Shown here piece after piece: positions 1 through 64,000 of a stretch of DNA of 64,000 nucleotides. The DNA is from Amphiscolops sp. MND2022 (lineage: Eukaryota), in the NCBI GenBank assembly GCA_964187785.1, contig OZ076409.1, forward strand, positions 49,974,001-50,038,000. The letters run 5' to 3'. Position numbers and translations under genes: made by a program. The notes beneath the pieces were generated by a model that was not told where the DNA came from, ran no database searches, and saw only the letters and a program-made list of their open reading frames with translations. Numbering within the stretch: the first letter of the stretch is position 1; every line of letters starts with the position of its first letter.

Positions 1-627
1 ATTAACGTACCCTACCAGTCGAACCAGAGTGACTCTGAATATGCGGTGAAGCAGTGAAACGAACAAAGTCTCGCACAAAGTCCCACACTGAGATCAGCTC
101 GCGAACGACACCTCGGAGGGCACCAAAGCTGACGTGGCCAGCGACGACGCAGCGACAAAACTGCGGAGTGTCCTCAATCCAAAGCTGTTGGAGTGCACTC
201 TTCAAGCGAAGCATCAGAAACTCCCACCATTGTGACGACTTCCAACATGCCAGAAACCTTTTCGTGAGCCTGACGATAAAATTCCAAAAAGGTATTGGCT
301 GTGAATTCTTGGCAGAACACAAACTGACTGGGAACCAGACTACAGACACCGCGAGATAGCCCAGCAAACTCAGCAGTGGGTACTTGCTGCCCCAGTGGTT
401 CAACCCAAACACAGATTTCGAGCAGAGCATTGTCCTCCCATGTCTTCAGTATGCAGAACTGACCAGCTGAGTGGTCCTCGAAACAGACTGAATACTGTCC
501 AAATCGAGGAAATCGTGAAAATACAACCCGAAGAATACGAGGGTACAAAGCGCGACACAACGACTCCAACAAACAATAAAAACTGAAGAAAGAAGGAGAA
601 GGAAAAGAGGACGTTGGGAAAGAAAGG

Positions 628-1103
628 AACAAGACGGGAACGTCTCAAGTCGGCGCTAAATCGAAGGCTCAAAAAGCGCAAAACATTTTTTTGGAAAAAA
701 CTTGAATTTTTCGAAAAAAAATCTTTCGGAAAATGTCGCACAGTGCCAAAAAATGTAAAAGGGGGACCCTTTTTGATTTATAAACACGCATTCTGTAGCA
801 AAAAAAAACAAAAAACTCAAAGGGGGGACCCTTTGGGGACATTAAAAAAATTTCGAAAAAAAGTCTCACAGCGCCGAAAAAAAATCGAAAGGAGGGGGGG
901 AAACTTTAGTCCCGTCCGGGCTCGTATGTAACGTTTAAAAAGTAAATGAATGCGCTCCCCGTTTGCCTTTAGCGGTCCAGTAGTTTAGTACTTATTTAGT
1001 AGTTGAACGTTAATTTTAACGTTCGTCGCTTCGAGTCTGTCTTAAAAAAAACGAGTGACTGTAATAGTCGGGCTTTTTTCTTAAGAAAAACGCCGACCAA
1101 AAA
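628..1103 (-). mobile_element. Helentron-associated non-autonomous element (HINE/DINE-1-like)
   Basis: Subterminal inverted repeat AGTCGGCGC, partial inverted repeat at one end, short terminal stem-loop at the other, T-rich ends. Related copies lie at 26460, 28862, 42264 and 55464. Confidence 0.7.
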
Positions 1104-1561
1104 CGACTATTAATCAACGGAATCAAAATAACATACTAACCAGAGTTTCAGTCCGATCCAAATTCAACGGGTACAAGGGGTTCTCACGACCCAAGATGGC
1201 TCGAAAACACCCCCACATTTTGCGCAGAAGGAGTTAATTGCCTCGGACCTGCAAAAACTCCACAATATTATTCACCATAGTCAGAATCGGCACAGTAGAA
1301 TCAGGCAGGAAGGTAGTAAGTCTTAAGGGAAACTGAACCCGTCTGATTTATCCTTGAAGGGTTTTGCAAGGTAGTCCTCCCTCTGAGAGTCACTCAGTTC
1401 CATTGGGTCCATTAGCTTGTTGAATACGGGCAACCCACAGTGAACCCTGCATGAAACGTCTGCACCCCAATGACCGACGCTCCCAAAATGGCGACCAAAC
1501 TCCCGTGGGCCCCGCGACTCCATTGAAACATCTCGATGACAGATAGTGCAGAAGAGCCTAG

Positions 1562-2106
1562 TCTACACCCTAGCCATCAGAGCTTCAAAGCCTATAACGA
1601 ATATAACACTTAGAGTTAAATACTATGCGATGACGATACCGCCCCTTCCTCAACAAAAAACCAACGCTATTTGACCCAAATGACAACATTCTTAACAACA
1701 AAACTACTTACCAGCAAACAAATGGATCAACGATCCCAACAGACAATCTGGTTGCAGAATGCCTCACAGCAGCTTCGCTCTGAGACGTCGCAGAGGCGCC
1801 ACCAGCTTGCACATCTTCCACTTCATGCACAGCATCATCGCCGCTATCGAGGATCTTGTCATATGCGCCAGTCTGCCGACGCTTTTCCCCAGCAACATCC
1901 TCTTCTGGACTGTGGAACGACACTAAAACAGCAAACAAATCAAATACACAAAAGAAAACCTCTTTCTCTCGCAATCAAGGATATCAACCACCAAGCAAAT
2001 AACATTACACTTAGTGTGAGTCCACCCACCACATATAAACGCAAAGACAGTACGAAACCGGCCACCTACCACGTCTTGCGGCACGAGAGTCGCTCAATCG
2101 TTTACA
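1562..2106 (-). mobile_element. Unclassified insertion (possible LTR fragment) splitting the zinc-finger region of copy A
   Basis: Separates TTFLPGYSE (about 2110-2140) from RLFCTIC (about 1540-1560). It starts TGTAAAC on the minus strand. No TSD was found. Confidence 0.5.
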
Positions 2107-2819
2107 AATTTCGGAGTATCCTGGCAAGAAAGTCGTGAACTGCGGAGACCTCACAGTGTGTACCCCACCACTTGTCTTACGAGCTGCAGAGCCTGATTGC
2201 CCCCTTTTATTTTCTTCTGGGGGCGAATCTTCTCACCTTCGCGATATGAAAAACCAGAAACCGCAACATCGCAGCCTGAAGTTGTCGCAAGAACCGCGGG
2301 GGCAGCAGAAGCACCAGTTGTAGATGCAGCAGGACGAGCTACAGGCAGAAGAGAAGACAGAGGAGCGTCAAGCCCCTCAGGATCAGAGTAAGGAGAATGA
2401 GGAGTTGGAGGTTTTGGCGAAGGAGCCCCTCCGGGCACAGGGACAAACGACTCCGTGGTAACAGTATGCAATGGTGCAGACACTCCACCAGAGGGGGAAC
2501 AAACTGGACGAGTGACAAAAAACACTTTTCGGAGTCGACGCGTCAGAAAATCTAGACTGTGAAGATACAAACGCAAAAAAGGCCTATTTGTGTAGAGTAT
2601 AATTCATAAAAGTCTAATGGATCAAGGAATGATGAATTAACCAATATCTGGTGGAGCATTAAGAAAGTCAGCGTCACTCTGACACACATCAGTTTCAGAA
2701 AAGACGTACTGCGTATCATTGCCACTCTGAGCACCAGGATCAACTTGAGATGAAATTGGATCGAGATCCATTACAGCAAGAAATCTGAAAACAAAACCCG
2801 AAGATAAGAACAACAATCG

Positions 2820-3120
2820 TCGTTTACGTCATCAAAACGGTGACAAAACTTAAAGTTGGCTAACTACCAACGAAATTGACGTCGGCAAAACGTCGACAAA
2901 AAAGTTATCAGGGTTAAGGATTTAATCCTATAATTTATAATGACGTCATCAAAACGGTGACAAATTCAAAATTTTGCTAAAACTAACGAAATTGACGTCA
3001 GCAAAACGTTGACAAATTTGGTCAAACGAATTATTTAATTGGCAGCCAATAAAAACGCGACGTTGGCATAACGTCAACACCTCACATTAAAAAGGATTAA
3101 AACGATTGGTTAACCAATCA
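2820..3120. promoter_or_regulatory. Putative internal promoter: duplicated unit of about 118 bp with CRE (TGACGTCA) sites and CCAAT boxes
   Basis: TGACGTCA at 2941-2948 and 2993-3000, near matches at about 2824 and 2877, CCAAT/ATTGG at about 3046, 3105 and 3114. Confidence 0.45.
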
Positions 3121-4770
3121 GAACGGAGAGATTTATCCCAACATTCTCCTTAACCCTAAATTAATCCTAAAGCCATTGTGGAACAATCGATTACATCAGT
3201 CAGTCACTGAAGCAACGTCAAAAAGATGAACAATTTGAAGAGAGTGTACGAGCTTATTGACATATCGTCAAAAAGTGAAGAGGAGAGAACTATGGAAAGA
3301 GCTTCCACCTCCCTCCCTAGAAACACTCAACCCAACTTCAGAGTAATACTAGAAATCTCAAATTCTTCAGCCGTTGCGGACGAGGAAGAATACTTTGACA
3401 TCTCTGCAGACACTTTGGAGGCAAATTGTAAGAGAAGGCGACTATACTCAACTTTCGAATCTCTGCAATCTGGAGAGCTCCCCAGCATTTCCTCAAAATC
3501 AGCATATAACGAAATGAGAGAAAGCCCTGAGAGCCTTTCGAGCAAACGGAAGATTATAAAGAAGGGTTCATAGTCGAAAGTCACAAAATACCGAGCCCCC
3601 AGTCGATAATGAGTTGCATGATCACCGAGTATCTGGAGCAGGTCCATAGGTGAGTAGACAATGTTTCTCTTTTTAAATTCCTCCGGGCATCCCCAAGAAA
3701 ATATTTTCCGACCAGTGAGCCCCCTGAATGACCTTGAAGAAGAACTTAGCAAGAACCTAAACCAAGAAAACTAGCAACGTAGCAGATATCAGAATGAAAT
3801 TGGTCCCATTGACGTTCAGGCCTCGTCAAACCGGGAGAGCTGTTCTACCCAGAAGAGTGGTCCTGTCACAACCCGCGCCCGGTTTGGGATGTTCATGCAG
3901 ACGTATTGCAATCGGAAGAGGACACGGCTGTAGTCTACGTTTCCCAAAATGGTAACCAATTTATTGACTTTAAATCACTTAAAATCTTTTCCAAAATAAA
4001 CTGTGACAGAAAATGTAAAATGTACGCCAACCTTGCGCAAGCTCCAAATGAAAATGAGCTCAAATGATTTCACGCATTTCCAGTAAGACGCTTTTGTCAC
4101 GTCAGAATAGAAGCCTTCACCACCTGAAAACTAAATAAAAATGCGTCTTAGGATAAAATATCATAGACTAATCTAAATGAAAATATATAACCAAAACTCT
4201 CTCCAAGAAGGAACACCAATCAGTCCTAAAACAGAATTCACATTGAGATAGCACACCGAAAAGATCGCGCCTTCTCTAAGAAAAGGCAGGCTAATTACAT
4301 TTTGAACAGCAATTAATGTGAATGAGGACGGTATCTCGTCGCTAAGTAAACAATTATGGCAATACATGCAAATATTACTATACCTGCGACGTCATCAAAG
4401 CTCTGCTAACTAGTCGTCTAACTAAAAGTATTCCAAATTACTCGTCGGTGTGACGTCACTAACTTGGTAGCTAGTCAAAATTTCATTCCAAATCCTGGTC
4501 AACACTGCGTCACAAATCTATCAAAACAGTTGTTTTAGTCCATCCAAAATAATGAAATTAATGCTTCATTGTTGTTGTAATAATTTTGGTGCAAGGAAAT
4601 CGCTTAAATTACGCTTAACTAAGTTAGTGTAATTGTAAAAGGGCATTTAAGATACATCTACTTGTCAGATTACGGATTTCGTCAATTCAGATGATTGCGT
4701 TGAAGCCTAATTTGGATGAAAACGTTTCCATATTATTTAAAAAGAAAGTCACATTTTCTTCTAAAAGACG

Positions 4771-6063
4771 TGTTACGAGTATGTGTTTGTAACGTTCGCT
4801 GTAAACTTCTATTACTATGTTGTACCAATTGATGATGACTCGACGTTTTTAAAAGAACCAGATGCCGTGGATTAAGGAAAATGATACCTTGGTAATGAAA
4901 CTATATTTTTCCTATGATGTGTTTGTATCTCATTTTGCTACGACTATTTGTAAGCCCATCCCAACTGTCCATTGAGAAATTTATTCAAGTATTTTATCAT
5001 CTGAAGTTGATAATATTGTTTGCTGTTTCTTTTTCGTTGATTTAGCCTAAGGTCGTTGACATGTCGGACCATAATTACATTAGTTGTGCTAATTTAGACA
5101 TAAAGATTATGTATGATAATCTATCTAATTAACAGCTTCCATCAAATTACTAGTCTATCTTATTCTCCTAGCATCTCCGAATATTTCAAGCAAAACAGAA
5201 TTAGTCATAATTTTCTTCAAGTCAAAATTCAAGTTGAAGCGCTAGTTGTTCACGTCAGCGTCATCTTCGCGTCGATTTTCCTACGAACCAAAGCAGTAAA
5301 ACAGGGAAACTTCCGGTTTGACAGACTGGAGTAATAACTACTTCCTGCTTGGGAGGAAACAAAAGGAATGAAATGATATGAACATGGTTGATGACTAATG
5401 TTAGATTGGAGTTACCGAGTCTTGAAATTTGGCGAGGTGTTGACGCAATTTCGGGATCGTGATGATTTTTTCATCGTAAAAACAGGAAATGACTAATTGT
5501 CCGAGGAAACGTAGGGCTTTAGTTGTGATCAAATGATGCTAGGAGGGTATCAATACGATGATTTTTCATAAAGGAGGGACTCAATTTCTCAATTCTCAGC
5601 TTAATTCTCAACTTTGTTGGAAAACACAGTTCGAAAATGAAATTTAAAATTCAATCTCTTCATTCATAATGTCGACTAGAAGAAGCCAAAAGAGGAAGAA
5701 TAACCAACAGGAGAACATCGAAAGTGTAAGTGAAGGTCTAGTTTCACCAATAGTAGTAGAAGGCTTTGTTTCCCGGAGCAGGACGTAACCATTGTGGGTC
5801 CTTCAAGACCAAAATCTCATAGGATCGAAAATAGCCTCCTTGAGAGTTTGAGGGCTTCTTTAAAAGAGGAAATAACCTCAGAAATTAGGAGTCTTCTCAT
5901 AGAGTCCCAGAAGGAAATGTTGAAACTGTTAAAACCTAAAACAGGAGAGAACATGAGAGAAAACACTGAAGAAGAAACGGAAAATGAAACTAGGAGCTTC
6001 TATACCCCTACGAAATCAGAGTTAATTCAAACCAAAACAATGACCCTAACGCGAGTCGTAACT
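4771..6063 (+). repeat. LTR (3' LTR of E0) containing the gag N-terminal ORF (ATG 5669, MSTRRSQKRK..LLIESQKEMLKL)
   Basis: Inverted termini TGTTACGAGT...AGTCGTAAC. The ORF is homologous to the LTR ORFs at 10307, 21559 and 39907. Confidence 0.75.
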
Positions 6064-6694
6064 GAACCCATTTTGTTTTGTATATCTGTAGCTGATTGCA
6101 GAGGTTATGGATCTATTGATCTGAGAACACCTGTTAAAAATTCATAATTATTTTCGAACAATATAAACTAAGCAACAAAACACTTTCGTTTGATAATATA
6201 CGATCAAATGCGCCTTCTCATCATTACGCCTGATTCGGCCACTTGCCTTTTCTCGCCATACGTTAAGCGGCGCTTGGCCGGAGAAGGCTTATTTAGCACA
6301 ATGAACTAGCGCTGCAAATGAGAGAAATGGAATAAAGCACGAGTAAAACCGCCTTTTCATTGGCTCAGAAGTCGACTGCAAATTGGGCAGGCTGGCAGGC
6401 GAACGCGAATATTTATTGTTTTGACTTTAAGTTGTTCCTCTAGTTCCTTAGTCAAGGGGGATGGTTCCTGTGAAGGCCTGTGGTAGTTATAGGATACCGA
6501 GTACCAGTTCCCTCACAGGCGGCAGCCTAGCAAACTCTTACTGAACTTGACAGACATCCATGCATCCATGGTCACGTTCAAATTGTAATATCTCGCCGAC
6601 ACAATCCACACCGGGGCGGACTGTGATACACAGCTTGACTGCTTCTACATTTTATAGTAGAACAACTTTTTCGAGGAGTAGATGAAAAGCATAC

Positions 6695-6904
6695 CTTTAC
6701 AGAACTGATCAAAAGTCAGCAGACTGATGGAAGTGACGTTGGAATTGGGAATGTAGATTGTAGCAAGTGCCATGTCAGCAGCCTCTGAAACGTAGCAAGT
6801 TGTGTAATGTGCACTTTGAAGTCCGTCGAAGGCTTTGTCGATGGTTGATTCGGTGTAATACGGTGGGTCAGCATCAATTCTGATTGGTTCTATGCCTTTA
6901 GGAA
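6695..6904 (-). CDS. Host exon: N-terminal half of an F-type lectin / F5-8-like beta-sandwich domain
   Basis: Acceptor tttttcag, donor G|GTATGC, phase 1-1, open frame PKGIEPIRIDADPPYYTESTIDKAFDGLQSAHYTTCYVSE..VTSISLLTFDQ. It resembles the exon at 47533-47754. Confidence 0.7.
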
Positions 6905-7512
6905 CTGAAAAATAGCAACCATTACAAAGCTTTTACTGATTTTTTTTGATATCATGACCGCCGTTTTCGTCTCATTTTTTTCTGAATTGTTTTTGGAAAT
7001 TTAATCGTAGCATCGTTATCAATAAATTGCTATTGAATGAAGCAATGAATGACAACCAAAATTTCATAACTTCTGTGTTAGAAATGAAAGTTTCGAACAT
7101 GTTTTTGAGTTATTCCAAACAAAAGTCTCTCGTTTTTGTTCAGATTTCTTGTTTTCTTTTCTATATCATAAGTCATTTTTCCGTTGTGAACATTATCATG
7201 CGTGGTACACAACGCCAACCTAGTCCAGAGTTCCGACTCGTTATCACATCGTTTATTTTTGTATTTTACTTCAAGATCAACTACAGTTGACTCAATTTAC
7301 GCTTTCCAATTGTTTCAACTCATGTACCAAAATCATAAAACATTGACTTTTTAAGCCGTTTTCACCCGTTTCTGACAAAAAATCATGTATGAGCATTGCC
7401 TTTTAAGGCCATCATTGACTATGATGCATTAATGTCCCAAATATGGCCACATATCGCTCTATGCAGATGTGAAAATGGAGAAACTTATAATGGAAACACA
7501 TGAATGGACGAC

Positions 7513-7659
7513 CGGTGCTTCTGTTCTCTATTTCTTTGTCTTTGTTGTCATTACTTTCCCTCTCGTTGCAACCGAGTTCGTCACTTTCATCTGTGCAATC
7601 TTTTGATCCATCGCACTTCAGTGATGAGCAAATAAGAATTCCATCTCCACATAGAATTA
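7513..7659 (-). CDS. Host exon: LDL-receptor class A-like module
   Basis: Acceptor tatttttcag, then CGDGILICSSLKCDGSKDCTDESDELGC (CDGxxDCxDxSDE motif). The donor is uncertain (exon end 7555 or 7513). Confidence 0.8.
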
Positions 7660-8758
7660 CTGAAAAATAACGTTTCAAATTTTTAGGTATCATATTGATG
7701 TGTGGATTTTTGGGTTGTCATCTGTCATTCGTTTTTTAACCAGGATTTTTTTCAGCTTCTCGAAGAAATTAAAAGTACAATAATCCAGCTGTCGAAGACA
7801 TTAAACCCTAAAAAAATCGTGAGAAAATCAAGTTAACTATGAGATGTTAGTCAAAACCATGCAAAACCATCGAGGAAAGCAACTTGTTATAAAAAACTTA
7901 TGAAGCGAGATACTGATGAGAGTTCCCTCGCTGGGATATGAGAAATTGTCTTTCAAAGATCGTATAATCTATTCAGTTGAGTATCAGCCTGATTCATACG
8001 AGATGAACAACGTGTGAAAACAAATGAGAAAATAAAGTGAATCATCCTTGACATTCTCGATCCCCCGAGCTGCAGGGAGAAGAAAGGGGAGAATAGAGCA
8101 CCCCCGGGTTTCATGGCCAGGTTGATCATAATCTGATCATATATGGCACTAAACAAATCATACATATTTTTTCCAATGATCTTACCATGATCAATCTGGA
8201 ATCATATATGATTCAGAGTATGGTCAGTTTGCAGCCATACACTTCTATGGTCTAGTCTCAACCATAAATGGTCCAGTCTGGAATCATAATTGGTCCCGAT
8301 TAGGATCAAACTGAAATCATAATTTTTTTGTTCAACACGCGGGTTGACGTGACATACAATTCCAACAAATGTTTTCAAATATTCAGAACCGCCAGCTTTA
8401 TTGGCTGAAAACAATAGAGCCGCATTAGACCTTTTGCATGTGCGAACGATGCTTTCAGGTCAGAACTCCATTAAACTCTTCGCGAAGTGGAGGACAAACT
8501 ATGGTCATTCAATTTGTTCTCAGTCACTCCTTAGTTAATAACTAACACTTTTGTTACAGCAGTGCTCACTCCTCAATGTAATTTCTGATCCTTCGGAGAA
8601 CAATTACCAATAACTCAACAACGGCTACCAGAAATTAATGATTGTGACCTTGTGTTCGGTTTTGTAACTGTATTGGCACTTTGGTTGTGGAATAATTAGT
8701 AATTTCATCAGTGTTTGCAATAATTGACTAGGTTGTTCTAATTTTCTCATCATGGCTC

Positions 8759-9831
8759 TGGCACAGCCCGCTTCCGGCTGTTATCGCTTTGGATGCAGTT
8801 AGAATTAAATTTGCTTTGATGAACTAATTAGAATGATTTTTGTGACGTCATCGAGACAGCTATGCTAGCAATACGTTGTTATTTGGAATGCCTTTTGTGA
8901 CGTCAATAGAACGAAAAATGGAATGATTTTTGAGCTTGCCGTAATACCTCCGTAAACTACCGCTCAGCTATGCCTAATCATAATACGTACGGAGCAGTTA
9001 CGGATCAAATACAGCTAAGCCTAATCTCAATACGTACGGAGCAGTTACGGAGCAAGTTGTGAAATTGTAGTTGTGAAACGATATTTTAGGCTAAATTTGA
9101 AAGGAAGTTTCCAAAGAAACGATGCACTAAGAGAGTTTCAGAAAAGGATTTCATATGAAAAAAACTGCACTGTAAATAAAAATTGTGAAATTGTGCTGGT
9201 ATTTTTATTGTTTTGAGATCATTTTGATATATTAGCCTTAGAATTACGTTCACTTTACGCAACCCACAGATTTTCCATAGAGCAAAGTTGATGATTTCTT
9301 CCCTTAACCATGACCCACAGTTTAACAGACAATTCATAATAACATCCGTTGAGGAAAATATCAAACTGATTTTTACTTTACCGCCGGTTTGACGGTCAAA
9401 CAGGAAATGAAATTGCCTGAACAAAAACGATTTCAACAAATGTTACAAAAAGTTGACGCAACCTAGGAATTTCGATACCTGATTTTGTGACGTGGGACTA
9501 AAATAATATGAATCAACTAGGTGTTGGTGTGAACAAACCCATTTTTATGATAGCTATGACTTTTTAGGTGAGAAACAAAGAATGCTAGGAGAGTATAAAG
9601 GTGTTGGTTTTGTAAATTAAATCATAGGTATTAGTAATCTTTGTTACACTGTTACATTGCTAAAACGATTCTTCTTGAAAAGTTCGAATCTCTTTGAAAC
9701 CTATTGTTTCTTCTCAAAAATGACAGCTCGAAGTCATAAAAGCCTGAAAATACATTCACTGCACCTACATCAACCCCTATGAAAACCCTAAACGACTACT
9801 CAATATAATACTCCGGTAGATAGTCGTAACA
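8759..9831 (+). mobile_element. Solo LTR, same broad family as the E1 LTRs, internally deleted
   Basis: TG..CA ends (TGGCACAGCCCGCTTCCGG..AGTCGTAACA), 5-bp TSD GGCTC at 8754-8758 and 9832-9836, TACGTACGGA repeats, and a residual MTARSHK start at 9720. Confidence 0.9.
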
Positions 9832-9939
9832 GGCTCCAGACTGACCATGCGCTGGGCCACATATGGTCCAGAGCATGGTCAACCTGGAACCATAAGTCGT
9901 TATGGTCCAGAGTATGAACAACCTGTTTTTGTATGGGAG

Positions 9940-12057
9940 TATTACGGTCATTCACCGGTGTAATTTTTAGAATAACCGTATTAGTTCTAGGTTTTACAGG
10001 CGTAGATGTTATAGTTGGCGGAGCGTTTTAGTTTTCAGAGTCAGATTCCTCAGTTAAATTTAATGTAGCATGCTGCTTAGCAACAGCTGTTACTAAATTT
10101 AGCATTTCATTTTGGTTTTCAGCTAGAATTTTGGTGAGATCAGAGAGGATTTTTTTTCTGAGAGTAGATTTCATCTCCTCTAGGTTTTCAGTTTGAACCT
10201 TTGGTGATTTGATCGTTCCTGCTACGGATGTTCCCATTTAGGGGCGTCTCTTGGCTAATTGAGATCAGGTGTTCTACTGCTATCCGTTTCCGGCTTCTGG
10301 TAGTCATTTTTGAAAGAGAAGAAAATTATTCTTTGGGATTTTTAGAAATCTTCAAAGAAAAGATTTCTTATCAACGTAGAGCTTGCGCAACAGCAAATGA
10401 TTCAATAAATCTTCACAAGCGTTCTAAGTATATATACTTTCTCAGAATCATTTGTTCCTTGCCCAAAATTTCCAAGGAATTTCAAAAATCAGTTTTGTTC
10501 ACGAAAAATGCTTAATCATCCTTTTTATTTCAGCTTTTCGATCATTGGTTCAGGTTTTACAATTCCTAGTCACGACTCCCTTACGGAGCATCTGTTGAAA
10601 ACATTTTTGTTCAGCAATCCTACTTCCGGTTTAGTTAGAGAAATGACGGCAAAGTAAAATCTAGTTGAAACTCTACCGAAAGAATCACGCTTGCGTGAAC
10701 AATGATTCAGCGCATTATCAGCAAGAATCATCTTTCGCGTCAAAAGAATGACAAGCATAAAAGTGGTTTCGATAACCTTACGGAAAAATTCCTACTTGAA
10801 ATGCCAAGAAATTTTAGAGCTATTTCATGGAAGGAACAAATGATGCTGGTAAATGGCGTATTGAAGCCGCATTTATATGTTTCATAGCGACAACAAATGA
10901 CAAACATCAATGATAACTACCATTTTTCCTTGCAACAACAATTAACAAGGATCAATGATAACTAACAAATTAGGTATTCAACAAACTAGTCAATCAGCCA
11001 AATTAAGCGTTTCACCAATGAATTTCATGAAAACAACACCTTTTGGGTCTTCAACAATAATTTTCCCAATGTGAGTACTTTCTTGTCTTAACCTACAGCA
11101 CGACTATTCAAATCATTCCTAACAATACAGGAATTAAGCGGAACTTAAAGAGCCTAATATTGTTACTTATTGATTAGTCCGTAATGTTTCCGTACGTAAT
11201 AAGATTGAGTATAGTAGTCTAGATTAGCTTTCGATTTTCACAAACTATTCCGTAGTTGTTCCGTACGTATTAAGATTGACAACGGCTAGCTTAACAATCT
11301 TCATTCTTACAACTTGCTCTTCGTACAAATTAAGGTTGGTTACAATTGAAAGAGTGCAAGCGGCGATGTAGCGGAGCGCGTAGGCGTTCATTCTCTTTCT
11401 CTTATTTGATTGGCCTGGCTATGGTAACATCCTAATAAGAATGAGCTAGCGTCCTATTGGATTGAGCCCAAATAGTTCAACCGAGACTCAATGCTATTGG
11501 TTCGTACAGTTAGAAACTAGATTTACAGTCCCAGTCCAACTCGCGCCCATTACGTTGTTGATAAATATTTAGATTACTAGCTTGCAATCTTAATAGATTT
11601 TGACAGCTACTTCAACCACTATTGTGCCATCTCTATTATGTTTTGGTATTTCTGTTTTAGATTGGACAATGTTATCCGTGGGAATCGCGGATTCAAATTT
11701 TGATCCCCGTTATTCAGGGTGTAAAAAAATTAATTTTGTTTCACTTTTGTTTCCTTTCAATTATTTAGGTCTGTATGGAAAACGGTGTGGACTGAGACCG
11801 GAACTGCAATATTCTAAACATGAAATAACACACCGGAAGTTTTTACCCTGTCAGAAATCACTTTTGAAACTTCACGTAATGCTTCCGTTTTTTGAAAAGT
11901 TTCTTTTGTGTTTTAACGCTTAGTCGTGCTACAGATCAAGTAAAGGTAAGGGATTGTTTATACTCAGTAGATTTTTGATTTGTCATGGCCAACTGCACTT
12001 CGAATTTGGGGATGCCATCATGGCAAGTAAAACACCGAGCGGGAGCGGGTCGTGATG
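9940..12057 (-). repeat. 3' LTR of E1
   Basis: Direct repeat of 21182-23308. It contains the MTTRSRKR.. ORF from 10307 to the LTR end. Confidence 0.9.
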
Positions 12058-13066
12058 GGGCAACTCTCATTTTTGGTGCATGATTGTCAGGGCAATGATG
12101 TATCTCCTTCGTGACTAGTACTGGTTTTTTCCTCAGTCTGGGCAGCTTCTGTGAAGTATAATGTCGTCCTCGGTTACATACCGGGTGGGTCTCTCTACCA
12201 TCTTCCAGGCTGATACCACATACTTCCTCTAACTCAGCCACCGTTGGTTCCGTTAGGTCGTCGAGTTTTTCCACTTATTTCGCGGTTCCTCTTGCGTGGC
12301 ATTCACGTTGGTGATGTCTTTCAGTATAGGGGCCGGCGACAACCGGGGCAACTCGCGGGACGAGTCTGGTTCCTCATAGTATTTGTCTGAATCGTCTTCT
12401 GGCTGTTCTTCTACTAGGAAAGCTTCTCCTTGATCGGCCTTTTCCGGGGTAAAGTTCGCTTACCACCTTTTTGGCGATCCGGTGGACTCAAAAGTAGAGA
12501 TGGTTTCCCGTGACAATTCGAGGTCTGCTTCACTGCCTCTCCATACCTCCACGGAGGAATCATTTATATCGAGTCTTCCCATCATGTTCACAGGTAGCGT
12601 TTTGATTGGCGTACAGTGCCTGTTATTTTCCTCATCTTATGAGATGTCTATGACAAGAACATAATTGTGCATTTAAATTTTTGTAGCAAAGATTTGTTGA
12701 TCTGGTTTTTTTTAGTTTAACTGCTTTTCTTGTTTGCTGTACGGCAAATGAAGAGGTCAATTTTCTTTTACTGGCAATTTTACTGCATTTTTATTGTCGG
12801 TTTTCCCGTCTATGTTCCGGTCCGTCCTAAGTTCGGGAAACGTTTTGCTTCCGTCTGCGCTGCAATTGGCTGAACCGAGAAAAAAAATTTTCTGAATTTT
12901 ACCTTTTGTTATGACGTCATCATATTTTCCGAAGGAGTAGCGTTCATGTGACGTCATAAGTTTAGGGGTGATTTTACTTCTTTTCAGTGCTTCCGATCAC
13001 ATTTATCCATTTTTGGTTTTGGAAGCGATAGGCTTCTGTCAACGCCGTAGTAGGCTTGGGTAAAAA

Positions 13067-14280
13067 ATGAGAGATGAATTCTTTCGTTGTTACAACTCTC
13101 TTAAGGTTTTCTGATGAAGGTCACATGTTTGGTGTTTCGCTGTTTTGGGGTGATCTCGTTGGCATTACCCCTGTGTGGCGCCGCTTGTTTAAAGTATATG
13201 GAAGTCAAATTGATTGCCGAGTTTCCTTTTGCCCCTATTGATGATTTTCTGTCTTATGATGATTATGAAATCGGGAAGAAGTTAATTTGTGGGAAGACAA
13301 CCGAGATGCAGTCATTTCGTGTACAAAGCCGCGAGTTCATAGACAGACTGATCTTTGTATTAGTGGAGCGAATCAGTGCAACTGCGAGCTTTTCCCGGTG
13401 TTTGTCAAGTTTCTGTCCCGAGATCATGTTGGACGGTAATAATAATGCCGTGTTCAATCTCTTCTCTGAATTGAGCAGAGTGTTACTTACTTGTGGCGTA
13501 CTAACGTTGGATGAAACGAAGGCTGCTATGGAGGAATTTACCAGCTACTTTGTTTAGAAGCAGAGGCTGCACGAAGCTTCTGGTCAACTGGCTGGTGAGA
13601 TTGGTGATGTTGTTGATTATATACTGCGGGATTTCAGTTTCGAAGCCCGACATAATCTGCGTCTGGTAGTTGGTGGCACTCATAAGGCTTTGCTGACCGT
13701 GACGCTTGGTTCAAGTGGATGTGACCTTGATCATAGAGTGGTACAGGATTGTCTTCATTTGGTGCAGTCGTCCGTGCTATCTCCTGTTTACAGTCATTCG
13801 TCTTTGTTTACTGTACAGACCGTAGAGAGAGTTCGTGGAGCTATCGGCAATGCTGGTGTTTTCTACGTTTCTACTTCTCAGCCGGTTTTGTTTTGTGGAA
13901 AGAGTTGTTTTACGGTCATGATCCAGGCTCTTTTGTAGCTAAACAGAAGGAAATCTACCGCCAGTTATTAAACCAACGACGCAGAGATTGTGAAATCAAT
14001 TATATTGTGCTCGATAAGTCTTATCGTGAAGCGCGGTTTCGATAGGGTTCTGGTTAATCTGAAGTTGGGAGTGCTACGATCTCTGTTGTTAAAGCTAAGA
14101 AGGAGGTAGCAACAAAAACTGTCTTCGTGGGGTCCTCGTCGAGGATTGCTTCCGGGGCTGCTACGTCAAGGAAAAATGCTGGCAAAGGAGGTGTAGCCGA
14201 CTCCAAGAAAGACGGCGGTGCTAGTCCGTCAAAAAGGTCAAAGAAGAATGAAAGAGGAGACGAGGAAAATACGATGTACG
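13067..14280 (+). pseudogene. Antisense accessory gene, copy B (C-terminal part)
   Basis: MRDEFFRCYNSLK..FLMKVT and SFRVQSREFIDRLIFVLVERISATASFSRCLSSFCPEIML align to QRDAAFFTYGQFCQFL.KLC and KFAAKARGYFIFLLETMLRNVHLTADIVHGIACFDPHVLL of copy C. It has a basic S/K-rich tail and is convergent with the end of pol. Confidence 0.7.
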
Positions 14281-14519
14281 CCATAGAGTTCGTGATTTAT
14301 TTGGTAACTGATATGCTGTTGATAGACGTTTGCACCATGAACTAGTGAGGTGCCTTTATACTGTATTTATGTTGTTGTTGATTTGATGTTGATCTTTGGG
14401 CACTGTTGGTGTCTTTGATATTTTTTTAGTTTAGTCTATTAGTTCCAAAATTGACGTAGCTAAACCGGTTCGGTTTGGCTAGCTGATTGTTTTCATTCAT
14501 TCTTGAGTTTGAGGTATTC

Positions 14520-17500
14520 CTTCCACAGTGACAGCGTCAAGCATGCGGAAATATGGGTGTGCATTAGGCCTCGGATTAGGGCGTAGATTGTATCTCCCCG
14601 TTTTTCGCGGATTGTAACTAACTACAATAGGTGGTAATTCCGGCGCTTTAGGGAGTTTCTATAGGTGGTGGGGTCGTTATGTAGGGATTGTCACTAACGT
14701 CCAGGTTATATGACGTAATATCTCCTTGTGATGATCTGTCCGCGGTAGAACTTTCACTTGCGGTTGTTATAACCGCTTCATTTTGCGTTGTCTGTGCTTC
14801 ATCAATTGGCACTTCTGTGATCGCAGCTTCTTCTTTTCCTTGTTCCGATGAGTTTCCGAACAGGACTTCTCTGAATTCGGTTTCCCAAGCTTGCGAGTAC
14901 CAATCATCATGGGTTGTTTTAACCTCAGGATCTGGAAGTTGACAATCCGTCTTGACTGTTATGTCAGGTATTCGTTGATTGGGCGCATACAGCCTTAGGC
15001 GAATTCTTTGGAGGGTTTGGATGTATCGTGTTCCTGTTTTTTGTAGGACGTAGTTTTTGTTGGAGAGGATTTTGACTACTTGCAGGGACCGGCCCAAATG
15101 CAATCCTTGAATGCAAGTTTCATTGACTAGTTATCAGCCTTCGGGTTCAAGACATAGCAGTAGTCATTGACTTTCAATGGCGTTGCTGTCGCGTGTTTAT
15201 CATAGTATCGCCTTTATTTCAAGTATGATTGCATGAGGTAATCTTTGGCCGCCTGGTGGGTTTCGGCTATCTGTTTCTGTAATTTATCCGTAAGTTCTGC
15301 GTTTTTCTTTCTTCTATTCTGGCTTAATTCCCAGTTTGATATCGAAGATGTTGTACTGAGTTCGTCCGTAAAACACTGTTGTCGGTTCGCAGCCTAGCCA
15401 CTCTTGATAGCTTGTGTTGTAATTCATGACTGCAATTTGTGCGTATTTATGCCACATTGAACGTTGTTTTCCCGTCAAAATGTTTAAGGACGTTTTTAGT
15501 GATGCGTGTGTCCGTTCGAGTATGCCTTTTGTTTGGGCGCGTTTCGTCAATGCCTGACTGATGCGTATGTCAAGGGTTTGAGCTATTTGATTTACAACGT
15601 TCGAACGCAATTGTGAGCCTTTATCCATGAGAATCATTGTTGATAGGTAACAATGGCGTGTCAATTCGTCGACTATGCAACGGCCGACTGTTCTGGCTGG
15701 CTGTCATGTTTTGGGTAGGGTATGCGAAGAGATATCGGGAGAAAACATTCATCATCGTTATGATAACATGCTTGTACCCGTTTGATCAAAGTAGTTTCGG
15801 TAGTATATCGACTTCTAAACAGTCTTCGGGTCCAAATGTGAGTTCCGTGTTGCTAAGCATCTTCGGGCGTATTTGTCGTATGTCTGTTCGTTTGTTTGCA
15901 ATGCAGTCAAAGCAACTGATGACCCAGGCCCTGATTTTTTGTGCTAGTACCGGATAGTAGTATTTCTCTCTGCATTCTTGGATCATCTTGGTGATTCCTG
16001 GATGTTTATTCATTTTCCCGTGTAATGTGGATAGTAATTGCGATACTTTTTGTTTTGGTATCAGGATTTGGTGATATGTGACTGTGCCGTCCTCCCGGTA
16101 ATATTTTCGCATGAGGACTCAATCCTTGACTATTATTCTTTTTTCATGGCGTAGGAGATTATGTCCTCTGGGTTCAGTTTTTAAGAGATGTTTTTCATAT
16201 TCTTCGTGTAGTAAGCGCAATATTTGTGTCTTCAGGATCGGGTCGGAATTTTGTTTGTTACGTATTCGTCCATTTTCTTTGTTTGCTCCAAATGCATAAA
16301 CTGTTGCATTAAGTGGTAAGTTTCTGTTTTTTTTATTTCTGTAGACAGATATTGCTGTTCTTTTTCGTCTATCGCTCGTTGTTTGCTAAGTGTTTTCCTT
16401 GCAAAAACTCCTTGCTCTGTTTCTTCTTCCTCGTCTGGTAGAAAGAAGAGCTGTTCTTCGTCGGCTACGTCTGTTGACTGTAGATTGACCCCTATGGGGG
16501 CCGTTAGGATGTCGTCGTGCAGTTTGAGTTGGACTCTTTCTTTGGGGGTTAGTTCTAGTCTGGACAGGAAATCAGCTGCAGTGTTTTGTGATCCTGCTAC
16601 GTGCATGATGCGGAAGTTATATTGTTATACAGGGTCACAAGCATTCCTTAAAGGTGGTTTTTGTTTGGAAAAGTCTCTTCACCGATCCATTGTCCGTTAG
16701 TACTAGTGTTGGTAGCGTTGTTTCCCGTAGGATGCGACTGTACTCTAGGAACGCATTTAGATAGAAACTTTTTTTATCGTCGTTGTCTTCTATCATTAGT
16801 GCGTATCTGGATGCTCTGAAGCTGGCACCCGTCAGAAGCACGTATTGTTTTCCAGCAACGGGTTGTCAGAGTGCTAGTCCGCATGCTTTCGCGAGGCTTG
16901 CGTTGAAGTCATTAACGAGTTCTTCTGAGGTGTTGATTTTTTCATCACCTTTTAGTAATTCGTACATTCCAATAATCTTTTTTGACAACCCTGGTTTGTA
17001 GTTTTGGTAGTAGTTGACGAATCCGATTTTTATCTGGACTTGTTTCTTTGATTTAGGATATCTGATCTTGGACAAGATGTTGGCGATTTGTGGTCTTGCG
17101 GGGCTACTCCGTTGAGGGTGACGGTTGTGCCAAGGAATTCAACTTGGGTAATCCCAAAGTGGCATTTTTGATCGTCAGCTTTAGGCCCGTTTTACGGTGC
17201 ATTTGAAAACTGCTCGGATGTTCTTGAAGAGTTCTTCCGTTGTGTTGGCGGCGATCCCAATATCATCCACGTATTGAGCACACTGGTCTGCTTTGATGAC
17301 TGTGTCGAGGTACTCCCGCATGAAGCTTGAGACTGCTGACAAGGCCATATAAGTCCTTAATCCAGTTTACGGTAAGCAAAAGTCCTACTGGCAAAATGAG
17401 ACGCAAGGAGTTCTACTAACCTTTGATCTGCCATTTGGAGACAGTGGTAGGCTTGGGAGCAGTCAAGTTTACAGAAGATCTTTTTCCCCGCTAGGTGTTG

Positions 17501-20500
17501 CGCAGCGTCTGAGAGGGTGCTGATTGGGTTATTGTTTTTTATGTAGTCATCTGAGATGAGTGCGTTGATCTTCCTCAAATCCACGAGTAGGCGCAATTTT
17601 TCGTTGAGTTTACGTTGAGCAAACATGGGGCTGGCGTACCTCGGGAGTGGGAGAGTTGTGATGATCCCATATCTCTGCATTAGGGCCAGTTCCACTGTGA
17701 GGTCATCTTTGAGGTTTTAGGGTACGGAGAAGCTCTGTGTGTATACTGGCTTGTCGTTTTTAGGAGTTAGGCATATTTTGGATTGGGTATTCATTCCGAT
17801 GTCAAGACGATGGCGGGCGAGAATGTCATTGATTTCAACAATGATGGATTCTAAGTTTTCCTGATCCTCTCCCGTTACAAGTGAGTCGTTCCATTTGAAC
17901 ATTGAGAGGAATTGTGTTCTAGAGCGTTCGTCTTGTTTAGGGTCTAGTTGTTCTAGTTTTTGTAGTTCCCGTAATTCCTTGAGTATTCGTTGTTGGATGG
18001 GGGTGTGTTCCAACTCAGCTCCTGGGTTCTCGGGTGTTGTGAACCAAAATTTTACTTCTGCGTTTTCGGGGAATTAACGCATTAATATACGCAACAACGT
18101 TGTCATGTTCTGTGAGGAGATTGAGTACTGCTATGTCTACTGGCCGTATTGATTTCGTTTTTTCGGGCTTCAAGATTTGCAACTCTGCCAGTTTGGTGTG
18201 TGAGTTGACGGTGTATGGGAAATCCATTGTGTTGGCTATTTCACGCGTTTGTCACGGGCTGTTGTTATTGCTGGGACTACGATGAGTTTTGCTGTCTCAT
18301 CGAAATGTGGTAGGGGTTGGACGGTCCCAGTTATTGCGTGGTCATTACTCACAGTTACAGATGCGTGGATGATTCGTGTAGCCTGTGCTGGGATGATGTG
18401 TTTCCCTCGGGCTTGATGGGGATTGGTCTCGGGTTGCACTTCTGCATCTCATCTGTTAAAGCCAAGGTGAGTTGTATTTTAGGGAAGTCAATAGTACGTT
18501 GTACAGTGTCAAGGATTGCGGAGTGTTTCCGGAGTAACGCCAGACCAAATATCGCGTAGGACGTTTTGGTGATGATGATGAAGGTTTCTTCGAACGTCTC
18601 CGATCTTGAATTTCATCCTGTATGTGGCAAGGGCGTTTTCGAGCTCGGTGTTGGCGAAGTGTATTTTGATAGGGGGGTGGTGGTGCTTTTTCAAGTATGG
18701 ATGCTTTTGCTTCTTTTTGTATTTTCTGCGCGTCTTTTTCGCTGATGACATTTATATAGGCTCCTGAGTCGACTAGTGCGTCTATTTTGACGTTTTTGAA
18801 TTCGATGGGGATGACGAGCATCCTTTTTTGTTCCTTAAAGGCAATAGCTGACATTAACGGGATGTAGTCGTCATCTTTGTCATGTTGTTTGAATTCCTTA
18901 ATGACCTTGAGGTCGTGAGGCAGTGGTTGTGGGCATTCTGTTGCTTCCTCGTTCGTTGTTATTGGGCGTGGTTTGTGGCTGCGAGGGGGAAGGAATGATA
19001 ATCTCCCTTTGTTGCTTCGCTTGTTTTGACCAGATCCTTTTGTGTTCGAAGCATATAATGTTCTCTGCGTCTATTGGCGTGAACGTTACTGCTGCAGGCT
19101 CTGATGGTATCGTTTCTGACTTCTTCAGGATCGTTGACAGTGGTGGAGGAAATTCTGTCGTAGTTTCTGTTTTTTCCTGTGGGTTTGAAATTTGTATTTT
19201 AAATGTTCGTGCTTTGGTATCATATATTGTAGGTTCGTCCCACGGATCACAGCGGTAATCCGTGTCATATATGTAGATTCTGTCGGTTTGTGATTCTGGA
19301 TCGTTTGAGTGTGGCATCTTTTTCCGGTGATTACGTTATCCATTGGGGAAATGGCTTTGGGTCGTTCGGATGTCTGGCGTTGTGACGGAGGATCATACCT
19401 ACGTTCCAGCGTCTCGTCGTTGCCAATCTTGGGTTGCATCCCCATTGCATTCTGTCATGAAATCTTCCTTATAGCGGTTTGGGGGGTCCTCGATTGTGTA
19501 CGCCCTCGCATCTTCTTTTCCCCGAAGCGTATCCGCGGCGATCTTAGTTTTTTGGCTGAACTTTGATAGTGGGGATCGGTTGTTCGCTTATTTGGCTTGT
19601 GGGCATTGCGAACTCATGTCGTCGTCTTCTGGGGTCATTTGCCGCGTTTGCTCCGTTCCAGCAATTTTCTGTTTTGTGGGTTTTTCCGCATGTGTCGCAT
19701 TTTGGTTTTGAAGGGCAGTTGAGCTGGGAACTCCATTTGCGCTTTAATTTCGTAGTACCTGTCTTTCCTCAGTTTGCGGCATTGCCCTTTATAGTGTCCA
19801 TATTTGCCACCGTAAAAGCAGTTTCCTCGCTGGTTTTGTTCTTTCTTTCTGGTGGTGCGACGTCAACTGAGTTTAGCGGGACGAGAGCGGTTGCGTCAGG
19901 GGCACCCACGCCATTGAGGTGCATTTCTCTTTCGAGATGTAGGACGAAGACAATGTTTGGCTTGTCTTCAAGGTAAGGATTTAAAGATCTTTTCGACATT
20001 GTCCGGCATATTTCATATATGGCTTTATCTATGAACTTTTGCGCCTCTGGATTGAACGCCTCCTTTGCTGTTTTTTGTAATACATCTAGTAATTCATGGA
20101 GTTTATTTTTGGTTGGGTCAAAATGTAAGGAGTCCCATTCACAACGAGCTTTTGCGGACAATTGGGAGTCTCCGAAGCGACGTTTGAATGCCGTGATTAC
20201 TTCTTCGAGGTTGTCTTTTTTCGCATCATCAAGAATACAATACGCCTGGAACGCGTTGCCACGAAGTAGGGAGTGGAAGTAGTTGGTTTTCTGTATCTCG
20301 GTTAGGTGTGGATACTTTTTATATATTGTTTCGGAATAAGTCCTCAAAAAGTTTGATTTTTTCGGACTTACCATCAAACACTGCTAGTGATGCTGGGAGT
20401 GCTTTTGGCATTGGGGGATATTGGACGGTTGGTAGACGTCAGGTTGTGGTGCGAGCAGTCGTCTCGAAGTCGAGTCACGTTCGTTGGGCGGCAGACTTTG

Positions 20501-20565
20501 CCGGCGGTTTGGGCGTGTTTTCTTTTTCGCCAGATTCGTGGAGTCAATAAAGACTCCTGTCACCA
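14520..20565 (-). pseudogene. gag-pol of E1 (frameshifted)
   Basis: gag FDGKSE..YFHSLLRG; protease ALVDSGA (about 18770); RT KLRLLVDLRKINAL, FCKLDCSQAYH and AQYVDDIG (about 17270); RNase H NTAADFLSR; integrase HGKMNKHPG..CFDC and GILERTHASLK; C-terminal RYNLRPNP. Confidence 0.95.
20553..20565 (-). promoter_or_regulatory. Primer-binding site TGGTGACAGGAGT (tRNA-Leu-like)
   Basis: Directly follows an LTR-terminal ..TAACA stub (20566-20582). It resembles the complement of animal tRNA-Leu 3' ends (TGGTGTCAGGAGT). Confidence 0.75.
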
Positions 20566-20594
20566 TGTTAAGGTCATTCACCTGTAAAATTTTT

Positions 20595-21181
20595 ACATCC
20601 GTTGATGAAAATTTTAAACTGACTTTCACTTTACCGCTGGTTTGACGGTCAAACAGGAAATGAAATTGCCTGAACAAGTGTTACAAAAAGTTGAGGCAAC
20701 CTAGGAATTTCGTTACCTGATTTTGTGACGCGGGACTAAAATAATATGAAGCAACTAGGTGTTGGTGTAAACAAACCCATTTTTCATTTTTACGATAGCT
20801 AGGACTTTTTAGGTGAGAAACAAAGAATGCTAGGAAAGTATAAATCTGTTGGTTTTGTAAATTAAATCATAGGTATTAGTAATCTTTGTTACACTGTTAC
20901 ATTGCTAAAACGAATCTTCTTGAAAAATTCAAATCTCTTTGAAACATTTTTTTTCTCAAAAATGACAGCTCGAAGTCATAAAAGCCTGAAAATACATTCA
21001 CTGCACCTACATCAACCCCTATAAAAACTTAAAACGACTACTCAATATAATACTCCGGTAGGTAGTCGTAACAGGCTCCAGGCTGATCATGCGCTGGGCC
21101 ACATATGGTCCAGAGTATGGTCAACCTGGAACCATAAGTACTTATGGTCCAGAGTATGAACAACCTGTTTTTGTATGGGAG
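20595..21181 (+). repeat. Duplicated copy of the flank 9342-9939 (solo-LTR 3' part, MITE piece and TSD) located inside E1
   Basis: Directly alignable by eye from ACATCCGTTGA to TTGTATGGGAG. Confidence 0.9.
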
Positions 21182-23308
21182 TGTAACGGTCATTCACCGG
21201 TGTAGTTTTTAGATTAACTGTATTAGTTCTAGGTTTAACAGGTGTAGATGTTATAGTTGGCGGAGCGTTTTAGTTTTCAGAGTCAGATTCCTCAGGGCAA
21301 ATTGATGTAGCATGCTTCTTAGCAACAAGTGTTATCAATTTTAGCATTTCCTTTTGGTTTTCAGCTAGAATTTTTGGTGCGATCAGAAGAGATTTCTTTT
21401 CTGAGAGTAGATTTTATTTCCTCTAAGCTTCCTGTTCGAACCTTTGGTGATTTGCTCGTTCTTGCTACGTGGTTCTCATTTTGGATGTTCCCACATAGGG
21501 GAGTCTTTTGCTCAGTTGAGATCAGTTGTTCTACTGCTTTTCTGGCTTCTGGTAGTCATTTTTGAAAGAGAAGAAAAGTATTCTTTGGGAATTGTAGAAT
21601 TTTTGTCAACGTAAAGTTTGCGCAACAGCGAATGATTAATTTAATCTTCAGATGCGTTCTAAGTATAAATACTTTCTCAGCATCATTTGTTCTTCACCTA
21701 AAAATTCCCAGGAATTTTAATAGTTTTGTTCACGAAAAATGTCAAATCATCCTTTTTATTTCAGCCCTTCGATCATTAGTTCAAGTTTTAAATTTCCTAG
21801 TTACGACTCCCTCGCGGAGCATCTGTTGAAAACATTTTTGTTCAGCAATCCTACTTCCGGTTTAGTTGAAGAAATGGCGGCGAAGTAAAAGTCTAGTTGA
21901 AATTCTACCAAAGAAAGCACGCTTGCGTGAACAATGATTCAGCGCATAAACAGCAAAAATCATCTTTCGCGTCAAAAGAATGACGAGCATAAAAGTGGTT
22001 TTGATAACCTTACGGAAAAGTTCTGACTTGAATTGCCAAGAAATTTTTGATCTAATTCATGGAAGGAACAAACGATGCTGGAAAATGGCGTATCAAAGCT
22101 GCATTTAAATGTTTCATAGCAACAACAATTGACAAAAATCGAGGATAACTACCAAATTTCATAGCAACAACAATCAACAAGCATCAATGATGACTACCGA
22201 AGTGGGTATTCAACAAACTAATCAATCAGCCAAATTAGGCGTTTAACCAATAATTTTCATGAAAACAACACCTTTTGGGTATTCAACAAAAATGTTCTCA
22301 ATGTGAATACTTTCTTGTCTTAACCTACAGCACGACTATTCAAATCAACTTTCAACGCGGGAATTAAGCGGAACTTAAAGAGCCTCATATTGTTAATCAT
22401 TGATGACTCCGTAATGGTTCCGTACGTATTAAGATTGAGTATAGTAGTGTAGATTAGCTTTTGATTTTCACAAATGATTCCTTAGTTGTTCCGTACGTGT
22501 TAAGATTGACTATGGCTAGCTTAACAATCTTCATTCTTACAATTTGCTCCGTAGCTGCTCCGTAAATATTGAGTTTGGTTATAATTGAACGAGTGCAAGC
22601 GAAGATGTAGCGGAGCGCGTAGGCGTTCATTCTTGTTCTCTTATTTAATTGGTGTTGCTATGTTAACATTCTAATAAGACTGAGCTAGCGTCCTATTGAG
22701 TTGAGCTCAAATAGTTCAGCCGAGAAGTAACGCTATTGGTTCGTAAAATTATAAACTAGATTTTCAGTCCCAGTCCAACTCGCGCCCATTACGTTGTTGA
22801 TATATATTTAGATTCCTAGCTTGTGATCTTAATAGATTTTGACAGCTACTTCAACCACTATTGTGCCATCTCTATTGTTTTTTGTATTTCTCTTTTAGAT
22901 TGGACAATGTTATCCGTTGGGGTCGCGGATTCAAATATTGATCTTTGTTTTGTTATTCAGGGTGTAAAAAGAATTATTTCTTTTTACCTTTTGTTTCCTT
23001 TTAATTATTTAGGTCAGTATGGAAAACGGTGTGGACTGAGACCGGAAATGAAATATTCTAAACATGAAAGAATAGACCAGAAGTTTTTATCCTGTCAGAA
23101 ATCACTTTCACACTTCGTAATTTACGTAACTCTTCCGTTTATTGAAAAGTTTCTTTTGTGTTTTTACGGTTAGTCGTGCTACAGATCAAGTGATGGTAAG
23201 GTAATGTTTATACTTAGTAATTTTTTGATTTGCCATGGCCCACTGCACTTCTGAATTTGGGGATGCCATCATGGCAAATAAAACACCGACCGGGAGCGGG
23301 TCGTGACA
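21182..23308 (-). repeat. 5'-side LTR of E1
   Basis: TGTCACGACC..GACCGTTACA, flanked on both sides by GGGAG. The ATG of the MTTRSQK ORF is at 21559. Confidence 0.9.
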
Positions 23309-23749
23309 GGGAGGGAAACCCGGGCTCTTCTTCATTGTTTTGGCGCTCGTTTTCAGCAGCCTCTCATTTCAAAATTCTAAATGAAGTTCAGTTGCAGCTT
23401 CTGAATTCCGAACATTTTCTTCCACCAGTTTCTTACAGTTTCTTCATCTACTGTCCAGCAGCCCTGAGTAACAGATCTTTTCTTTCGTTCGTATGGTATT
23501 TGCTCATACGTAAACCGATGATCGGTCTTCGTTCTACTAGCGCACGTCAGAAAACCTTTGGATTTTCAGTTCGTTAGTTTAACTTTTACCGTTTTGCTAC
23601 AGCTGTCTTTCCGGAAGCTGTCTCACTTCTAAAACAACAAACCATGGTGAACCCGAAGATCACCACACTGGAAACCAAAAAATTTCAACAATTTCCTGAA
23701 ATCTCGAAATTTACTTACCGGCTCAAATCGCTGTGTATGTTTTTGACTC

Positions 23750-24062
23750 TTATCCGAAGTTAACAGAGTTCTTCTAAGGAGGAGGCGGATGTTCGAAGAT
23801 ATTGCTCTATATCCGAATTTTTGACGTTAAATCTGAGGATAATCCGTTTTACTAAAGAAGCAGAAAAGAGGCAAAAAAAGAGGCAAAAAGGAGGCAAAGA
23901 AATTAGCTCTTGACTATGAAGGAGGCTCAAATTTATTGCGCTATTTCCGAATTTTTGACGTTATGATTTATGTAAACTGTGTTTTACTAGATGAAGAGTG
24001 GGCAGCGGTTCGAAAATGTTTCACTTTAGACGATATATTTCACTTTTAACGTTATATTCGAA
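23750..24062 (+). repeat. Degenerate tandem units (TATCCGAATTTTTGACGTTA..), fragment of the HINE internal array
   Basis: The same unit recurs at 26880-27010 and 27225-27310. Confidence 0.6.
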
Positions 24063-24101
24063 ACAAGACGGCTGCTAAGCACCGGGGTATTTTTTGCTTA
24101 A

Positions 24102-24183
24102 AATGTAACGCAACGGCACGGGTCCGTACTCACGACCTCGTGTCTACCAGGCAAACGCACTACCAACTGAGCCAAAGTAACCA
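24102..24183 (-). mobile_element. tRNA-derived SINE head / tRNA pseudogene
   Basis: A-box TGGCTCAGTTGG and degenerate B-box GAGTACGGACCC at tRNA-like spacing. The stems are imperfect. Confidence 0.6.
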
Positions 24184-24196
24184 ACATAGGTACTAA

Positions 24197-26164
24197 CCCA
24201 GTGATCGAAGCCATGGTACCCTGGCCAAGATCGATGGCAAGTTCCTTGCTAGCCTTGCAAAGATCTTGCCATGATCTTGGCAAGGATGCCATGCCCACGC
24301 AAGATCGTGCAAAGGCTAACTATGATTAACCATGATCTTGGCAAGGGTTACCATTAGCGAAACTTTCGGACAATTCAGAGTTCTTATTTTCAAATTCCAA
24401 CTAAAAACTTAATCAGTCCAAAAAACAGACATGTATAGGGTTGAACAGAAGAAAAACTGATACTCAAAGACATTAAATACTCAAAATGTTTTTGCTCCGA
24501 CCGTTGTAAATTTTTATTGCATTCTCGAACTTCAGTAATTAGAACCCGTTACTTCAGTAGATAAGGTAAAAGCATGATTTGCATAATTGTAAACAAATCA
24601 TAGCTAAAAAAGTTGGTTTTCACAACGATATCACAAACCCGCAAGTTGCAAAAACTTGATTGGCAGTTTGCTTTGTATGATAATTTATGATAGTACTAAC
24701 AATGCCGTGCTCTCAAGTAACAAAACTCGGTCAAAAGGTGCAGCAATTTATTGAGCAAGTTTTGGATAACGTTCAATTAAAAAACTATTTTCGATCAATA
24801 AATGTTATGTCCGAAGTTATTACAATGGCTAATTTAGAAATTGCAGACGACAAGGAATTTTTGCGAAAAGAATAAATTATGCACAATTAACACATTACAG
24901 TGCACAGGCAAACTATTTTGCTGCTTTCCGTGGAATCCGGGACACGAACATTGAGAGAAGTCGTGGGTTCCAGGAAAAAATATCTCTATGATGTTGAGCG
25001 TGTCTTGGATTCCACGACAGTGCTTGTCCTGGATTCCACGCCAATACTGCTGCTATAATGACGCTTTTGCCGCTGCTCTCTGATTGGTCCGCTGACTTTG
25101 AGTGATCATTATTGGAAAGGCAAAAGAACTTTTATTATCAATGGAAATTGTGTATCAATGGAAATTGTTTGGATGGAAATTGTTTTATATCAATGGAAAT
25201 TGTTTTGATTAACACGAAAAATCCCAAAGTACGAATAGAGATACCCATCACTTCATTGGTACCAAAATTGCAGCATGTCATCAAAAAATGGCAGATTGTG
25301 ATGATCTGGCATTTGTTCAAAACTGGTACAGAACTGAAAAATACGAATATTTGTGTGATATAATATTCATTTTGCATAATTCTTATTGGAAAGGCAAAAG
25401 AATATGAATTAAATCAATTTTATATCAATGGAAATTGTTTTGATTAACACGAAAAATCCCAAGTTACGAATAGAGATACTCATGACTGGTACCAAACTTG
25501 CAGCATGTCATCAAACAATGGCAGATTGTTATGATCTGGTAGTTTGTTCAAAACTGGACTAAACTTCGAAAATTACGAATATTCGTGTGATATTGGTGTG
25601 TTTGTCTGAATCATTTTGAGTGAATATACGAAAAGTAGTGACTAATATTGTGTTTGTTCAGTCATCCACTTGAATTTAATTCAAGAAGAGATGCCGCGAT
25701 TCGCGTCAAGAACAAACTCGTGGAGTCCAGGAAATTTATGATTTCTGCAATCTGAGTGGTTCATTTAGCAAAACTTACAATTTTGTAGAATCCGGAACAC
25801 AGCGGCATGCCGACAGTGCGCACAGCTAAGCTATTGTTACTGGAATCCACGACGAAATCGACGACGAATCCACGACGAAATAATTTGCCAATTTTGCACG
25901 GTCAAAGGTATGGTCTTGGAATCCGAAGTATTGAAAGCACAAAGTTGCGCTTTGAGCAAATTAAGCTTGCCTATGCATTCTAATGTACCAACCATGTCTT
26001 ATCCTGGTTATCTTGTCAAGATATTGCCATTATCTTGCCATGATCCTGACGAGCGTTCCATGTATCCTGATTTGCCATGATCTTGACAAGGGTACCATGT
26101 TTAACCATGATTTAGCAAGGTTTACCATGATCATGGCAAGTGTTCCATGGTTTCGAACACTGGG
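24197..26164. mobile_element. CMC/EnSpm-like non-autonomous element
   Basis: TIR CCCAGTG.TCGAA.CCATGG, 2-bp TSD AA, CAAGATC(T/A)TG subterminal repeats. Its core is shared, inverted, with 58020-58877. Confidence 0.8.
24898..25980. mobile_element. Tc1/mariner/pogo-like MITE nested in the CMC element
   Basis: TA|CAGTGCACAGGCAA...TTGCCTATGCATTC|TA, GGAATCC repeats, and an internal tandem duplication (25108-25361 / 25384-25592). Confidence 0.75.
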
Positions 26165-26459
26165 AACTGAAGTGAATGGAGATCGTGGAGGGTTATCAGA
26201 ATTGGTAAAAAACGCAACACAGATTGTGATATTCCTCCCCCATCCACAAATAAATTTGTGGGGTCGGAAAGTAAAGAACTGCGTTTTAGTTCAGAGATAG
26301 CGAAGGTCTAAAATTGAAAGAAACGCACAATGCATTTCTAGTGAAAATAAAAGCAATTTTTCCAAGGCAAAAAACGGACCCCTTTTGGTTCTTTCGGTAC
26401 TGTGAAAATGAAAATGTTTTCAAAAGAAAATCCTTGACACTTTTCCAGTACTTTTTCTC

Positions 26460-27343
26460 TTTTTAGTCAACGCATTTTCCCTCCTTGATTAAAAAAGCTT
26501 GACTAGCTTTTGTTGTCAGTCTCACTCTGAATTGTCGACTTTTTGTGCAATTTGTGGTGCACTTTTACCGTAACTACACAGCACAGAACGTTTTCAAAGC
26601 CTCTTACATAAAATACAAAATTTTTCCAAAGCAGAAGGGTTCCCCCTTTCATTTTTTTGGCACTTTGAGATTTCACGTTTTTTGGCTTCATGAGATTTTC
26701 CGAAACTTTATAAATGTCTCCAAAGTTCGCCCTTTCATTTTTTTTTGATATTTTCCAACACAACGGATGCTAAAAATCCCGGAAGAACTCCTTTTTTTAG
26801 ACCATGAGACTGTTTCAAAATTTTCATTTTTCGTCTGGAATTAGGTTTCCACCAAAAAGTTTTTTTCAAGGCCATCGAAATTTTTGACTTTGTATCCGAA
26901 GTAAGTTGAATTTCACTGAAGAGGAGGACAGGTTCGGAAATTTGCGCTATATCAGAATTTTTGTCGTTATATCTGAACTGTATTGCGTTTCACAAAGGAG
27001 GAGTCGAATGTTCGGAACCTGCTCCCCATTTGTTGCTACATTCTAATTAAACTTAGATGCGAGATCTCCAAATGTCTTCCCTTGCATTTCTTAATATTTT
27101 ACAAGAAAGCGGATGTTAAAAAACATTGAACGGTCCCCCTTTACATTTTTCGGCACTATGAGTAATTTCTGTCTGATATTAAATTTCCTCAATAGATATC
27201 CACTAATACTGTTTAATCCACTACCCGGATTTTTGACGTAATATCCAAAGTAAAGCGCTGTATCCGAATTTTTGACCTTCCATCCGAACTATATTGCGTT
27301 TCACTAAGGACCGGGGTGTTGACTTATGCCGTTTCCGGTTTGT
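26460..27343 (+). mobile_element. HINE-like element with internal tandem array
   Basis: Degenerate TTTTAGTC(GG)CGC start, AAGGGTCCCCC-type core, and a degenerate 3' subTIR plus stem-loop. Confidence 0.55.
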
Positions 27344-28861
27344 ATTGTTTTCGAGGGTTTCAGTATTCACAGAGTTCAACGACAAAACAGTTAGCCTCGT
27401 AGCATACATGTTCAATGTATACCTTGTATGGAGACTTCTGAACTTTTAAAAAGACTGTGACCGAATAGAACAAAAATACGAAAACATGTATAGTTTTTTT
27501 CTGAATTTTGTGTGAAAAGTTTCTCCCTTGTCGACTATGTTTGAGCCCCAAAATTTGTTCAGCAAGTATTGTTTATGATAGAAAATGTGATATAAACACA
27601 GTGTTTCCTACGGGATTTTTGATCGCTGTTTCCTTCTATTTATGGAAACGTAGAGAGGAAGAGAATGAAAACAATTCCCCGTTTTTCCTTCCTTCTTTGC
27701 ATAACTGTTGTGACTGCAGGCAAGATGCTGCAGAACCATTTAAAATTGTAAATTGTAAATTAACAATCGAGTCAAGAAAGATGGTTCAGTTTAGCGCGTG
27801 TTTTGCAGAAGAGATTGTAACGATATCCTCTTTTACATGACTTCATTGTTGAAGATTGTTTAAATTCAATGATCGAGGTGGCAGAGTAACACGTCAGATT
27901 GCTCTTCTTCCAGTTTCCCTCATGTTACCATAAAAAATTAAAAGCACGCCCTGGTATCGGCAACGAAACCCTGGTGTTGTACGCAAAAGGTCGTAAGCGA
28001 CACGTCCTGGCGGCACATATATACGACTACAGCTGGAGGACTGGAAATCGCTTCGGGAACACTGCCCTTTTATTGAGAACGAAAACTTATTATGTATTTG
28101 GATAAAACGAGAATTTTTCATAGTTTTTTTCATTATTTGTTGCAATTACTTAATTCACATTAGTCTGCTAACGTTGTTCCGTCAAATATTTAAATTGAAA
28201 ATTGCAGGCGCTAAATTGCAATAGGCAATTAGAAGCTAGCTAAACAAAGAAACGGAAACGAGTTTAAATGCGCTAACGCGCTTTTACGGTGATTTACTCA
28301 ATACCAGGCTATTAGCCAACCAGAGTTATTTTCTTCAGGTGTTGCTATCGTGCTGCACTATAAGTTCCCGGATAAAACTGTTTGGCTAAACTCTACTTGT
28401 GCAGTAATTAAGTCAAGCAAATAGCCGGTTCGAGTTAAATAAGCAATTGGAAGTACAAGTATTACTAGTATGTTAACAATGTCCTTCTTATACGTGTAAA
28501 TTACCTGAATCTTCTATTTATACCCTTAAGCTGATAGTTGTTGTTGTTCCAGATGTTTGTTGTTCGCCTAGATTGAAGTTATAACTACCAGTCTTTGAGC
28601 CGGTCCATGCCAAAAATCCGGGAATGATTATTAGTCAGACGGCCATACTAGGTCATTTTGAAAATAGTTTGATAACATGAAATTGGTGGCTTGATTTAGT
28701 TGTATGACCCATTAAAGAACGTGCCTGAGTGCACTTAATACATTTTTGTCTTGCTTTGAAATTCCTCCGATGTTTTGATGTAAACTGTTGTTTAAAGTCA
28801 AGCATCGTTTCTAGAATATTGGTATTAACGGAATGTTCATTCTTTAGTTTACTGATATATA

Positions 28862-29253
28862 AACAAGCCGGGAACGGCCCAAGTCGGCGCCATATCCAAG
28901 GCTCAAAAATAGCAAAAAGACTTCAAATTTCCAAGTATTGGTGAATTGGGAACACTTTTACGAAAAAAAAAGTTTTTCGAAAAAAGTCTCACAATGCCGA
29001 AAAAAACTGAAAGGGAGGAAATAGTTACTCGTCCGGTATTGTTTGTTACGCGGGAAACCTTTTTGGTTCAGTTCCTTGGGCCACCAAGTACATTTTGGCG
29101 TCTTCTGTAAATTTTGTAGAACTTTTGGTAGAACTATTTTGGTCAGTTCTTTGGTCTTAAAAAAAACACTGGCTATTTTGGTCTTGAAAAAAACACTGAC
29201 GAAAAGCAATGACTATAGTCGACTCTTTTCTTAAGAAAAGCGCCGACTAAAAA
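28862..29253 (-). mobile_element. HINE-like element
   Basis: AACAAGCCGGGAACGGCCCAAGTCGGCGC ... AGTCGGACTCTTTTCTTAAGAAAAGCGCCGACTAAAA. Confidence 0.75.
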
Positions 29254-29400
29254 TGTGAGTGTCACGCTGACGAAAGTATACATAGCCCTAACTCTCTAAA
29301 GTAGACACAATTTTTCCCAACTCGATTAGCGTTCACACTTCTACTAAAATTATATTTTCCGACTGAGTTTAAACATTGCAAACCGGCTGATTTTAATGCC

Positions 29401-32400
29401 TGTTACAAGAAAGCAGAAGAACAAGGATAAAAGGTCTAGAGACATTACGATACATATGCCGCATCGAACTAGCAAGATCTTGCTAGTTCGATTAACAGCC
29501 AATAAAAACGCGTCATTATTTCAAAAACGCGTTACGTGTTTTGCTCGTTACACGGTGTGATTTGGAATGTACACTACGCACTGTACACTGTACACTAGTG
29601 AACTTTACACTATTCACTGTTTGACTAAAATACGGTTCGCTCTCGTTTTACGGAAAATACACTTTACACTTGATGATAAACTCCTTTGTTGCGGCATATG
29701 TATCGTATTGGAAGCATACATGATCTCAGATCTAGAAAATCTGGATGCAATGATAGGGAGTAGCCATTACGAAAGAAGGATTAGCGAATTTGATATTTCA
29801 GTCAGATGGTCTGAAAGTGCTAACGTAAAAGGCCATTAACGAGGCTTCAAATGGGCAACTTTTGCCTCAAATCCAAACTTTTTCAGGTCCATAATTGAAC
29901 AGCCGGCCCAAAGTGGAATCTTCCTGGTGAGGGACCGGAACGAAAATCTGAAAATGCCTTCAACCGCAATGTCAGAAGCAGTTCTAGAGATGAGTCCCTC
30001 AGAAACTTGAATCGTGATGAAATTGAGGACTCTACACATCACATGGTGGCAGGATACAAGGAAGCTCCAAATTCGGTTTCCGAGTTTCTCACAGGACGCT
30101 TACTTTTGCGAACCGCACTGAATTAAATCAATTCTGATTATACCGATTCACTTGACACGACACTAGCCACGCCAAAACAAACCGCTCCAATGACCGCACA
30201 TGACCCAAAACACATACTAGCCAATATAATATACTGACCAGGAAATCGCCTCGCAACTCAACAACTACTCACTATCCGCGCAGTCAACACTACTACCGTG
30301 AATTTTGACGGAAAGAGTGAAAAAATTGAGTTGTTTGAAGATCTTTTCTACACTATGATTAAAATGCAACAGGAAAAGTCTGAACAAATGAAGCTCAACG
30401 ATTTCCACTTATTTCTTCAAAAAAATGCACTCCAAACCTTTCGTTACATCAACAACATCAATAGCCAAACGCTTGAGGACGAATTAGACATCTGCAGACG
30501 AAATTGCCTCAAACGTGAATCACAAGCGTCTGCCATACACAAAGAATCTTTGATCCCAACACGATAGAATTCTCGATTTCTTCAAGTTAAACCAAGGAGC
30601 CGAAAAGGCATTTGGAGAGAACGCTCAGAGCATGATCGAGAGCCCCATATAAGCAAAACTGCCTACAAAATTCGAAAGATCAGTCAATTTGGAGATACTT
30701 GAGGACGGCCCATACAACGAAATTGTAGCCCACCCATGCAAACCAAAAAATCTACTGTCCAATGGACTATTGACTGACGTCGCCTGCAAAAAAATAATTT
30801 GGTAAAAAACTGTAGAAAATCCGATATGAAAAAAGAAAGGAATGTCCAGAAAAGCAAACTGACTCAGAAGATATTTTACCCTGAGTGTGGAACTTGTGGC
30901 AAGGCAAACCACCCTGGGGAACGATGTTGGAAAGATGCCGCTGCAGATCTGAAGCCGAAACGCACCAGACCCGACGACACAACGGACACAACCCCTGAGT
31001 CCGATGCACCGAAAGCTAATCAAACAACAACATCGACCACCACTCAGTCCACATCAAGCAAAGCCAAGTCAAAAACTAACATCGCCATGACCCCAACACC
31101 ACAATCTAGAATCAGTCAGACAAAACGTCAGATTGGAACCTCGAACCAGAACCTGCTACGAAAAGGAACCACAAATGATGGCCATCATTCTGTTGTCTGG
31201 CAGCAACAGATGGAAATAGCATCACTCATCACATATAGCAACACCCATCTCTTTCAGAAACCAATTCTTATTTTGGACCCAATTTACACCACAAACTTTC
31301 CAATTTCCTTTATTGATGATTACAATCCTCACTATACTGATCCCGACTATGCAGCTAAAGACCACTGATCACTGATACTCCATTGTCCTTGTTCCCATAC
31401 TCAACCCAATTGAAGCCACCAGTACACCAAAGAACTGATTCACAATCAGGACAAATTCCTCATTATACCCTAAAAATTCAGTCACTGGCGTTTTTAAACA
31501 AAATGACCTCTTGCACGAAGAAGTTGACAATACCCTCTGTCAAACATTAGTCAGCCTAAACGACTGGAACATTCATATACCAATCAAAAACGTGAATTTT
31601 CACCCTCACGAACCCAAGAAAGGATCCCATTTTGCCAACTTTTCCGTCATGACGCCGAAACAAATGAAGTACGTAAAACCGGTTGATCCAACGTCAACAT
31701 GGCATCTACTACAGAGCGACCTGGAACAAGCTGCTCACTACGTTAGCAGCCTAATAAAGGCAAACAAAAACATAGAAAAGTCCGAAACTTTTTGGTTTCC
31801 TTCTCCAGAAAACCAAGGAAACCCCGACGAAGACACGCCCACACAACGACGAATTTTACGGAACTGCCAGCCTTACAGGACCTGGAGACCCTCGACTCCA
31901 CAACGGACGTGGAGTTCTTCAAAAATTTCGACGGAAAAAACTCCACGCTCGCACCTGACGCGATTGCACGAATCGAGGAAGTACTAGTGGAATTCCATGA
32001 CATCTTTGTTAGACACAGATTGAACATTGCTTGGAATGTCGATTTCAAAATCAAATATACGCCTAAGGACGATTTCCCAGCTTACAGTAAGCCTTCCAGC
32101 ACCAATTAACCTCGAGGAGAACATATTAGTCGAACTAGCATTACAACACCATTTTGGGATTATTACCACAATGCCATTCTCGAATCTGCCAGCCCAATAT
32201 TAGCGCGAAAAAAAGCCAAATGGAAAACTCCGAATATTAGTCCAAATTAGATTTTTCGAAAAACCAATAACGTAATGTCGGATGATTATATCAACAATAT
32301 TGACCCTGTCAGTACGTTACCAGACGGTGCCCAAATTATGGCTGGCAAAAAACGCTTCTGCACATTGGGTTGTTCGCAGGCGTACCACTGCCTACAGATG

Positions 32401-33856
32401 GCTGACCAGAAATCAATAGATCTGCTGTCATCCAACTTTGCTATTCGCACATTTGCGTAAAGACATTTGGCCCAAGACCTTAGCAGGGCTTTTTCCGCAT
32501 TCTCCTGCTTTGTGAGGGCGTACCTTGACAAAGTCATTAAAGGGGACAAGTGTGCCCAGTATATGGACGACATCGGCATTGCAGCCAACGATGCCGACCA
32601 CCTCATATCAAATTTCAGAGCCATTTCCAAGTGCATCCAGAAACATGCCTTAAACTTACAATGCAAAAGTGTCTTTTTGATGCAACAGAAAATGACTTCC
32701 ACGGGAAAACGATAACCCCCAAGGCGGTAAACCTCAGAAACGTTCAATGTCTCCTTGAAAAAACCGATTTTCTGAAGTCAAAAAAAGCTCGCACTTCTAT
32801 TAGGAATTTCAAAATTACTATCGAAGTTACGTCCCAAGACTATCCGAACGCCAAGACCCCTCTACAAGATGCTCAAAAGTGACGAAAAAGTCTTGGTGTC
32901 TAAAAAAGTGGTTCAACAATTTGAGGGAATTCAACAAAGCACTCGACAAAAGCTGCGAGCTAGCCCTACAACGGCCTCTAACTATTGAGCAAATTGCCCT
33001 GATGACGGTTGGGATACGCCCTCCTCGTTGAAAATGATCCACACCGAAAATTCACTTCGCTTCGCAAATCATAAGCTTCGTTAGCCTATGGCTCAAAAGT
33101 GTTAACCCGAACCCAAATCAAGATGTCCATGTACGCATAATTCAAAGCGATATAATTTGCATTAAAAAAACTTGGACACATCTTCGGAGGAGCGCTTAAG
33201 CTGGTCATTATTCTTACTGACAACAAAGATGTTACACAGTTTTTCCGAACGAAAATCGTTCCCCCTTCCCAGTGGCAACCTTGCGACTATGTAATCCAGT
33301 TCATTTATGTCATTGCCCACAACCGAGGAGCCCAAAAAACAGCAGCAGATTACCTCTCCCGTCGTGGGGCTAATACCAAAGATAAAATAGTTCTGAAAGT
33401 CCGTGAAGATGTGCAAACCTTGCCAATGTAAAACAAAGTTCAATCAGCTGGAGTTACGGAAGAAGACCAAATCTTCTTACTATTGAGGGCGACGAAACTG
33501 AGGAACAACATTGGGAGAGGAAAGAAGAAGCAAGGCACCACCCCGCCATCACAGAACCCACAATAACAATACAAACAGTTGCCACCAACATAACAAAACA
33601 GCAACCTGAAATACACGTCCACCCAAACAAAACAAACCAAATAGTGATTGAACACTTTAAGGTTGCAGTACTACAAGAACTGATAGCCAAAATCTGTCAT
33701 GAATAATATTCACGATACGTACTGCAACAGCATGCGCGGTACCAGCACTACGCAAACAATTTAGAACTTATCGTGGTCGAAGGAGACAATTTGACTCAAC
33801 AATATTTTGACGGAACAGGGCACGTGAAGTTCCACCAGATACGTCTCCCACAACAT
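29401..33856 (+). mobile_element. Gypsy element E2a, 5' part (putative LTR 29401-30043, PBS 30044, gag, RT, RNase H), decayed
   Basis: TGTTACA start (boundary uncertain); ..CA|TGGTGGCAGGA; FDGKSEKIELFEDLF; CGTCGKANHPGERC zinc knuckle; AQYMDDIG; AADYLSR. Confidence 0.85.
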
Positions 33857-36769
33857 GAAGTCAAGGAAAAAGAATCGCTCTTAGTAGAATTCCACGCCAT
33901 ATTTGCCAGTCACAGATCTGAAATTGGACTGAAAGGGGAATTCACGATCAAACTGACACCGAAGGATGATTCACCAGCATACAGCTAAAACCTACGAACC
34001 CCAGTCAATTAAAAAAAGGACCACTTAGTCGAACTGGCATCACTCCACAAGTATGGCATAATTACAACACTACCATTTTTAAAACATGCTAGTCCTATGT
34101 TTGCACAGTAAAAACCTAACGGGAAACTAAGACTATTGGTCGACCAGAGGAAACTTAACAACCTCGTCTCTGATGATGACAACAACAATATTCATCCAGT
34201 AAACACCCTAACTGTCACGGCGCAACACTTGGCAGACAAAAAACTGTTCGGCAAGCTCCATTGTTCGCAGCCCTGCCATTGTCTCCATATGGCAGACCAA
34301 TATCAATCGAAAGGCTTGCTTTCACTTTTGCGAGCAGAACCTTCACATACAGGAGACTTGCCCAAGCTCTCAGTAGATCCTTATTGGCCTTTTCAAGTTT
34401 TGTGTGCGAATATCTAGACAAAGTCATTAAAACAGACGAATGCGCGCAGTATGTTGACGATATATTCAAAGCCGCCAACGACGACGACCATCTACTTAAA
34501 AATCTTCGAGCAACATTTGAGGGCATCCGCAAAGCTGGATTGAAATTAACAATGCACAAATATCATTTTGGACCAACCGAAATAGATTCTCGGGAAGGAC
34601 AATCACCCCTGAAGGATTGAATTAACAGAAAAAACGGATACTGCTTTCTTAGTGAAAATGAAATTCCGAAAATCTAAAAAGGCCCTACAAAGATATCTGG
34701 GTTTCCTGAAATACTACAGGAATTTTATCCCAAGATTATCAGAGAAAAAGCTCAACTTTCCTAATTTTTCAAAAAAGACGAGAAAGTCTTAATCACAACC
34801 GAGCTAGTACAACAATTTAATGAAATCAATCGAGATTCAGACAAATGCAGTCAACTGGCATTAAAACAACCGTAACCGAATACCCAGCTGGTCCTAATGA
34901 CAGAGGCAGTTTTACGACAGCTGGATACGCAATCCTCACGGAAGTTGGCCCTAATCAGAAATTCACCTCTGTCAGAAAATCATACGCTCCAATAGCCTAC
35001 GGATCGAAAACCTTTACACCCTTGCAGATGAAAAAGTCGATTTATGCCAAGGAGCTATTTTCTTAGCTATTCTTCGCTATCTTCTTCGCTTCCAACGAAT
35101 TTGGACATATATTCTGGGGGACGCCCAGGCTGATCACTATCCTCACGGACAACAAATCTTTAACCAGATTCTTCCAGAAAAAGATAGTATCTCCAGCACC
35201 TTGGAACGCTTGTGATAGCGTTATTCAATTCAACTTTGCTATATCGAACTTTTTGGGAAAAACAACATCGCAGCTGACTACTTGTTCCGAATTGAAATGA
35301 ATCTTAAAGTGAAACTGGTCATAACAATCCACGCGGACGTAAATCGTCTTTACCAAAGAGGACGATGAGACAGAAGAAGAAATTTGGGAACGCAAAATGT
35401 AACGGCTGCTTGATCCCTTCAGTTGACCAAACTTTACGCCGCCTTGAATTCGGTGCTCGGCACTGCGGATCGTTACCGAACACTGCTCACGACAAACGGC
35501 CATGAATATGGCCTCAAGGGAATATCGTCGTCAAGGGCATAAATAATTGCAGCTAGCTATTTCCCTAATTACAACACAACTTACTTTTCAAGTATTGGTT
35601 GCGAACCAAGCAAAATCTTTCACGGGCGATCCCCTTATAACTTCCTAGATCGCAAACAAGGAATCAACCCAAATCGAGAATTTTCCTTTTTTACGGAGTT
35701 TGCGGGAGGAATTACAGCAAAGGACGCACATCTTAATTGACAAAACCAAAAAATATGTAATGCAGTCATATTTGAAACACAAACAATTTTGCGACCAAAA
35801 AGCCAAAGCATCCCCTCTGCATGAAAAAAATTTCTGTTTCATTTTGCAACCGGAAGCAGATAATCAAGGCTCAAAAACACTGTCCAGGGACTATCGTTGG
35901 GATGGACCATACGTAATTGAAAAGATATTGCCTATGACGTTTAAAACGTCCGGCGTTTAAACACAAATAAAACGCAAATACTACACCAACTCAGACTGAA
36001 AACACTTGTCCCAAATACACCCTTAGAGGACAATTATTCCAAAGAGAAATCACAGCCTGATGATGAAAGAGTTATACCGCAAGAAGACTTATATACCCTT
36101 TCATGGAAAGCTGACTTCGACTACCAAATAATTTTGCCGAGACAAGACGATGAGCCGAATGAAGCAGCTCAATCTCCAGCGATAACACGGTAATGCCGAA
36201 GCCGGCCACCAGCCACGACGGAAAAAATTCACGAGACGAAAACGACGTCAACGAACATACAGCGAGTGAAGAGGAGCGAGATGAAAATAAAAAGCCCCGT
36301 ACGGCTGACCGACAAGATAATCCAAGTGGAGACAATACGTTCCTAACTCGAAAAATAGTGCAAACGACGACTCCAATGAAAATTTGGACACAGGAAATTT
36401 GGGGCTAAAAGGGGCTAAAAGGGTCCAAAAGGGGCCTAAATATTACCGTCACCTGAATATCAAAAAAGGAAATGACAGAGGAAAAAACTGATGAAACAGC
36501 TAGCCCTAGGGAAGAGAAATATAACCTTCGAACTACTTCACACCCAACTTCACTGTTGAATGCAGGTACTAGTAAGAACAGTAAATTACAATCCCCTCTC
36601 TTTCATGACCTGAAACGGCTTGTATGTCAGCAGCACTACTTTGACTATGGGACAAATAACATGAAACAAAAGAATAAATACAAACAGAAAACAATGAGTT
36701 TACAAATACACAACTACAAACAGAAGGTAGAGCAAATTTCAATTAGTCTTTACAAGGTTCAATTAGTCC

Positions 36770-39640
36770 TTCCTTTAGATACTTTACAGCTTGGGATATT
36801 TCCGAGGGGGGAATGTCTCTAAAGAATGCCAACTTTTGGGGTCTTCCAGAAACGCGAAGAACATTACGGCTTGTGGTTGAAGAAATGGAAGAAGAGCGAG
36901 AGTGCAAAAAGACAGCCTTGACGGGTGTAGATTATAGCCCATTAAACGCTGCAGTTAAGATTTTCACGAATGGACCCGGAATTGCTCTCCCAAATCTCGG
37001 AATATGCCGAATGGAAGCTTCAGAGGAACAGAAGTTGACTGCTTCAGGACTGTTAGATAAGTAGGACTGTGCTGGCAAAAGCATGTCGACAAGACGGCAT
37101 TAAGGGTTGGAAGTATCGACCTCAAGGAACCTGATGGCAGGAAATTCTACTTCACCCTCTTTCAGGCGAAGGCAGCTTAACCGGAAAAAAGTACATTTTT
37201 CCGAGTTCGTAGAGCAGGGAGGGCAATAAGGAAGCTGACGACATCTTCAATTTGCCCTGGTAGATCTTTGAGGTGAGGAAAGGTTGTTCAGAAATAATCG
37301 ACGAACCCCACATATTCTTCGCGTGAATCGGACTCTGAGTTCTCTCGACCCAACTTCGCAAACGGAAAGTTTGGAATAGCGCGCTAAATCAGAAGGAAAT
37401 GGCAAAGAGAGCAACACGTGGGGATCAAAGCAAGCAATCCCATGGACGATATCCGCAGTGAGGTGAACGTTGCGCAACATGGTTTCCAGCAGAAATATGA
37501 AGTAGCCTCGAGCCTTTGCAGCAAACTTGTCCCTTTCAGCGGTTATCAAGACAACGAGTTTACTCGGATTTCTACTTGGGTCACTTCGGGATTGGTGGAC
37601 CCTGGCCCTATAAACAGCATCCATATCTGTCGTTATTACCAGACGATTCAGGAAGTCCCGGCCGGAAAGCAGCCGAAGGTCATCAGGACACAAGTGCAGC
37701 AGGCCCGTCTAATTAATATCCTCTGGAACACACTGGGGAAGGACGGCACGGGAGCAGAGCTTTCAAAGAAATTGGCAGAATTGGCCATAGGTGAAAAAAG
37801 CGGCGTCACGTTGCCGTTGCCCGGATAAGCTCCGATCAAAGCACTCGATATCTAAACGAGATTCCTTCTTCAAGTAAGAATATTGAGAAAGCAGGAACAC
37901 GTGAAGGACATTACTTACAATCGCGGACTAGAAAGTCAAAGATCTCCAGTTTGACGCTGAAGTAAACGTCCATCAAGACCATCATTTCCAGGCTCTGTGG
38001 CTATAATACAAGCCGGAAAAAGTTTTTGTGCATCAAAGTTCTGACTGAAACTTTGATTACTACTGCTCTTGATAGAGCGCACTCCGCGCATTCGGCAGTC
38101 CCAAATGTTGGTCTATTGGGTCACTAGTTCAGTGCACAAAATGGCCCGCAAATCCAGATCACAAGCAATAGTGGCGTAAGAAGCAAATGACAACAATAAA
38201 TATGTGGCCCTAAATGGCCTGAACGCCTCCCTAGATACGAACTCTGACATGATTTTCCACAGGAAATTGAAGACAAGAATAAAAACTTTGATTGAAAGAT
38301 CTGGGCACTTGAGAATCCAAGGCTGATCAAAAGTGTCATTGAGGAAGACGACGAAGTACTTCATCTTGGAGAAGAAACCAATCTTCCCGAAGAAGCTCTC
38401 GTACTTTTGATGGATGAGGCGTGGAAGAGACAAGACCTCAAATCTGAAGGTGTACTGGACGGCATTTTTGAATAGCCCGCACTGAAAGAGAGTTTGCAAT
38501 ATGGCCGAAGGGCCGCCAGAGACACTCACGAGGTTATGTACTGAGGAGATTAAGGACAGCAAACGTGAAATTGACCCGAGGAGGTTACCAGGAAAAGCTG
38601 ACGTAAGAGATTGTCCGCACAGTTCAACCCACTGGATTACATCTTCTCGCCAGAATGACACAGCCATGTAACAGTTACCTTTCCGACAGGTGAACTCCAA
38701 AGAGTTTATACATCCTGTGGTTACTTGTCCGGCAATGCCCTCGGTACAACGGAAAAAAATGAGGTGGAATATCTTCTAAAAGCAAAATAAAATTGAGCCA
38801 AGTGTTCACCCAAGAAACCCTTTCTACCTAGATAGCGAAATGATACTCACTGTGAAGTTATCAACTCTCCTATTGAAGTCGGAGAAAAATCTCTGGTGGC
38901 TGGGGAAAGTGCCAACACGGGTCCAAAGGTTCAGGAGTAAAGACAGTCATCCCCATGCGTTACATAGATTCCAATCTAAGATTTGGGTGTCATTCGCAAC
39001 TCATCCGGACTTGATGATCTGCCCATAGTGGCCATGTAATCGTCAAAGAAAGGAAACTTGTCTCCGATGTCAACTTGTGGCGCATCAATAAAGAGTGGTT
39101 TCTTCTCCAACTCTAAAAGGATGAGAATTTACCCGTCTTTTCCGTGGACCTGATGAGTCACTCTGCCGCTTGTCAGCATCGACTTCACTGGGGTGCTCGT
39201 TCCTCCATCTTTGGCCGCGCCGCCAATGTCCTTCGGTCTTTTATTCACGAAGAATTTATCTGGCTCCTTTTGAGTTTGTTTCACATATCTAGCAGTGAAA
39301 TTTATAGCGGTTGTGAATGGGGTCGAGTGGCCCGGAAACGAAGGTCCCAGTCAACTGTTTGCCTTTGAAATTGGCGTCTTTCATCACTATGCCTGGTTTA
39401 CAAAGCATTCTTCTTCGTTTGCAAGGAGGACTAGCCACTACAGTGACAGGTGACTGCGCTTGGGCAAGTGACGCAAACGGCCGGTAATCGGCGCTGCTGT
39501 AACTGCTTCTTGAGTTTGGAGTCAATATTCCTAATGGGTCTGGATTAGCTGTCATTGAATCAAGAGTTCTGAAGGCAGATACAGCAGGAGGGTAACCCTC
39601 CGAGGATGTCTCAATAATGTGGGGATCTTCATCAGAGTTA
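36770..39640 (-). pseudogene. Antisense accessory gene, copy C (most complete; two GT-AG introns, 38850-38776 and 37918-37852)
   Basis: KRRR basic patch and TFVSGPLDPIHNRYKFHC*IC..SKGAR*ILR..RTEGH zinc finger. Both introns join flanking frames in phase with ORFs 38113-38700 and 37247-37693. The end coordinates are approximate. Confidence 0.8.
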
Positions 39641-39906
39641 ATTGCTTCAAAGGTATACCCATCGCTTTCTGCAACTGTGTTTTCTTCTCATGAACTGCAA
39701 TCGTAGCCCAGAGCTGCAGTTCCTGATCTGCGATGGATTTTTCGGGATAGGCGCTTGTCCAATGGGATACCTTTGGTCACTTTTATCCCAAGTGTTTAAA
39801 AGTTGGTCAATCAATTGTTTTGTTGCTTTGTTTAATATTGTTGAAACGAAAACGCTTTTCTTTGAAAAATTCACTCCTTCAGAAAAAATCCTCATTCTCA
39901 CTTAGA

Positions 39907-40282
39907 ATGACCACTAGAAGCGAAAAGAGAAAAGCAGCTGTTGGACTATTTCCAGCAAGACTTGAAACTCTTTTAGCTGACAATAGCCAAGCCGAAGACC
40001 TCAAACCCGGACGTAGGAAAAATCCAAGAACTCATTCCGAAAATCTGGACGACATCAAGTTGTCGCTTAGAAAAGGGATCATGTCCAATTTTACTAAAAT
40101 ATTAGCTGAAAACCGAAACGAAATGCTGAAATTAATAGCTACTACCATCAAAAACCCGACTGGTTCTCAAGCCCTAGAAAACACTGACTCTGAACCTGAG
40201 AGTCCTTTTCCTACAAATACATCAACTCCAATCAGACCTAAAACAACTACCCGAAAAACAACACCGGTAAATAGTCGTAACA
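39907..40282 (+). pseudogene. gag N-terminal ORF inside the 3' LTR of E2b (125 open codons)
   Basis: MTTRSEKRKA..KILAENRNEMLKLI..STPIRPKTTTRKTTPVNSRN runs to the LTR terminus. Confidence 0.8.
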
Positions 40283-40546
40283 CCTTTTATAACTGTTAAG
40301 TTGAGGTTTGAACTTGAAGGTTTAAAGCAATTGCCAGAATTAGCCCTTTTCATTAAACGGAAATGTGAGTGTCTGATGAGTAATTATTTGTGAAAGTTGA
40401 TTAAATAGCTAAATGAACTCAGATTTGAGAACGATTTTAAAATTGTCACACAACAATTTTCTGCCTGCTTTTACAAAAAAACGTACTAAATTTCTGCTAG
40501 AAGGTGAAGCATTTGTAATTATATAGAAATCTTTCATCCTTGATTT

Positions 40547-41039
40547 CCCAGCGTACAAACTCTTGAAACTCTTGCCAAGATCCTGCATATTCTTACATAT
40601 TCCTGTTTACTCTTGAAAGCCTTGATAAGATCTTGTTCATTCTTTCTTCACACATACCTCATGAATTTCTTGATAGTATTCTTGGTAAGAGTCTTATCCA
40701 GAGTGTCAAGAGATAAGTTGTAAAACAAACAGTAATTTTGTTTACAAGTACTTTGCTGTTGTTCGCACTACCAGCTACACTCATTCTTCGAAGTTTTGGA
40801 TATAGGACAACACAAAGTAGTGAATTTCAGAAGGTGATAGCTTGGTTAGTAGCGCGAAAAGATGCGTCGTAATAGGTACGCTGATCAGGCTGCAGTTGGC
40901 GTCGATTTTTGTTTGTTTTCATTCACTCTTGTCAGTTCATCTCTTGAATTTCTTAGCACGATCTTGCAAGATCATGCAAAGTCGTAGGTTTCAAGACATT
41001 ACCAAGAAATTCAGGAATATCTGGAGTTTTTACACTGGG
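40547..41039. mobile_element. CMC/EnSpm-like MITE
   Basis: TIR CCCAGYGTAMAAACTC and TCTTG/CAAGA repeats. The flanks TT/AT are imperfect. Confidence 0.65.
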
Positions 41040-42263
41040 ATATTTCTGTTTTTTATCATATCTGCGAGTAGTTCGAATGTCATAATATGGAAATCCAAAA
41101 AAGTCAAATTTTGTTCGGAAATCAATTTTTACCCACCGAAACGCAAGTGAATAGGTCAGTAAGTACGTAAATTCCATAATTTCATGATAAAATCCATCAT
41201 GAAAGATGGATTTGGGGGCAATTAATTTCAATCTTACACTAGGCAATGAAGGATTTCTTCTTTTATGGAGAACAAAATCTGAAATCCACCCAATTCCAAT
41301 CGTAATTATGTGCTGCGCCCATCATCTTTTTACACTTCTAATTTTTACTAGAAATTACTAGAAGTTTTTATTCAAATTTCCTCAGATCCTTGGGCAGTTA
41401 GTTCCAAACGAGAATGATGCGCTTGAAAATGTACACTTCCATAATTTTTTGAGACGGCGAAGAAGTTGAAAAACAAAAGATTTGATCTGGGAGACTCTTT
41501 TATGAAAATCATCGGAGAGAAGATGGGATTGTCACCTAGAGCAAACAACTCATTCTTTTGTACATTTTCGCAGATAATTATTTATGTTAAAGTCAAAAAA
41601 CTCTGTAGATATTGTTCTGATAAAACGTTGTGAAACTTCTTCAAAATCACCGATAGCTTGCCAGCTGTCCAATTTAGCTCTGGCCTTTTTTTAGCCTTCA
41701 AAAGAGGTTCAGGATTTCTTGAGTGTTCTGAGTTCTGGTACGTTTTTAGTTGACGATCTCTTTCAAATCAGATTGCAGCAATGCACTAGATTCCAGTGTC
41801 GGAAAAAATGTCACTTGTCAGATCAATTTGATTTGCTGCTCCTTGTTTTCTGTAGTTGTGACACAGATGAGGTCAGTCCTAGGATCTTAATTCTTCTCCC
41901 TCAACATCTCCGATTCGTTCTCCTGCTTCGTTTCATCTTTTGTTTTCTTGATTTTTTCGGAACGAAAAAGTGATTTTTGAGCATAAAGGGTCACATTCTG
42001 GGATAGTTTCTGGCGATGGATTCAAAGGATTTTTCAGAAAACTGTCTCTAAGTTTGTTCAAAAAACGTCGCTCCTTATAAGTTAAAACGGGTTGCAACTT
42101 TAGCTGTCCCTAATTCGATGATTTGAAAGTGTTACAATTTTTTTAAATGAAAAACGATCATTTGACTAAATTTGAAATAACTTGGACAAAATAATGTTTA
42201 AAAAGCTCATAATGAATTTCAAAGAACAGTGCATCCTTGACAGTGAAACAACTTTTACCCTCA

Positions 42264-42756
42264 TTTTTTAGTCGGCGCGTTTTCCTTTTAAGGAAAAATG
42301 CCCGACTATAGCAGTGACCTTTTTTTTCTCTTCAGACTACAATCCTCACACTGATCGGTCCACTTTTTACAATCCTGAGCAGAGCACCTGAGGCCAAGTC
42401 CGCCCAAGGCAAACTTTACTCCGAAGGGTCCCCCTTTCATTTTTTACTTTTTCAAGGAAACATACAAAACCGGACGTGCCCAAAGGGTCCCCCCTTTGGA
42501 TTTTTCTCGGCACTGTGCGACTTTTTTTCGAAAATTTTTTAATGTCCCCAAAGGGTCCCCCCTTTGAGTTTTTTGATATTTTGCAACGGAATGTTTGTTA
42601 GTAAATCCAGAAGGGTCCCCCTTTTACATTTTTCGGCACTATGCGACTTCTTTTGAAAGAAATTTTTTTTCAAAAATATCAATTTTTTTCCAAAAAAGTG
42701 TTTTACGCTTTTTGAGCCTTAGATATGGCGCCGACTTTAGACGTTCTCGTCTTGTT
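42264..42756 (+). mobile_element. HINE-like element
   Basis: TTTTAGTCGGCGC..GCCCGACT start, AAGGGTCCCCC repeats, and GCGCCGACTT + GACGTTCTCGTC hairpin + TTGTT end. Confidence 0.8.
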
Positions 42757-43221
42757 GGTAAAGTTGCAGATTTCCTGGTAACTCTCTTCATTGGAGCTGA
42801 GTATCTTCTTATTGTTCTTGTTTTTATTTAGTTTTGAGGGTGTATACCAAAGAGCTGTAAAGCTCCTTTCTGCGTCCCGGTTTGATATGTGTCCACAAAT
42901 GAATAAATACAATTTTGTTTTTATTGTGTTTAGTGTAACCATTAATATTTATCCGAATGAATTCAAATATTGAAATATTTTTGTTTCTTGTTTTTGCGGC
43001 ATCATTTGTAAAGCAGGAAATGCAAAGCAAACACTTCTTTGCAAAACAGCATTTACTTTAACGTCGGCATTTAAAGAAACCGAGAAAAGCGAGGGCGCAC
43101 ATCTTCTTTCTAGAATGAACCTTGAGGCTTACAATTAATGCCGAAAATGAACTTCATAAAAGAAAGAGAAAGCGAGGGAGAGAGAGAAAAAAACCTGAAT
43201 TGTGAATTGAATGACTCTACC

Positions 43222-43476
43222 AAAACCTTATATATACTCAAAACAGTTATGCAAATGGCAATAACTTGGACCTTTGTCATATTGTATAGGTTGCTCTAAA
43301 ACTGCAGAATTTGGAACATTTTGTTCCAGTTTTGAGTCATAGGAAACTGTTCTGCATTTTCAAGACCGTCTATAATGTTCTAGATTAGGTTTTGTAAGCT
43401 TAGAGTAGCCTATTAAATGTGGCAAAGGTCCAAGTGATTGCCCTTTGCCTAATTGTTCTGAGTTCTGCAAGGTTTC
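43222..43476. repeat. Imperfect fold-back (MITE-like) inverted repeat with arms of about 100 bp
   Basis: GCAAATGGCAATAACTTGGACCTTTGTCATAT pairs with ATGTGGCAAAGGTCCAAGTGATTGCCCTTTGC. Confidence 0.75.
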
Positions 43477-44148
43477 AGCTCGCAACGTAGGTTATAATAA
43501 TATATAAGAGACAATGCTTACGATCTGATTTCAACGGCAAATAGCGTAGGGAGAGAACGTTCAATAGCAGAAAATACCTCAAGGAAGACATTTTCTGAAA
43601 TAAAAATGAATAATGAAGTGTGTTGTATAATTTTTTCGAAGATATTTTGAGGACAGGTGGAAAGGCACTGGGACTTTAATGTTTGCTTCAATTTCATAAA
43701 TCAACATCAAAGCGATTTAGAAATCATGAGAAACTTTTTGTTGATTAGTTTTGAAATTTGAGCAAATGAATGGTTTATTTCATACAACTTGAAGCTTCAG
43801 AAAAGCTTTGATCCGGAAAAGTTTGAACGAATACTGTGTTTTCAAACAACGAAAGGCATAATTTCTTCGGAGACTGGATTTTCCTGCTTGCGCAAGCTGC
43901 GAGTGTTCCAATTTTCATTTGGACTTTTGAGTTTCTAAAATTCCCAGAATTCCCTCAATCAAACATGAACGAATTCTGATAATTTTGATGTGATCTTTCA
44001 TTAAGTGTGCAGCTTGTAACGTGATTTGAGAGTTCCACGTGTACACCAACTTCTAGGCTGGAATTTTCCATAAACAATACATAACTTCACAAAAGCTGTA
44101 AAGAGAAAAGTACTTTCCCGTACTGACAACCCAGGGCAACCCGCCCTT

Positions 44149-44796
44149 CCCATCGCAGCATAACCGGTGATCATGACACATTTTGTGGTGACCAGTGGTG
44201 GACCACCGGTGGCCACCACAAATTGGGTTATTACTGGAAGAACCACTGGATCAAGATCTAAAATTATCGAAAAACCGGAATAAGATCTAAAATCATCCAA
44301 ACAACCAATGAGATCCAATAAGATCTAAAATCACTGAAAAACACCGGAACAAGATTTAAAAACCAAAAAACCACCGGACTAAGTGCTAGAACTACTGAAA
44401 AAACACCGTAATAAGATCTAAAATCACCAACAAAACCCACTCGTATAAGTCTAAAACTTCCCAAAACCCACAGAAATAAGATAACCAGTGGAAAATGTTC
44501 TTTCAAACACGATCTGAAACTGCAGAGTTTACAGATACTTCGGAACGGGTTCTGATAATTTTCCCATCTTTGTTAGGCTTTGATGCATTAGGGGCGCAAA
44601 TAACGTCTAAATGTATTTCGTTGCAACAACATTCAGTTGCTAGAAATTTTGAACGAAGTTTTCATTTTCGAAACTTTCGAATTTTCCACCGATGGTCCAT
44701 CGGTGGCCACCGGTGGGAGAGCTTCCACGTAAGCTAATTTTCCCTCACCGGTGGCCATCGGTGGTCCACCGATGGCCAGTGGTGGGTTACCGTGGG
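44149..44796. mobile_element. CMC/EnSpm-like MITE with internal ATAAGATCTAAAATCAC minisatellite
   Basis: CCCA..TGGG ends, TSD TT, and CACCGGTGGCCAC subterminal repeats at both ends. Confidence 0.7.
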
Positions 44797-46237
44797 TTGT
44801 TCAGTATAAAAATTTTGGAGTTGTCAAAACGTCTAACTCAACCCAAGATTTCAAACGGTGAACTTCTTGATTTTTTCTAACGTAATATGTTTACACCTGG
44901 CTTGAATGATAATGAACAAATCGGGATTTCATTTTTCCTTTTATGAATTCCGGAATTATGGAAAACTGAAATCTTCACACCTAACAATGTAAAGTAGGAG
45001 TTTACAGCCTAGAACAAATTACTTGACCATTAATCCGGGCTCACTAAAGATATTACTTTCAGTTCGCTTAAGAAAAATCAAATTTCTTAATTTCCGTTTG
45101 ATTCCTGTTTCGTTTTTACAGGAAAATCACTTTCTAGAAATCAATTCTGGACCTTCACTTCGATTTTCTCGTTTTAGTCTTTGGAGTTTTTTACATTCAG
45201 AATCAATCGCGTTCAACTGTTTTTAAGATGCTCTAGACGTATAATTCGAGCATTAATATGCGAACAGTAATTTGAGCAGGCTTGAAAGTTGAATTCAATC
45301 TACAAGCTTGCGTAGCATAAAATATAATTTTCTGACAATTTTCCTTGTGAATTTTACCCCTAATGATTATTCTCACTAGTTACCCAATTCTTTTTTCATT
45401 ATATTGATTTTAATGCAAATGTTCATGCATATATGTATAAGTAATTGTATACAACCACGCTAGCAAGTTTTCATAGAACTTCAAGAATTAACTCAAAAAA
45501 GTCTTAGTCCATTAAGACTATAGTTAAGACAAGAGGTATAATACAGTCCTGTGATAATGAATGGAACCCCTAATTAGGAAAAATTATTGGAACGACAGAA
45601 AATTTTTCGAATTTTCGAATTTTCCCTAGTTGAGACTGCTGTGTACCAAGTGTTCGAAAGTATTATCTTTTTCTATAGTCTTCAAAAATCCACGACAGCA
45701 AAATTTTCGTTTCAAATATCAATGAATCGGACCGGAATACAAGATTTGTCTGGAACAATTGAGAGTGAGATTATCACTTCTTTACGTCTTCTGATAATTA
45801 AACCGAATAGCATTCCCAGTGATAGGCGTCAACACAGCAGCCAATGAAACTCCTTGCCTTCTTTCGTTTTCGCTGAATGATACGTTATCGAATCATGAAC
45901 AACCAACTGAAATTAACTTTGCCAAAAGTACAAACTGAATTTCAAAAACAGATTTCTTAATTTGAATTTTCATTCAAAATAAAATGCTGTCAAATACTGC
46001 ATTTCAAGAACCCAAGCAAAATTAAATAAACTGAATAATTTCTGCTGTCGTTCATATCGAATGATTTAAATCAGTCCTGAATAAGTTGTAGAATTGTTGC
46101 ATTCTCTTTCATGCTTTGTTCTTAGTTTCAACAAACCAACATGCAAATTCAAATTTTTATTCATGACACCATGCAAAATATAGTTTTTGAACATATATGT
46201 ATTTTTGAACATACTTCGATTTCCATGTTTTTGGCTC

Positions 46238-46449
46238 TCAAGGGGTTTCTCCGTATATAATAATTTCGCAGAAGCTGAGCTCGTTCAAGGTGTTAGTCAG
46301 CTTGACCTGGTTAGCAATAACGTTAGGGGTTGCACATGTCAGGTTGACCCAAGGGGTAGATCCTATGGATCCGACGTTCGCGCAACTAGTGCAGTTGGTT
46401 ACAATTTCTCCAGAACACACCTTGATTTTTGTCGATAACAAGCGTTCAG
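46238..46449 (-). CDS. Host exon: C-terminal half of an F-type lectin-like domain (probably terminal, TGA at 46240-46238)
   Basis: Acceptor tttttccag, then (A)ERLLSTKIKVC..C..WVNLTC..LSFCEIIIYG. It is in phase with the upstream exon. Confidence 0.8.
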
Positions 46450-46569
46450 CTGGAAAAAGTGAAAGATTTCAGGGCTCAAATTACCTTTGAAAAAACAAGA
46501 AGCATGTTTGACGAACTATCAGTTGAATGGCGACCAGTTCAGTATTCCAATTCGATATAGAAATCAAGG

Positions 46570-46635
46570 AAGAAATCATAGATTATCAAAGATATCCAGT
46601 CATGACTGGATATCTTTGATAATCTATGATTTCTT
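46570..46635. repeat. Perfect 66-bp spacerless palindrome
   Basis: AAGAAATCATAGATTATCAAAGATATCCAGTCA|TGACTGGATATCTTTGATAATCTATGATTTCTT. Confidence 0.95.
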
Positions 46636-47532
46636 GCAACCACACCTTATGGAGACAAAATAGATGCCCGATAATGTACGCTACTGTTGCGATCTGATTG
46701 CCATAATAATACCGGAAACCACTCAAAAATGCTCTATTTAAATCCTATAAATTTACTACTTAGTTATTAAATATCTTTTTTTAAAAAAAAAATCAATTAC
46801 GAAAGTGACTCTTTTCCGCCATCTACTTGAAGTTCCTCGCTCGAATTAAATAATTATGAGTTTTTCTTTCTAAAACCGTGTATTGGCTAATTGCTTCTTT
46901 GAGAAACTAGTATTCTAAAGACAAAAATGTCAAAATTATGACAATTTATGTCGATTTCAATTAGAATTTTCGATGGCATTACCGATAAATTATTTTTACT
47001 GGGGCGCTTTTGTCTGTACACGATAAAATTATAAACTTAAAGGTCACGACCGAATTATTTTGGGTCACAGATTTGACTCTCCTCCACTTATTTCTCGTTC
47101 AAGCTGATAGTGAAACTTGACGCTCAATAGCTTGATGATTGGTTTGATTTCTTTTTTAGAAAAAAATGTCAGACGCCATAATTTATTTGATTTAACAAAG
47201 TTTTTTCCTCAATAAAATTAAACCAATAATATAGTTAGCAAGTCTCAGTTTTAGGTTGGATTCCTTGGTTATCAAAAGAAGAGTCTTCGGACAGAAAAAT
47301 ATATGGTCTTGTAAACATCTCCTGAACTACATCTTTGAAATGTTGTATTGTAAATCGTTAACATTATTCAAGCCGTATTTTCCCGTATTTTCATCATCAC
47401 GGTTAGTGAGTAAACTCGCTAGTGAGCAAGTGTGTCTATGTTATGAAACGTTTCGAAAAAGCACAGAAAGGGCACCATCGTTTGAGTATATCAACAGTTT
47501 AGCGGAAATATTTTTGAAAGTCGGTGACTCAC

Positions 47533-47754
47533 CAATCGTTGATTGGTCGAACCGGTTAAGGATGCTGATCCGTCGCACTTTGGAAAGAGAAATGGTGAAA
47601 GTTGCCCAAGAGTTTTGAATGCCGAAGGCTACAAAGCACTGATCCTGACTCGAATATTCATAGATGTGATCATATGCTTTTTCAATTGGCGAGTCGGTCC
47701 TACTAGTGCCAGACGAGGCGTACAGAATTGGAATTTCCATTGATGATGGCTCGA
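47533..47754 (-). CDS. Host exon: N-terminal half of an F-type lectin-like domain
   Basis: Acceptor tttatttcag, donor G|GTGAGT, phase 1-1; EPSSMEIPI..IEKAYD..CF..NSWATFTISLSKVRRISILNRFDQ. Confidence 0.85.
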
Positions 47755-48244
47755 CTGAAATAAATCCCTGATTGTTTTCATGATAAATTCAAGTACAAGT
47801 GGGCAGTCCTGTAGCCGATTTTATTTCCTTACTTGCAAGGCCATTTATTTCAAGATTTCACCTAAAACCAATAATGTAGGATGGAACAGTCTTGATAATA
47901 ACGAGGAGTGTAAAGTAACATTGCTTCAACTCCGTTCTCACCCAATTTCGGGCTAAAAGAAAAAAATACAATAACTGGATTACTGCAAAACCTTGATTTT
48001 GAAACTAGTTTAGGACTAAGACATAGTTAGCGAAAACTTGAAGTAAGTCTGGGGTAGAGGATTTTTTGGACTTTCCTGGATTAAATCAAACTAATAGGCG
48101 TCGATTGCATCTTCATGTTGATCAAAAATCTTCCTCGAGGCTATTTTTGGCTATTCTCTAGGACTACTAAATTCAAGTTATTAACAATTACTGATGTTCA
48201 CTATCGTAAATATTAAAACCTATCCAGAAGGGTATATTACTAAC

Positions 48245-48473
48245 CACATGAGTAAGAGCCCTGGGTATTCTGGCAGAACAAGTCAGTGCCAGTGCCTGAA
48301 GAGCAATAGTTGGGATCTCGGTCGCATTCATCCACATCTTGGCAATCTACCCCACCGGATGACAGCTCATACCCAGATACACAATGACACTCGCTGGACC
48401 CCGCCGAATTTTGACAAACTGTGTTTGCACCCACACAAGACATAGTTCGGCACTCGCCAATGTCAACACAGGT
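48245..48473 (-). CDS. Host exon: two calcium-binding EGF-like repeats
   Basis: CVDIGEC..CQNSAGSSECHCVSGY..CQDVDEC..CQNTQGSYSC, with donor G|GTTAGT in phase with the 47754 exon. The acceptor is not clear. Confidence 0.85.
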
Positions 48474-49549
48474 TTGGAATGCATAAAACTTCAATTCAAG
48501 TTCCCATCACCATCTTATTGATGTCATTTTTCATTTTTTTCATTCCAAGGTAACGATTTTTGAAGAAGTCGCGGTAATTTCGATCATTTTCTACGAGTTT
48601 TTCAGAGAAAATGGAAACGATTGCGATTTTCAAGTTGCAACTTTTTGCAATTTGCATGAAATTTTCCCAATTTTTGAAAAGATGAATAATGTTGGGAACA
48701 TGAAGTTGGACCTTTTCCTTGAGTTGTGGTCTAGGAGTATATCCGGCTGTACAGAAACATTCTATAACGTCCGAACCATCAGAAGAAATACCTTTTTCAC
48801 AGTAAAATGAAAAAGGTGAGCAGGAAAAGTCAGACGATAAATCGCACGCCTTCAGAACTGAAAAACACAGTCAAGAAAGTTAGGCAAGCCCATTCAATTC
48901 TTACACACAATTGCATTTCGATGAAAGTGGAAAATGGAAGACGCCAGTTTGAAAAGTTTTGGAACAATTATTCAGAGTTGAAAATGTTTTGTTTATAAGC
49001 ATGTTCACTAATTTATTTCACGCAGTTTTTGATCCTTTCTATGCAGTCGATGAATGGGGAAAGCAAAAACGTTGGATATAGTTGAAAAAGAATTAATATT
49101 GTTAATTTTAGGACTGTCAAGGACTCCCAAGACCGGTTCTCACACGAAGGATTTTTGTCCTTAAAAATTCTGGATCAGTTTTTACTACGCTTGGAAGTCT
49201 CATAAGGGTTGGCAATTCAAAATGAAAAAATTTGACGGTGAATCGGACCCGGACTTTGGGGGTAGGAACCTTACCTGGACTGACTGGGGGTATCAACTAG
49301 ACTGACGGGGACTCAAAGTTACAACTTTGAAATTTTTTTGGAGAATCAATTTCAAGAGTGCTTTGAATAACTAACAGATTGAAAGTTTTTGTAAGTTCTG
49401 CCAGAGGTAGCAGCTGGAAAGAAAACAACTTCTTCACTTCGAGAAATGAAGTTACACGGGTTGCCATCCCAGGGATTTCTTAGTCTGAGGCCAAATCTGG
49501 CCCCAGCTTTGACAGAGCAAAAATGCGTGACAAGATTTTGGTACGGAAT

Positions 49550-49725
49550 CATTGACCCAAACGTGACACACACTAACAAATGTCTGACCCAGACCTCACC
49601 CACACTAAGAACTTTCTGGCACAGACCTGACCCCAGACTACGAAATCCGTGGCCATGACCTCACCCACACTAAGAATCGTTTGGCTCAGACTTGACCCCA
49701 GAGTACTAGGAAATCTCTGGCACGA
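49550..49725. repeat. Short tandem duplication (GACCTCACCCACACTAAGAA..GACCCCAGA)
   Basis: The unit is seen twice, plus partial copies. Confidence 0.6.
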
Positions 49726-50419
49726 AATTTTGATGCCAAAGAGTTTTAAGGTTTTGTCGTCTTGGGCCTTATCTGTGCTCAGAGTAAGTAATCTCAGGGT
49801 ACTATGTTGAGAATATATTTTTTGTTGCCTCTGTGGACCAGCTCTGACATACCAAAGATGTCTAATCTACGTCTGTCTGGGGTGTCATTGTCAGGATTTT
49901 TGTGAAACCTGGCGATCTCCAAAAAGACTGTATATTGTCGTTTTACCACGAATTTACTTGGTCTGTTATTTGCTATGGCTTATTAGTTTATGGCAAAGCG
50001 GCGAGAACTTTGAAAAAATTGAAATGGCATAGAGGCGAATTATCAGAGCTAATTTCTTCAAAAAAGTTTGATAGTTTACACGAAACTTTGCGGGAAACTG
50101 AACTCAATACTTATTTGGAGTAATTCAATATAGATGTTTTCGGGAAATATTTGATCAGTGAAGATCTAATGGAATTACTAAATTTTCAAAGCACGTCGTT
50201 GATTCGAATCAGCAAAGAACGCGAGGATCAAAAAGAGGCTCTTGCTAACACCCTACAGTCGAACAAAAAGTAAATCAAAATAGGTTGTATATACACCAAT
50301 CAAAAATTTAAATTGGTTGCTTTACATGAATTTGATACCTGTTGATACCGAAACCATATCTCAGAGACAAACCGAAACTTACGTGAAAAACGTAAATAGA
50401 CTATGTATAATAGATAGCC

Positions 50420-50872
50420 TATGATCTGGCAGTTTGTTCAAAACTGGTACTAAACTGAAAAATCTAAAAATTTTGTGTGATATTGGTGTGTTTGTATGAA
50501 TCATTTTGAGTTAAAATACGAAAAGTAGTGACTAATATTGTGTTTGTTCAGTCATCCACTTGAATTTAATTCAAGAAGAGATGCCGCGATTCGCGTCAAG
50601 AACAAACTCGTGGAGTCCAGGAAATTTATGATTTCTGCAATCTGATTGGTTCATTTCGCAAAACTTACGTTTTTGTGGAATCCGGGACACCGCTGCATGC
50701 CGACAGTTCGTACAGCTAAGCATTTGTTACTGGAATCCACGACTAAATCCGTGGAATCCGGGACAAATGACGTAATTTGCCAATTTTGCACGGTTAAAGG
50801 TATGGTCGTGGAATCCGAGGTATTGAACGCACTATGTTGCGCTTTGAGCAAATAAGGCTTGCCTGTGCACTC
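50420..50872 (+). mobile_element. Truncated copy of the TA-TSD MITE at 24898-25980
   Basis: Aligns to 25530-25980 and ends TTGCCTGTGCACTC|TA. Confidence 0.85.
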
Positions 50873-51099
50873 TAATGAGTAGTCGTGAATGACTACTGAA
50901 TCAATATGAGTTGATCTGAAGTTTGGTTCTATCATGCCCAGGAAGAAACTCGAAGAGCGTATTATGCTCCTACTCTGTCCTGCTTGAACAATTTTTAATT
51001 TCGGTATGATGATTGTCATAATGTTTTAAATATACCTTCAAGGAGATAGAACTTTCACTTTCATGAAACTAATGATGTAAACCATGAAACATTTGCGGC

Positions 51100-51270
51100 G
51101 GTCAGGAAAACCTGTGCTATTAGAAACTGCGTCACATGAACTTGTTTGATGTGGTTTTGCGCACTCCACGTTCAGCTGTACACCTTGAGATTTTGATGCC
51201 AGGTCACACTTAGATTTAGTCACTCCCTTCAGGCATATCGAAACAGTGGTTCCTAAAATCAAACTCATTC
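51100..51270 (-). pseudogene. Possible degenerate C-terminal-half exon
   Basis: LILGTTVSIC..C..QLNVECAKP resembles LLSTKIKVC..C..WVNLTCATP. The acceptor phase does not fit. Confidence 0.35.
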
Positions 51271-51517
51271 TTCAGAAATTCTGTGAGGTTCAAATTTGGG
51301 GAGACAAAAAACGCATAGAATACGAATAAATATTAACTAAATGTTGATTTAAGAATAGATATGTGTAAATATATTTTTTGTTTTCTCTCACTTTTTTCAT
51401 TTTTACAGGGACGCAAAATTTGTGAGAAAATCTGTATTCTTACTATATTTTCCGTTTTGAGTATACATGAAACCTTTCGCAAAACAATCAAATCTTTTCT
51501 TGCTATCATGCATAAAC

Positions 51518-51733
51518 CTGATTGGAGGACTCTTGTGATTATCAATCGTGAAAGGTAAATGTCAGCAGCCACCCACTCATCGTCCCAGACAATGGAAGCC
51601 GATGCCGTGTTGCTCACTCCTCCAGGCACCCCCACCTTGCTGCTCCAGATGTCATCGCTAGAGAAAATTTCTGGCAGAATGGCAAAGATGGGAGACAGAT
51701 CATGTTTTTCCAGTTCAATCAACACTGAGTCAA
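51518..51733 (-). CDS. Probable host exon: divergent N-terminal half of a further lectin-like domain
   Basis: Strong acceptor ttcttcttttcag and an open GC-richer frame; WVAADIYLSRLIITRVLQS resembles WATFTISLSKVRRISILNRFDQS. The donor is weak. Confidence 0.5.
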
Positions 51734-52574
51734 CTGAAAAGAAGAAAACCTCATTGAATATCCATCAGTAACTCAAAGGCAAATTTGATTTTAGTATGTA
51801 AAAGGAGTTGCTTTTACTATAGTAATAGTTAAACCTAACATACAATAAAATAAAAGTAAATATGCTAACTGAACACAAACACATTTTTGGAAATTACATT
51901 CCTGAGAAAAAAATAAAACGTGACTGAAAACACCAGTCAAATGAACTTCGTTTTTCGTTGATTTGAACACTATGAAGCTTTGATTGCGTAATATCTTTTT
52001 CAAAAAAAGAATGATTTGGTTGATTGGAGTTGTCAATCAGATTAAAACCAACATTTTTCGAAAGATTTTTTTTTCATTTTGAAGACAAGAGAAAGAGTTT
52101 TTACAGAAGTTGCAATCCTGGTGAGGAGAGGTGTATTCTACTGACTAACGCAGCGTAGATTTTAAGTTTTCGGTTGCCTTGGACCTTTTGGAAGAAAATT
52201 CAGAGTTTTGTAGATTTTGTAAAACTTTGTTCCCGTAAAGTCAATATTTCACCGTAGCTGATTTCGAAGTAGCTAGATAAATTTGAGTTTTGATGAATAT
52301 TAGTTTGATTGCTGGAAGAGTAGTAATTTTCCGTCAGTGTTTTTTCCTGAGATGAAACTTTGTTCTATACAAAAGGAAGAGGAAAAGGGTGACCAGCTGT
52401 CATCCATGGAAAATCGAGAAAATCGGAAGTGATTCCTGTAACCGAAAGTGTCAGGATTAGGAGATCACCTGAACTTGAGCAAATTGCTAATATTTTGTTT
52501 ATGGCAATGAAAAGGATTCTACAGAAGTTTTTTCAATCACATTTCAACTCGTGTAGATTGCTGATTGTTGGCAG

Positions 52575-52886
52575 CCCTAGGTTACAAGAATCACAAATCT
52601 TGCAAAATTCTTACAAGAATTCTTGTAAGATCTTGTAAGAAAATGCATTTTTAGAATCTAACTCTTGCAAAAATCTTGCAAGATTTGCATTTTTCTGATC
52701 AGAATCTTACAAAAATTGCAAATTTTGCAAAATTTTTGCAAGAATCTTGCAAGAAATATAGTGCTATGTACCAATCTTGCAAAAATTGCGATTCTCTTAC
52801 AAACTTGTAAGATCCTTGTAAGAAATGCAAAGTTGGCAAGAATTTTGGAAGAATTTTGCAAGATTTGCGATTCTTGTAATCTAGGG
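52575..52886. mobile_element. CMC/EnSpm-like MITE
   Basis: TIR CCCTAGRTTACAAGAATCRCAAATCTTGC, TSD AG, and TCTTGCAAGA repeats. Confidence 0.85.
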
Positions 52887-53299
52887 AGTGCTTTTATATG
52901 AAAATGAATTTTAAAACTCTTGTTATATTAGCAGGAAAAAGATGATTAGGCAAAACCGAGAGAGTTGGTAAGCCTCATAGAGGTGACGTTACAAAGTAAA
53001 GAACGAATTTTGATAATGTAGTGGTTTCATTATTCATTGAAATATTATAGAGAAAACTGTAAAGGCAACAAGAATTGAACAATGTCTGCTTCGGTATTTT
53101 GGCGAACACAACATTCTGCAAAGGATGATTTTTGTGTCGTTTTGACGACAATTGAAAACATGAACTTGGACCATTGTTTGCATATGTTATTCAATCAAAA
53201 GTTAGCGCCTTTTTTACCTCAGCTTTTGGCCTCCGCTTTATCTCCTATACTACAGGATTGAAAAAAAAATCATACAATTAACAGCAGGAATAACTAAAA

Positions 53300-56200
53300 A
53301 CTTTACAGTAGGATTGGCTGAAATGTTACATGGTTTTCAAATTTTGATGTTTATGTGTTCCAGTTTAGGTTTTGGCATCGTTTTTTTTCGTTTCAGATTA
53401 AAGTTTGCCAGTGCCAGTCATTCCTCCATTCATCTATTTCTTCTTGAGGCATCTCAGAAAGTTGGAATGCTCTTCAACTCCTCCCTTATCTCCTCTGCGG
53501 TTCGTGAGCCGCCTGGTGCGCTTTCTTCTTCTTCAACATTGAATACCAACACATTTTGTCCGTATCAGACAGCCTTACTTTTTGATCTTTGACTGTGCGT
53601 GGACGTAAATGCTGACAGATTTATTCCTTTGTAGTTTGTTTTTCGCTTTCTTCCGATACTTTTTCTTCGTGTGAGGAGCTGTGCCGAATTTTTCTTCTTG
53701 TTTTTCTGTAGGCCCGCAAGTAATGTTTTCGACTTTGCCTGTATTCTTGGTGATCGAGCTTTCTTTGGGGTATTTTGTGCTTGACTATCCAGATAATCTA
53801 AAAACTTCAAGGGTTTGTTGAGCTCCATTTCACTCTGAGCAACAACTTCTTTCAATGCAGCAATTTTTTGTTGAAGTGATTGGCTATTGCCTCGCTTTTT
53901 CAGTGTCTTGAGGCTATAGGACGCGCTTTTCTTCTTGCTTGATTTGGCAATGTCTCTTACAAAACGTGGTGCCCTCTGGTGATGGCGAGTGTAACGGTGT
54001 GGCTCGATTCAGTCAAAACCGTTCCTCTTTTCTTTTTCAATTGTTTCTTCATTTCTTTATACTTTGCCTCTTAGTAAAATTGTGGAAGGATCACTTTTGG
54101 TGAATGAAACTGTGGAATGAATCACAATTCCGTCAATCGTCGTTTTCTGAAATGTTTTTCGTTTTTCGGTGATAATTTCTACTCTGGTATTCGGTTATTG
54201 TCTAAATACCTTTTACCGGGCTATTTCAATTGGTTGTCGCTGCCGTTCTCAGAGCAAACAAGCGGCGCGACAGGAGGGCGTTTTTCTTTTCGATGATAAT
54301 TATTCTATCAGCATTTAAGCTTTTTGCATAGTTCGAAATAGTCGTTCTACTTGGGTTTTTCTATAGTGGTCGCGTGCCGGAAACTCGATGTGTTTCATGA
54401 AGTGTTCCTTGTAGAATCGTTCAAATTTTTGGCTCCGGAATACAGTTGCAGGATCAGTGCGTAGGTTTTTTGGAATACAGAATAGAAATATAAAAAAGTT
54501 TGGAAAAAAGTACCCTTTCTGCAGTTGGTCAAAGTTAGTGTTGAGACATTTATTTCTTATAAAGCAGTGTTCAGACAGTTATTTCCGTTATTCCTCCGCG
54601 GCTCTTTACCGTATTCAGACTGCTTTTGATTTATTTTCAGTTTTTTCGCTTCTTGCTGGCATTCGCTACAGAATTGAACAAATAGGACGATATCTCGGTG
54701 GATTTGTGTCCTTCAGACGTCTGCCACAGAATTGAACATAACATTCCTCAAATGCAGGCTCCTCTCTATGGGTTTCTCAGCTCCGACGGAATAACCAATC
54801 GTTCACCAAGCAAAATAAGTCAATTTAGTCCGAGCTCAGGTCGTTTAGTCACTGTTGCAAGGCTTATGAGACTTTCTTCTGATCGAAGTGTTTCAGGTAT
54901 GCGACTGCAGAAGTGGGTCGTGCTCATGCCTCCCCGCGATAGTGTCTCCTCCAATTCATTGCATGCTTGATTTTAGGGGATTGGTAGACTTCTATCTACA
55001 AGTGCGATTGTGAAGGACCCTTTCACATGCGTTTCAACAACTATGTCATGATGTTTCGCGTTTCGCTCTTATCACGCTTGCCTTCAATGTTCAATTGCTC
55101 GTTGAATTTTTCGTTGATTGTTTTTTCAATTGATGCCGCGCCACCGCGACATTCGTTTACGCCTCCGCACTTCGAATTCTCGCTTTCGTCATTCCCATTT
55201 TGGATTGGTTGGCGGCCGTTGCTGATTGATTGACTTCTGAGTCGCCAGCAGTGAAGTCTCCATCTAGCACAACGTCAACAGTGAACCTGTTACGCAAATT
55301 AGCAAATTAAGCTGGATTTACTGAGCTTTTGTTTACTGGGGTTCATTTCTTGACAGATACTCCGCCATAACGAGTGTTAATTCGGAGCCAAATGTGACTT
55401 TGATGTCGAAGGTAACAAACAGTCAACCCAGTTTGTGAGCCTGCTAGAATATGTTTTACTCGCTTTGTAGTCGACGCTTTTCCAGAGAAGAGAGTCAACT
55501 ACAGTCATGTTTTTAATTGAATTTTTAATACATTAATTTTTCGATAAACATGAAGTGATCAAAGTAGTTCTGCCACAAAAGTTCTCCAAAGTTTTAGAAA
55601 GACACCAAACTGTACCTGTTGGGCTAAGGAACTGAACCAAAAAGGTTTCCCGCGTAGTATACAACACCGGACGATGCCAAAGGGTCCCCACTGTCGGATT
55701 TTTTCGGCATTGCGAGACCTTTTTTCGGGATTTTGTTTCTCAAAGTGTCCCCCCTTCAGTTTTTTGGGGGGTTTGGGCGACAGATTGGATGTTGGAACAG
55801 GCTAAAGGGTCCCTTTCAGTTTTTTGGCATTGTGAGACACTTTTTTCCTTTTTATTTTTATGGAAGGGTCACCTATTCATCAATACTTTTACCATTTGAA
55901 GTCCTTTTGCTATTTTGAGCCCTAGATATGGCGCTGACTCAGGCCGGTCACGGCTTGTTTCTTTAGTTGTTCCAATTTCTTCGTGGTCTAAGTATGTTTT
56001 GAACAGGACGCCATATAGGTAACCACGAAAGGTATCATCCGACCACACTATGGCGTTTTTTGAGTCACATGTATTTTGAATTCTTCGACTGGAGGTCAGT
56101 TAAAAATCGTAAAGCAAATTATATCGGTTCCAATTTACAAAGTTCTTGTTGTTGGAGTACTGCTCTCAGGCCAGCTTTACTTGTACCTGGGTTATACGCA

Positions 56201-58019
56201 ATAGACAATTTATTTTGAAACAGTTGAAACTGTTACGGTCTTTGTTTTTTCTGTTGCTTTCTGTTGCTCCTTACCCCTGTCCCACTTGTTGTCTTCCTTC
56301 AAAAAACCTCTCAACGGAAAACACATTTTTGCTTGATCCAGGATAAACTCTATGGATTCTTTTACTACTCCCGAAAACTAGCTGTCTTGAAGTTGTTTTG
56401 AGATCGTGTGGCTTCATCGTTCTGAAGTTCTGCGGAACATACTGTTTATCGGTTCCATGGCTTGTTGCGATAGATCGTATCCAACACATTCAGTGCTGCC
56501 CTGCGGAAATGCACGTTTCAAACTTCAGACTGTTGTTGGTTTCGTCATATCTTCTCAGTACTTTTCAAACTTTAGTTTTGAGCATTTTTGTTCAGACGAC
56601 AAGAATGTCCACTATGAAGGGAAACGTATTTGAACTACCTGCAAGGGTTAGATTTATGATGCGTTGAAAGAAATTCAGTTGGTATGGTTGTGAGGCCAAG
56701 GAATCCTGCACAAATCTGTAAATCCCAATCGCCTCACCCCCATCATTTGGGAATTTTACAGCCCCAACGTTGCTTCGCCTAATTCTATCCGTCCATATGA
56801 GTACGTCATGACTAACATGTATCACGTTGTGAAGAATATGCTTCCAAACTCTCTTTTCACTTGCTCTGTGTTAATTTTCATGATAGTTTACACAATGTGT
56901 TTTTTCAGAACTTTGGCGTCCAGGCAGTTTTATATTTTTTACCTTTATAACTGTAGGTTGTAGGAAGTCGTCTTCCTTAATCGTTCCCACTTTGACTTTG
57001 GGTCTATATTGCAGTAGGCGATTCAAATCTTCCCCTACTTATTCTTGTACTTGGATGGGTTCGCGGCTGCCTTTTTGTTGGTTACCCACTGTTCCTTCGT
57101 GAAACCTCGCATGTATTTTATGATGTTTTATTCTGCCTTTTTTTAAAGGGATTTGAAAGTTGTGTTTTCATCTTTTCTGTTCACCAGTTCGTTGGCTCTA
57201 CTGTATCTTTGATTAGAAAATATACGGAATTGCGCGACTTACACTTTGTTATTGCTCAATGGAATGTTTGTAAATTCTTCAGACGGTCTGTTCTAATTGC
57301 AGATTGTGCGCCCCTGCGTGCCACCATTTTTCTCGCGTTTCGTATATACTTGCCACCCCCCTCTAGTTCACAAAGGATGTATTCCAAAAGATTTACTTGT
57401 ATTTTGTTGAAATCCACGTATTTTTCATCTTTTGGCAGTTGCTGGGAAAGCAATACGTCGTATTGTAGGATCTTCTGGAGTTCATCATGACTGATAATGA
57501 TAACCGGAGACTCCGAATCTATCATAAGGCAACACTTCCTCCAGTTTATCTTTCCTTTCATCATGATCACCCCATCGTTTCCAAACACATTCTGCTCTTC
57601 TTCTTCTTCTTGTTTTTCTTCTTTTTCTTGTCTGCTTCTGCTCTGACGCAATTGATCTGCCGCAGCGCTTGTTTCTTTGAATTCTGTTGTTTTGATGTCT
57701 TCGGGCAAATCTTTCCAAAAATGACCAACTGTTATTATACACTTCATTCCTTTTGCATGGCACACTTCCAGACGTTCGAGTGTATATTTCTGGTTTCGCA
57801 TTAGATACAGTTTTTTTCTCAGTTACCACGCACGCTGGTTCAGTTTTTGTGTCTACTTTTGGTTCTCCATATGATTTGTGATGCAATGGCGAATACCAGT
57901 GTATCTTCTGGTTTGCTTTCACCTCGGTGCACAAATTCTCCGGTGATGCCACGAATTTCATATCGAGAACGAAAATAGCATGGGCAAGGCTCTCTGTTTG
58001 TGCCTCAAAACTGTACTCT
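53300..58019 (-). mobile_element. Heavily decayed Gypsy (Mag-like) element E3
   Basis: gag knuckle remnant VCHAKGMKC..VGHF, protease-like MIDSESPV..YVDFN, RT remnants GGEAIGIYRF and NTFPFIVDILVV, and RH/IN-like remnants downstream. Boundaries are approximate. Confidence 0.75.
55464..55960 (+). mobile_element. HINE-like element inserted in E3
   Basis: Same ends and AAAGGGTCCCC core as the other copies. Confidence 0.7.
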
Positions 58020-58877
58020 CCCAGTGACACGAATCTTGGTAGCCTTGCCAAGATCTTGGAAAAACATGGAAACGCATGGTAGGCTTACCAAGACGCATGG
58101 AAAAACATGATGCATGCTACGCTTGGTAAGATCTTGGCAAGATCTTGGCAAGATCTTGACAAGCGTTCCATGTGGAAATGCTTGCCAAGATCATGGCAAG
58201 ATCATGGCAAGATCTTGACAAGATAACCATGGTAAGACATGTAAGCTGGTATTAATTGTGCATAATTTATTCTTTTCGCAAAAATTCTTTGTCGTCTGCA
58301 ATTTTTGAATTAGCCATTGTAATAACTTTGGACATAATATTTATTGATTGAAAATAGTTTTTAATTGAAAATTATCCAAAATTTGCTCAATAATTCGCTG
58401 CACCTATTGACCGAGTTTTGTTACTTGAGAGCACGGCATTGTTACTACTAACATGACTTATCATACCAAGCAAACTCCGAATCAAGTTATTGCAACTTGC
58501 GGGTTTGCGATATCGGTGTGAAAACCAACTTTTCTAGCGATGATTTGTTTAAAATTTTGCAAATCATGCTATTACCTGATCTATTGAGGTAACGGGTTCT
58601 AATTACTGAATCTTGGAATGCTTTGCAAAATGCATGAAAAAATCCTGGTTGGATTGGCAAGATGGATAGAAAAATCTTGGTATGCTTGGCAAGACACATG
58701 GAAAAGCTTGGTAAGATACATGGAAAATCTTGGTACGCTTGGTAAGACGCATGGTCAGCCTTGCCATGATCTTGCATGATCATGGTAGCCTTGGTAAGAT
58801 CTTGGCAAGATCTTGCCAAGATCTTGGCAAGCATACCCATGCATCTTGGCAAGCGTGCCAAGATTCGTGTCACTGGG
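58020..58877. mobile_element. CMC/EnSpm-like MITE
   Basis: Perfect TIR CCCAGTGACACGAATCTTGG, TSD CT, and CAAGATCTTGG repeats. Confidence 0.9.
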
Positions 58878-60689
58878 CTGATACCATTCCATTTAAACTA
58901 TGTCACACTTTTCCCGTGTTTCCGATGTCATTTGGCAAAAATCGGCAGCTATCCAATGTTCTTATACAGTTTGTATCGAATGTGGAGAATATGACAACAG
59001 TCTCACCAAAAAGCCCTTCACAATGACTCAAGAGTTCCCCCGAAGAGGTAAGACTGAAAAATCCTAATCACCGAAGATTCCAAAATATACATGACATCTC
59101 AATCAAATTTCGGGTTTAAAAAATTCCAACTTTGTCATTTGTTTGTCGGAAAAAGCATAAATCCAAAACTGTTCTAATAAAAAGGCTATTGACGCATTGG
59201 TAGCCCACTAATATTTCATATAAAACGTCCGAGAAGTTGCGAGCAAAGATGGTTTTTGATCTAGAAACAATGGGAAAAGTTCGGATACTAAAGGTTGAAT
59301 ATGAAGGAATCTATTCAAAGCGTTACAATGTCAAGAGTAAGTTTTGAAAATTTTTTGGAAGATAAAAATTGCGTGACTTTGAAGGTTGAAATCAATACAG
59401 TATCATCGATTTAATGATTCCCCAAAAAATCAATCAAAACATGTTCATTCAAAACTTCAGAGTTCTGATATGAGAGTAAATATGGAAGCTTCAGCAAAGT
59501 TATTTCAACTGTTCAGAGATCGTTCGCAGAAGTACCCTACTAACCATACAGTGTGATGCCATGATGCATGTCCTCAAAGATTTTATAAATCTGAAATACT
59601 CTGAACTCTTAACAAAAGAATTTAGTAAATCTAATTGAATCTAGAAACCAATTATTCTAGAAGAAACTTCTTTTAATATATCCTGTACCAAGCTTCCCCA
59701 ATTCATCCTGTTGATGTCACATTGTAATTGATGAAACCTACCCTAGTTAATAGAATATATCTACTTGGAGAAATTGAGAATTCTTCCTAGCAATCAGTCT
59801 TCTTCCAGCACTTCAAGAACTGAGATCTCAGAAATAGATTGTACTCTGAACTAGCTAGCTACCAAGTATCAGATAAAAGATAAGACGACTCTGCTGTTAA
59901 AATCTTAGACTTCTTATGTCAGTTCTAACTCGTATAAAAGAAACAACTACAAAAACTTTTAACAGCTCAATTGGTGCGACCACGAAAATTCTTCTTTCTC
60001 TCCCATTTATTTCACACATCTACAATTGTTGTACACCTTTCCTCAACTTTCTCATTCGATATCTCTTTGTTCGACACACAGTTTCTCCACCTCTCAATAT
60101 TGCATACCGTTATTAACTTCAACGTTGCAACCAATTTCTACTTGAAATTGATCCGTGTTGCTATGGTTCTGACTGCGTTCATCAACGTAATTCCTGTCAG
60201 TCATACTTCTTGGTTCTGACTACGTTTCTTCACGTAATTCCTGTCAGTTAAATTTTTCGTTCCAACCACCTCTGAGTGAATTCGTGTTGGCTTTCTTCCT
60301 CTCTCTTTCTTTCGTTCCAACCGCAGACGTGCGATACGTGTTGGCCCTTCTACAGTGCTATCCAGCGATTCCTGCTAGTAGAAATCTTTTGGTTCTAGCC
60401 GCTTGGATCAACTTTAAAGTTGGCACACCTATATAACACATATTTTTACATAACATAATTATAATACTTTTCTTATTCTCTCTTCTATACTACCAACCCC
60501 ATACAAAACTCCTTTAAAACTCTCTTACGGATCCAAATATATAACAATTAAAATATATAATACATAATAATCTAAATATATAACATATATCACATCTTTC
60601 TTTATATAACTTTCATTTTTTCATACAACTATATACAACAAATTCCTGTACAACATTTTTAAAAAACTTTAAATAAAACTTTATTGTAT

Positions 60690-60812
60690 ATGCCGCCTTC
60701 AGTAGACACTATAGTTAAACTTTTTGTCTGCTTTTGGTTTTTTGTTGCTATCATTGCTGGTCTTGCACTTTTTCTAGACAAATTTTTAATTTCATTTATA
60801 CCAAAATTTTAA
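60690..60812 (+). CDS. 40-aa hydrophobic small ORF upstream of gag
   Basis: MPPSVDTIVKLFVCFWFFVAIIAGLALFLDKFLISFIPKF*, containing one 18-residue uncharged span. Confidence 0.45.
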   Translation: MPPSVDTIVKLFVCFWFFVAIIAGLALFLDKFLISFIPKF

Positions 60813-60831
60813 AGTACAAGCTTTTCCTTCT

Positions 60832-61359
60832 ATGTTGACAAGTATAGTACTACCTCTTTTTGGACTACTTAGTATATACCACACTTTCAAAATACTTATC
60901 CAATATATACAAAACCCACTTCTTCTTTTCATAAGTATTGTACTTACTATTTTTCTACAAGTTATTTTTATAGATCAAATTTTACCATATAATTCACAAT
61001 TCAATACAAAATATCTTCTTTTCCGATACATCTATCCTTTATGGCAATCCTATTGTACTAATCAAACTTAATATCATATATTGCTCCCCACTCCATTTAC
61101 AGTCTCTACTGATAAAAGACAAAATCGATCTCTTATACAATATGTAACACCTTTTCTACAAAATATTATCTTTCAGTACACTAACCCACTTCCATTTGAA
61201 ACAGAACCCCATATATTACACACTATTCCATTAATACGAGAACATTGTGATTCCTACTTATATTATATCCAATATAAAACACTTGACATAACACCATCAC
61301 AAACCCCTTTCCAAGTTATTTTTAATCCTGTTAAAGGAATAAACTCGAACATTTTATAG
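60832..61359 (+). pseudogene. Probable interrupted N-terminal extension of the E4 gag (hydrophobic segments)
   Basis: ORFs 60832-61071 and 61081-61359 share a frame, separated by one stop. One frameshift near 61340 would join them to gag. Confidence 0.45.
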
Positions 61360-61414
61360 AACTATACATCCACAGAATATTACACTTTCTATACAAGATG
61401 TTTTTCGCACATAC

Positions 61415-64000
61415 ATGCAAAAACTCATTGAATTCAATGAACACCAAGACATACCACCTTATCGTCCTTCTCATTTACAAGAACTCAAACACTTATCTGA
61501 ATATTTCGAGATCCCTGATCTTGACACAAAAGTTCAAAGACATGGTAACCCTCATTATTGGCTACAACGAGATATATTACAAATAAAGAATTTCGAGTTC
61601 AAATTCTTTACAAAAATTACCCTTACAGATGACACTATACCTCAAGTCAAAATTTTTACACATTTCTTATTAAAATTCTTTAGATTTAACTACCAATTAC
61701 TTTGGGAACAAAAAGACCAAAACGCTTATACTAACTTCCCAAAAGCATTAACAGATATAGAACTCTTACCATACATCATAGACAATAAAAACAAACACTC
61801 ACATTACATTGATCTTACTTCATTAAATGTTACACATTTTGAACAAATAAACCTAGATCACAACTTTGTACTTGAACATTCTGAAACGTCAGATAGTAGA
61901 CCTTATATTACATCTGATACCTTATATCACACAACTCTTCCAACACAAACATTTAATGTTGAACCTCCATATATCAGACAACAATCAGAACAATCAGAAC
62001 AAGAATCTATAACACAAGAAACACTTGTTCATCTTTTTCAAAATCCTGATTCTCCTCAAGAACAATCATCACAGCCACCACAATCACAAATCTCTGATAC
62101 GCGACACCCAAATCCGTCTGAAACACATACACTTCCCAATACATCAGAATTTTCTGACGAAACAGTACAAAATCCACAAAGTTTTACAATAACTGAAGAC
62201 TCCAATCTTATAACAATTCCTACCCATAATATCACCCAAAGGACTACAAATCAGAATCAAGACAACCCTTCAAATATCATTACAGACAATACTTCTGTTT
62301 TATCTCCATATAATACTAACATTACACAACCCTCTCAGACACAAATAATACCTCCTCGAAATTATGATCCACCTCCTATTCCATCTCAATTCTCAGCTCA
62401 AATAAATACTCATGTCTCTCCTCAACCAAGCTCATCAAATACACACTCTATTACACAGAACAATAATACAGTACATTTCCAAACACCAACTCCACCTTCA
62501 TCTTCTGAAATACAAACTTCAACTTATACTCCAGCTCAAACTAACCCAGTACAAACTACACAGCCTACCTTAAATATTAACACAATTCATTCTAACCCGC
62601 TCTCTAACTATACTACAGCCAGACATCTGTCTCGACCTCCATTACAACCTATATTAACTGACCCATTATCATACAATCTCACCAGTACCAATCCAAGTCA
62701 TACCCAACAATCTCAAATAAATTATAACACACACAACCAATTAAACACTCTTTCTTCCCAGCATACATCTAATACAATCCCTTCTACATTACAAACCTCT
62801 CACTTTCAAATATCAAATCCTCCTTCAACAACAATTAGAACTAACCCTCACTTTCATAATACTTCAACTATCCCTTCAACTAATATTTCGAATCATCCTA
62901 CATACAATACAACACCTCCATCTACTATGTCTCATAACACTATGTCACATCCAACATATATTAACTCTTCTACTTCTATATCAGAACCCATTAAACCTTT
63001 TGATGGACTCGATCACAACTATACACCTGAAGAATATTTACAACATATTGAGGCACGTGTTACATTCTCCTTAGGTTTACAACCTACATCAGAACATGAA
63101 TATAAATTTTGGCACGCTCGCCGCATGGCTTTCATACAATGCTCTTTAACAGGTACAGCACTAAGCTGGTACATCCGTTTAAACGACACTTATAAACATG
63201 ATTGGCACGCTTTCGTACAAGCTTTCAAAAAACAATTTTCCTCACAAAAGAACGCTTATTACGCTCAAGTTGAAGCCCTTAATTTAACAAAGAAAGATAA
63301 TGAAACAGTACGTCATTTTGCACTCAAAGTTCAACAACTGGTTGAAAAAGGCTGGTGTAATGAGAATGCATCTACTATAAACCTTAAATGCAATGAAATC
63401 TTTACAAAAGGACTTCCAAAAACCCTTAAAGACTTTGCAAATAAAAGACAAGTAAAACACACCTCCACTGTCTTAGAACCTTCAATTCCTTTCCATACTT
63501 TGGTAAAACTTGTTGACGCTGAGGATATTGCAAACGACAAAATTAGAACACATGATCTTGCACTTGAAATCAATAATATTACAAAACAATTGAACACTCA
63601 AACCCTAGATCACCCATCTCAAGAACAACTTATGTATACACAACCCAAAGACCCAAATAACAAAAATAAACCTGCATATAAAAAATACTGCTCATACTGT
63701 CATAGAACAAATCACTCCATTTCTGCTTGTTTCAAAAAACAACGAGATGACGAAGATAAACGAGAAGCATATGCTCGATCAAAATCTCCACAAAAATCAT
63801 TCGTTCAGTACTTTCGTTCTCCTTCAAATGACAAAACAAAACACTATGATAATCGATATCGAAGTCGAAGTACTTCACGAGATAACTCTTATAACCAAAA
63901 ATATTCACAAGATCGATACCGTTCTACATCTCGAGATAGAGACCGATTCCGTTATGATAAAAGTACTACTCCTCCACATTACTCCAGATCAAGATATGAT
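61415..64000 (+). CDS. gag: Gag (862 codons, open to the window end; absent from the supplied ORF track, consistent with no stop being reached)
   Basis: Capsid-like IKPFDGLDHNYTPEEYL..SLTGTALSWY..AFKKQF..ETVRHF, CCHC knuckle CSYCHRTNHSISAC, and an R/S-rich tail. Confidence 0.9.
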   Translation, partial: MQKLIEFNEHQDIPPYRPSHLQELKHLSEYFEIPDLDTKVQRHGNPHYWLQRDILQIKNFEFKFFTKITLTDDTIPQVKIFTHFLLKFFRFNYQLLWEQKDQNAYTNFPKALTDIELLPYIIDNKNKHSHYIDLTSLNVTHFEQINLDHNFVLEHSETSDSRPYITSDTLYHTTLPTQTFNVEPPYIRQQSEQSEQESITQETLVHLFQNPDSPQEQSSQPPQSQISDTRHPNPSETHTLPNTSEFSDETVQNPQSFTITEDSNLITIPTHNITQRTTNQNQDNPSNIITDNTSVLSPYNTNITQPSQTQIIPPRNYDPPPIPSQFSAQINTHVSPQPSSSNTHSITQNNNTVHFQTPTPPSSSEIQTSTYTPAQTNPVQTTQPTLNINTIHSNPLSNYTTARHLSRPPLQPILTDPLSYNLTSTNPSHTQQSQINYNTHNQLNTLSSQHTSNTIPSTLQTSHFQISNPPSTTIRTNPHFHNTSTIPSTNISNHPTYNTTPPSTMSHNTMSHPTYINSSTSISEPIKPFDGLDHNYTPEEYLQHIEARVTFSLGLQPTSEHEYKFWHARRMAFIQCSLTGTALSWYIRLNDTYKHDWHAFVQAFKKQFSSQKNAYYAQVEALNLTKKDNETVRHFALKVQQLVEKGWCNENASTINLKCNEIFTKGLPKTLKDFANKRQVKHTSTVLEPSIPFHTLVKLVDAEDIANDKIRTHDLALEINNITKQLNTQTLDHPSQEQLMYTQPKDPNNKNKPAYKKYCSYCHRTNHSISACFKKQRDDEDKREAYARSKSPQKSFVQYFRSPSNDKTKHYDNRYRSRSTSRDNSYNQKYSQDRYRSTSRDRDRFRYDKSTTPPHYSRSRYD

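What the first reader, a model, noticed from the sequence alone, without database searches (positions are those of the whole stretch)
9940..10307. gag begins about 120 codons inside the LTR and is translated through the LTR end and the PBS
Seen: every LTR of this family ends in an ORF of the form M(T/S)TRS.KRK..(I/L)L.E(N/S)..EML.L..TP..(S/D)RN (starts at 5669, 10307, 21559 and 39907, with a remnant at 9720). At the E1 5' junction the same frame continues VNDLN-MVTGV.. across TAACA|TGGTGACAGGAGT into internal gag. E2a likewise reads ..MVAGYKE.. through its PBS. Established: Ty1 GAG starts in the LTR, but only a short way in. Inference: every solo or 3' LTR is a promoter plus an open 120-codon reading frame pointing into host DNA, which could yield truncated Gag peptides or fusion ORFs.
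Basis: partly seen in the sequence, partly recalled or inferred. Interest (0 to 1): 0.7.

Follow-up and report, generated by a model that had tools for sequence, protein, structure and literature searches.

The report
Retrotransposon coat protein starts in LTR
A large family of gypsy-type jumping genes carries the first ~126 codons of its coat-protein (Gag) frame inside its terminal repeat, likely translated straight through the priming site as in yeast Ty1, but five of the six repeat copies in this window are broken, so leftover repeats here are mostly decaying fragments rather than ready-made genes.

Summary
The family layout is real; two claims about this window are not. 10307→9940 runs exactly from an ATG to the 3' end of the 3' LTR of a Ty3/gypsy element (5-bp target duplication). 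81 of the 120 best database relatives join this 126-133-residue head in frame to MVTGV-capsid-CCHC Gag. In 77 other database ORFs the head runs into unrelated tails, 76 starting with an A-codon residue, as an LTR ending AAC-A predicts. Between subfamilies dN/dS is about 0.2; between E1's own LTRs about 0.8. But E1's 5' junction is not continuous: a younger ~590-bp copy of the 3' flank separates head from PBS, and only 1 of 6 heads here (39907) is open. Precedent exists: Ty1 (~13 codons) and Candida Tca5 (first ATG ~100 codons inside the LTR). Transcription start, translation and any solo-LTR product are untested. This scan reported the same layout twice before on other pieces of this genome. 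Verdict: new variant of a known layout; interest 0.4.

The parts
9940..12058 (-). E1 3' LTR, ~2.12 kb (5' end known to within 1-2 bases), preceded by a purine-rich tract
9940..10307 (-). Gag head in the 3' LTR: ATG to LTR end; broken (a frame change in the first third, a stop near 10030)
9935..9939 (-). target-site duplication CTCCC, 3' side
23309..23313 (-). target-site duplication CTCCC, 5' side
21182..23308 (-). E1 5' LTR, main part; starts TGTCACGAC
21182..21559 (-). Gag head in the 5' LTR; broken (two or more frame changes, same stop as the 3' copy)
20595..21181 (.). younger copy of the 3' flank (9342-9939) inserted between head and PBS; 5.7% diverged from its source against 11.3% for the LTR upstream
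20566..20594 (-). last 29 nt of the original 5' LTR, reading ..VNDLN
20554..20565 (-). primer-binding site TGGTGACAGGAG, read as (M)VTG; likely tRNA-Leu
19547..20566 (-). internal part of E1 gag (DUF1759 capsid region, CCHC region), broken
14651..19546 (-). E1 pol, order PR-RT-RH-IN, many breaks; limits approximate
10430..10436 (-). TATA-like motif 129 nt upstream of the ATG (counterparts 21664-21671 on -, 9594-9599 on +); predicted promoter, untested
39907..40299 (+). only open head in the window: 125 codons to the LTR end GTCGTAACA (40282), then 5 codons of flank and a stop
3864..6063 (+). 2.2-kb LTR of a sister subfamily (likely a 3' LTR); head 5669-6063 with two frame changes
9720..9831 (+). 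internally deleted head at the end of an oppositely oriented related LTR; copied at 20962-21073
30043..30055 (+). E2a LTR/PBS-like junction CA|TGGTGGCAGG, a different Gag family (25-26% to P0002/P0173); LTR end unconfirmed

Best explanation
[quoted passage not shown] Shown: LTR limits, frame continuity in database ORFs, PR-RT-RH-IN order, purifying selection on the head between subfamilies. Inferred: transcription starts upstream of the ATG (a TATA-like motif 110-130 nt before it), so the head lies in R/U5; reverse transcription primed at the PBS copies the head first and so places it in both LTRs. The residues R-N-M-V-T-G are integrase end and PBS read as codons, and the junction ATG is likely a by-product of an LTR ending in CA meeting a PBS starting TGG. 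The head is predicted to be a basic N-terminal motif plus one 34-residue amphipathic helix in disordered linkers, likely a matrix-like targeting or assembly module. Selection would act only while a head sits in the 5' LTR of an active copy; heads in 3' and solo LTRs are passengers that decay. E1 itself is an old dead copy whose 5' LTR was likely broken 29 nt before its end and repaired by copying from the 3' LTR on into the flank.
For: TSD fixes the LTR end at 9940. 3 of 3 longer homologues of the 39907 head continue into Gag. Of the 120 best of 2689 relatives of P0002, 81 have start motif plus junction, 12 a partial head plus junction, 5 start at or near the junction, 22 fit neither pattern. 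Of 150 listed of 236 cluster representatives, 86 reach the head end with a tail: 9 tails are Gag, 77 are not, and 76 of those 77 start with a residue that an A-initial codon can give (background 0.42; p 2e-28 as computed on 78 of 79 before two tails were re-classed as Gag). dN/dS 0.18 and 0.23 for 39907 vs the E1 heads (96-97 codons; pN/pS 0.41 [0.31-0.55] and 0.45 [0.33-0.59]), 0.79 between E1's own heads. Plain DNA alignment: mismatches by codon position 33/32/61 (p 0.0003) and 39/38/60 (p 0.007), flat in 3 of 3 upstream controls. Helix 44-77 at pLDDT up to 93; conservation peaks at residues 1-9 (0.94), helix (0.68) and TSTP (0.72) against 0.44-0.55 in the linkers. Junction residue M in 98 of 99 Gags. 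Ty1 uses the same read-through layout (PMC3522557, PMC5454406).
Against: No intact element DNA was available, so continuity rests on ORFs called in unnamed assemblies, which only report open frames. E1 does not show it. dS between subfamilies is near saturation (1.6-2.0), and the codon mapping kept only well-aligned codons, which lowers dN. 39907 vs 5669 shows no codon-position signal (43/38/41), and whole-head DNA identity (63-64%) is within the shuffled range (mean 59.9, max 65.3). The TATA-like block is significant only for E1 vs the 9720 LTR (0 of 100 shuffles); borderline for 9720 vs 5669 (1 of 100), not found for E1 vs 5669 (16 of 100). An AATAAA shared by both E1 LTRs lies upstream of the TATA-like motif (-222/-201), which does not fit a simple U3-R-U5 map. 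Five database ORFs start at or near the junction.
Confidence: 0.85

Rival explanations
1. Gag starts at the junction ATG (MVTGV); the LTR frame is a vestige of an older Gag start and is not translated.
For: M at the junction in 98 of 99 Gags; 5 of 120 ORFs start at or near it; the 343-residue internal part holds capsid and both CCHC motifs.
Against: The head keeps frame and length (126-133) across subfamilies only 32-41% identical in the head and has dN/dS about 0.2. The ATG follows from CA|TGG whatever the protein needs. P0002 is full length with I at this place.
Confidence: 0.07
2. Heads in solo and 3' LTRs are expressed and matter: truncated head peptides interfere with Gag assembly (copy-number control, as Ty1 p22 does from the other end of Gag) or seed new host genes.
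For: 77 database ORFs are head plus unrelated tail; 39907 is still open; the head holds a conserved amphipathic helix; truncated Gag restriction factors exist for Ty1 (PMC4551931, PMC13709905, passages).
Against: 5 of 6 heads in this window are broken; E1's pair diverges at dN/dS 0.79; the open copy lacks the TATA-like block; random read-through in this window's flanks is short (median 13 codons). The Ty1 factors derive from the capsid C-terminal half, not the N-terminus.
Confidence: 0.1
3. The head is a separate LTR-encoded accessory protein (like retroviral U3 genes) and its fusion to Gag is incidental.
For: One of 75 Gags (P0176) has the head of one subfamily on the body of another, so the head can move as a module; it has no Pfam match.
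Against: The frame has no stop of its own before the LTR end, so outside a 5' LTR it ends in random flank; next to a PBS it is in frame with Gag in 93 of the 120 best relatives.
Confidence: 0.04

Closest known systems
Ty1 of Saccharomyces cerevisiae (Ty1/copia)
   Same: gag begins in the 5' LTR (PMC3522557, one figure legend) and is read through the PBS: 53-nt 5' UTR, PBS at nt 95-104 (PMC5454406, passages).
   Different: About 13 codons before the PBS against 126-133 here; copia domain order; initiator-Met primer; 334-bp LTR against 2.1-2.2 kb.
Tca5 of Candida albicans (Ty5-like, Ty1/copia)
   Same: [quoted passage not shown]
   Different: The start used in vivo is stated to be unclear; low copy, few solo LTRs; single gag-pol ORF; copia. 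Here: animal-type Ty3/gypsy, high copy, several subfamilies, selection on the LTR-encoded part measured.
Animal Ty3/gypsy (Metaviridae) LTR retrotransposons
   Same: TGT..ACA termini, 5-bp TSD, PBS abutting the LTR, purine tract, gag with capsid and CCHC, pol PR-RT-RH-IN (PMC3601003 and PMC5911963, passages).
   Different: Gag normally starts behind the PBS (own knowledge). My searches found no animal Ty3/gypsy family described with a long LTR-encoded Gag head.
Ty1 p22/p18 and Drt2 restriction factors
   Same: Precedent for truncated Gag acting on its own element (PMC4551931, PMC13709905, passages).
   Different: [quoted passage not shown]

Membership tests
Ty3/gypsy LTR retrotransposon | two direct LTRs with TG..CA termini | tested here: met
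   9940-12058 and 21182-23308, ~11% diverged; 5' LTR starts TGTCACGAC; termini of the 3' LTR are mutated
Ty3/gypsy LTR retrotransposon | 4-6 bp target-site duplication | tested here: met
   CTCCC on both sides
Ty3/gypsy LTR retrotransposon | PBS complementary to a tRNA 3' end behind the 5' LTR | tested here: inconclusive
   TGG-initial site abuts the LTR; 10 of 12 bases match tRNA-Leu ends listed for other animals in a supplement of PMC13524379 (6 rows seen, all Leu); host tRNAs not available (none in the window)
Ty3/gypsy LTR retrotransposon | pol order PR-RT-RH-IN | tested here: met
   aspartyl protease Pfam hits below cut-off; RT YVDD, RNase H and integrase motifs read in order (motif names from own knowledge); PF00078 on the related RT at 34180-34617
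Ty3/gypsy LTR retrotransposon | Gag with capsid and CCHC nucleocapsid | tested here: met
   PF03564 above cut-off; Atlas neighbours are Retrotrans_gag, Ty3_capsid and zf-CCHC clusters at 0.92-0.93; fold search gave only weak capsid rows, none at E <= 0.001
Ty3/gypsy LTR retrotransposon | placement in a named clade by RT phylogeny | not tested
Ty1/copia (Ty1, Tca5) | integrase before RT | tested here: not met
Ty1-type layout (gag starts in the LTR) | frame open from an ATG in the LTR through LTR end and PBS | tested here: met
   81 of 120 best relatives; not in E1 itself
Ty1-type layout (gag starts in the LTR) | transcript starts upstream of that ATG and is translated from it | not testable with these tools
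   no reads could be laid; only a TATA-like motif upstream
Gag-derived restriction factor (p22-like) | truncated Gag expressed and inhibiting its element | not testable with these tools
   sequence evidence in this window points to decay

The most novel reading that the evidence does not exclude
Because the Gag head sits inside the LTR, every new insertion and every solo LTR plants a promoter-plus-head cassette; young cassettes make head peptides whose conserved helix poisons capsid assembly, giving an animal retrotransposon a built-in, LTR-dosage-sensing copy-number brake and the host a steady supply of ready-started chimeric ORFs.
Probability: 0.1. Interest if true: 0.75.

Novelty: new variant of a known kind. 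Interest (0 to 1): 0.4.

Why it matters
The layout forces one stretch of DNA to be promoter-proximal leader, integrase end, primer site and about a quarter of the capsid precursor at once. It would require a first reverse-transcription product of at least ~380 nt plus leader, and it lets the Gag N-terminus be exchanged with the LTR. For annotation it explains a large class of spurious short genes (head plus random tail) and Gags truncated at the PBS. If solo-LTR heads were expressed it would offer a testable form of dosage control; this window gives no sign of that.

Tried and rejected
No whole genome is held for the window. Related loci: none in viral contigs or metagenome contigs. Sequencing runs: none was listed, no RNA holder listed, so no reads were laid. 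E2a upstream frame: 59 candidates, none at E <= 0.001. Head: no Pfam match, Atlas best 0.75, a lead at most. Gag profile against PDB sequences: 0 matches at E <= 0.1; fold search none at E <= 0.001 on a model of mean pLDDT 50. Three copies of the head helix: no answer, score 0.11 against a mark of 0.32, no evidence either way. No Rfam family and no tRNA in the window. RNA folding of the 39907 head z -2.2, 4 of 100 shuffles as good: not pursued. Rejected: that E1's LTR is a 2.7-kb composite ending at the PBS; the TSD at 9935-9939 and the step in divergence (change point 9937-10058, Fisher p 4e-5) show a later copy of the flank. No LTR start or TSD was found for the 39907 copy. PBS-strand motifs were absent from the supplements of PMC13524379; the reverse strand was found. 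Literature searches gave Ty1 and Tca5 only; passages of PMC11117352, PMC11302176, PMC3095310 and PMC7175516 held nothing on this layout. The host species was not established by any search.

Full report
WHAT IS IN THE WINDOW. The window is AT-rich DNA dense in LTR elements. A 2.76-kb direct repeat (9342-12055 and 20595-23306, 87%) frames a minus-strand element, E1. Its internal part carries gag (PF03564 above cut-off) and pol in the order protease, RT, RNase H, integrase, all with many breaks, so it is Ty3/gypsy-type and dead. The true ends are fixed by a 5-bp duplication: CTCCC precedes the 5' LTR start (23308) and follows base 9940. The finding's coordinates therefore run exactly from an ATG to the 3' end of the 3' LTR.

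The repeat is longer than the LTR. Bases 9342-9939 are flank (a 108-bp spacer and the end of an oppositely oriented related LTR), and they recur at 20595-21181, between the head of the 5' LTR and the PBS. This part differs by 33 of 580 bases (5.7%); from 10101 upstream the LTRs differ by 217 of 1927 (11.3%). Fisher p for flank against LTR is 4e-5 and the change point lies at 9937-10058. The copy is thus younger than the insertion. The simplest reading (inference) is a break 29 nt before the end of the 5' LTR, repaired by copying from the 3' LTR on into the flank; tandem duplication followed by LTR-LTR recombination would give the same map. The stub VNDLN|MVTGV is the real old junction, but the ATG at 21559 no longer reaches it. 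Of six head copies in the window only 39907 is open; 10307 has a frame change and a stop, 21559 at least two frame changes and the same stop, 5669 two frame changes, 9720 and 20962 large deletions. E2a has a PBS-like junction with 48 open codons upstream but belongs to another Gag family and could not be checked.

THE FAMILY LAYOUT IS REAL. All 3 longer homologues of the 39907 head run on through RN-[M/I]VTGV into Gag. P0002, a 470-residue Gag with capsid and two CCHC motifs, has 2689 relatives, of which 120 were listed. Of these 120, 81 have the start motif and the junction, 12 a partial head and the junction, 5 start at or near the junction and 22 fit neither pattern, some of them only because the pattern missed. 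78 of the 81 measured 126-133 residues; two others are 126 by eye and one has an internal deletion. The complementary class is also there. Of 150 listed of 236 cluster representatives, 86 reach the head end and have a tail; 9 tails are Gag (7 by pattern, 2 by BLAST) and 77 are not. 76 of the 77 start with I, M, T, N, K, S or R, the residues an A-initial codon can give, against 0.42 in the rest of the tails and 24 of 74 to 36 of 79 at the next five positions. This is what an LTR ending ..AAC-A predicts. Among the 61 tails of 15 or more residues the only pair alike at E < 0.001 is the two re-classed as Gag. Tail lengths (2-87) exceed random read-through in this window's flanks (median 13), but clustering at 50% identity favours long tails, so this is no sign of selection. 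All these records are unnamed ORF calls, which by construction show open frames only; cluster member counts include fragments.

THE HEAD IS UNDER PROTEIN-LEVEL CONSTRAINT. Between subfamilies (39907 against the two E1 heads, 97 and 96 codons) dN/dS is 0.18 and 0.23; between E1's own heads it is 0.79, with differences 15/16/17 by codon position. That method favours conserved codons and dS is near saturation, so I repeated the test on plain DNA alignments: mismatches 33/32/61 and 39/38/60 by position, flat in 3 of 3 upstream controls, and also flat for the more distant 5669 copy. In an alignment of 40 natural Gags conservation peaks at the basic N-terminus (0.94), a helix at 44-77 (0.68), TSTP (0.72) and the LTR end/PBS codons (0.87, 0.98), with 0.44-0.55 in between. 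AlphaFold gives the helix pLDDT up to 93 and leaves the rest of the head unfolded (mean 50, so no more is read from the model).

HOW IT LIKELY WORKS. A TATA-like motif lies 112-129 nt upstream of the ATG in both E1 LTRs and in register in the 9720 and 5669 LTRs; local similarity of the upstream DNA is significant for E1 against 9720, borderline for 9720 against 5669 and not found for E1 against 5669. It predicts a start upstream of the ATG. An AATAAA upstream of it leaves the R limits open. On this reading the full-length RNA is translated from the first ATG through integrase end and PBS. Reverse transcription from the PBS (likely tRNA-Leu: 10 of 12 bases match Leu ends in the 6 supplement rows seen of PMC13524379) would copy the head first and so deliver it to both LTRs (established mechanism, own knowledge). 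The junction ATG (98 of 99 Gags) follows from CA meeting TGG; I took this reading from e1-8580103 and it fits the sequence. Heads outside an active 5' LTR are passengers, as E1's near-neutral decay shows. The single open copy resembles the other LTRs only to about 81 nt upstream and lacks the TATA-like block. Nothing here shows transcription or translation.

COMPARISON AND NOVELTY. Ty1 gag begins in the 5' LTR (PMC3522557, one figure legend seen), about 13 codons before the PBS (53-nt UTR, PBS at 95-104; PMC5454406, passages). Candida Tca5 has its first ATG 382 bp into a 685-bp LTR, about 100 codons from the end, start in vivo unclear (PMC4139406, section 11 read whole). So depth of this order is in print for a copia element. 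Eight searches of the open-access library returned no animal Ty3/gypsy family with this layout; subscription papers and repeat databases were not searchable and may hold it. LTR terminal motifs and domain order are from PMC3601003 and PMC5911963 (passages); Gag-derived restriction from PMC4551931 and PMC13709905 (passages). The scan has noted this layout twice on other pieces of the same genome (e1-8580103, e1-9174308); these are unchecked notes and add no independent support.

VERDICT. Observation partly confirmed; interpretation supported for the family, overstated for solo LTRs and wrong for E1's own junction. New variant of a known layout, interest 0.4. The boldest reading not excluded, that LTR-borne head peptides brake copy number or seed genes, has probability about 0.1.

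Noticed in passing
window 20595-21295 vs 9342-10053: A younger copy of the end of E1's 3' LTR plus ~600 bp of flank sits inside the 5' LTR, 29 nt before its end; it looks like break repair that copied past the end of homology.
   Followed up: yes
P0176: Head of one subfamily on the body of another, switching at the LTR/PBS border; 1 of 75 Gags, single-member cluster, so a genomic chimera or assembly error is not excluded.
   Followed up: partly
P0249, P0251, P0254, P0257, P0259, P0264: In one subfamily an upstream in-frame ATG extends the called ORF to 175-176 residues before the junction; whether it lies inside the transcript is unknown.
   Followed up: no
window 13105-13554(+), 38116-38775(-), 39292-39687(-), 3330-3770(-): Open frames antisense to the elements between pol and the 3' LTR; probably the spliced antisense accessory gene of earlier notes such as e1-8580077.
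   Followed up: no
window ~19540-19550 (-): E1 gag ends in an A-run heptamer directly before its stop and pol continues in another frame: frameshift-site-like (label from own knowledge).
   Followed up: no
window ~14500 (-): The integrase tail of E1 reads ..GRYNLRPNPR.., like chromatin-anchor motifs recalled from other retroelements.
   Followed up: no
window 61343-64000 (+): An open Gag-like frame of at least 886 codons with PF03732 only at residues 597-669, in strongly C/T-skewed DNA: another family with a very long Gag N-terminus.
   Followed up: no
window 31985-32719 and 33882-34609: Two RT regions 66% identical in tandem: E2 is two nested or chimeric elements.
   Followed up: partly
window 628-946, 28861-29253, 42443-42756, 55464-55960; 24531-24893 vs 58249-58610; 25530-25985 vs 50420-50877: Several dispersed short repeat families, some with inverted arms (MITE-like).
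   Followed up: no

Follow-up and report, generated by a model that had tools for sequence, protein, structure and literature searches.

Gypsy retrotransposons of an animal genome carry an antisense, intron-bearing gene with a transposase-like layout

We identified a multi-copy gene family that is carried antisense, in the interval from pol to the 3′ LTR, by Gypsy/Ty3 retrotransposons of an animal genome. As a genomic feature this cargo gene is well supported. It is under purifying selection, keeps its introns in young dispersed copies, and is predicted to encode a protein with the layout of a catalytically dead hAT transposase. Two properties are new here, the exchange of the cargo gene as a module among element backbones and the presence of a second, SIM-like ORF head-to-head with it; the remaining observations follow up a first-pass annotation of the window, i.e., the whole stretch of 64,000 nt analysed (G000:C1:49974001-50038000), with searches over the 1.07-Gb assembly.

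The cargo gene in the window and its Gypsy carriers

Three elements in the window, designated E0, E1 and E2b, had been proposed to contain a homologous antisense coding region, and family profiles bore this out, matching exon 2 of the E2b copy (E 4e-53), the last exon of E1 (E 6e-55), and the zinc finger and exon 2/3 of E0 (E 2e-21 and 5e-11, respectively); the zinc finger of E2b was matched by the zinc-finger profile (E 5e-35). The E2b copy (36743-39783, minus strand, as are all its parts) is a decayed member of the family, 48-70% identical, exon by exon, to intact-looking genes elsewhere in the genome. The 3′ part of exon 1 (38851..39783) comprises an acidic S/T-rich region, a basic patch, a C2H2 zinc finger and a helical linker; the 5′ part, ~250 codons, is gone, and unrelated sequence lies past about 39795. 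In tblastn searches with the L031 gene, this part aligned at 52% identity (E 2e-88) with 9 stops within the alignment; exon 2 (38293..38775), which codes for an RNase H-like core without catalytic aspartates and whose frame is open here, at 66% identity with 0 stops; and the decayed exon 5 (36743..37851), which codes for a helical region with an FDP motif and a basic tail, at 48% identity (E 5e-108) with 5 stops. Exon 4 (37919..38000) is 82 nt long and 70% identical to that of L031. Intron 1 (38776..38850, 75 nt, phase 0) and intron 4 (37852..37918, 67 nt, phase 1) are real, are bounded by GT..AG and lie exactly where they had first been placed. Introns 2 and 3 had been overlooked, their splice sites being decayed or deleted in this copy: the intron 2 region (38176..38292) has a non-canonical acceptor, and the intron 3 remnant (38001..38097) has a deleted donor and has kept its acceptor, the limits of both being approximate and placed from the family positions. 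Between them lies an exon 3 remnant (38098..38175), shortened by a deletion that spans the exon 3/intron 3 border. The idea that removal of two introns restores the frame did not hold, given the stops in exons 1 and 5 and the frame changes visible in a six-frame reading; the E2b copy is a pseudogene. The domain order of its protein was as originally described. The decayed Gypsy pol of E2b (RT, RNase H and the C-terminal part of integrase; 33845..36572, plus strand) ends ~170 nt from the cargo stop, and the two genes are convergent, as had been noted for both E2b and E1.

In E1, a clade B remnant of the last cargo exon (13192..14308, plus strand; tblastn with L037 and L055) is left, the upstream exons having been deleted, and is convergent with a decayed Gypsy pol (14714..18239, minus strand) in which a protease lies upstream. 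The second accessory ORF of E1 (12002..12756, minus strand) is acidic, element-sense and head-to-head with the cargo, carries a SIM-like motif, and extends into the start of the 3′ LTR (9342..12055, minus strand). This LTR is 87% identical to the 5′ LTR (20595..23306, minus strand), where a TG start followed by a TGG PBS-like site was recognized by eye in what is an old element without a matching TSD. E0 contains clade B cargo remnants (32..1565, minus strand), namely a zinc-finger exon (1565-1144) and exon 2/3 (560-32), with a repeat inserted between them; a second accessory ORF with a SIM-like motif (3226..3573, plus strand) was tentatively recognized by eye in translation, and this probable ORF had no tblastn match at E<0.01. 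The cargo copies of E0, E1 and E2b gave no significant direct cross-match, because E1 has the last exon only and E0 upstream exons only. They are linked instead through intact family members, with blastp E values between clades A and B down to 1e-16 for the zinc-finger region, and down to 1e-13 for exon 2 and likewise for the last exon.

The cargo gene sat tail-to-tail with the pol of a Gypsy element, in the space before the 3′ LTR, at 39 of the 40 loci that had enough flank (5/5, 4/4, 16/16, 9/10 and 5/5 by batch), these loci having been hand-picked from the top matches for diversity and L001-L030 being left out of the count as too short to reach pol. The sole exception, L063, is interrupted by another insertion. 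The exon-2 query, in which the best 150 of 4,986 first-look candidates were scored, and the query with the last exon of E1, in which the best 150 of 1,919 candidates were scored, each give a lower bound and no copy number; two further queries revealed other clades. The order within an element is LTR, gag, pol, cargo (antisense), SIM-like ORF (sense) and LTR, and in the pol of L034 Pfam recognized a faint dUTPase, RT, RNase H and integrase, in that order. Among 40 scored matches to an LTR query there were 16 pairs and 8 singles; 15 of the 16 pairs were spaced 12.4-13.9 kb apart (the other, 23 kb), and 8 of the 16 enclosed a cargo match among those listed. One pair was ~100% identical, and the family must therefore have moved recently. 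By pol order and paired LTRs, the carrier is a Gypsy/Ty3 LTR retrotransposon, and the antisense orientation of the cargo sets it apart from an env-like ORF3, which is sense and follows pol. No TIRs surrounded the cargo gene at any of six loci tested, where the best inverted matches were of 10-12 nt in unrelated places, and no ends of a hAT-type element could be defined. A conserved poly(A) hexamer between the two stops was considered and rejected (18 sense and 14 antisense of 39 versus 22.8 and 10.2 expected). As for the host genome in general, nested insertions are common, as seen at L063 and in the window near 39795, and many genuine hAT elements are present.

The second ORF is head-to-head with the cargo gene and element-sense, and has a conserved motif that we take to be a SIM. 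Between the two ORFs, CCAAT was present at 9/9 loci (17 observed versus 11 expected, a weak enrichment) and TGACGT occurred 8 times versus 2 expected, all in clade B. From the divergent layout, an internal promoter is predicted between the two ORFs.

Introns, selection and exchange among backbones

In clades A, C and D, intact-looking copies are divided into five exons by four GT-AG introns whose positions are fixed; the original two-intron model had captured two of these introns. Clade B, to which E0 and E1 belong, has introns 1, 3 and 4 in common with them and lacks intron 2, and by eye its 5′ part appears to contain further introns; proteins of clades A and B are ~20% identical overall, and exon 4 is 82 nt in both. 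With exon ends set by protein alignment, GT and AG were present at 201 of 209 scorable junctions, a count in which young, near-identical copies make up many of the rows, two loci were entered twice, two junctions >260 nt were left out, and the acceptor of intron 4 in clade B (20 loci) was picked by searching for an AG close by and so is not blind. Both dinucleotides were found at 37 of 40 loci for intron 1, 45 of 47 for intron 2, 51 of 52 for intron 3 and 68 of 70 for intron 4. Intron lengths range from 54 to 180 nt across the family, and between families introns are mostly 42-60% identical versus 60-88% for exons. In three ENA proteins (P0020, P0141 and P0144) intron 1 is absent and reading is continuous across the predicted junction. 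These features suggest that the cargo gene is spliced; the exons of L031 total 3,567 nt from one ATG, with another in-frame ATG 54 nt upstream, and the predicted product is about 1,190-1,210 aa.

Introns are retained in young dispersed copies, in agreement with the proposal that they are kept through retrotransposition. Introns that lie antisense to an element are invisible to the splicing of its packaged genomic RNA. Since this RNA is the opposite strand, the spliceosome is blind to the introns of the cargo gene, which would be copied with every retrotransposition.

The cargo protein is under purifying selection, as the suggested dN/dS check confirmed: a codon model gave omega of 0.04-0.15 per exon, values that are rough because of saturation, with the lowest in the zinc-finger exons and in clade-B exon 2+3. 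Pairwise dN/dS medians were 0.04-0.23, from the few unsaturated pairs (7/78, 8/66, 13/120, 1/6, 1/28 and 0/6). RT and cargo trees of nine loci showed the same A/B split, with support of 100/100 in both, and the gene is therefore at least as old as that split. The great age attributed to it is thus upheld. Inheritance, proposed along with it to be vertical, is not purely so, since near-identical backbones of one clade trade the gene as a module.

Members of the same clade share 90-99% identity in RT, against 46-71% in the last exon, and the identity drop between backbone and cargo has sharp edges. In L032/L033, dS is 0.12-0.14 for pol and 0.16 for the SIM-ORF while the cargo is saturated at synonymous sites, and in L036/L039 dS is 0.10 for RT and 0.01 for the integrase core, again with a saturated cargo. 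Pairs whose pol tails are >=90% identical had last exons <75% identical in 21 of 29 cases in clades A/C/D and in 6 of 12 in clade B, the tail in question being 190 nt, short enough that it may be conserved for other reasons. Three cargo versions are enclosed by one LTR family. In clade B, a four-taxon test revealed no topological conflict (the tree favoured by integrase is also that of the cargo, and RT gives no resolution), and the claim of exchange therefore rests on synonymous distances and LTR sharing. Near-identical pol/LTR backbones with a synonymous-saturated cargo indicate that the gene has been exchanged as a module, by recombination between module and backbone in which either partner may have been the mover.

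Fold of the cargo protein and its possible roles

The predicted protein of ~1,200 aa opens with a disordered N-terminus, which is followed by a basic patch, a C2H2 finger, an RNase H-like core and, lastly, a helical region. The first third of the protein is rich in acidic residues and S/T; in many clade A/C/D-type proteins, its start motif and a block of ~60 aa are conserved. The CxxC..H..H finger, which follows the basic patch, is conserved in both clades and gave a sub-threshold C2H2 match and no zf-BED match in Pfam. A model of clade-B exon 2+3 (pLDDT 62) has the order strand-strand-strand-helix-strand-helix-strand, an RNase H-like topology. Hermes, a hAT transposase, was the only Foldseek match <1e-3 for this core (E 8.6e-4), and Hermes chains accounted for 7 of the first 13 rows listed; VIA-align superposed 100-103 residues on Hermes (Z 5.4-6.0, rmsd about 4), with Z-scores tied with or below those of actin, hexokinase/kinase and Pelota folds. 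The last-exon model was all helical (pLDDT 75) and had no Foldseek match in PDB or BFVD. In VIA its alignment followed residues 368-607 of Hermes (Z 4.6, rmsd 9.3, rank 15) and, with 179 residues, was the longest among the matches listed, the others being short helical pieces of <=93 residues. The separately modelled core and last exon thus match Hermes in order, at 152-266 and then 368-607.

Sequence searches gave no such link. Pfam returned no informative family for any exon, hAT families included, and no PF05699 match; a PDB profile search by sequence had no match; and cargo profiles did not score above shuffles against eight host hATs (L066-L073), two Z>3 scores falling in non-corresponding regions. 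ESM Atlas yielded low-score leads only (0.76-0.78), DUF659 for P0144 and unrelated families for exon 2+3. No longer, spliced or annotated homologues were found by a word-based search, which is weak evidence, and none of 233 pattern matches in JGI metagenomes was confirmed. A protein profile search detected 762 proteins at E<=0.001, and all 20 of the 20 clusters looked up were ENA records; among these ENA proteins one was identical to the host genome and another <=37% identical.

Like Hermes and the host hATs, the cargo protein has an N-terminal CxxC..H..H finger, then an RNase H-like core and then, as modelled, a long helical region. In contrast to them, it is without a conserved D-D-E or CxxH, TIRs or detectable sequence similarity, has an extra disordered N-terminus and is spread by reverse transcription. 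No acidic residue was invariant where strands 1 and 4 end or following the C-terminal helix, positions that were located by eye with the help of the model, the alignment to Hermes and the residue numbering of Hermes. With neither a conserved DDE nor TIRs, the cargo has a dead-hAT-like layout and is no member of the hAT transposons. We consider hAT ancestry probable on the grounds of modelled fold and domain order; the original suggestion of a hAT-like derivation is supported on that side and not by sequence.

An ancestral Gypsy element may have taken up an intron-bearing hAT-type transposase gene, reversed, in the interval from pol to the 3′ LTR. The DDE centre and any terminal repeats would have been lost, and a basic patch of the nuclear-import kind kept together with the zinc finger and the scaffold of the transposase, with the long acidic S/T-rich N-terminus carried as well. 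Judging by the layout, transcription would probably start from the predicted internal promoter in common with the SIM-like ORF and not from the LTR, and the spliced product would most likely be a nuclear DNA- or chromatin-binding trans-regulator that sustains transcription of the element in the face of host silencing. Inter-element recombination would shift the module among pol/LTR backbones, with many old versions persisting. We give about an even chance to the view that the cargo protein is derived from a hAT transposase, is catalytically dead and acts in the nucleus as a regulator or anti-silencing factor. The fuller scheme, in which a putative anti-silencing trans-activator is accompanied by a SUMO-binding decoy ORF and old versions are shuffled among element families in an arms race with host silencing, is tentative and less likely than not. 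A point against the regulator view is the occurrence of different cargo versions with the same LTR family, a poor fit to a tight, VANC-like co-evolution of protein and target.

The zinc finger, the basic patch and the scaffold of a transposase, an enzyme that deals with DNA ends, would also suit a protein of the same origin acting as an integration or nuclear-import cofactor, which would tether integrase or the cDNA complex to chromatin, the versions representing insertion niches. Versions are exchanged independently of the LTR, and such a role is raised for antisense ORFs in a plant review (PMC7264820). We regard it as rather unlikely: the cargo can be wholly different while integrase is near-constant (integrase-core dN 0.01 in L036/L039), which argues against a specific integrase interface. 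Free exchange among backbones also fits a host-facing decoy or Rev-like factor that would sequester the silencing machinery or export unspliced genomic RNA without binding element DNA, perhaps together with the SIM-like ORF. The large disordered N-terminus with its conserved internal block and the SIM-like motif of the partner ORF agree with this, and CERV of Cer1, a spliced nuclear accessory protein, provides an animal precedent (PMC10309623, in excerpt); however, constraint on the zinc-finger exons is among the strongest in the gene (omega 0.04-0.10; lowest cargo dN), which points to nucleic-acid binding, and we consider this reading unlikely. A functional cargo whose RNase H-like core came from another source, the match to Hermes reflecting a common fold, would explain the missing sequence link and the middling Z-scores, tied with those of unrelated RNase H-like folds, but appears quite improbable, as two separately modelled parts reach Hermes in order behind an N-terminal CxxC..H..H finger. 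That the region is a nested hAT passenger, or matters as antisense RNA only, is largely refuted and very improbable, real hAT elements and nested insertions in this host notwithstanding, given the low omega over saturated distances, splice sites kept though intron length varies, fixed place and orientation, and neither TIR nor DDE.

Comparison with known systems

For the cargo as a hAT-derived putative regulator, the closest counterparts in position are antisense ORFs that likewise follow pol and precede the 3′ LTR. They have been reported from Retand-type elements of plants and from a single fungal family, with no origin or function assigned (PMC11963269; PMC7264820). According to these sources, the ORFs of plant Retand, Grande and RIRE2 (TRP28, PF04195) and of fungal Boty are, like the cargo, antisense before the 3′ LTR, family-wide and ancient, a nuclear regulatory role is suspected for Retand-type ORFs as it is here, and gene23 of Grande has its own promoter (PMC11963269; PMC7264820). 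The cargo gene differs in having 3-4 or more spliceosomal introns, whereas the word "intron" is absent from the main text of the Retand paper (PMC11963269). It also differs in its size of ~1,200 aa, its whole transposase-like layout and its module exchange, in having no PF04195 match in Pfam, and in its animal host (7 Wnt matches over the cut-off) versus flowering plants.

A preprint describes how transposases function as activators with sequence specificity and how DDE is lost when they are co-opted (bioRxiv 10.64898/2026.08.24.746577); in its main text, on DDE-less transposase-derived regulators, "LTR" and "retrotransposon" are absent as whole words. VANC (PMC5735166) and CERV (PMC10309623) can be viewed as functional analogues, and Spm TnpA, FAR1/MUG and VANDAL VANC are TE-borne accessory proteins that act on transcription or silencing and show DDE loss and fast divergence (bioRxiv 10.64898/2026.08.24.746577; PMC5735166; PMC13547354). 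TnpA, FAR1/MUG and VANC, however, are plant proteins that work for DNA transposons or for the host, whereas the cargo is a class II-like gene in a class I element of an animal.

Accessory genes of animal retroelements, to which the cargo is comparable, include bdelloid ORF3 (DEDDy, GDSL), CERV of C. elegans Cer1 and HBZ of HTLV-1, which is spliced. Unlike the cargo, HBZ is small and retroviral. It is antisense and nuclear according to the excerpt used (PMC11963269). The ORF3 types of bdelloids are modular and shared, and no antisense, intron-bearing or transposase-like type, such as the cargo would be, is described in the available part of that paper (PMC5408684); nothing comparable to the cargo is described in excerpts of PMC6431247 and PMC13547354 either. 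In the open-access literature, we found no animal Gypsy element with an antisense, multi-intron, transposase-fold gene, in line with the earlier impression that none had been described.

If the proposed origin is correct, transposons of one class would have domesticated, in an animal, an enzyme that belongs to another. The family offers a many-copy natural test of intron survival through retrotransposition. It also provides a concrete candidate for the factors, still little known, by which animal retrotransposons counter silencing, and a way to approach the role of the antisense ORFs that follow pol; since the same backbone occurs with different cargo versions, function is testable by comparison. 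It illustrates, too, that repeat masking and ORF-only annotation can conceal a large spliced gene family.

A second accessory ORF and the cargo N-terminus

The cargo gene, the antisense transposase-like gene between pol and the 3' LTR of these Gypsy elements, has a head-to-head neighbor, a second accessory ORF of ~190–260 amino acids that is acidic and runs in the element-sense direction. One copy was located in the window (12002-12756, minus strand), and others were identified at cargo-bearing loci of the same genome (L031:3-662, L032:2-583, L036:8285-8953, L037:796-1512 and L039:1040-1783). Pfam returned no matches for this ORF. Its conserved motif, a hydrophobic stretch followed by SSDE, resembles a SUMO-interacting motif, and pS was far above pN. 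In clade B of the cargo family, the 3' end of the ORF overlapped the start of the 3' LTR.

The cargo N-terminus, otherwise disordered, contained a conserved N-terminal motif and a conserved block of ~60 residues (residues ~209–267 of L031 exon 1), as seen also in proteins P0016, P0018, P0020, P0024, P0028 and P0035; neither was matched to a family. In the window, an unrelated 182-residue frame (39751-40299, plus strand) starts where cargo exon 1 is cut, and one portion of it resembles sequence within the LTRs of element E1 (72%).

Other repeats and transposable elements

A dispersed non-coding repeat family occurred in the window at 628-946, 28861-29253, 42443-42756 and 55464-55960, and one copy lies within the E0 cargo gene. 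Long palindromes and 11-bp tandem arrays (46570-46635, 52575-52886, 43223-43475 and 58020-58885) are probably non-autonomous DNA elements. An open frame of at least 886 amino acids (61343-64000, plus strand) encodes Retrotrans_gag, and its long N-terminal part is rich in Q, T, N and P. The coding strand is strongly C-skewed here, and the frame belongs to a different element that may be young. Elsewhere in the genome, several hAT transposase families (L066-L070) had open frames of ~600–700 amino acids with catalytic motifs visible by eye.

Pol of the carrier elements and its 3' flank

Upstream of RT, a faint dUTPase domain (Pfam E-value 0.0035, below the cut-off) was found at the start of the pol frame (L034:2-240). 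In the window, two decayed pol segments in tandem (31427-33868 and 33845-36546), ~66% identical, suggest a nested or recombinant element, and part of the integrase is missing from E2b. Within the first 40 nt past the end of pol, 15 of 16 clade B loci (L040-L055) share a short conserved stretch directly after the stop codon, and clade A has a different one; these may represent a cis-element or a recombination edge.
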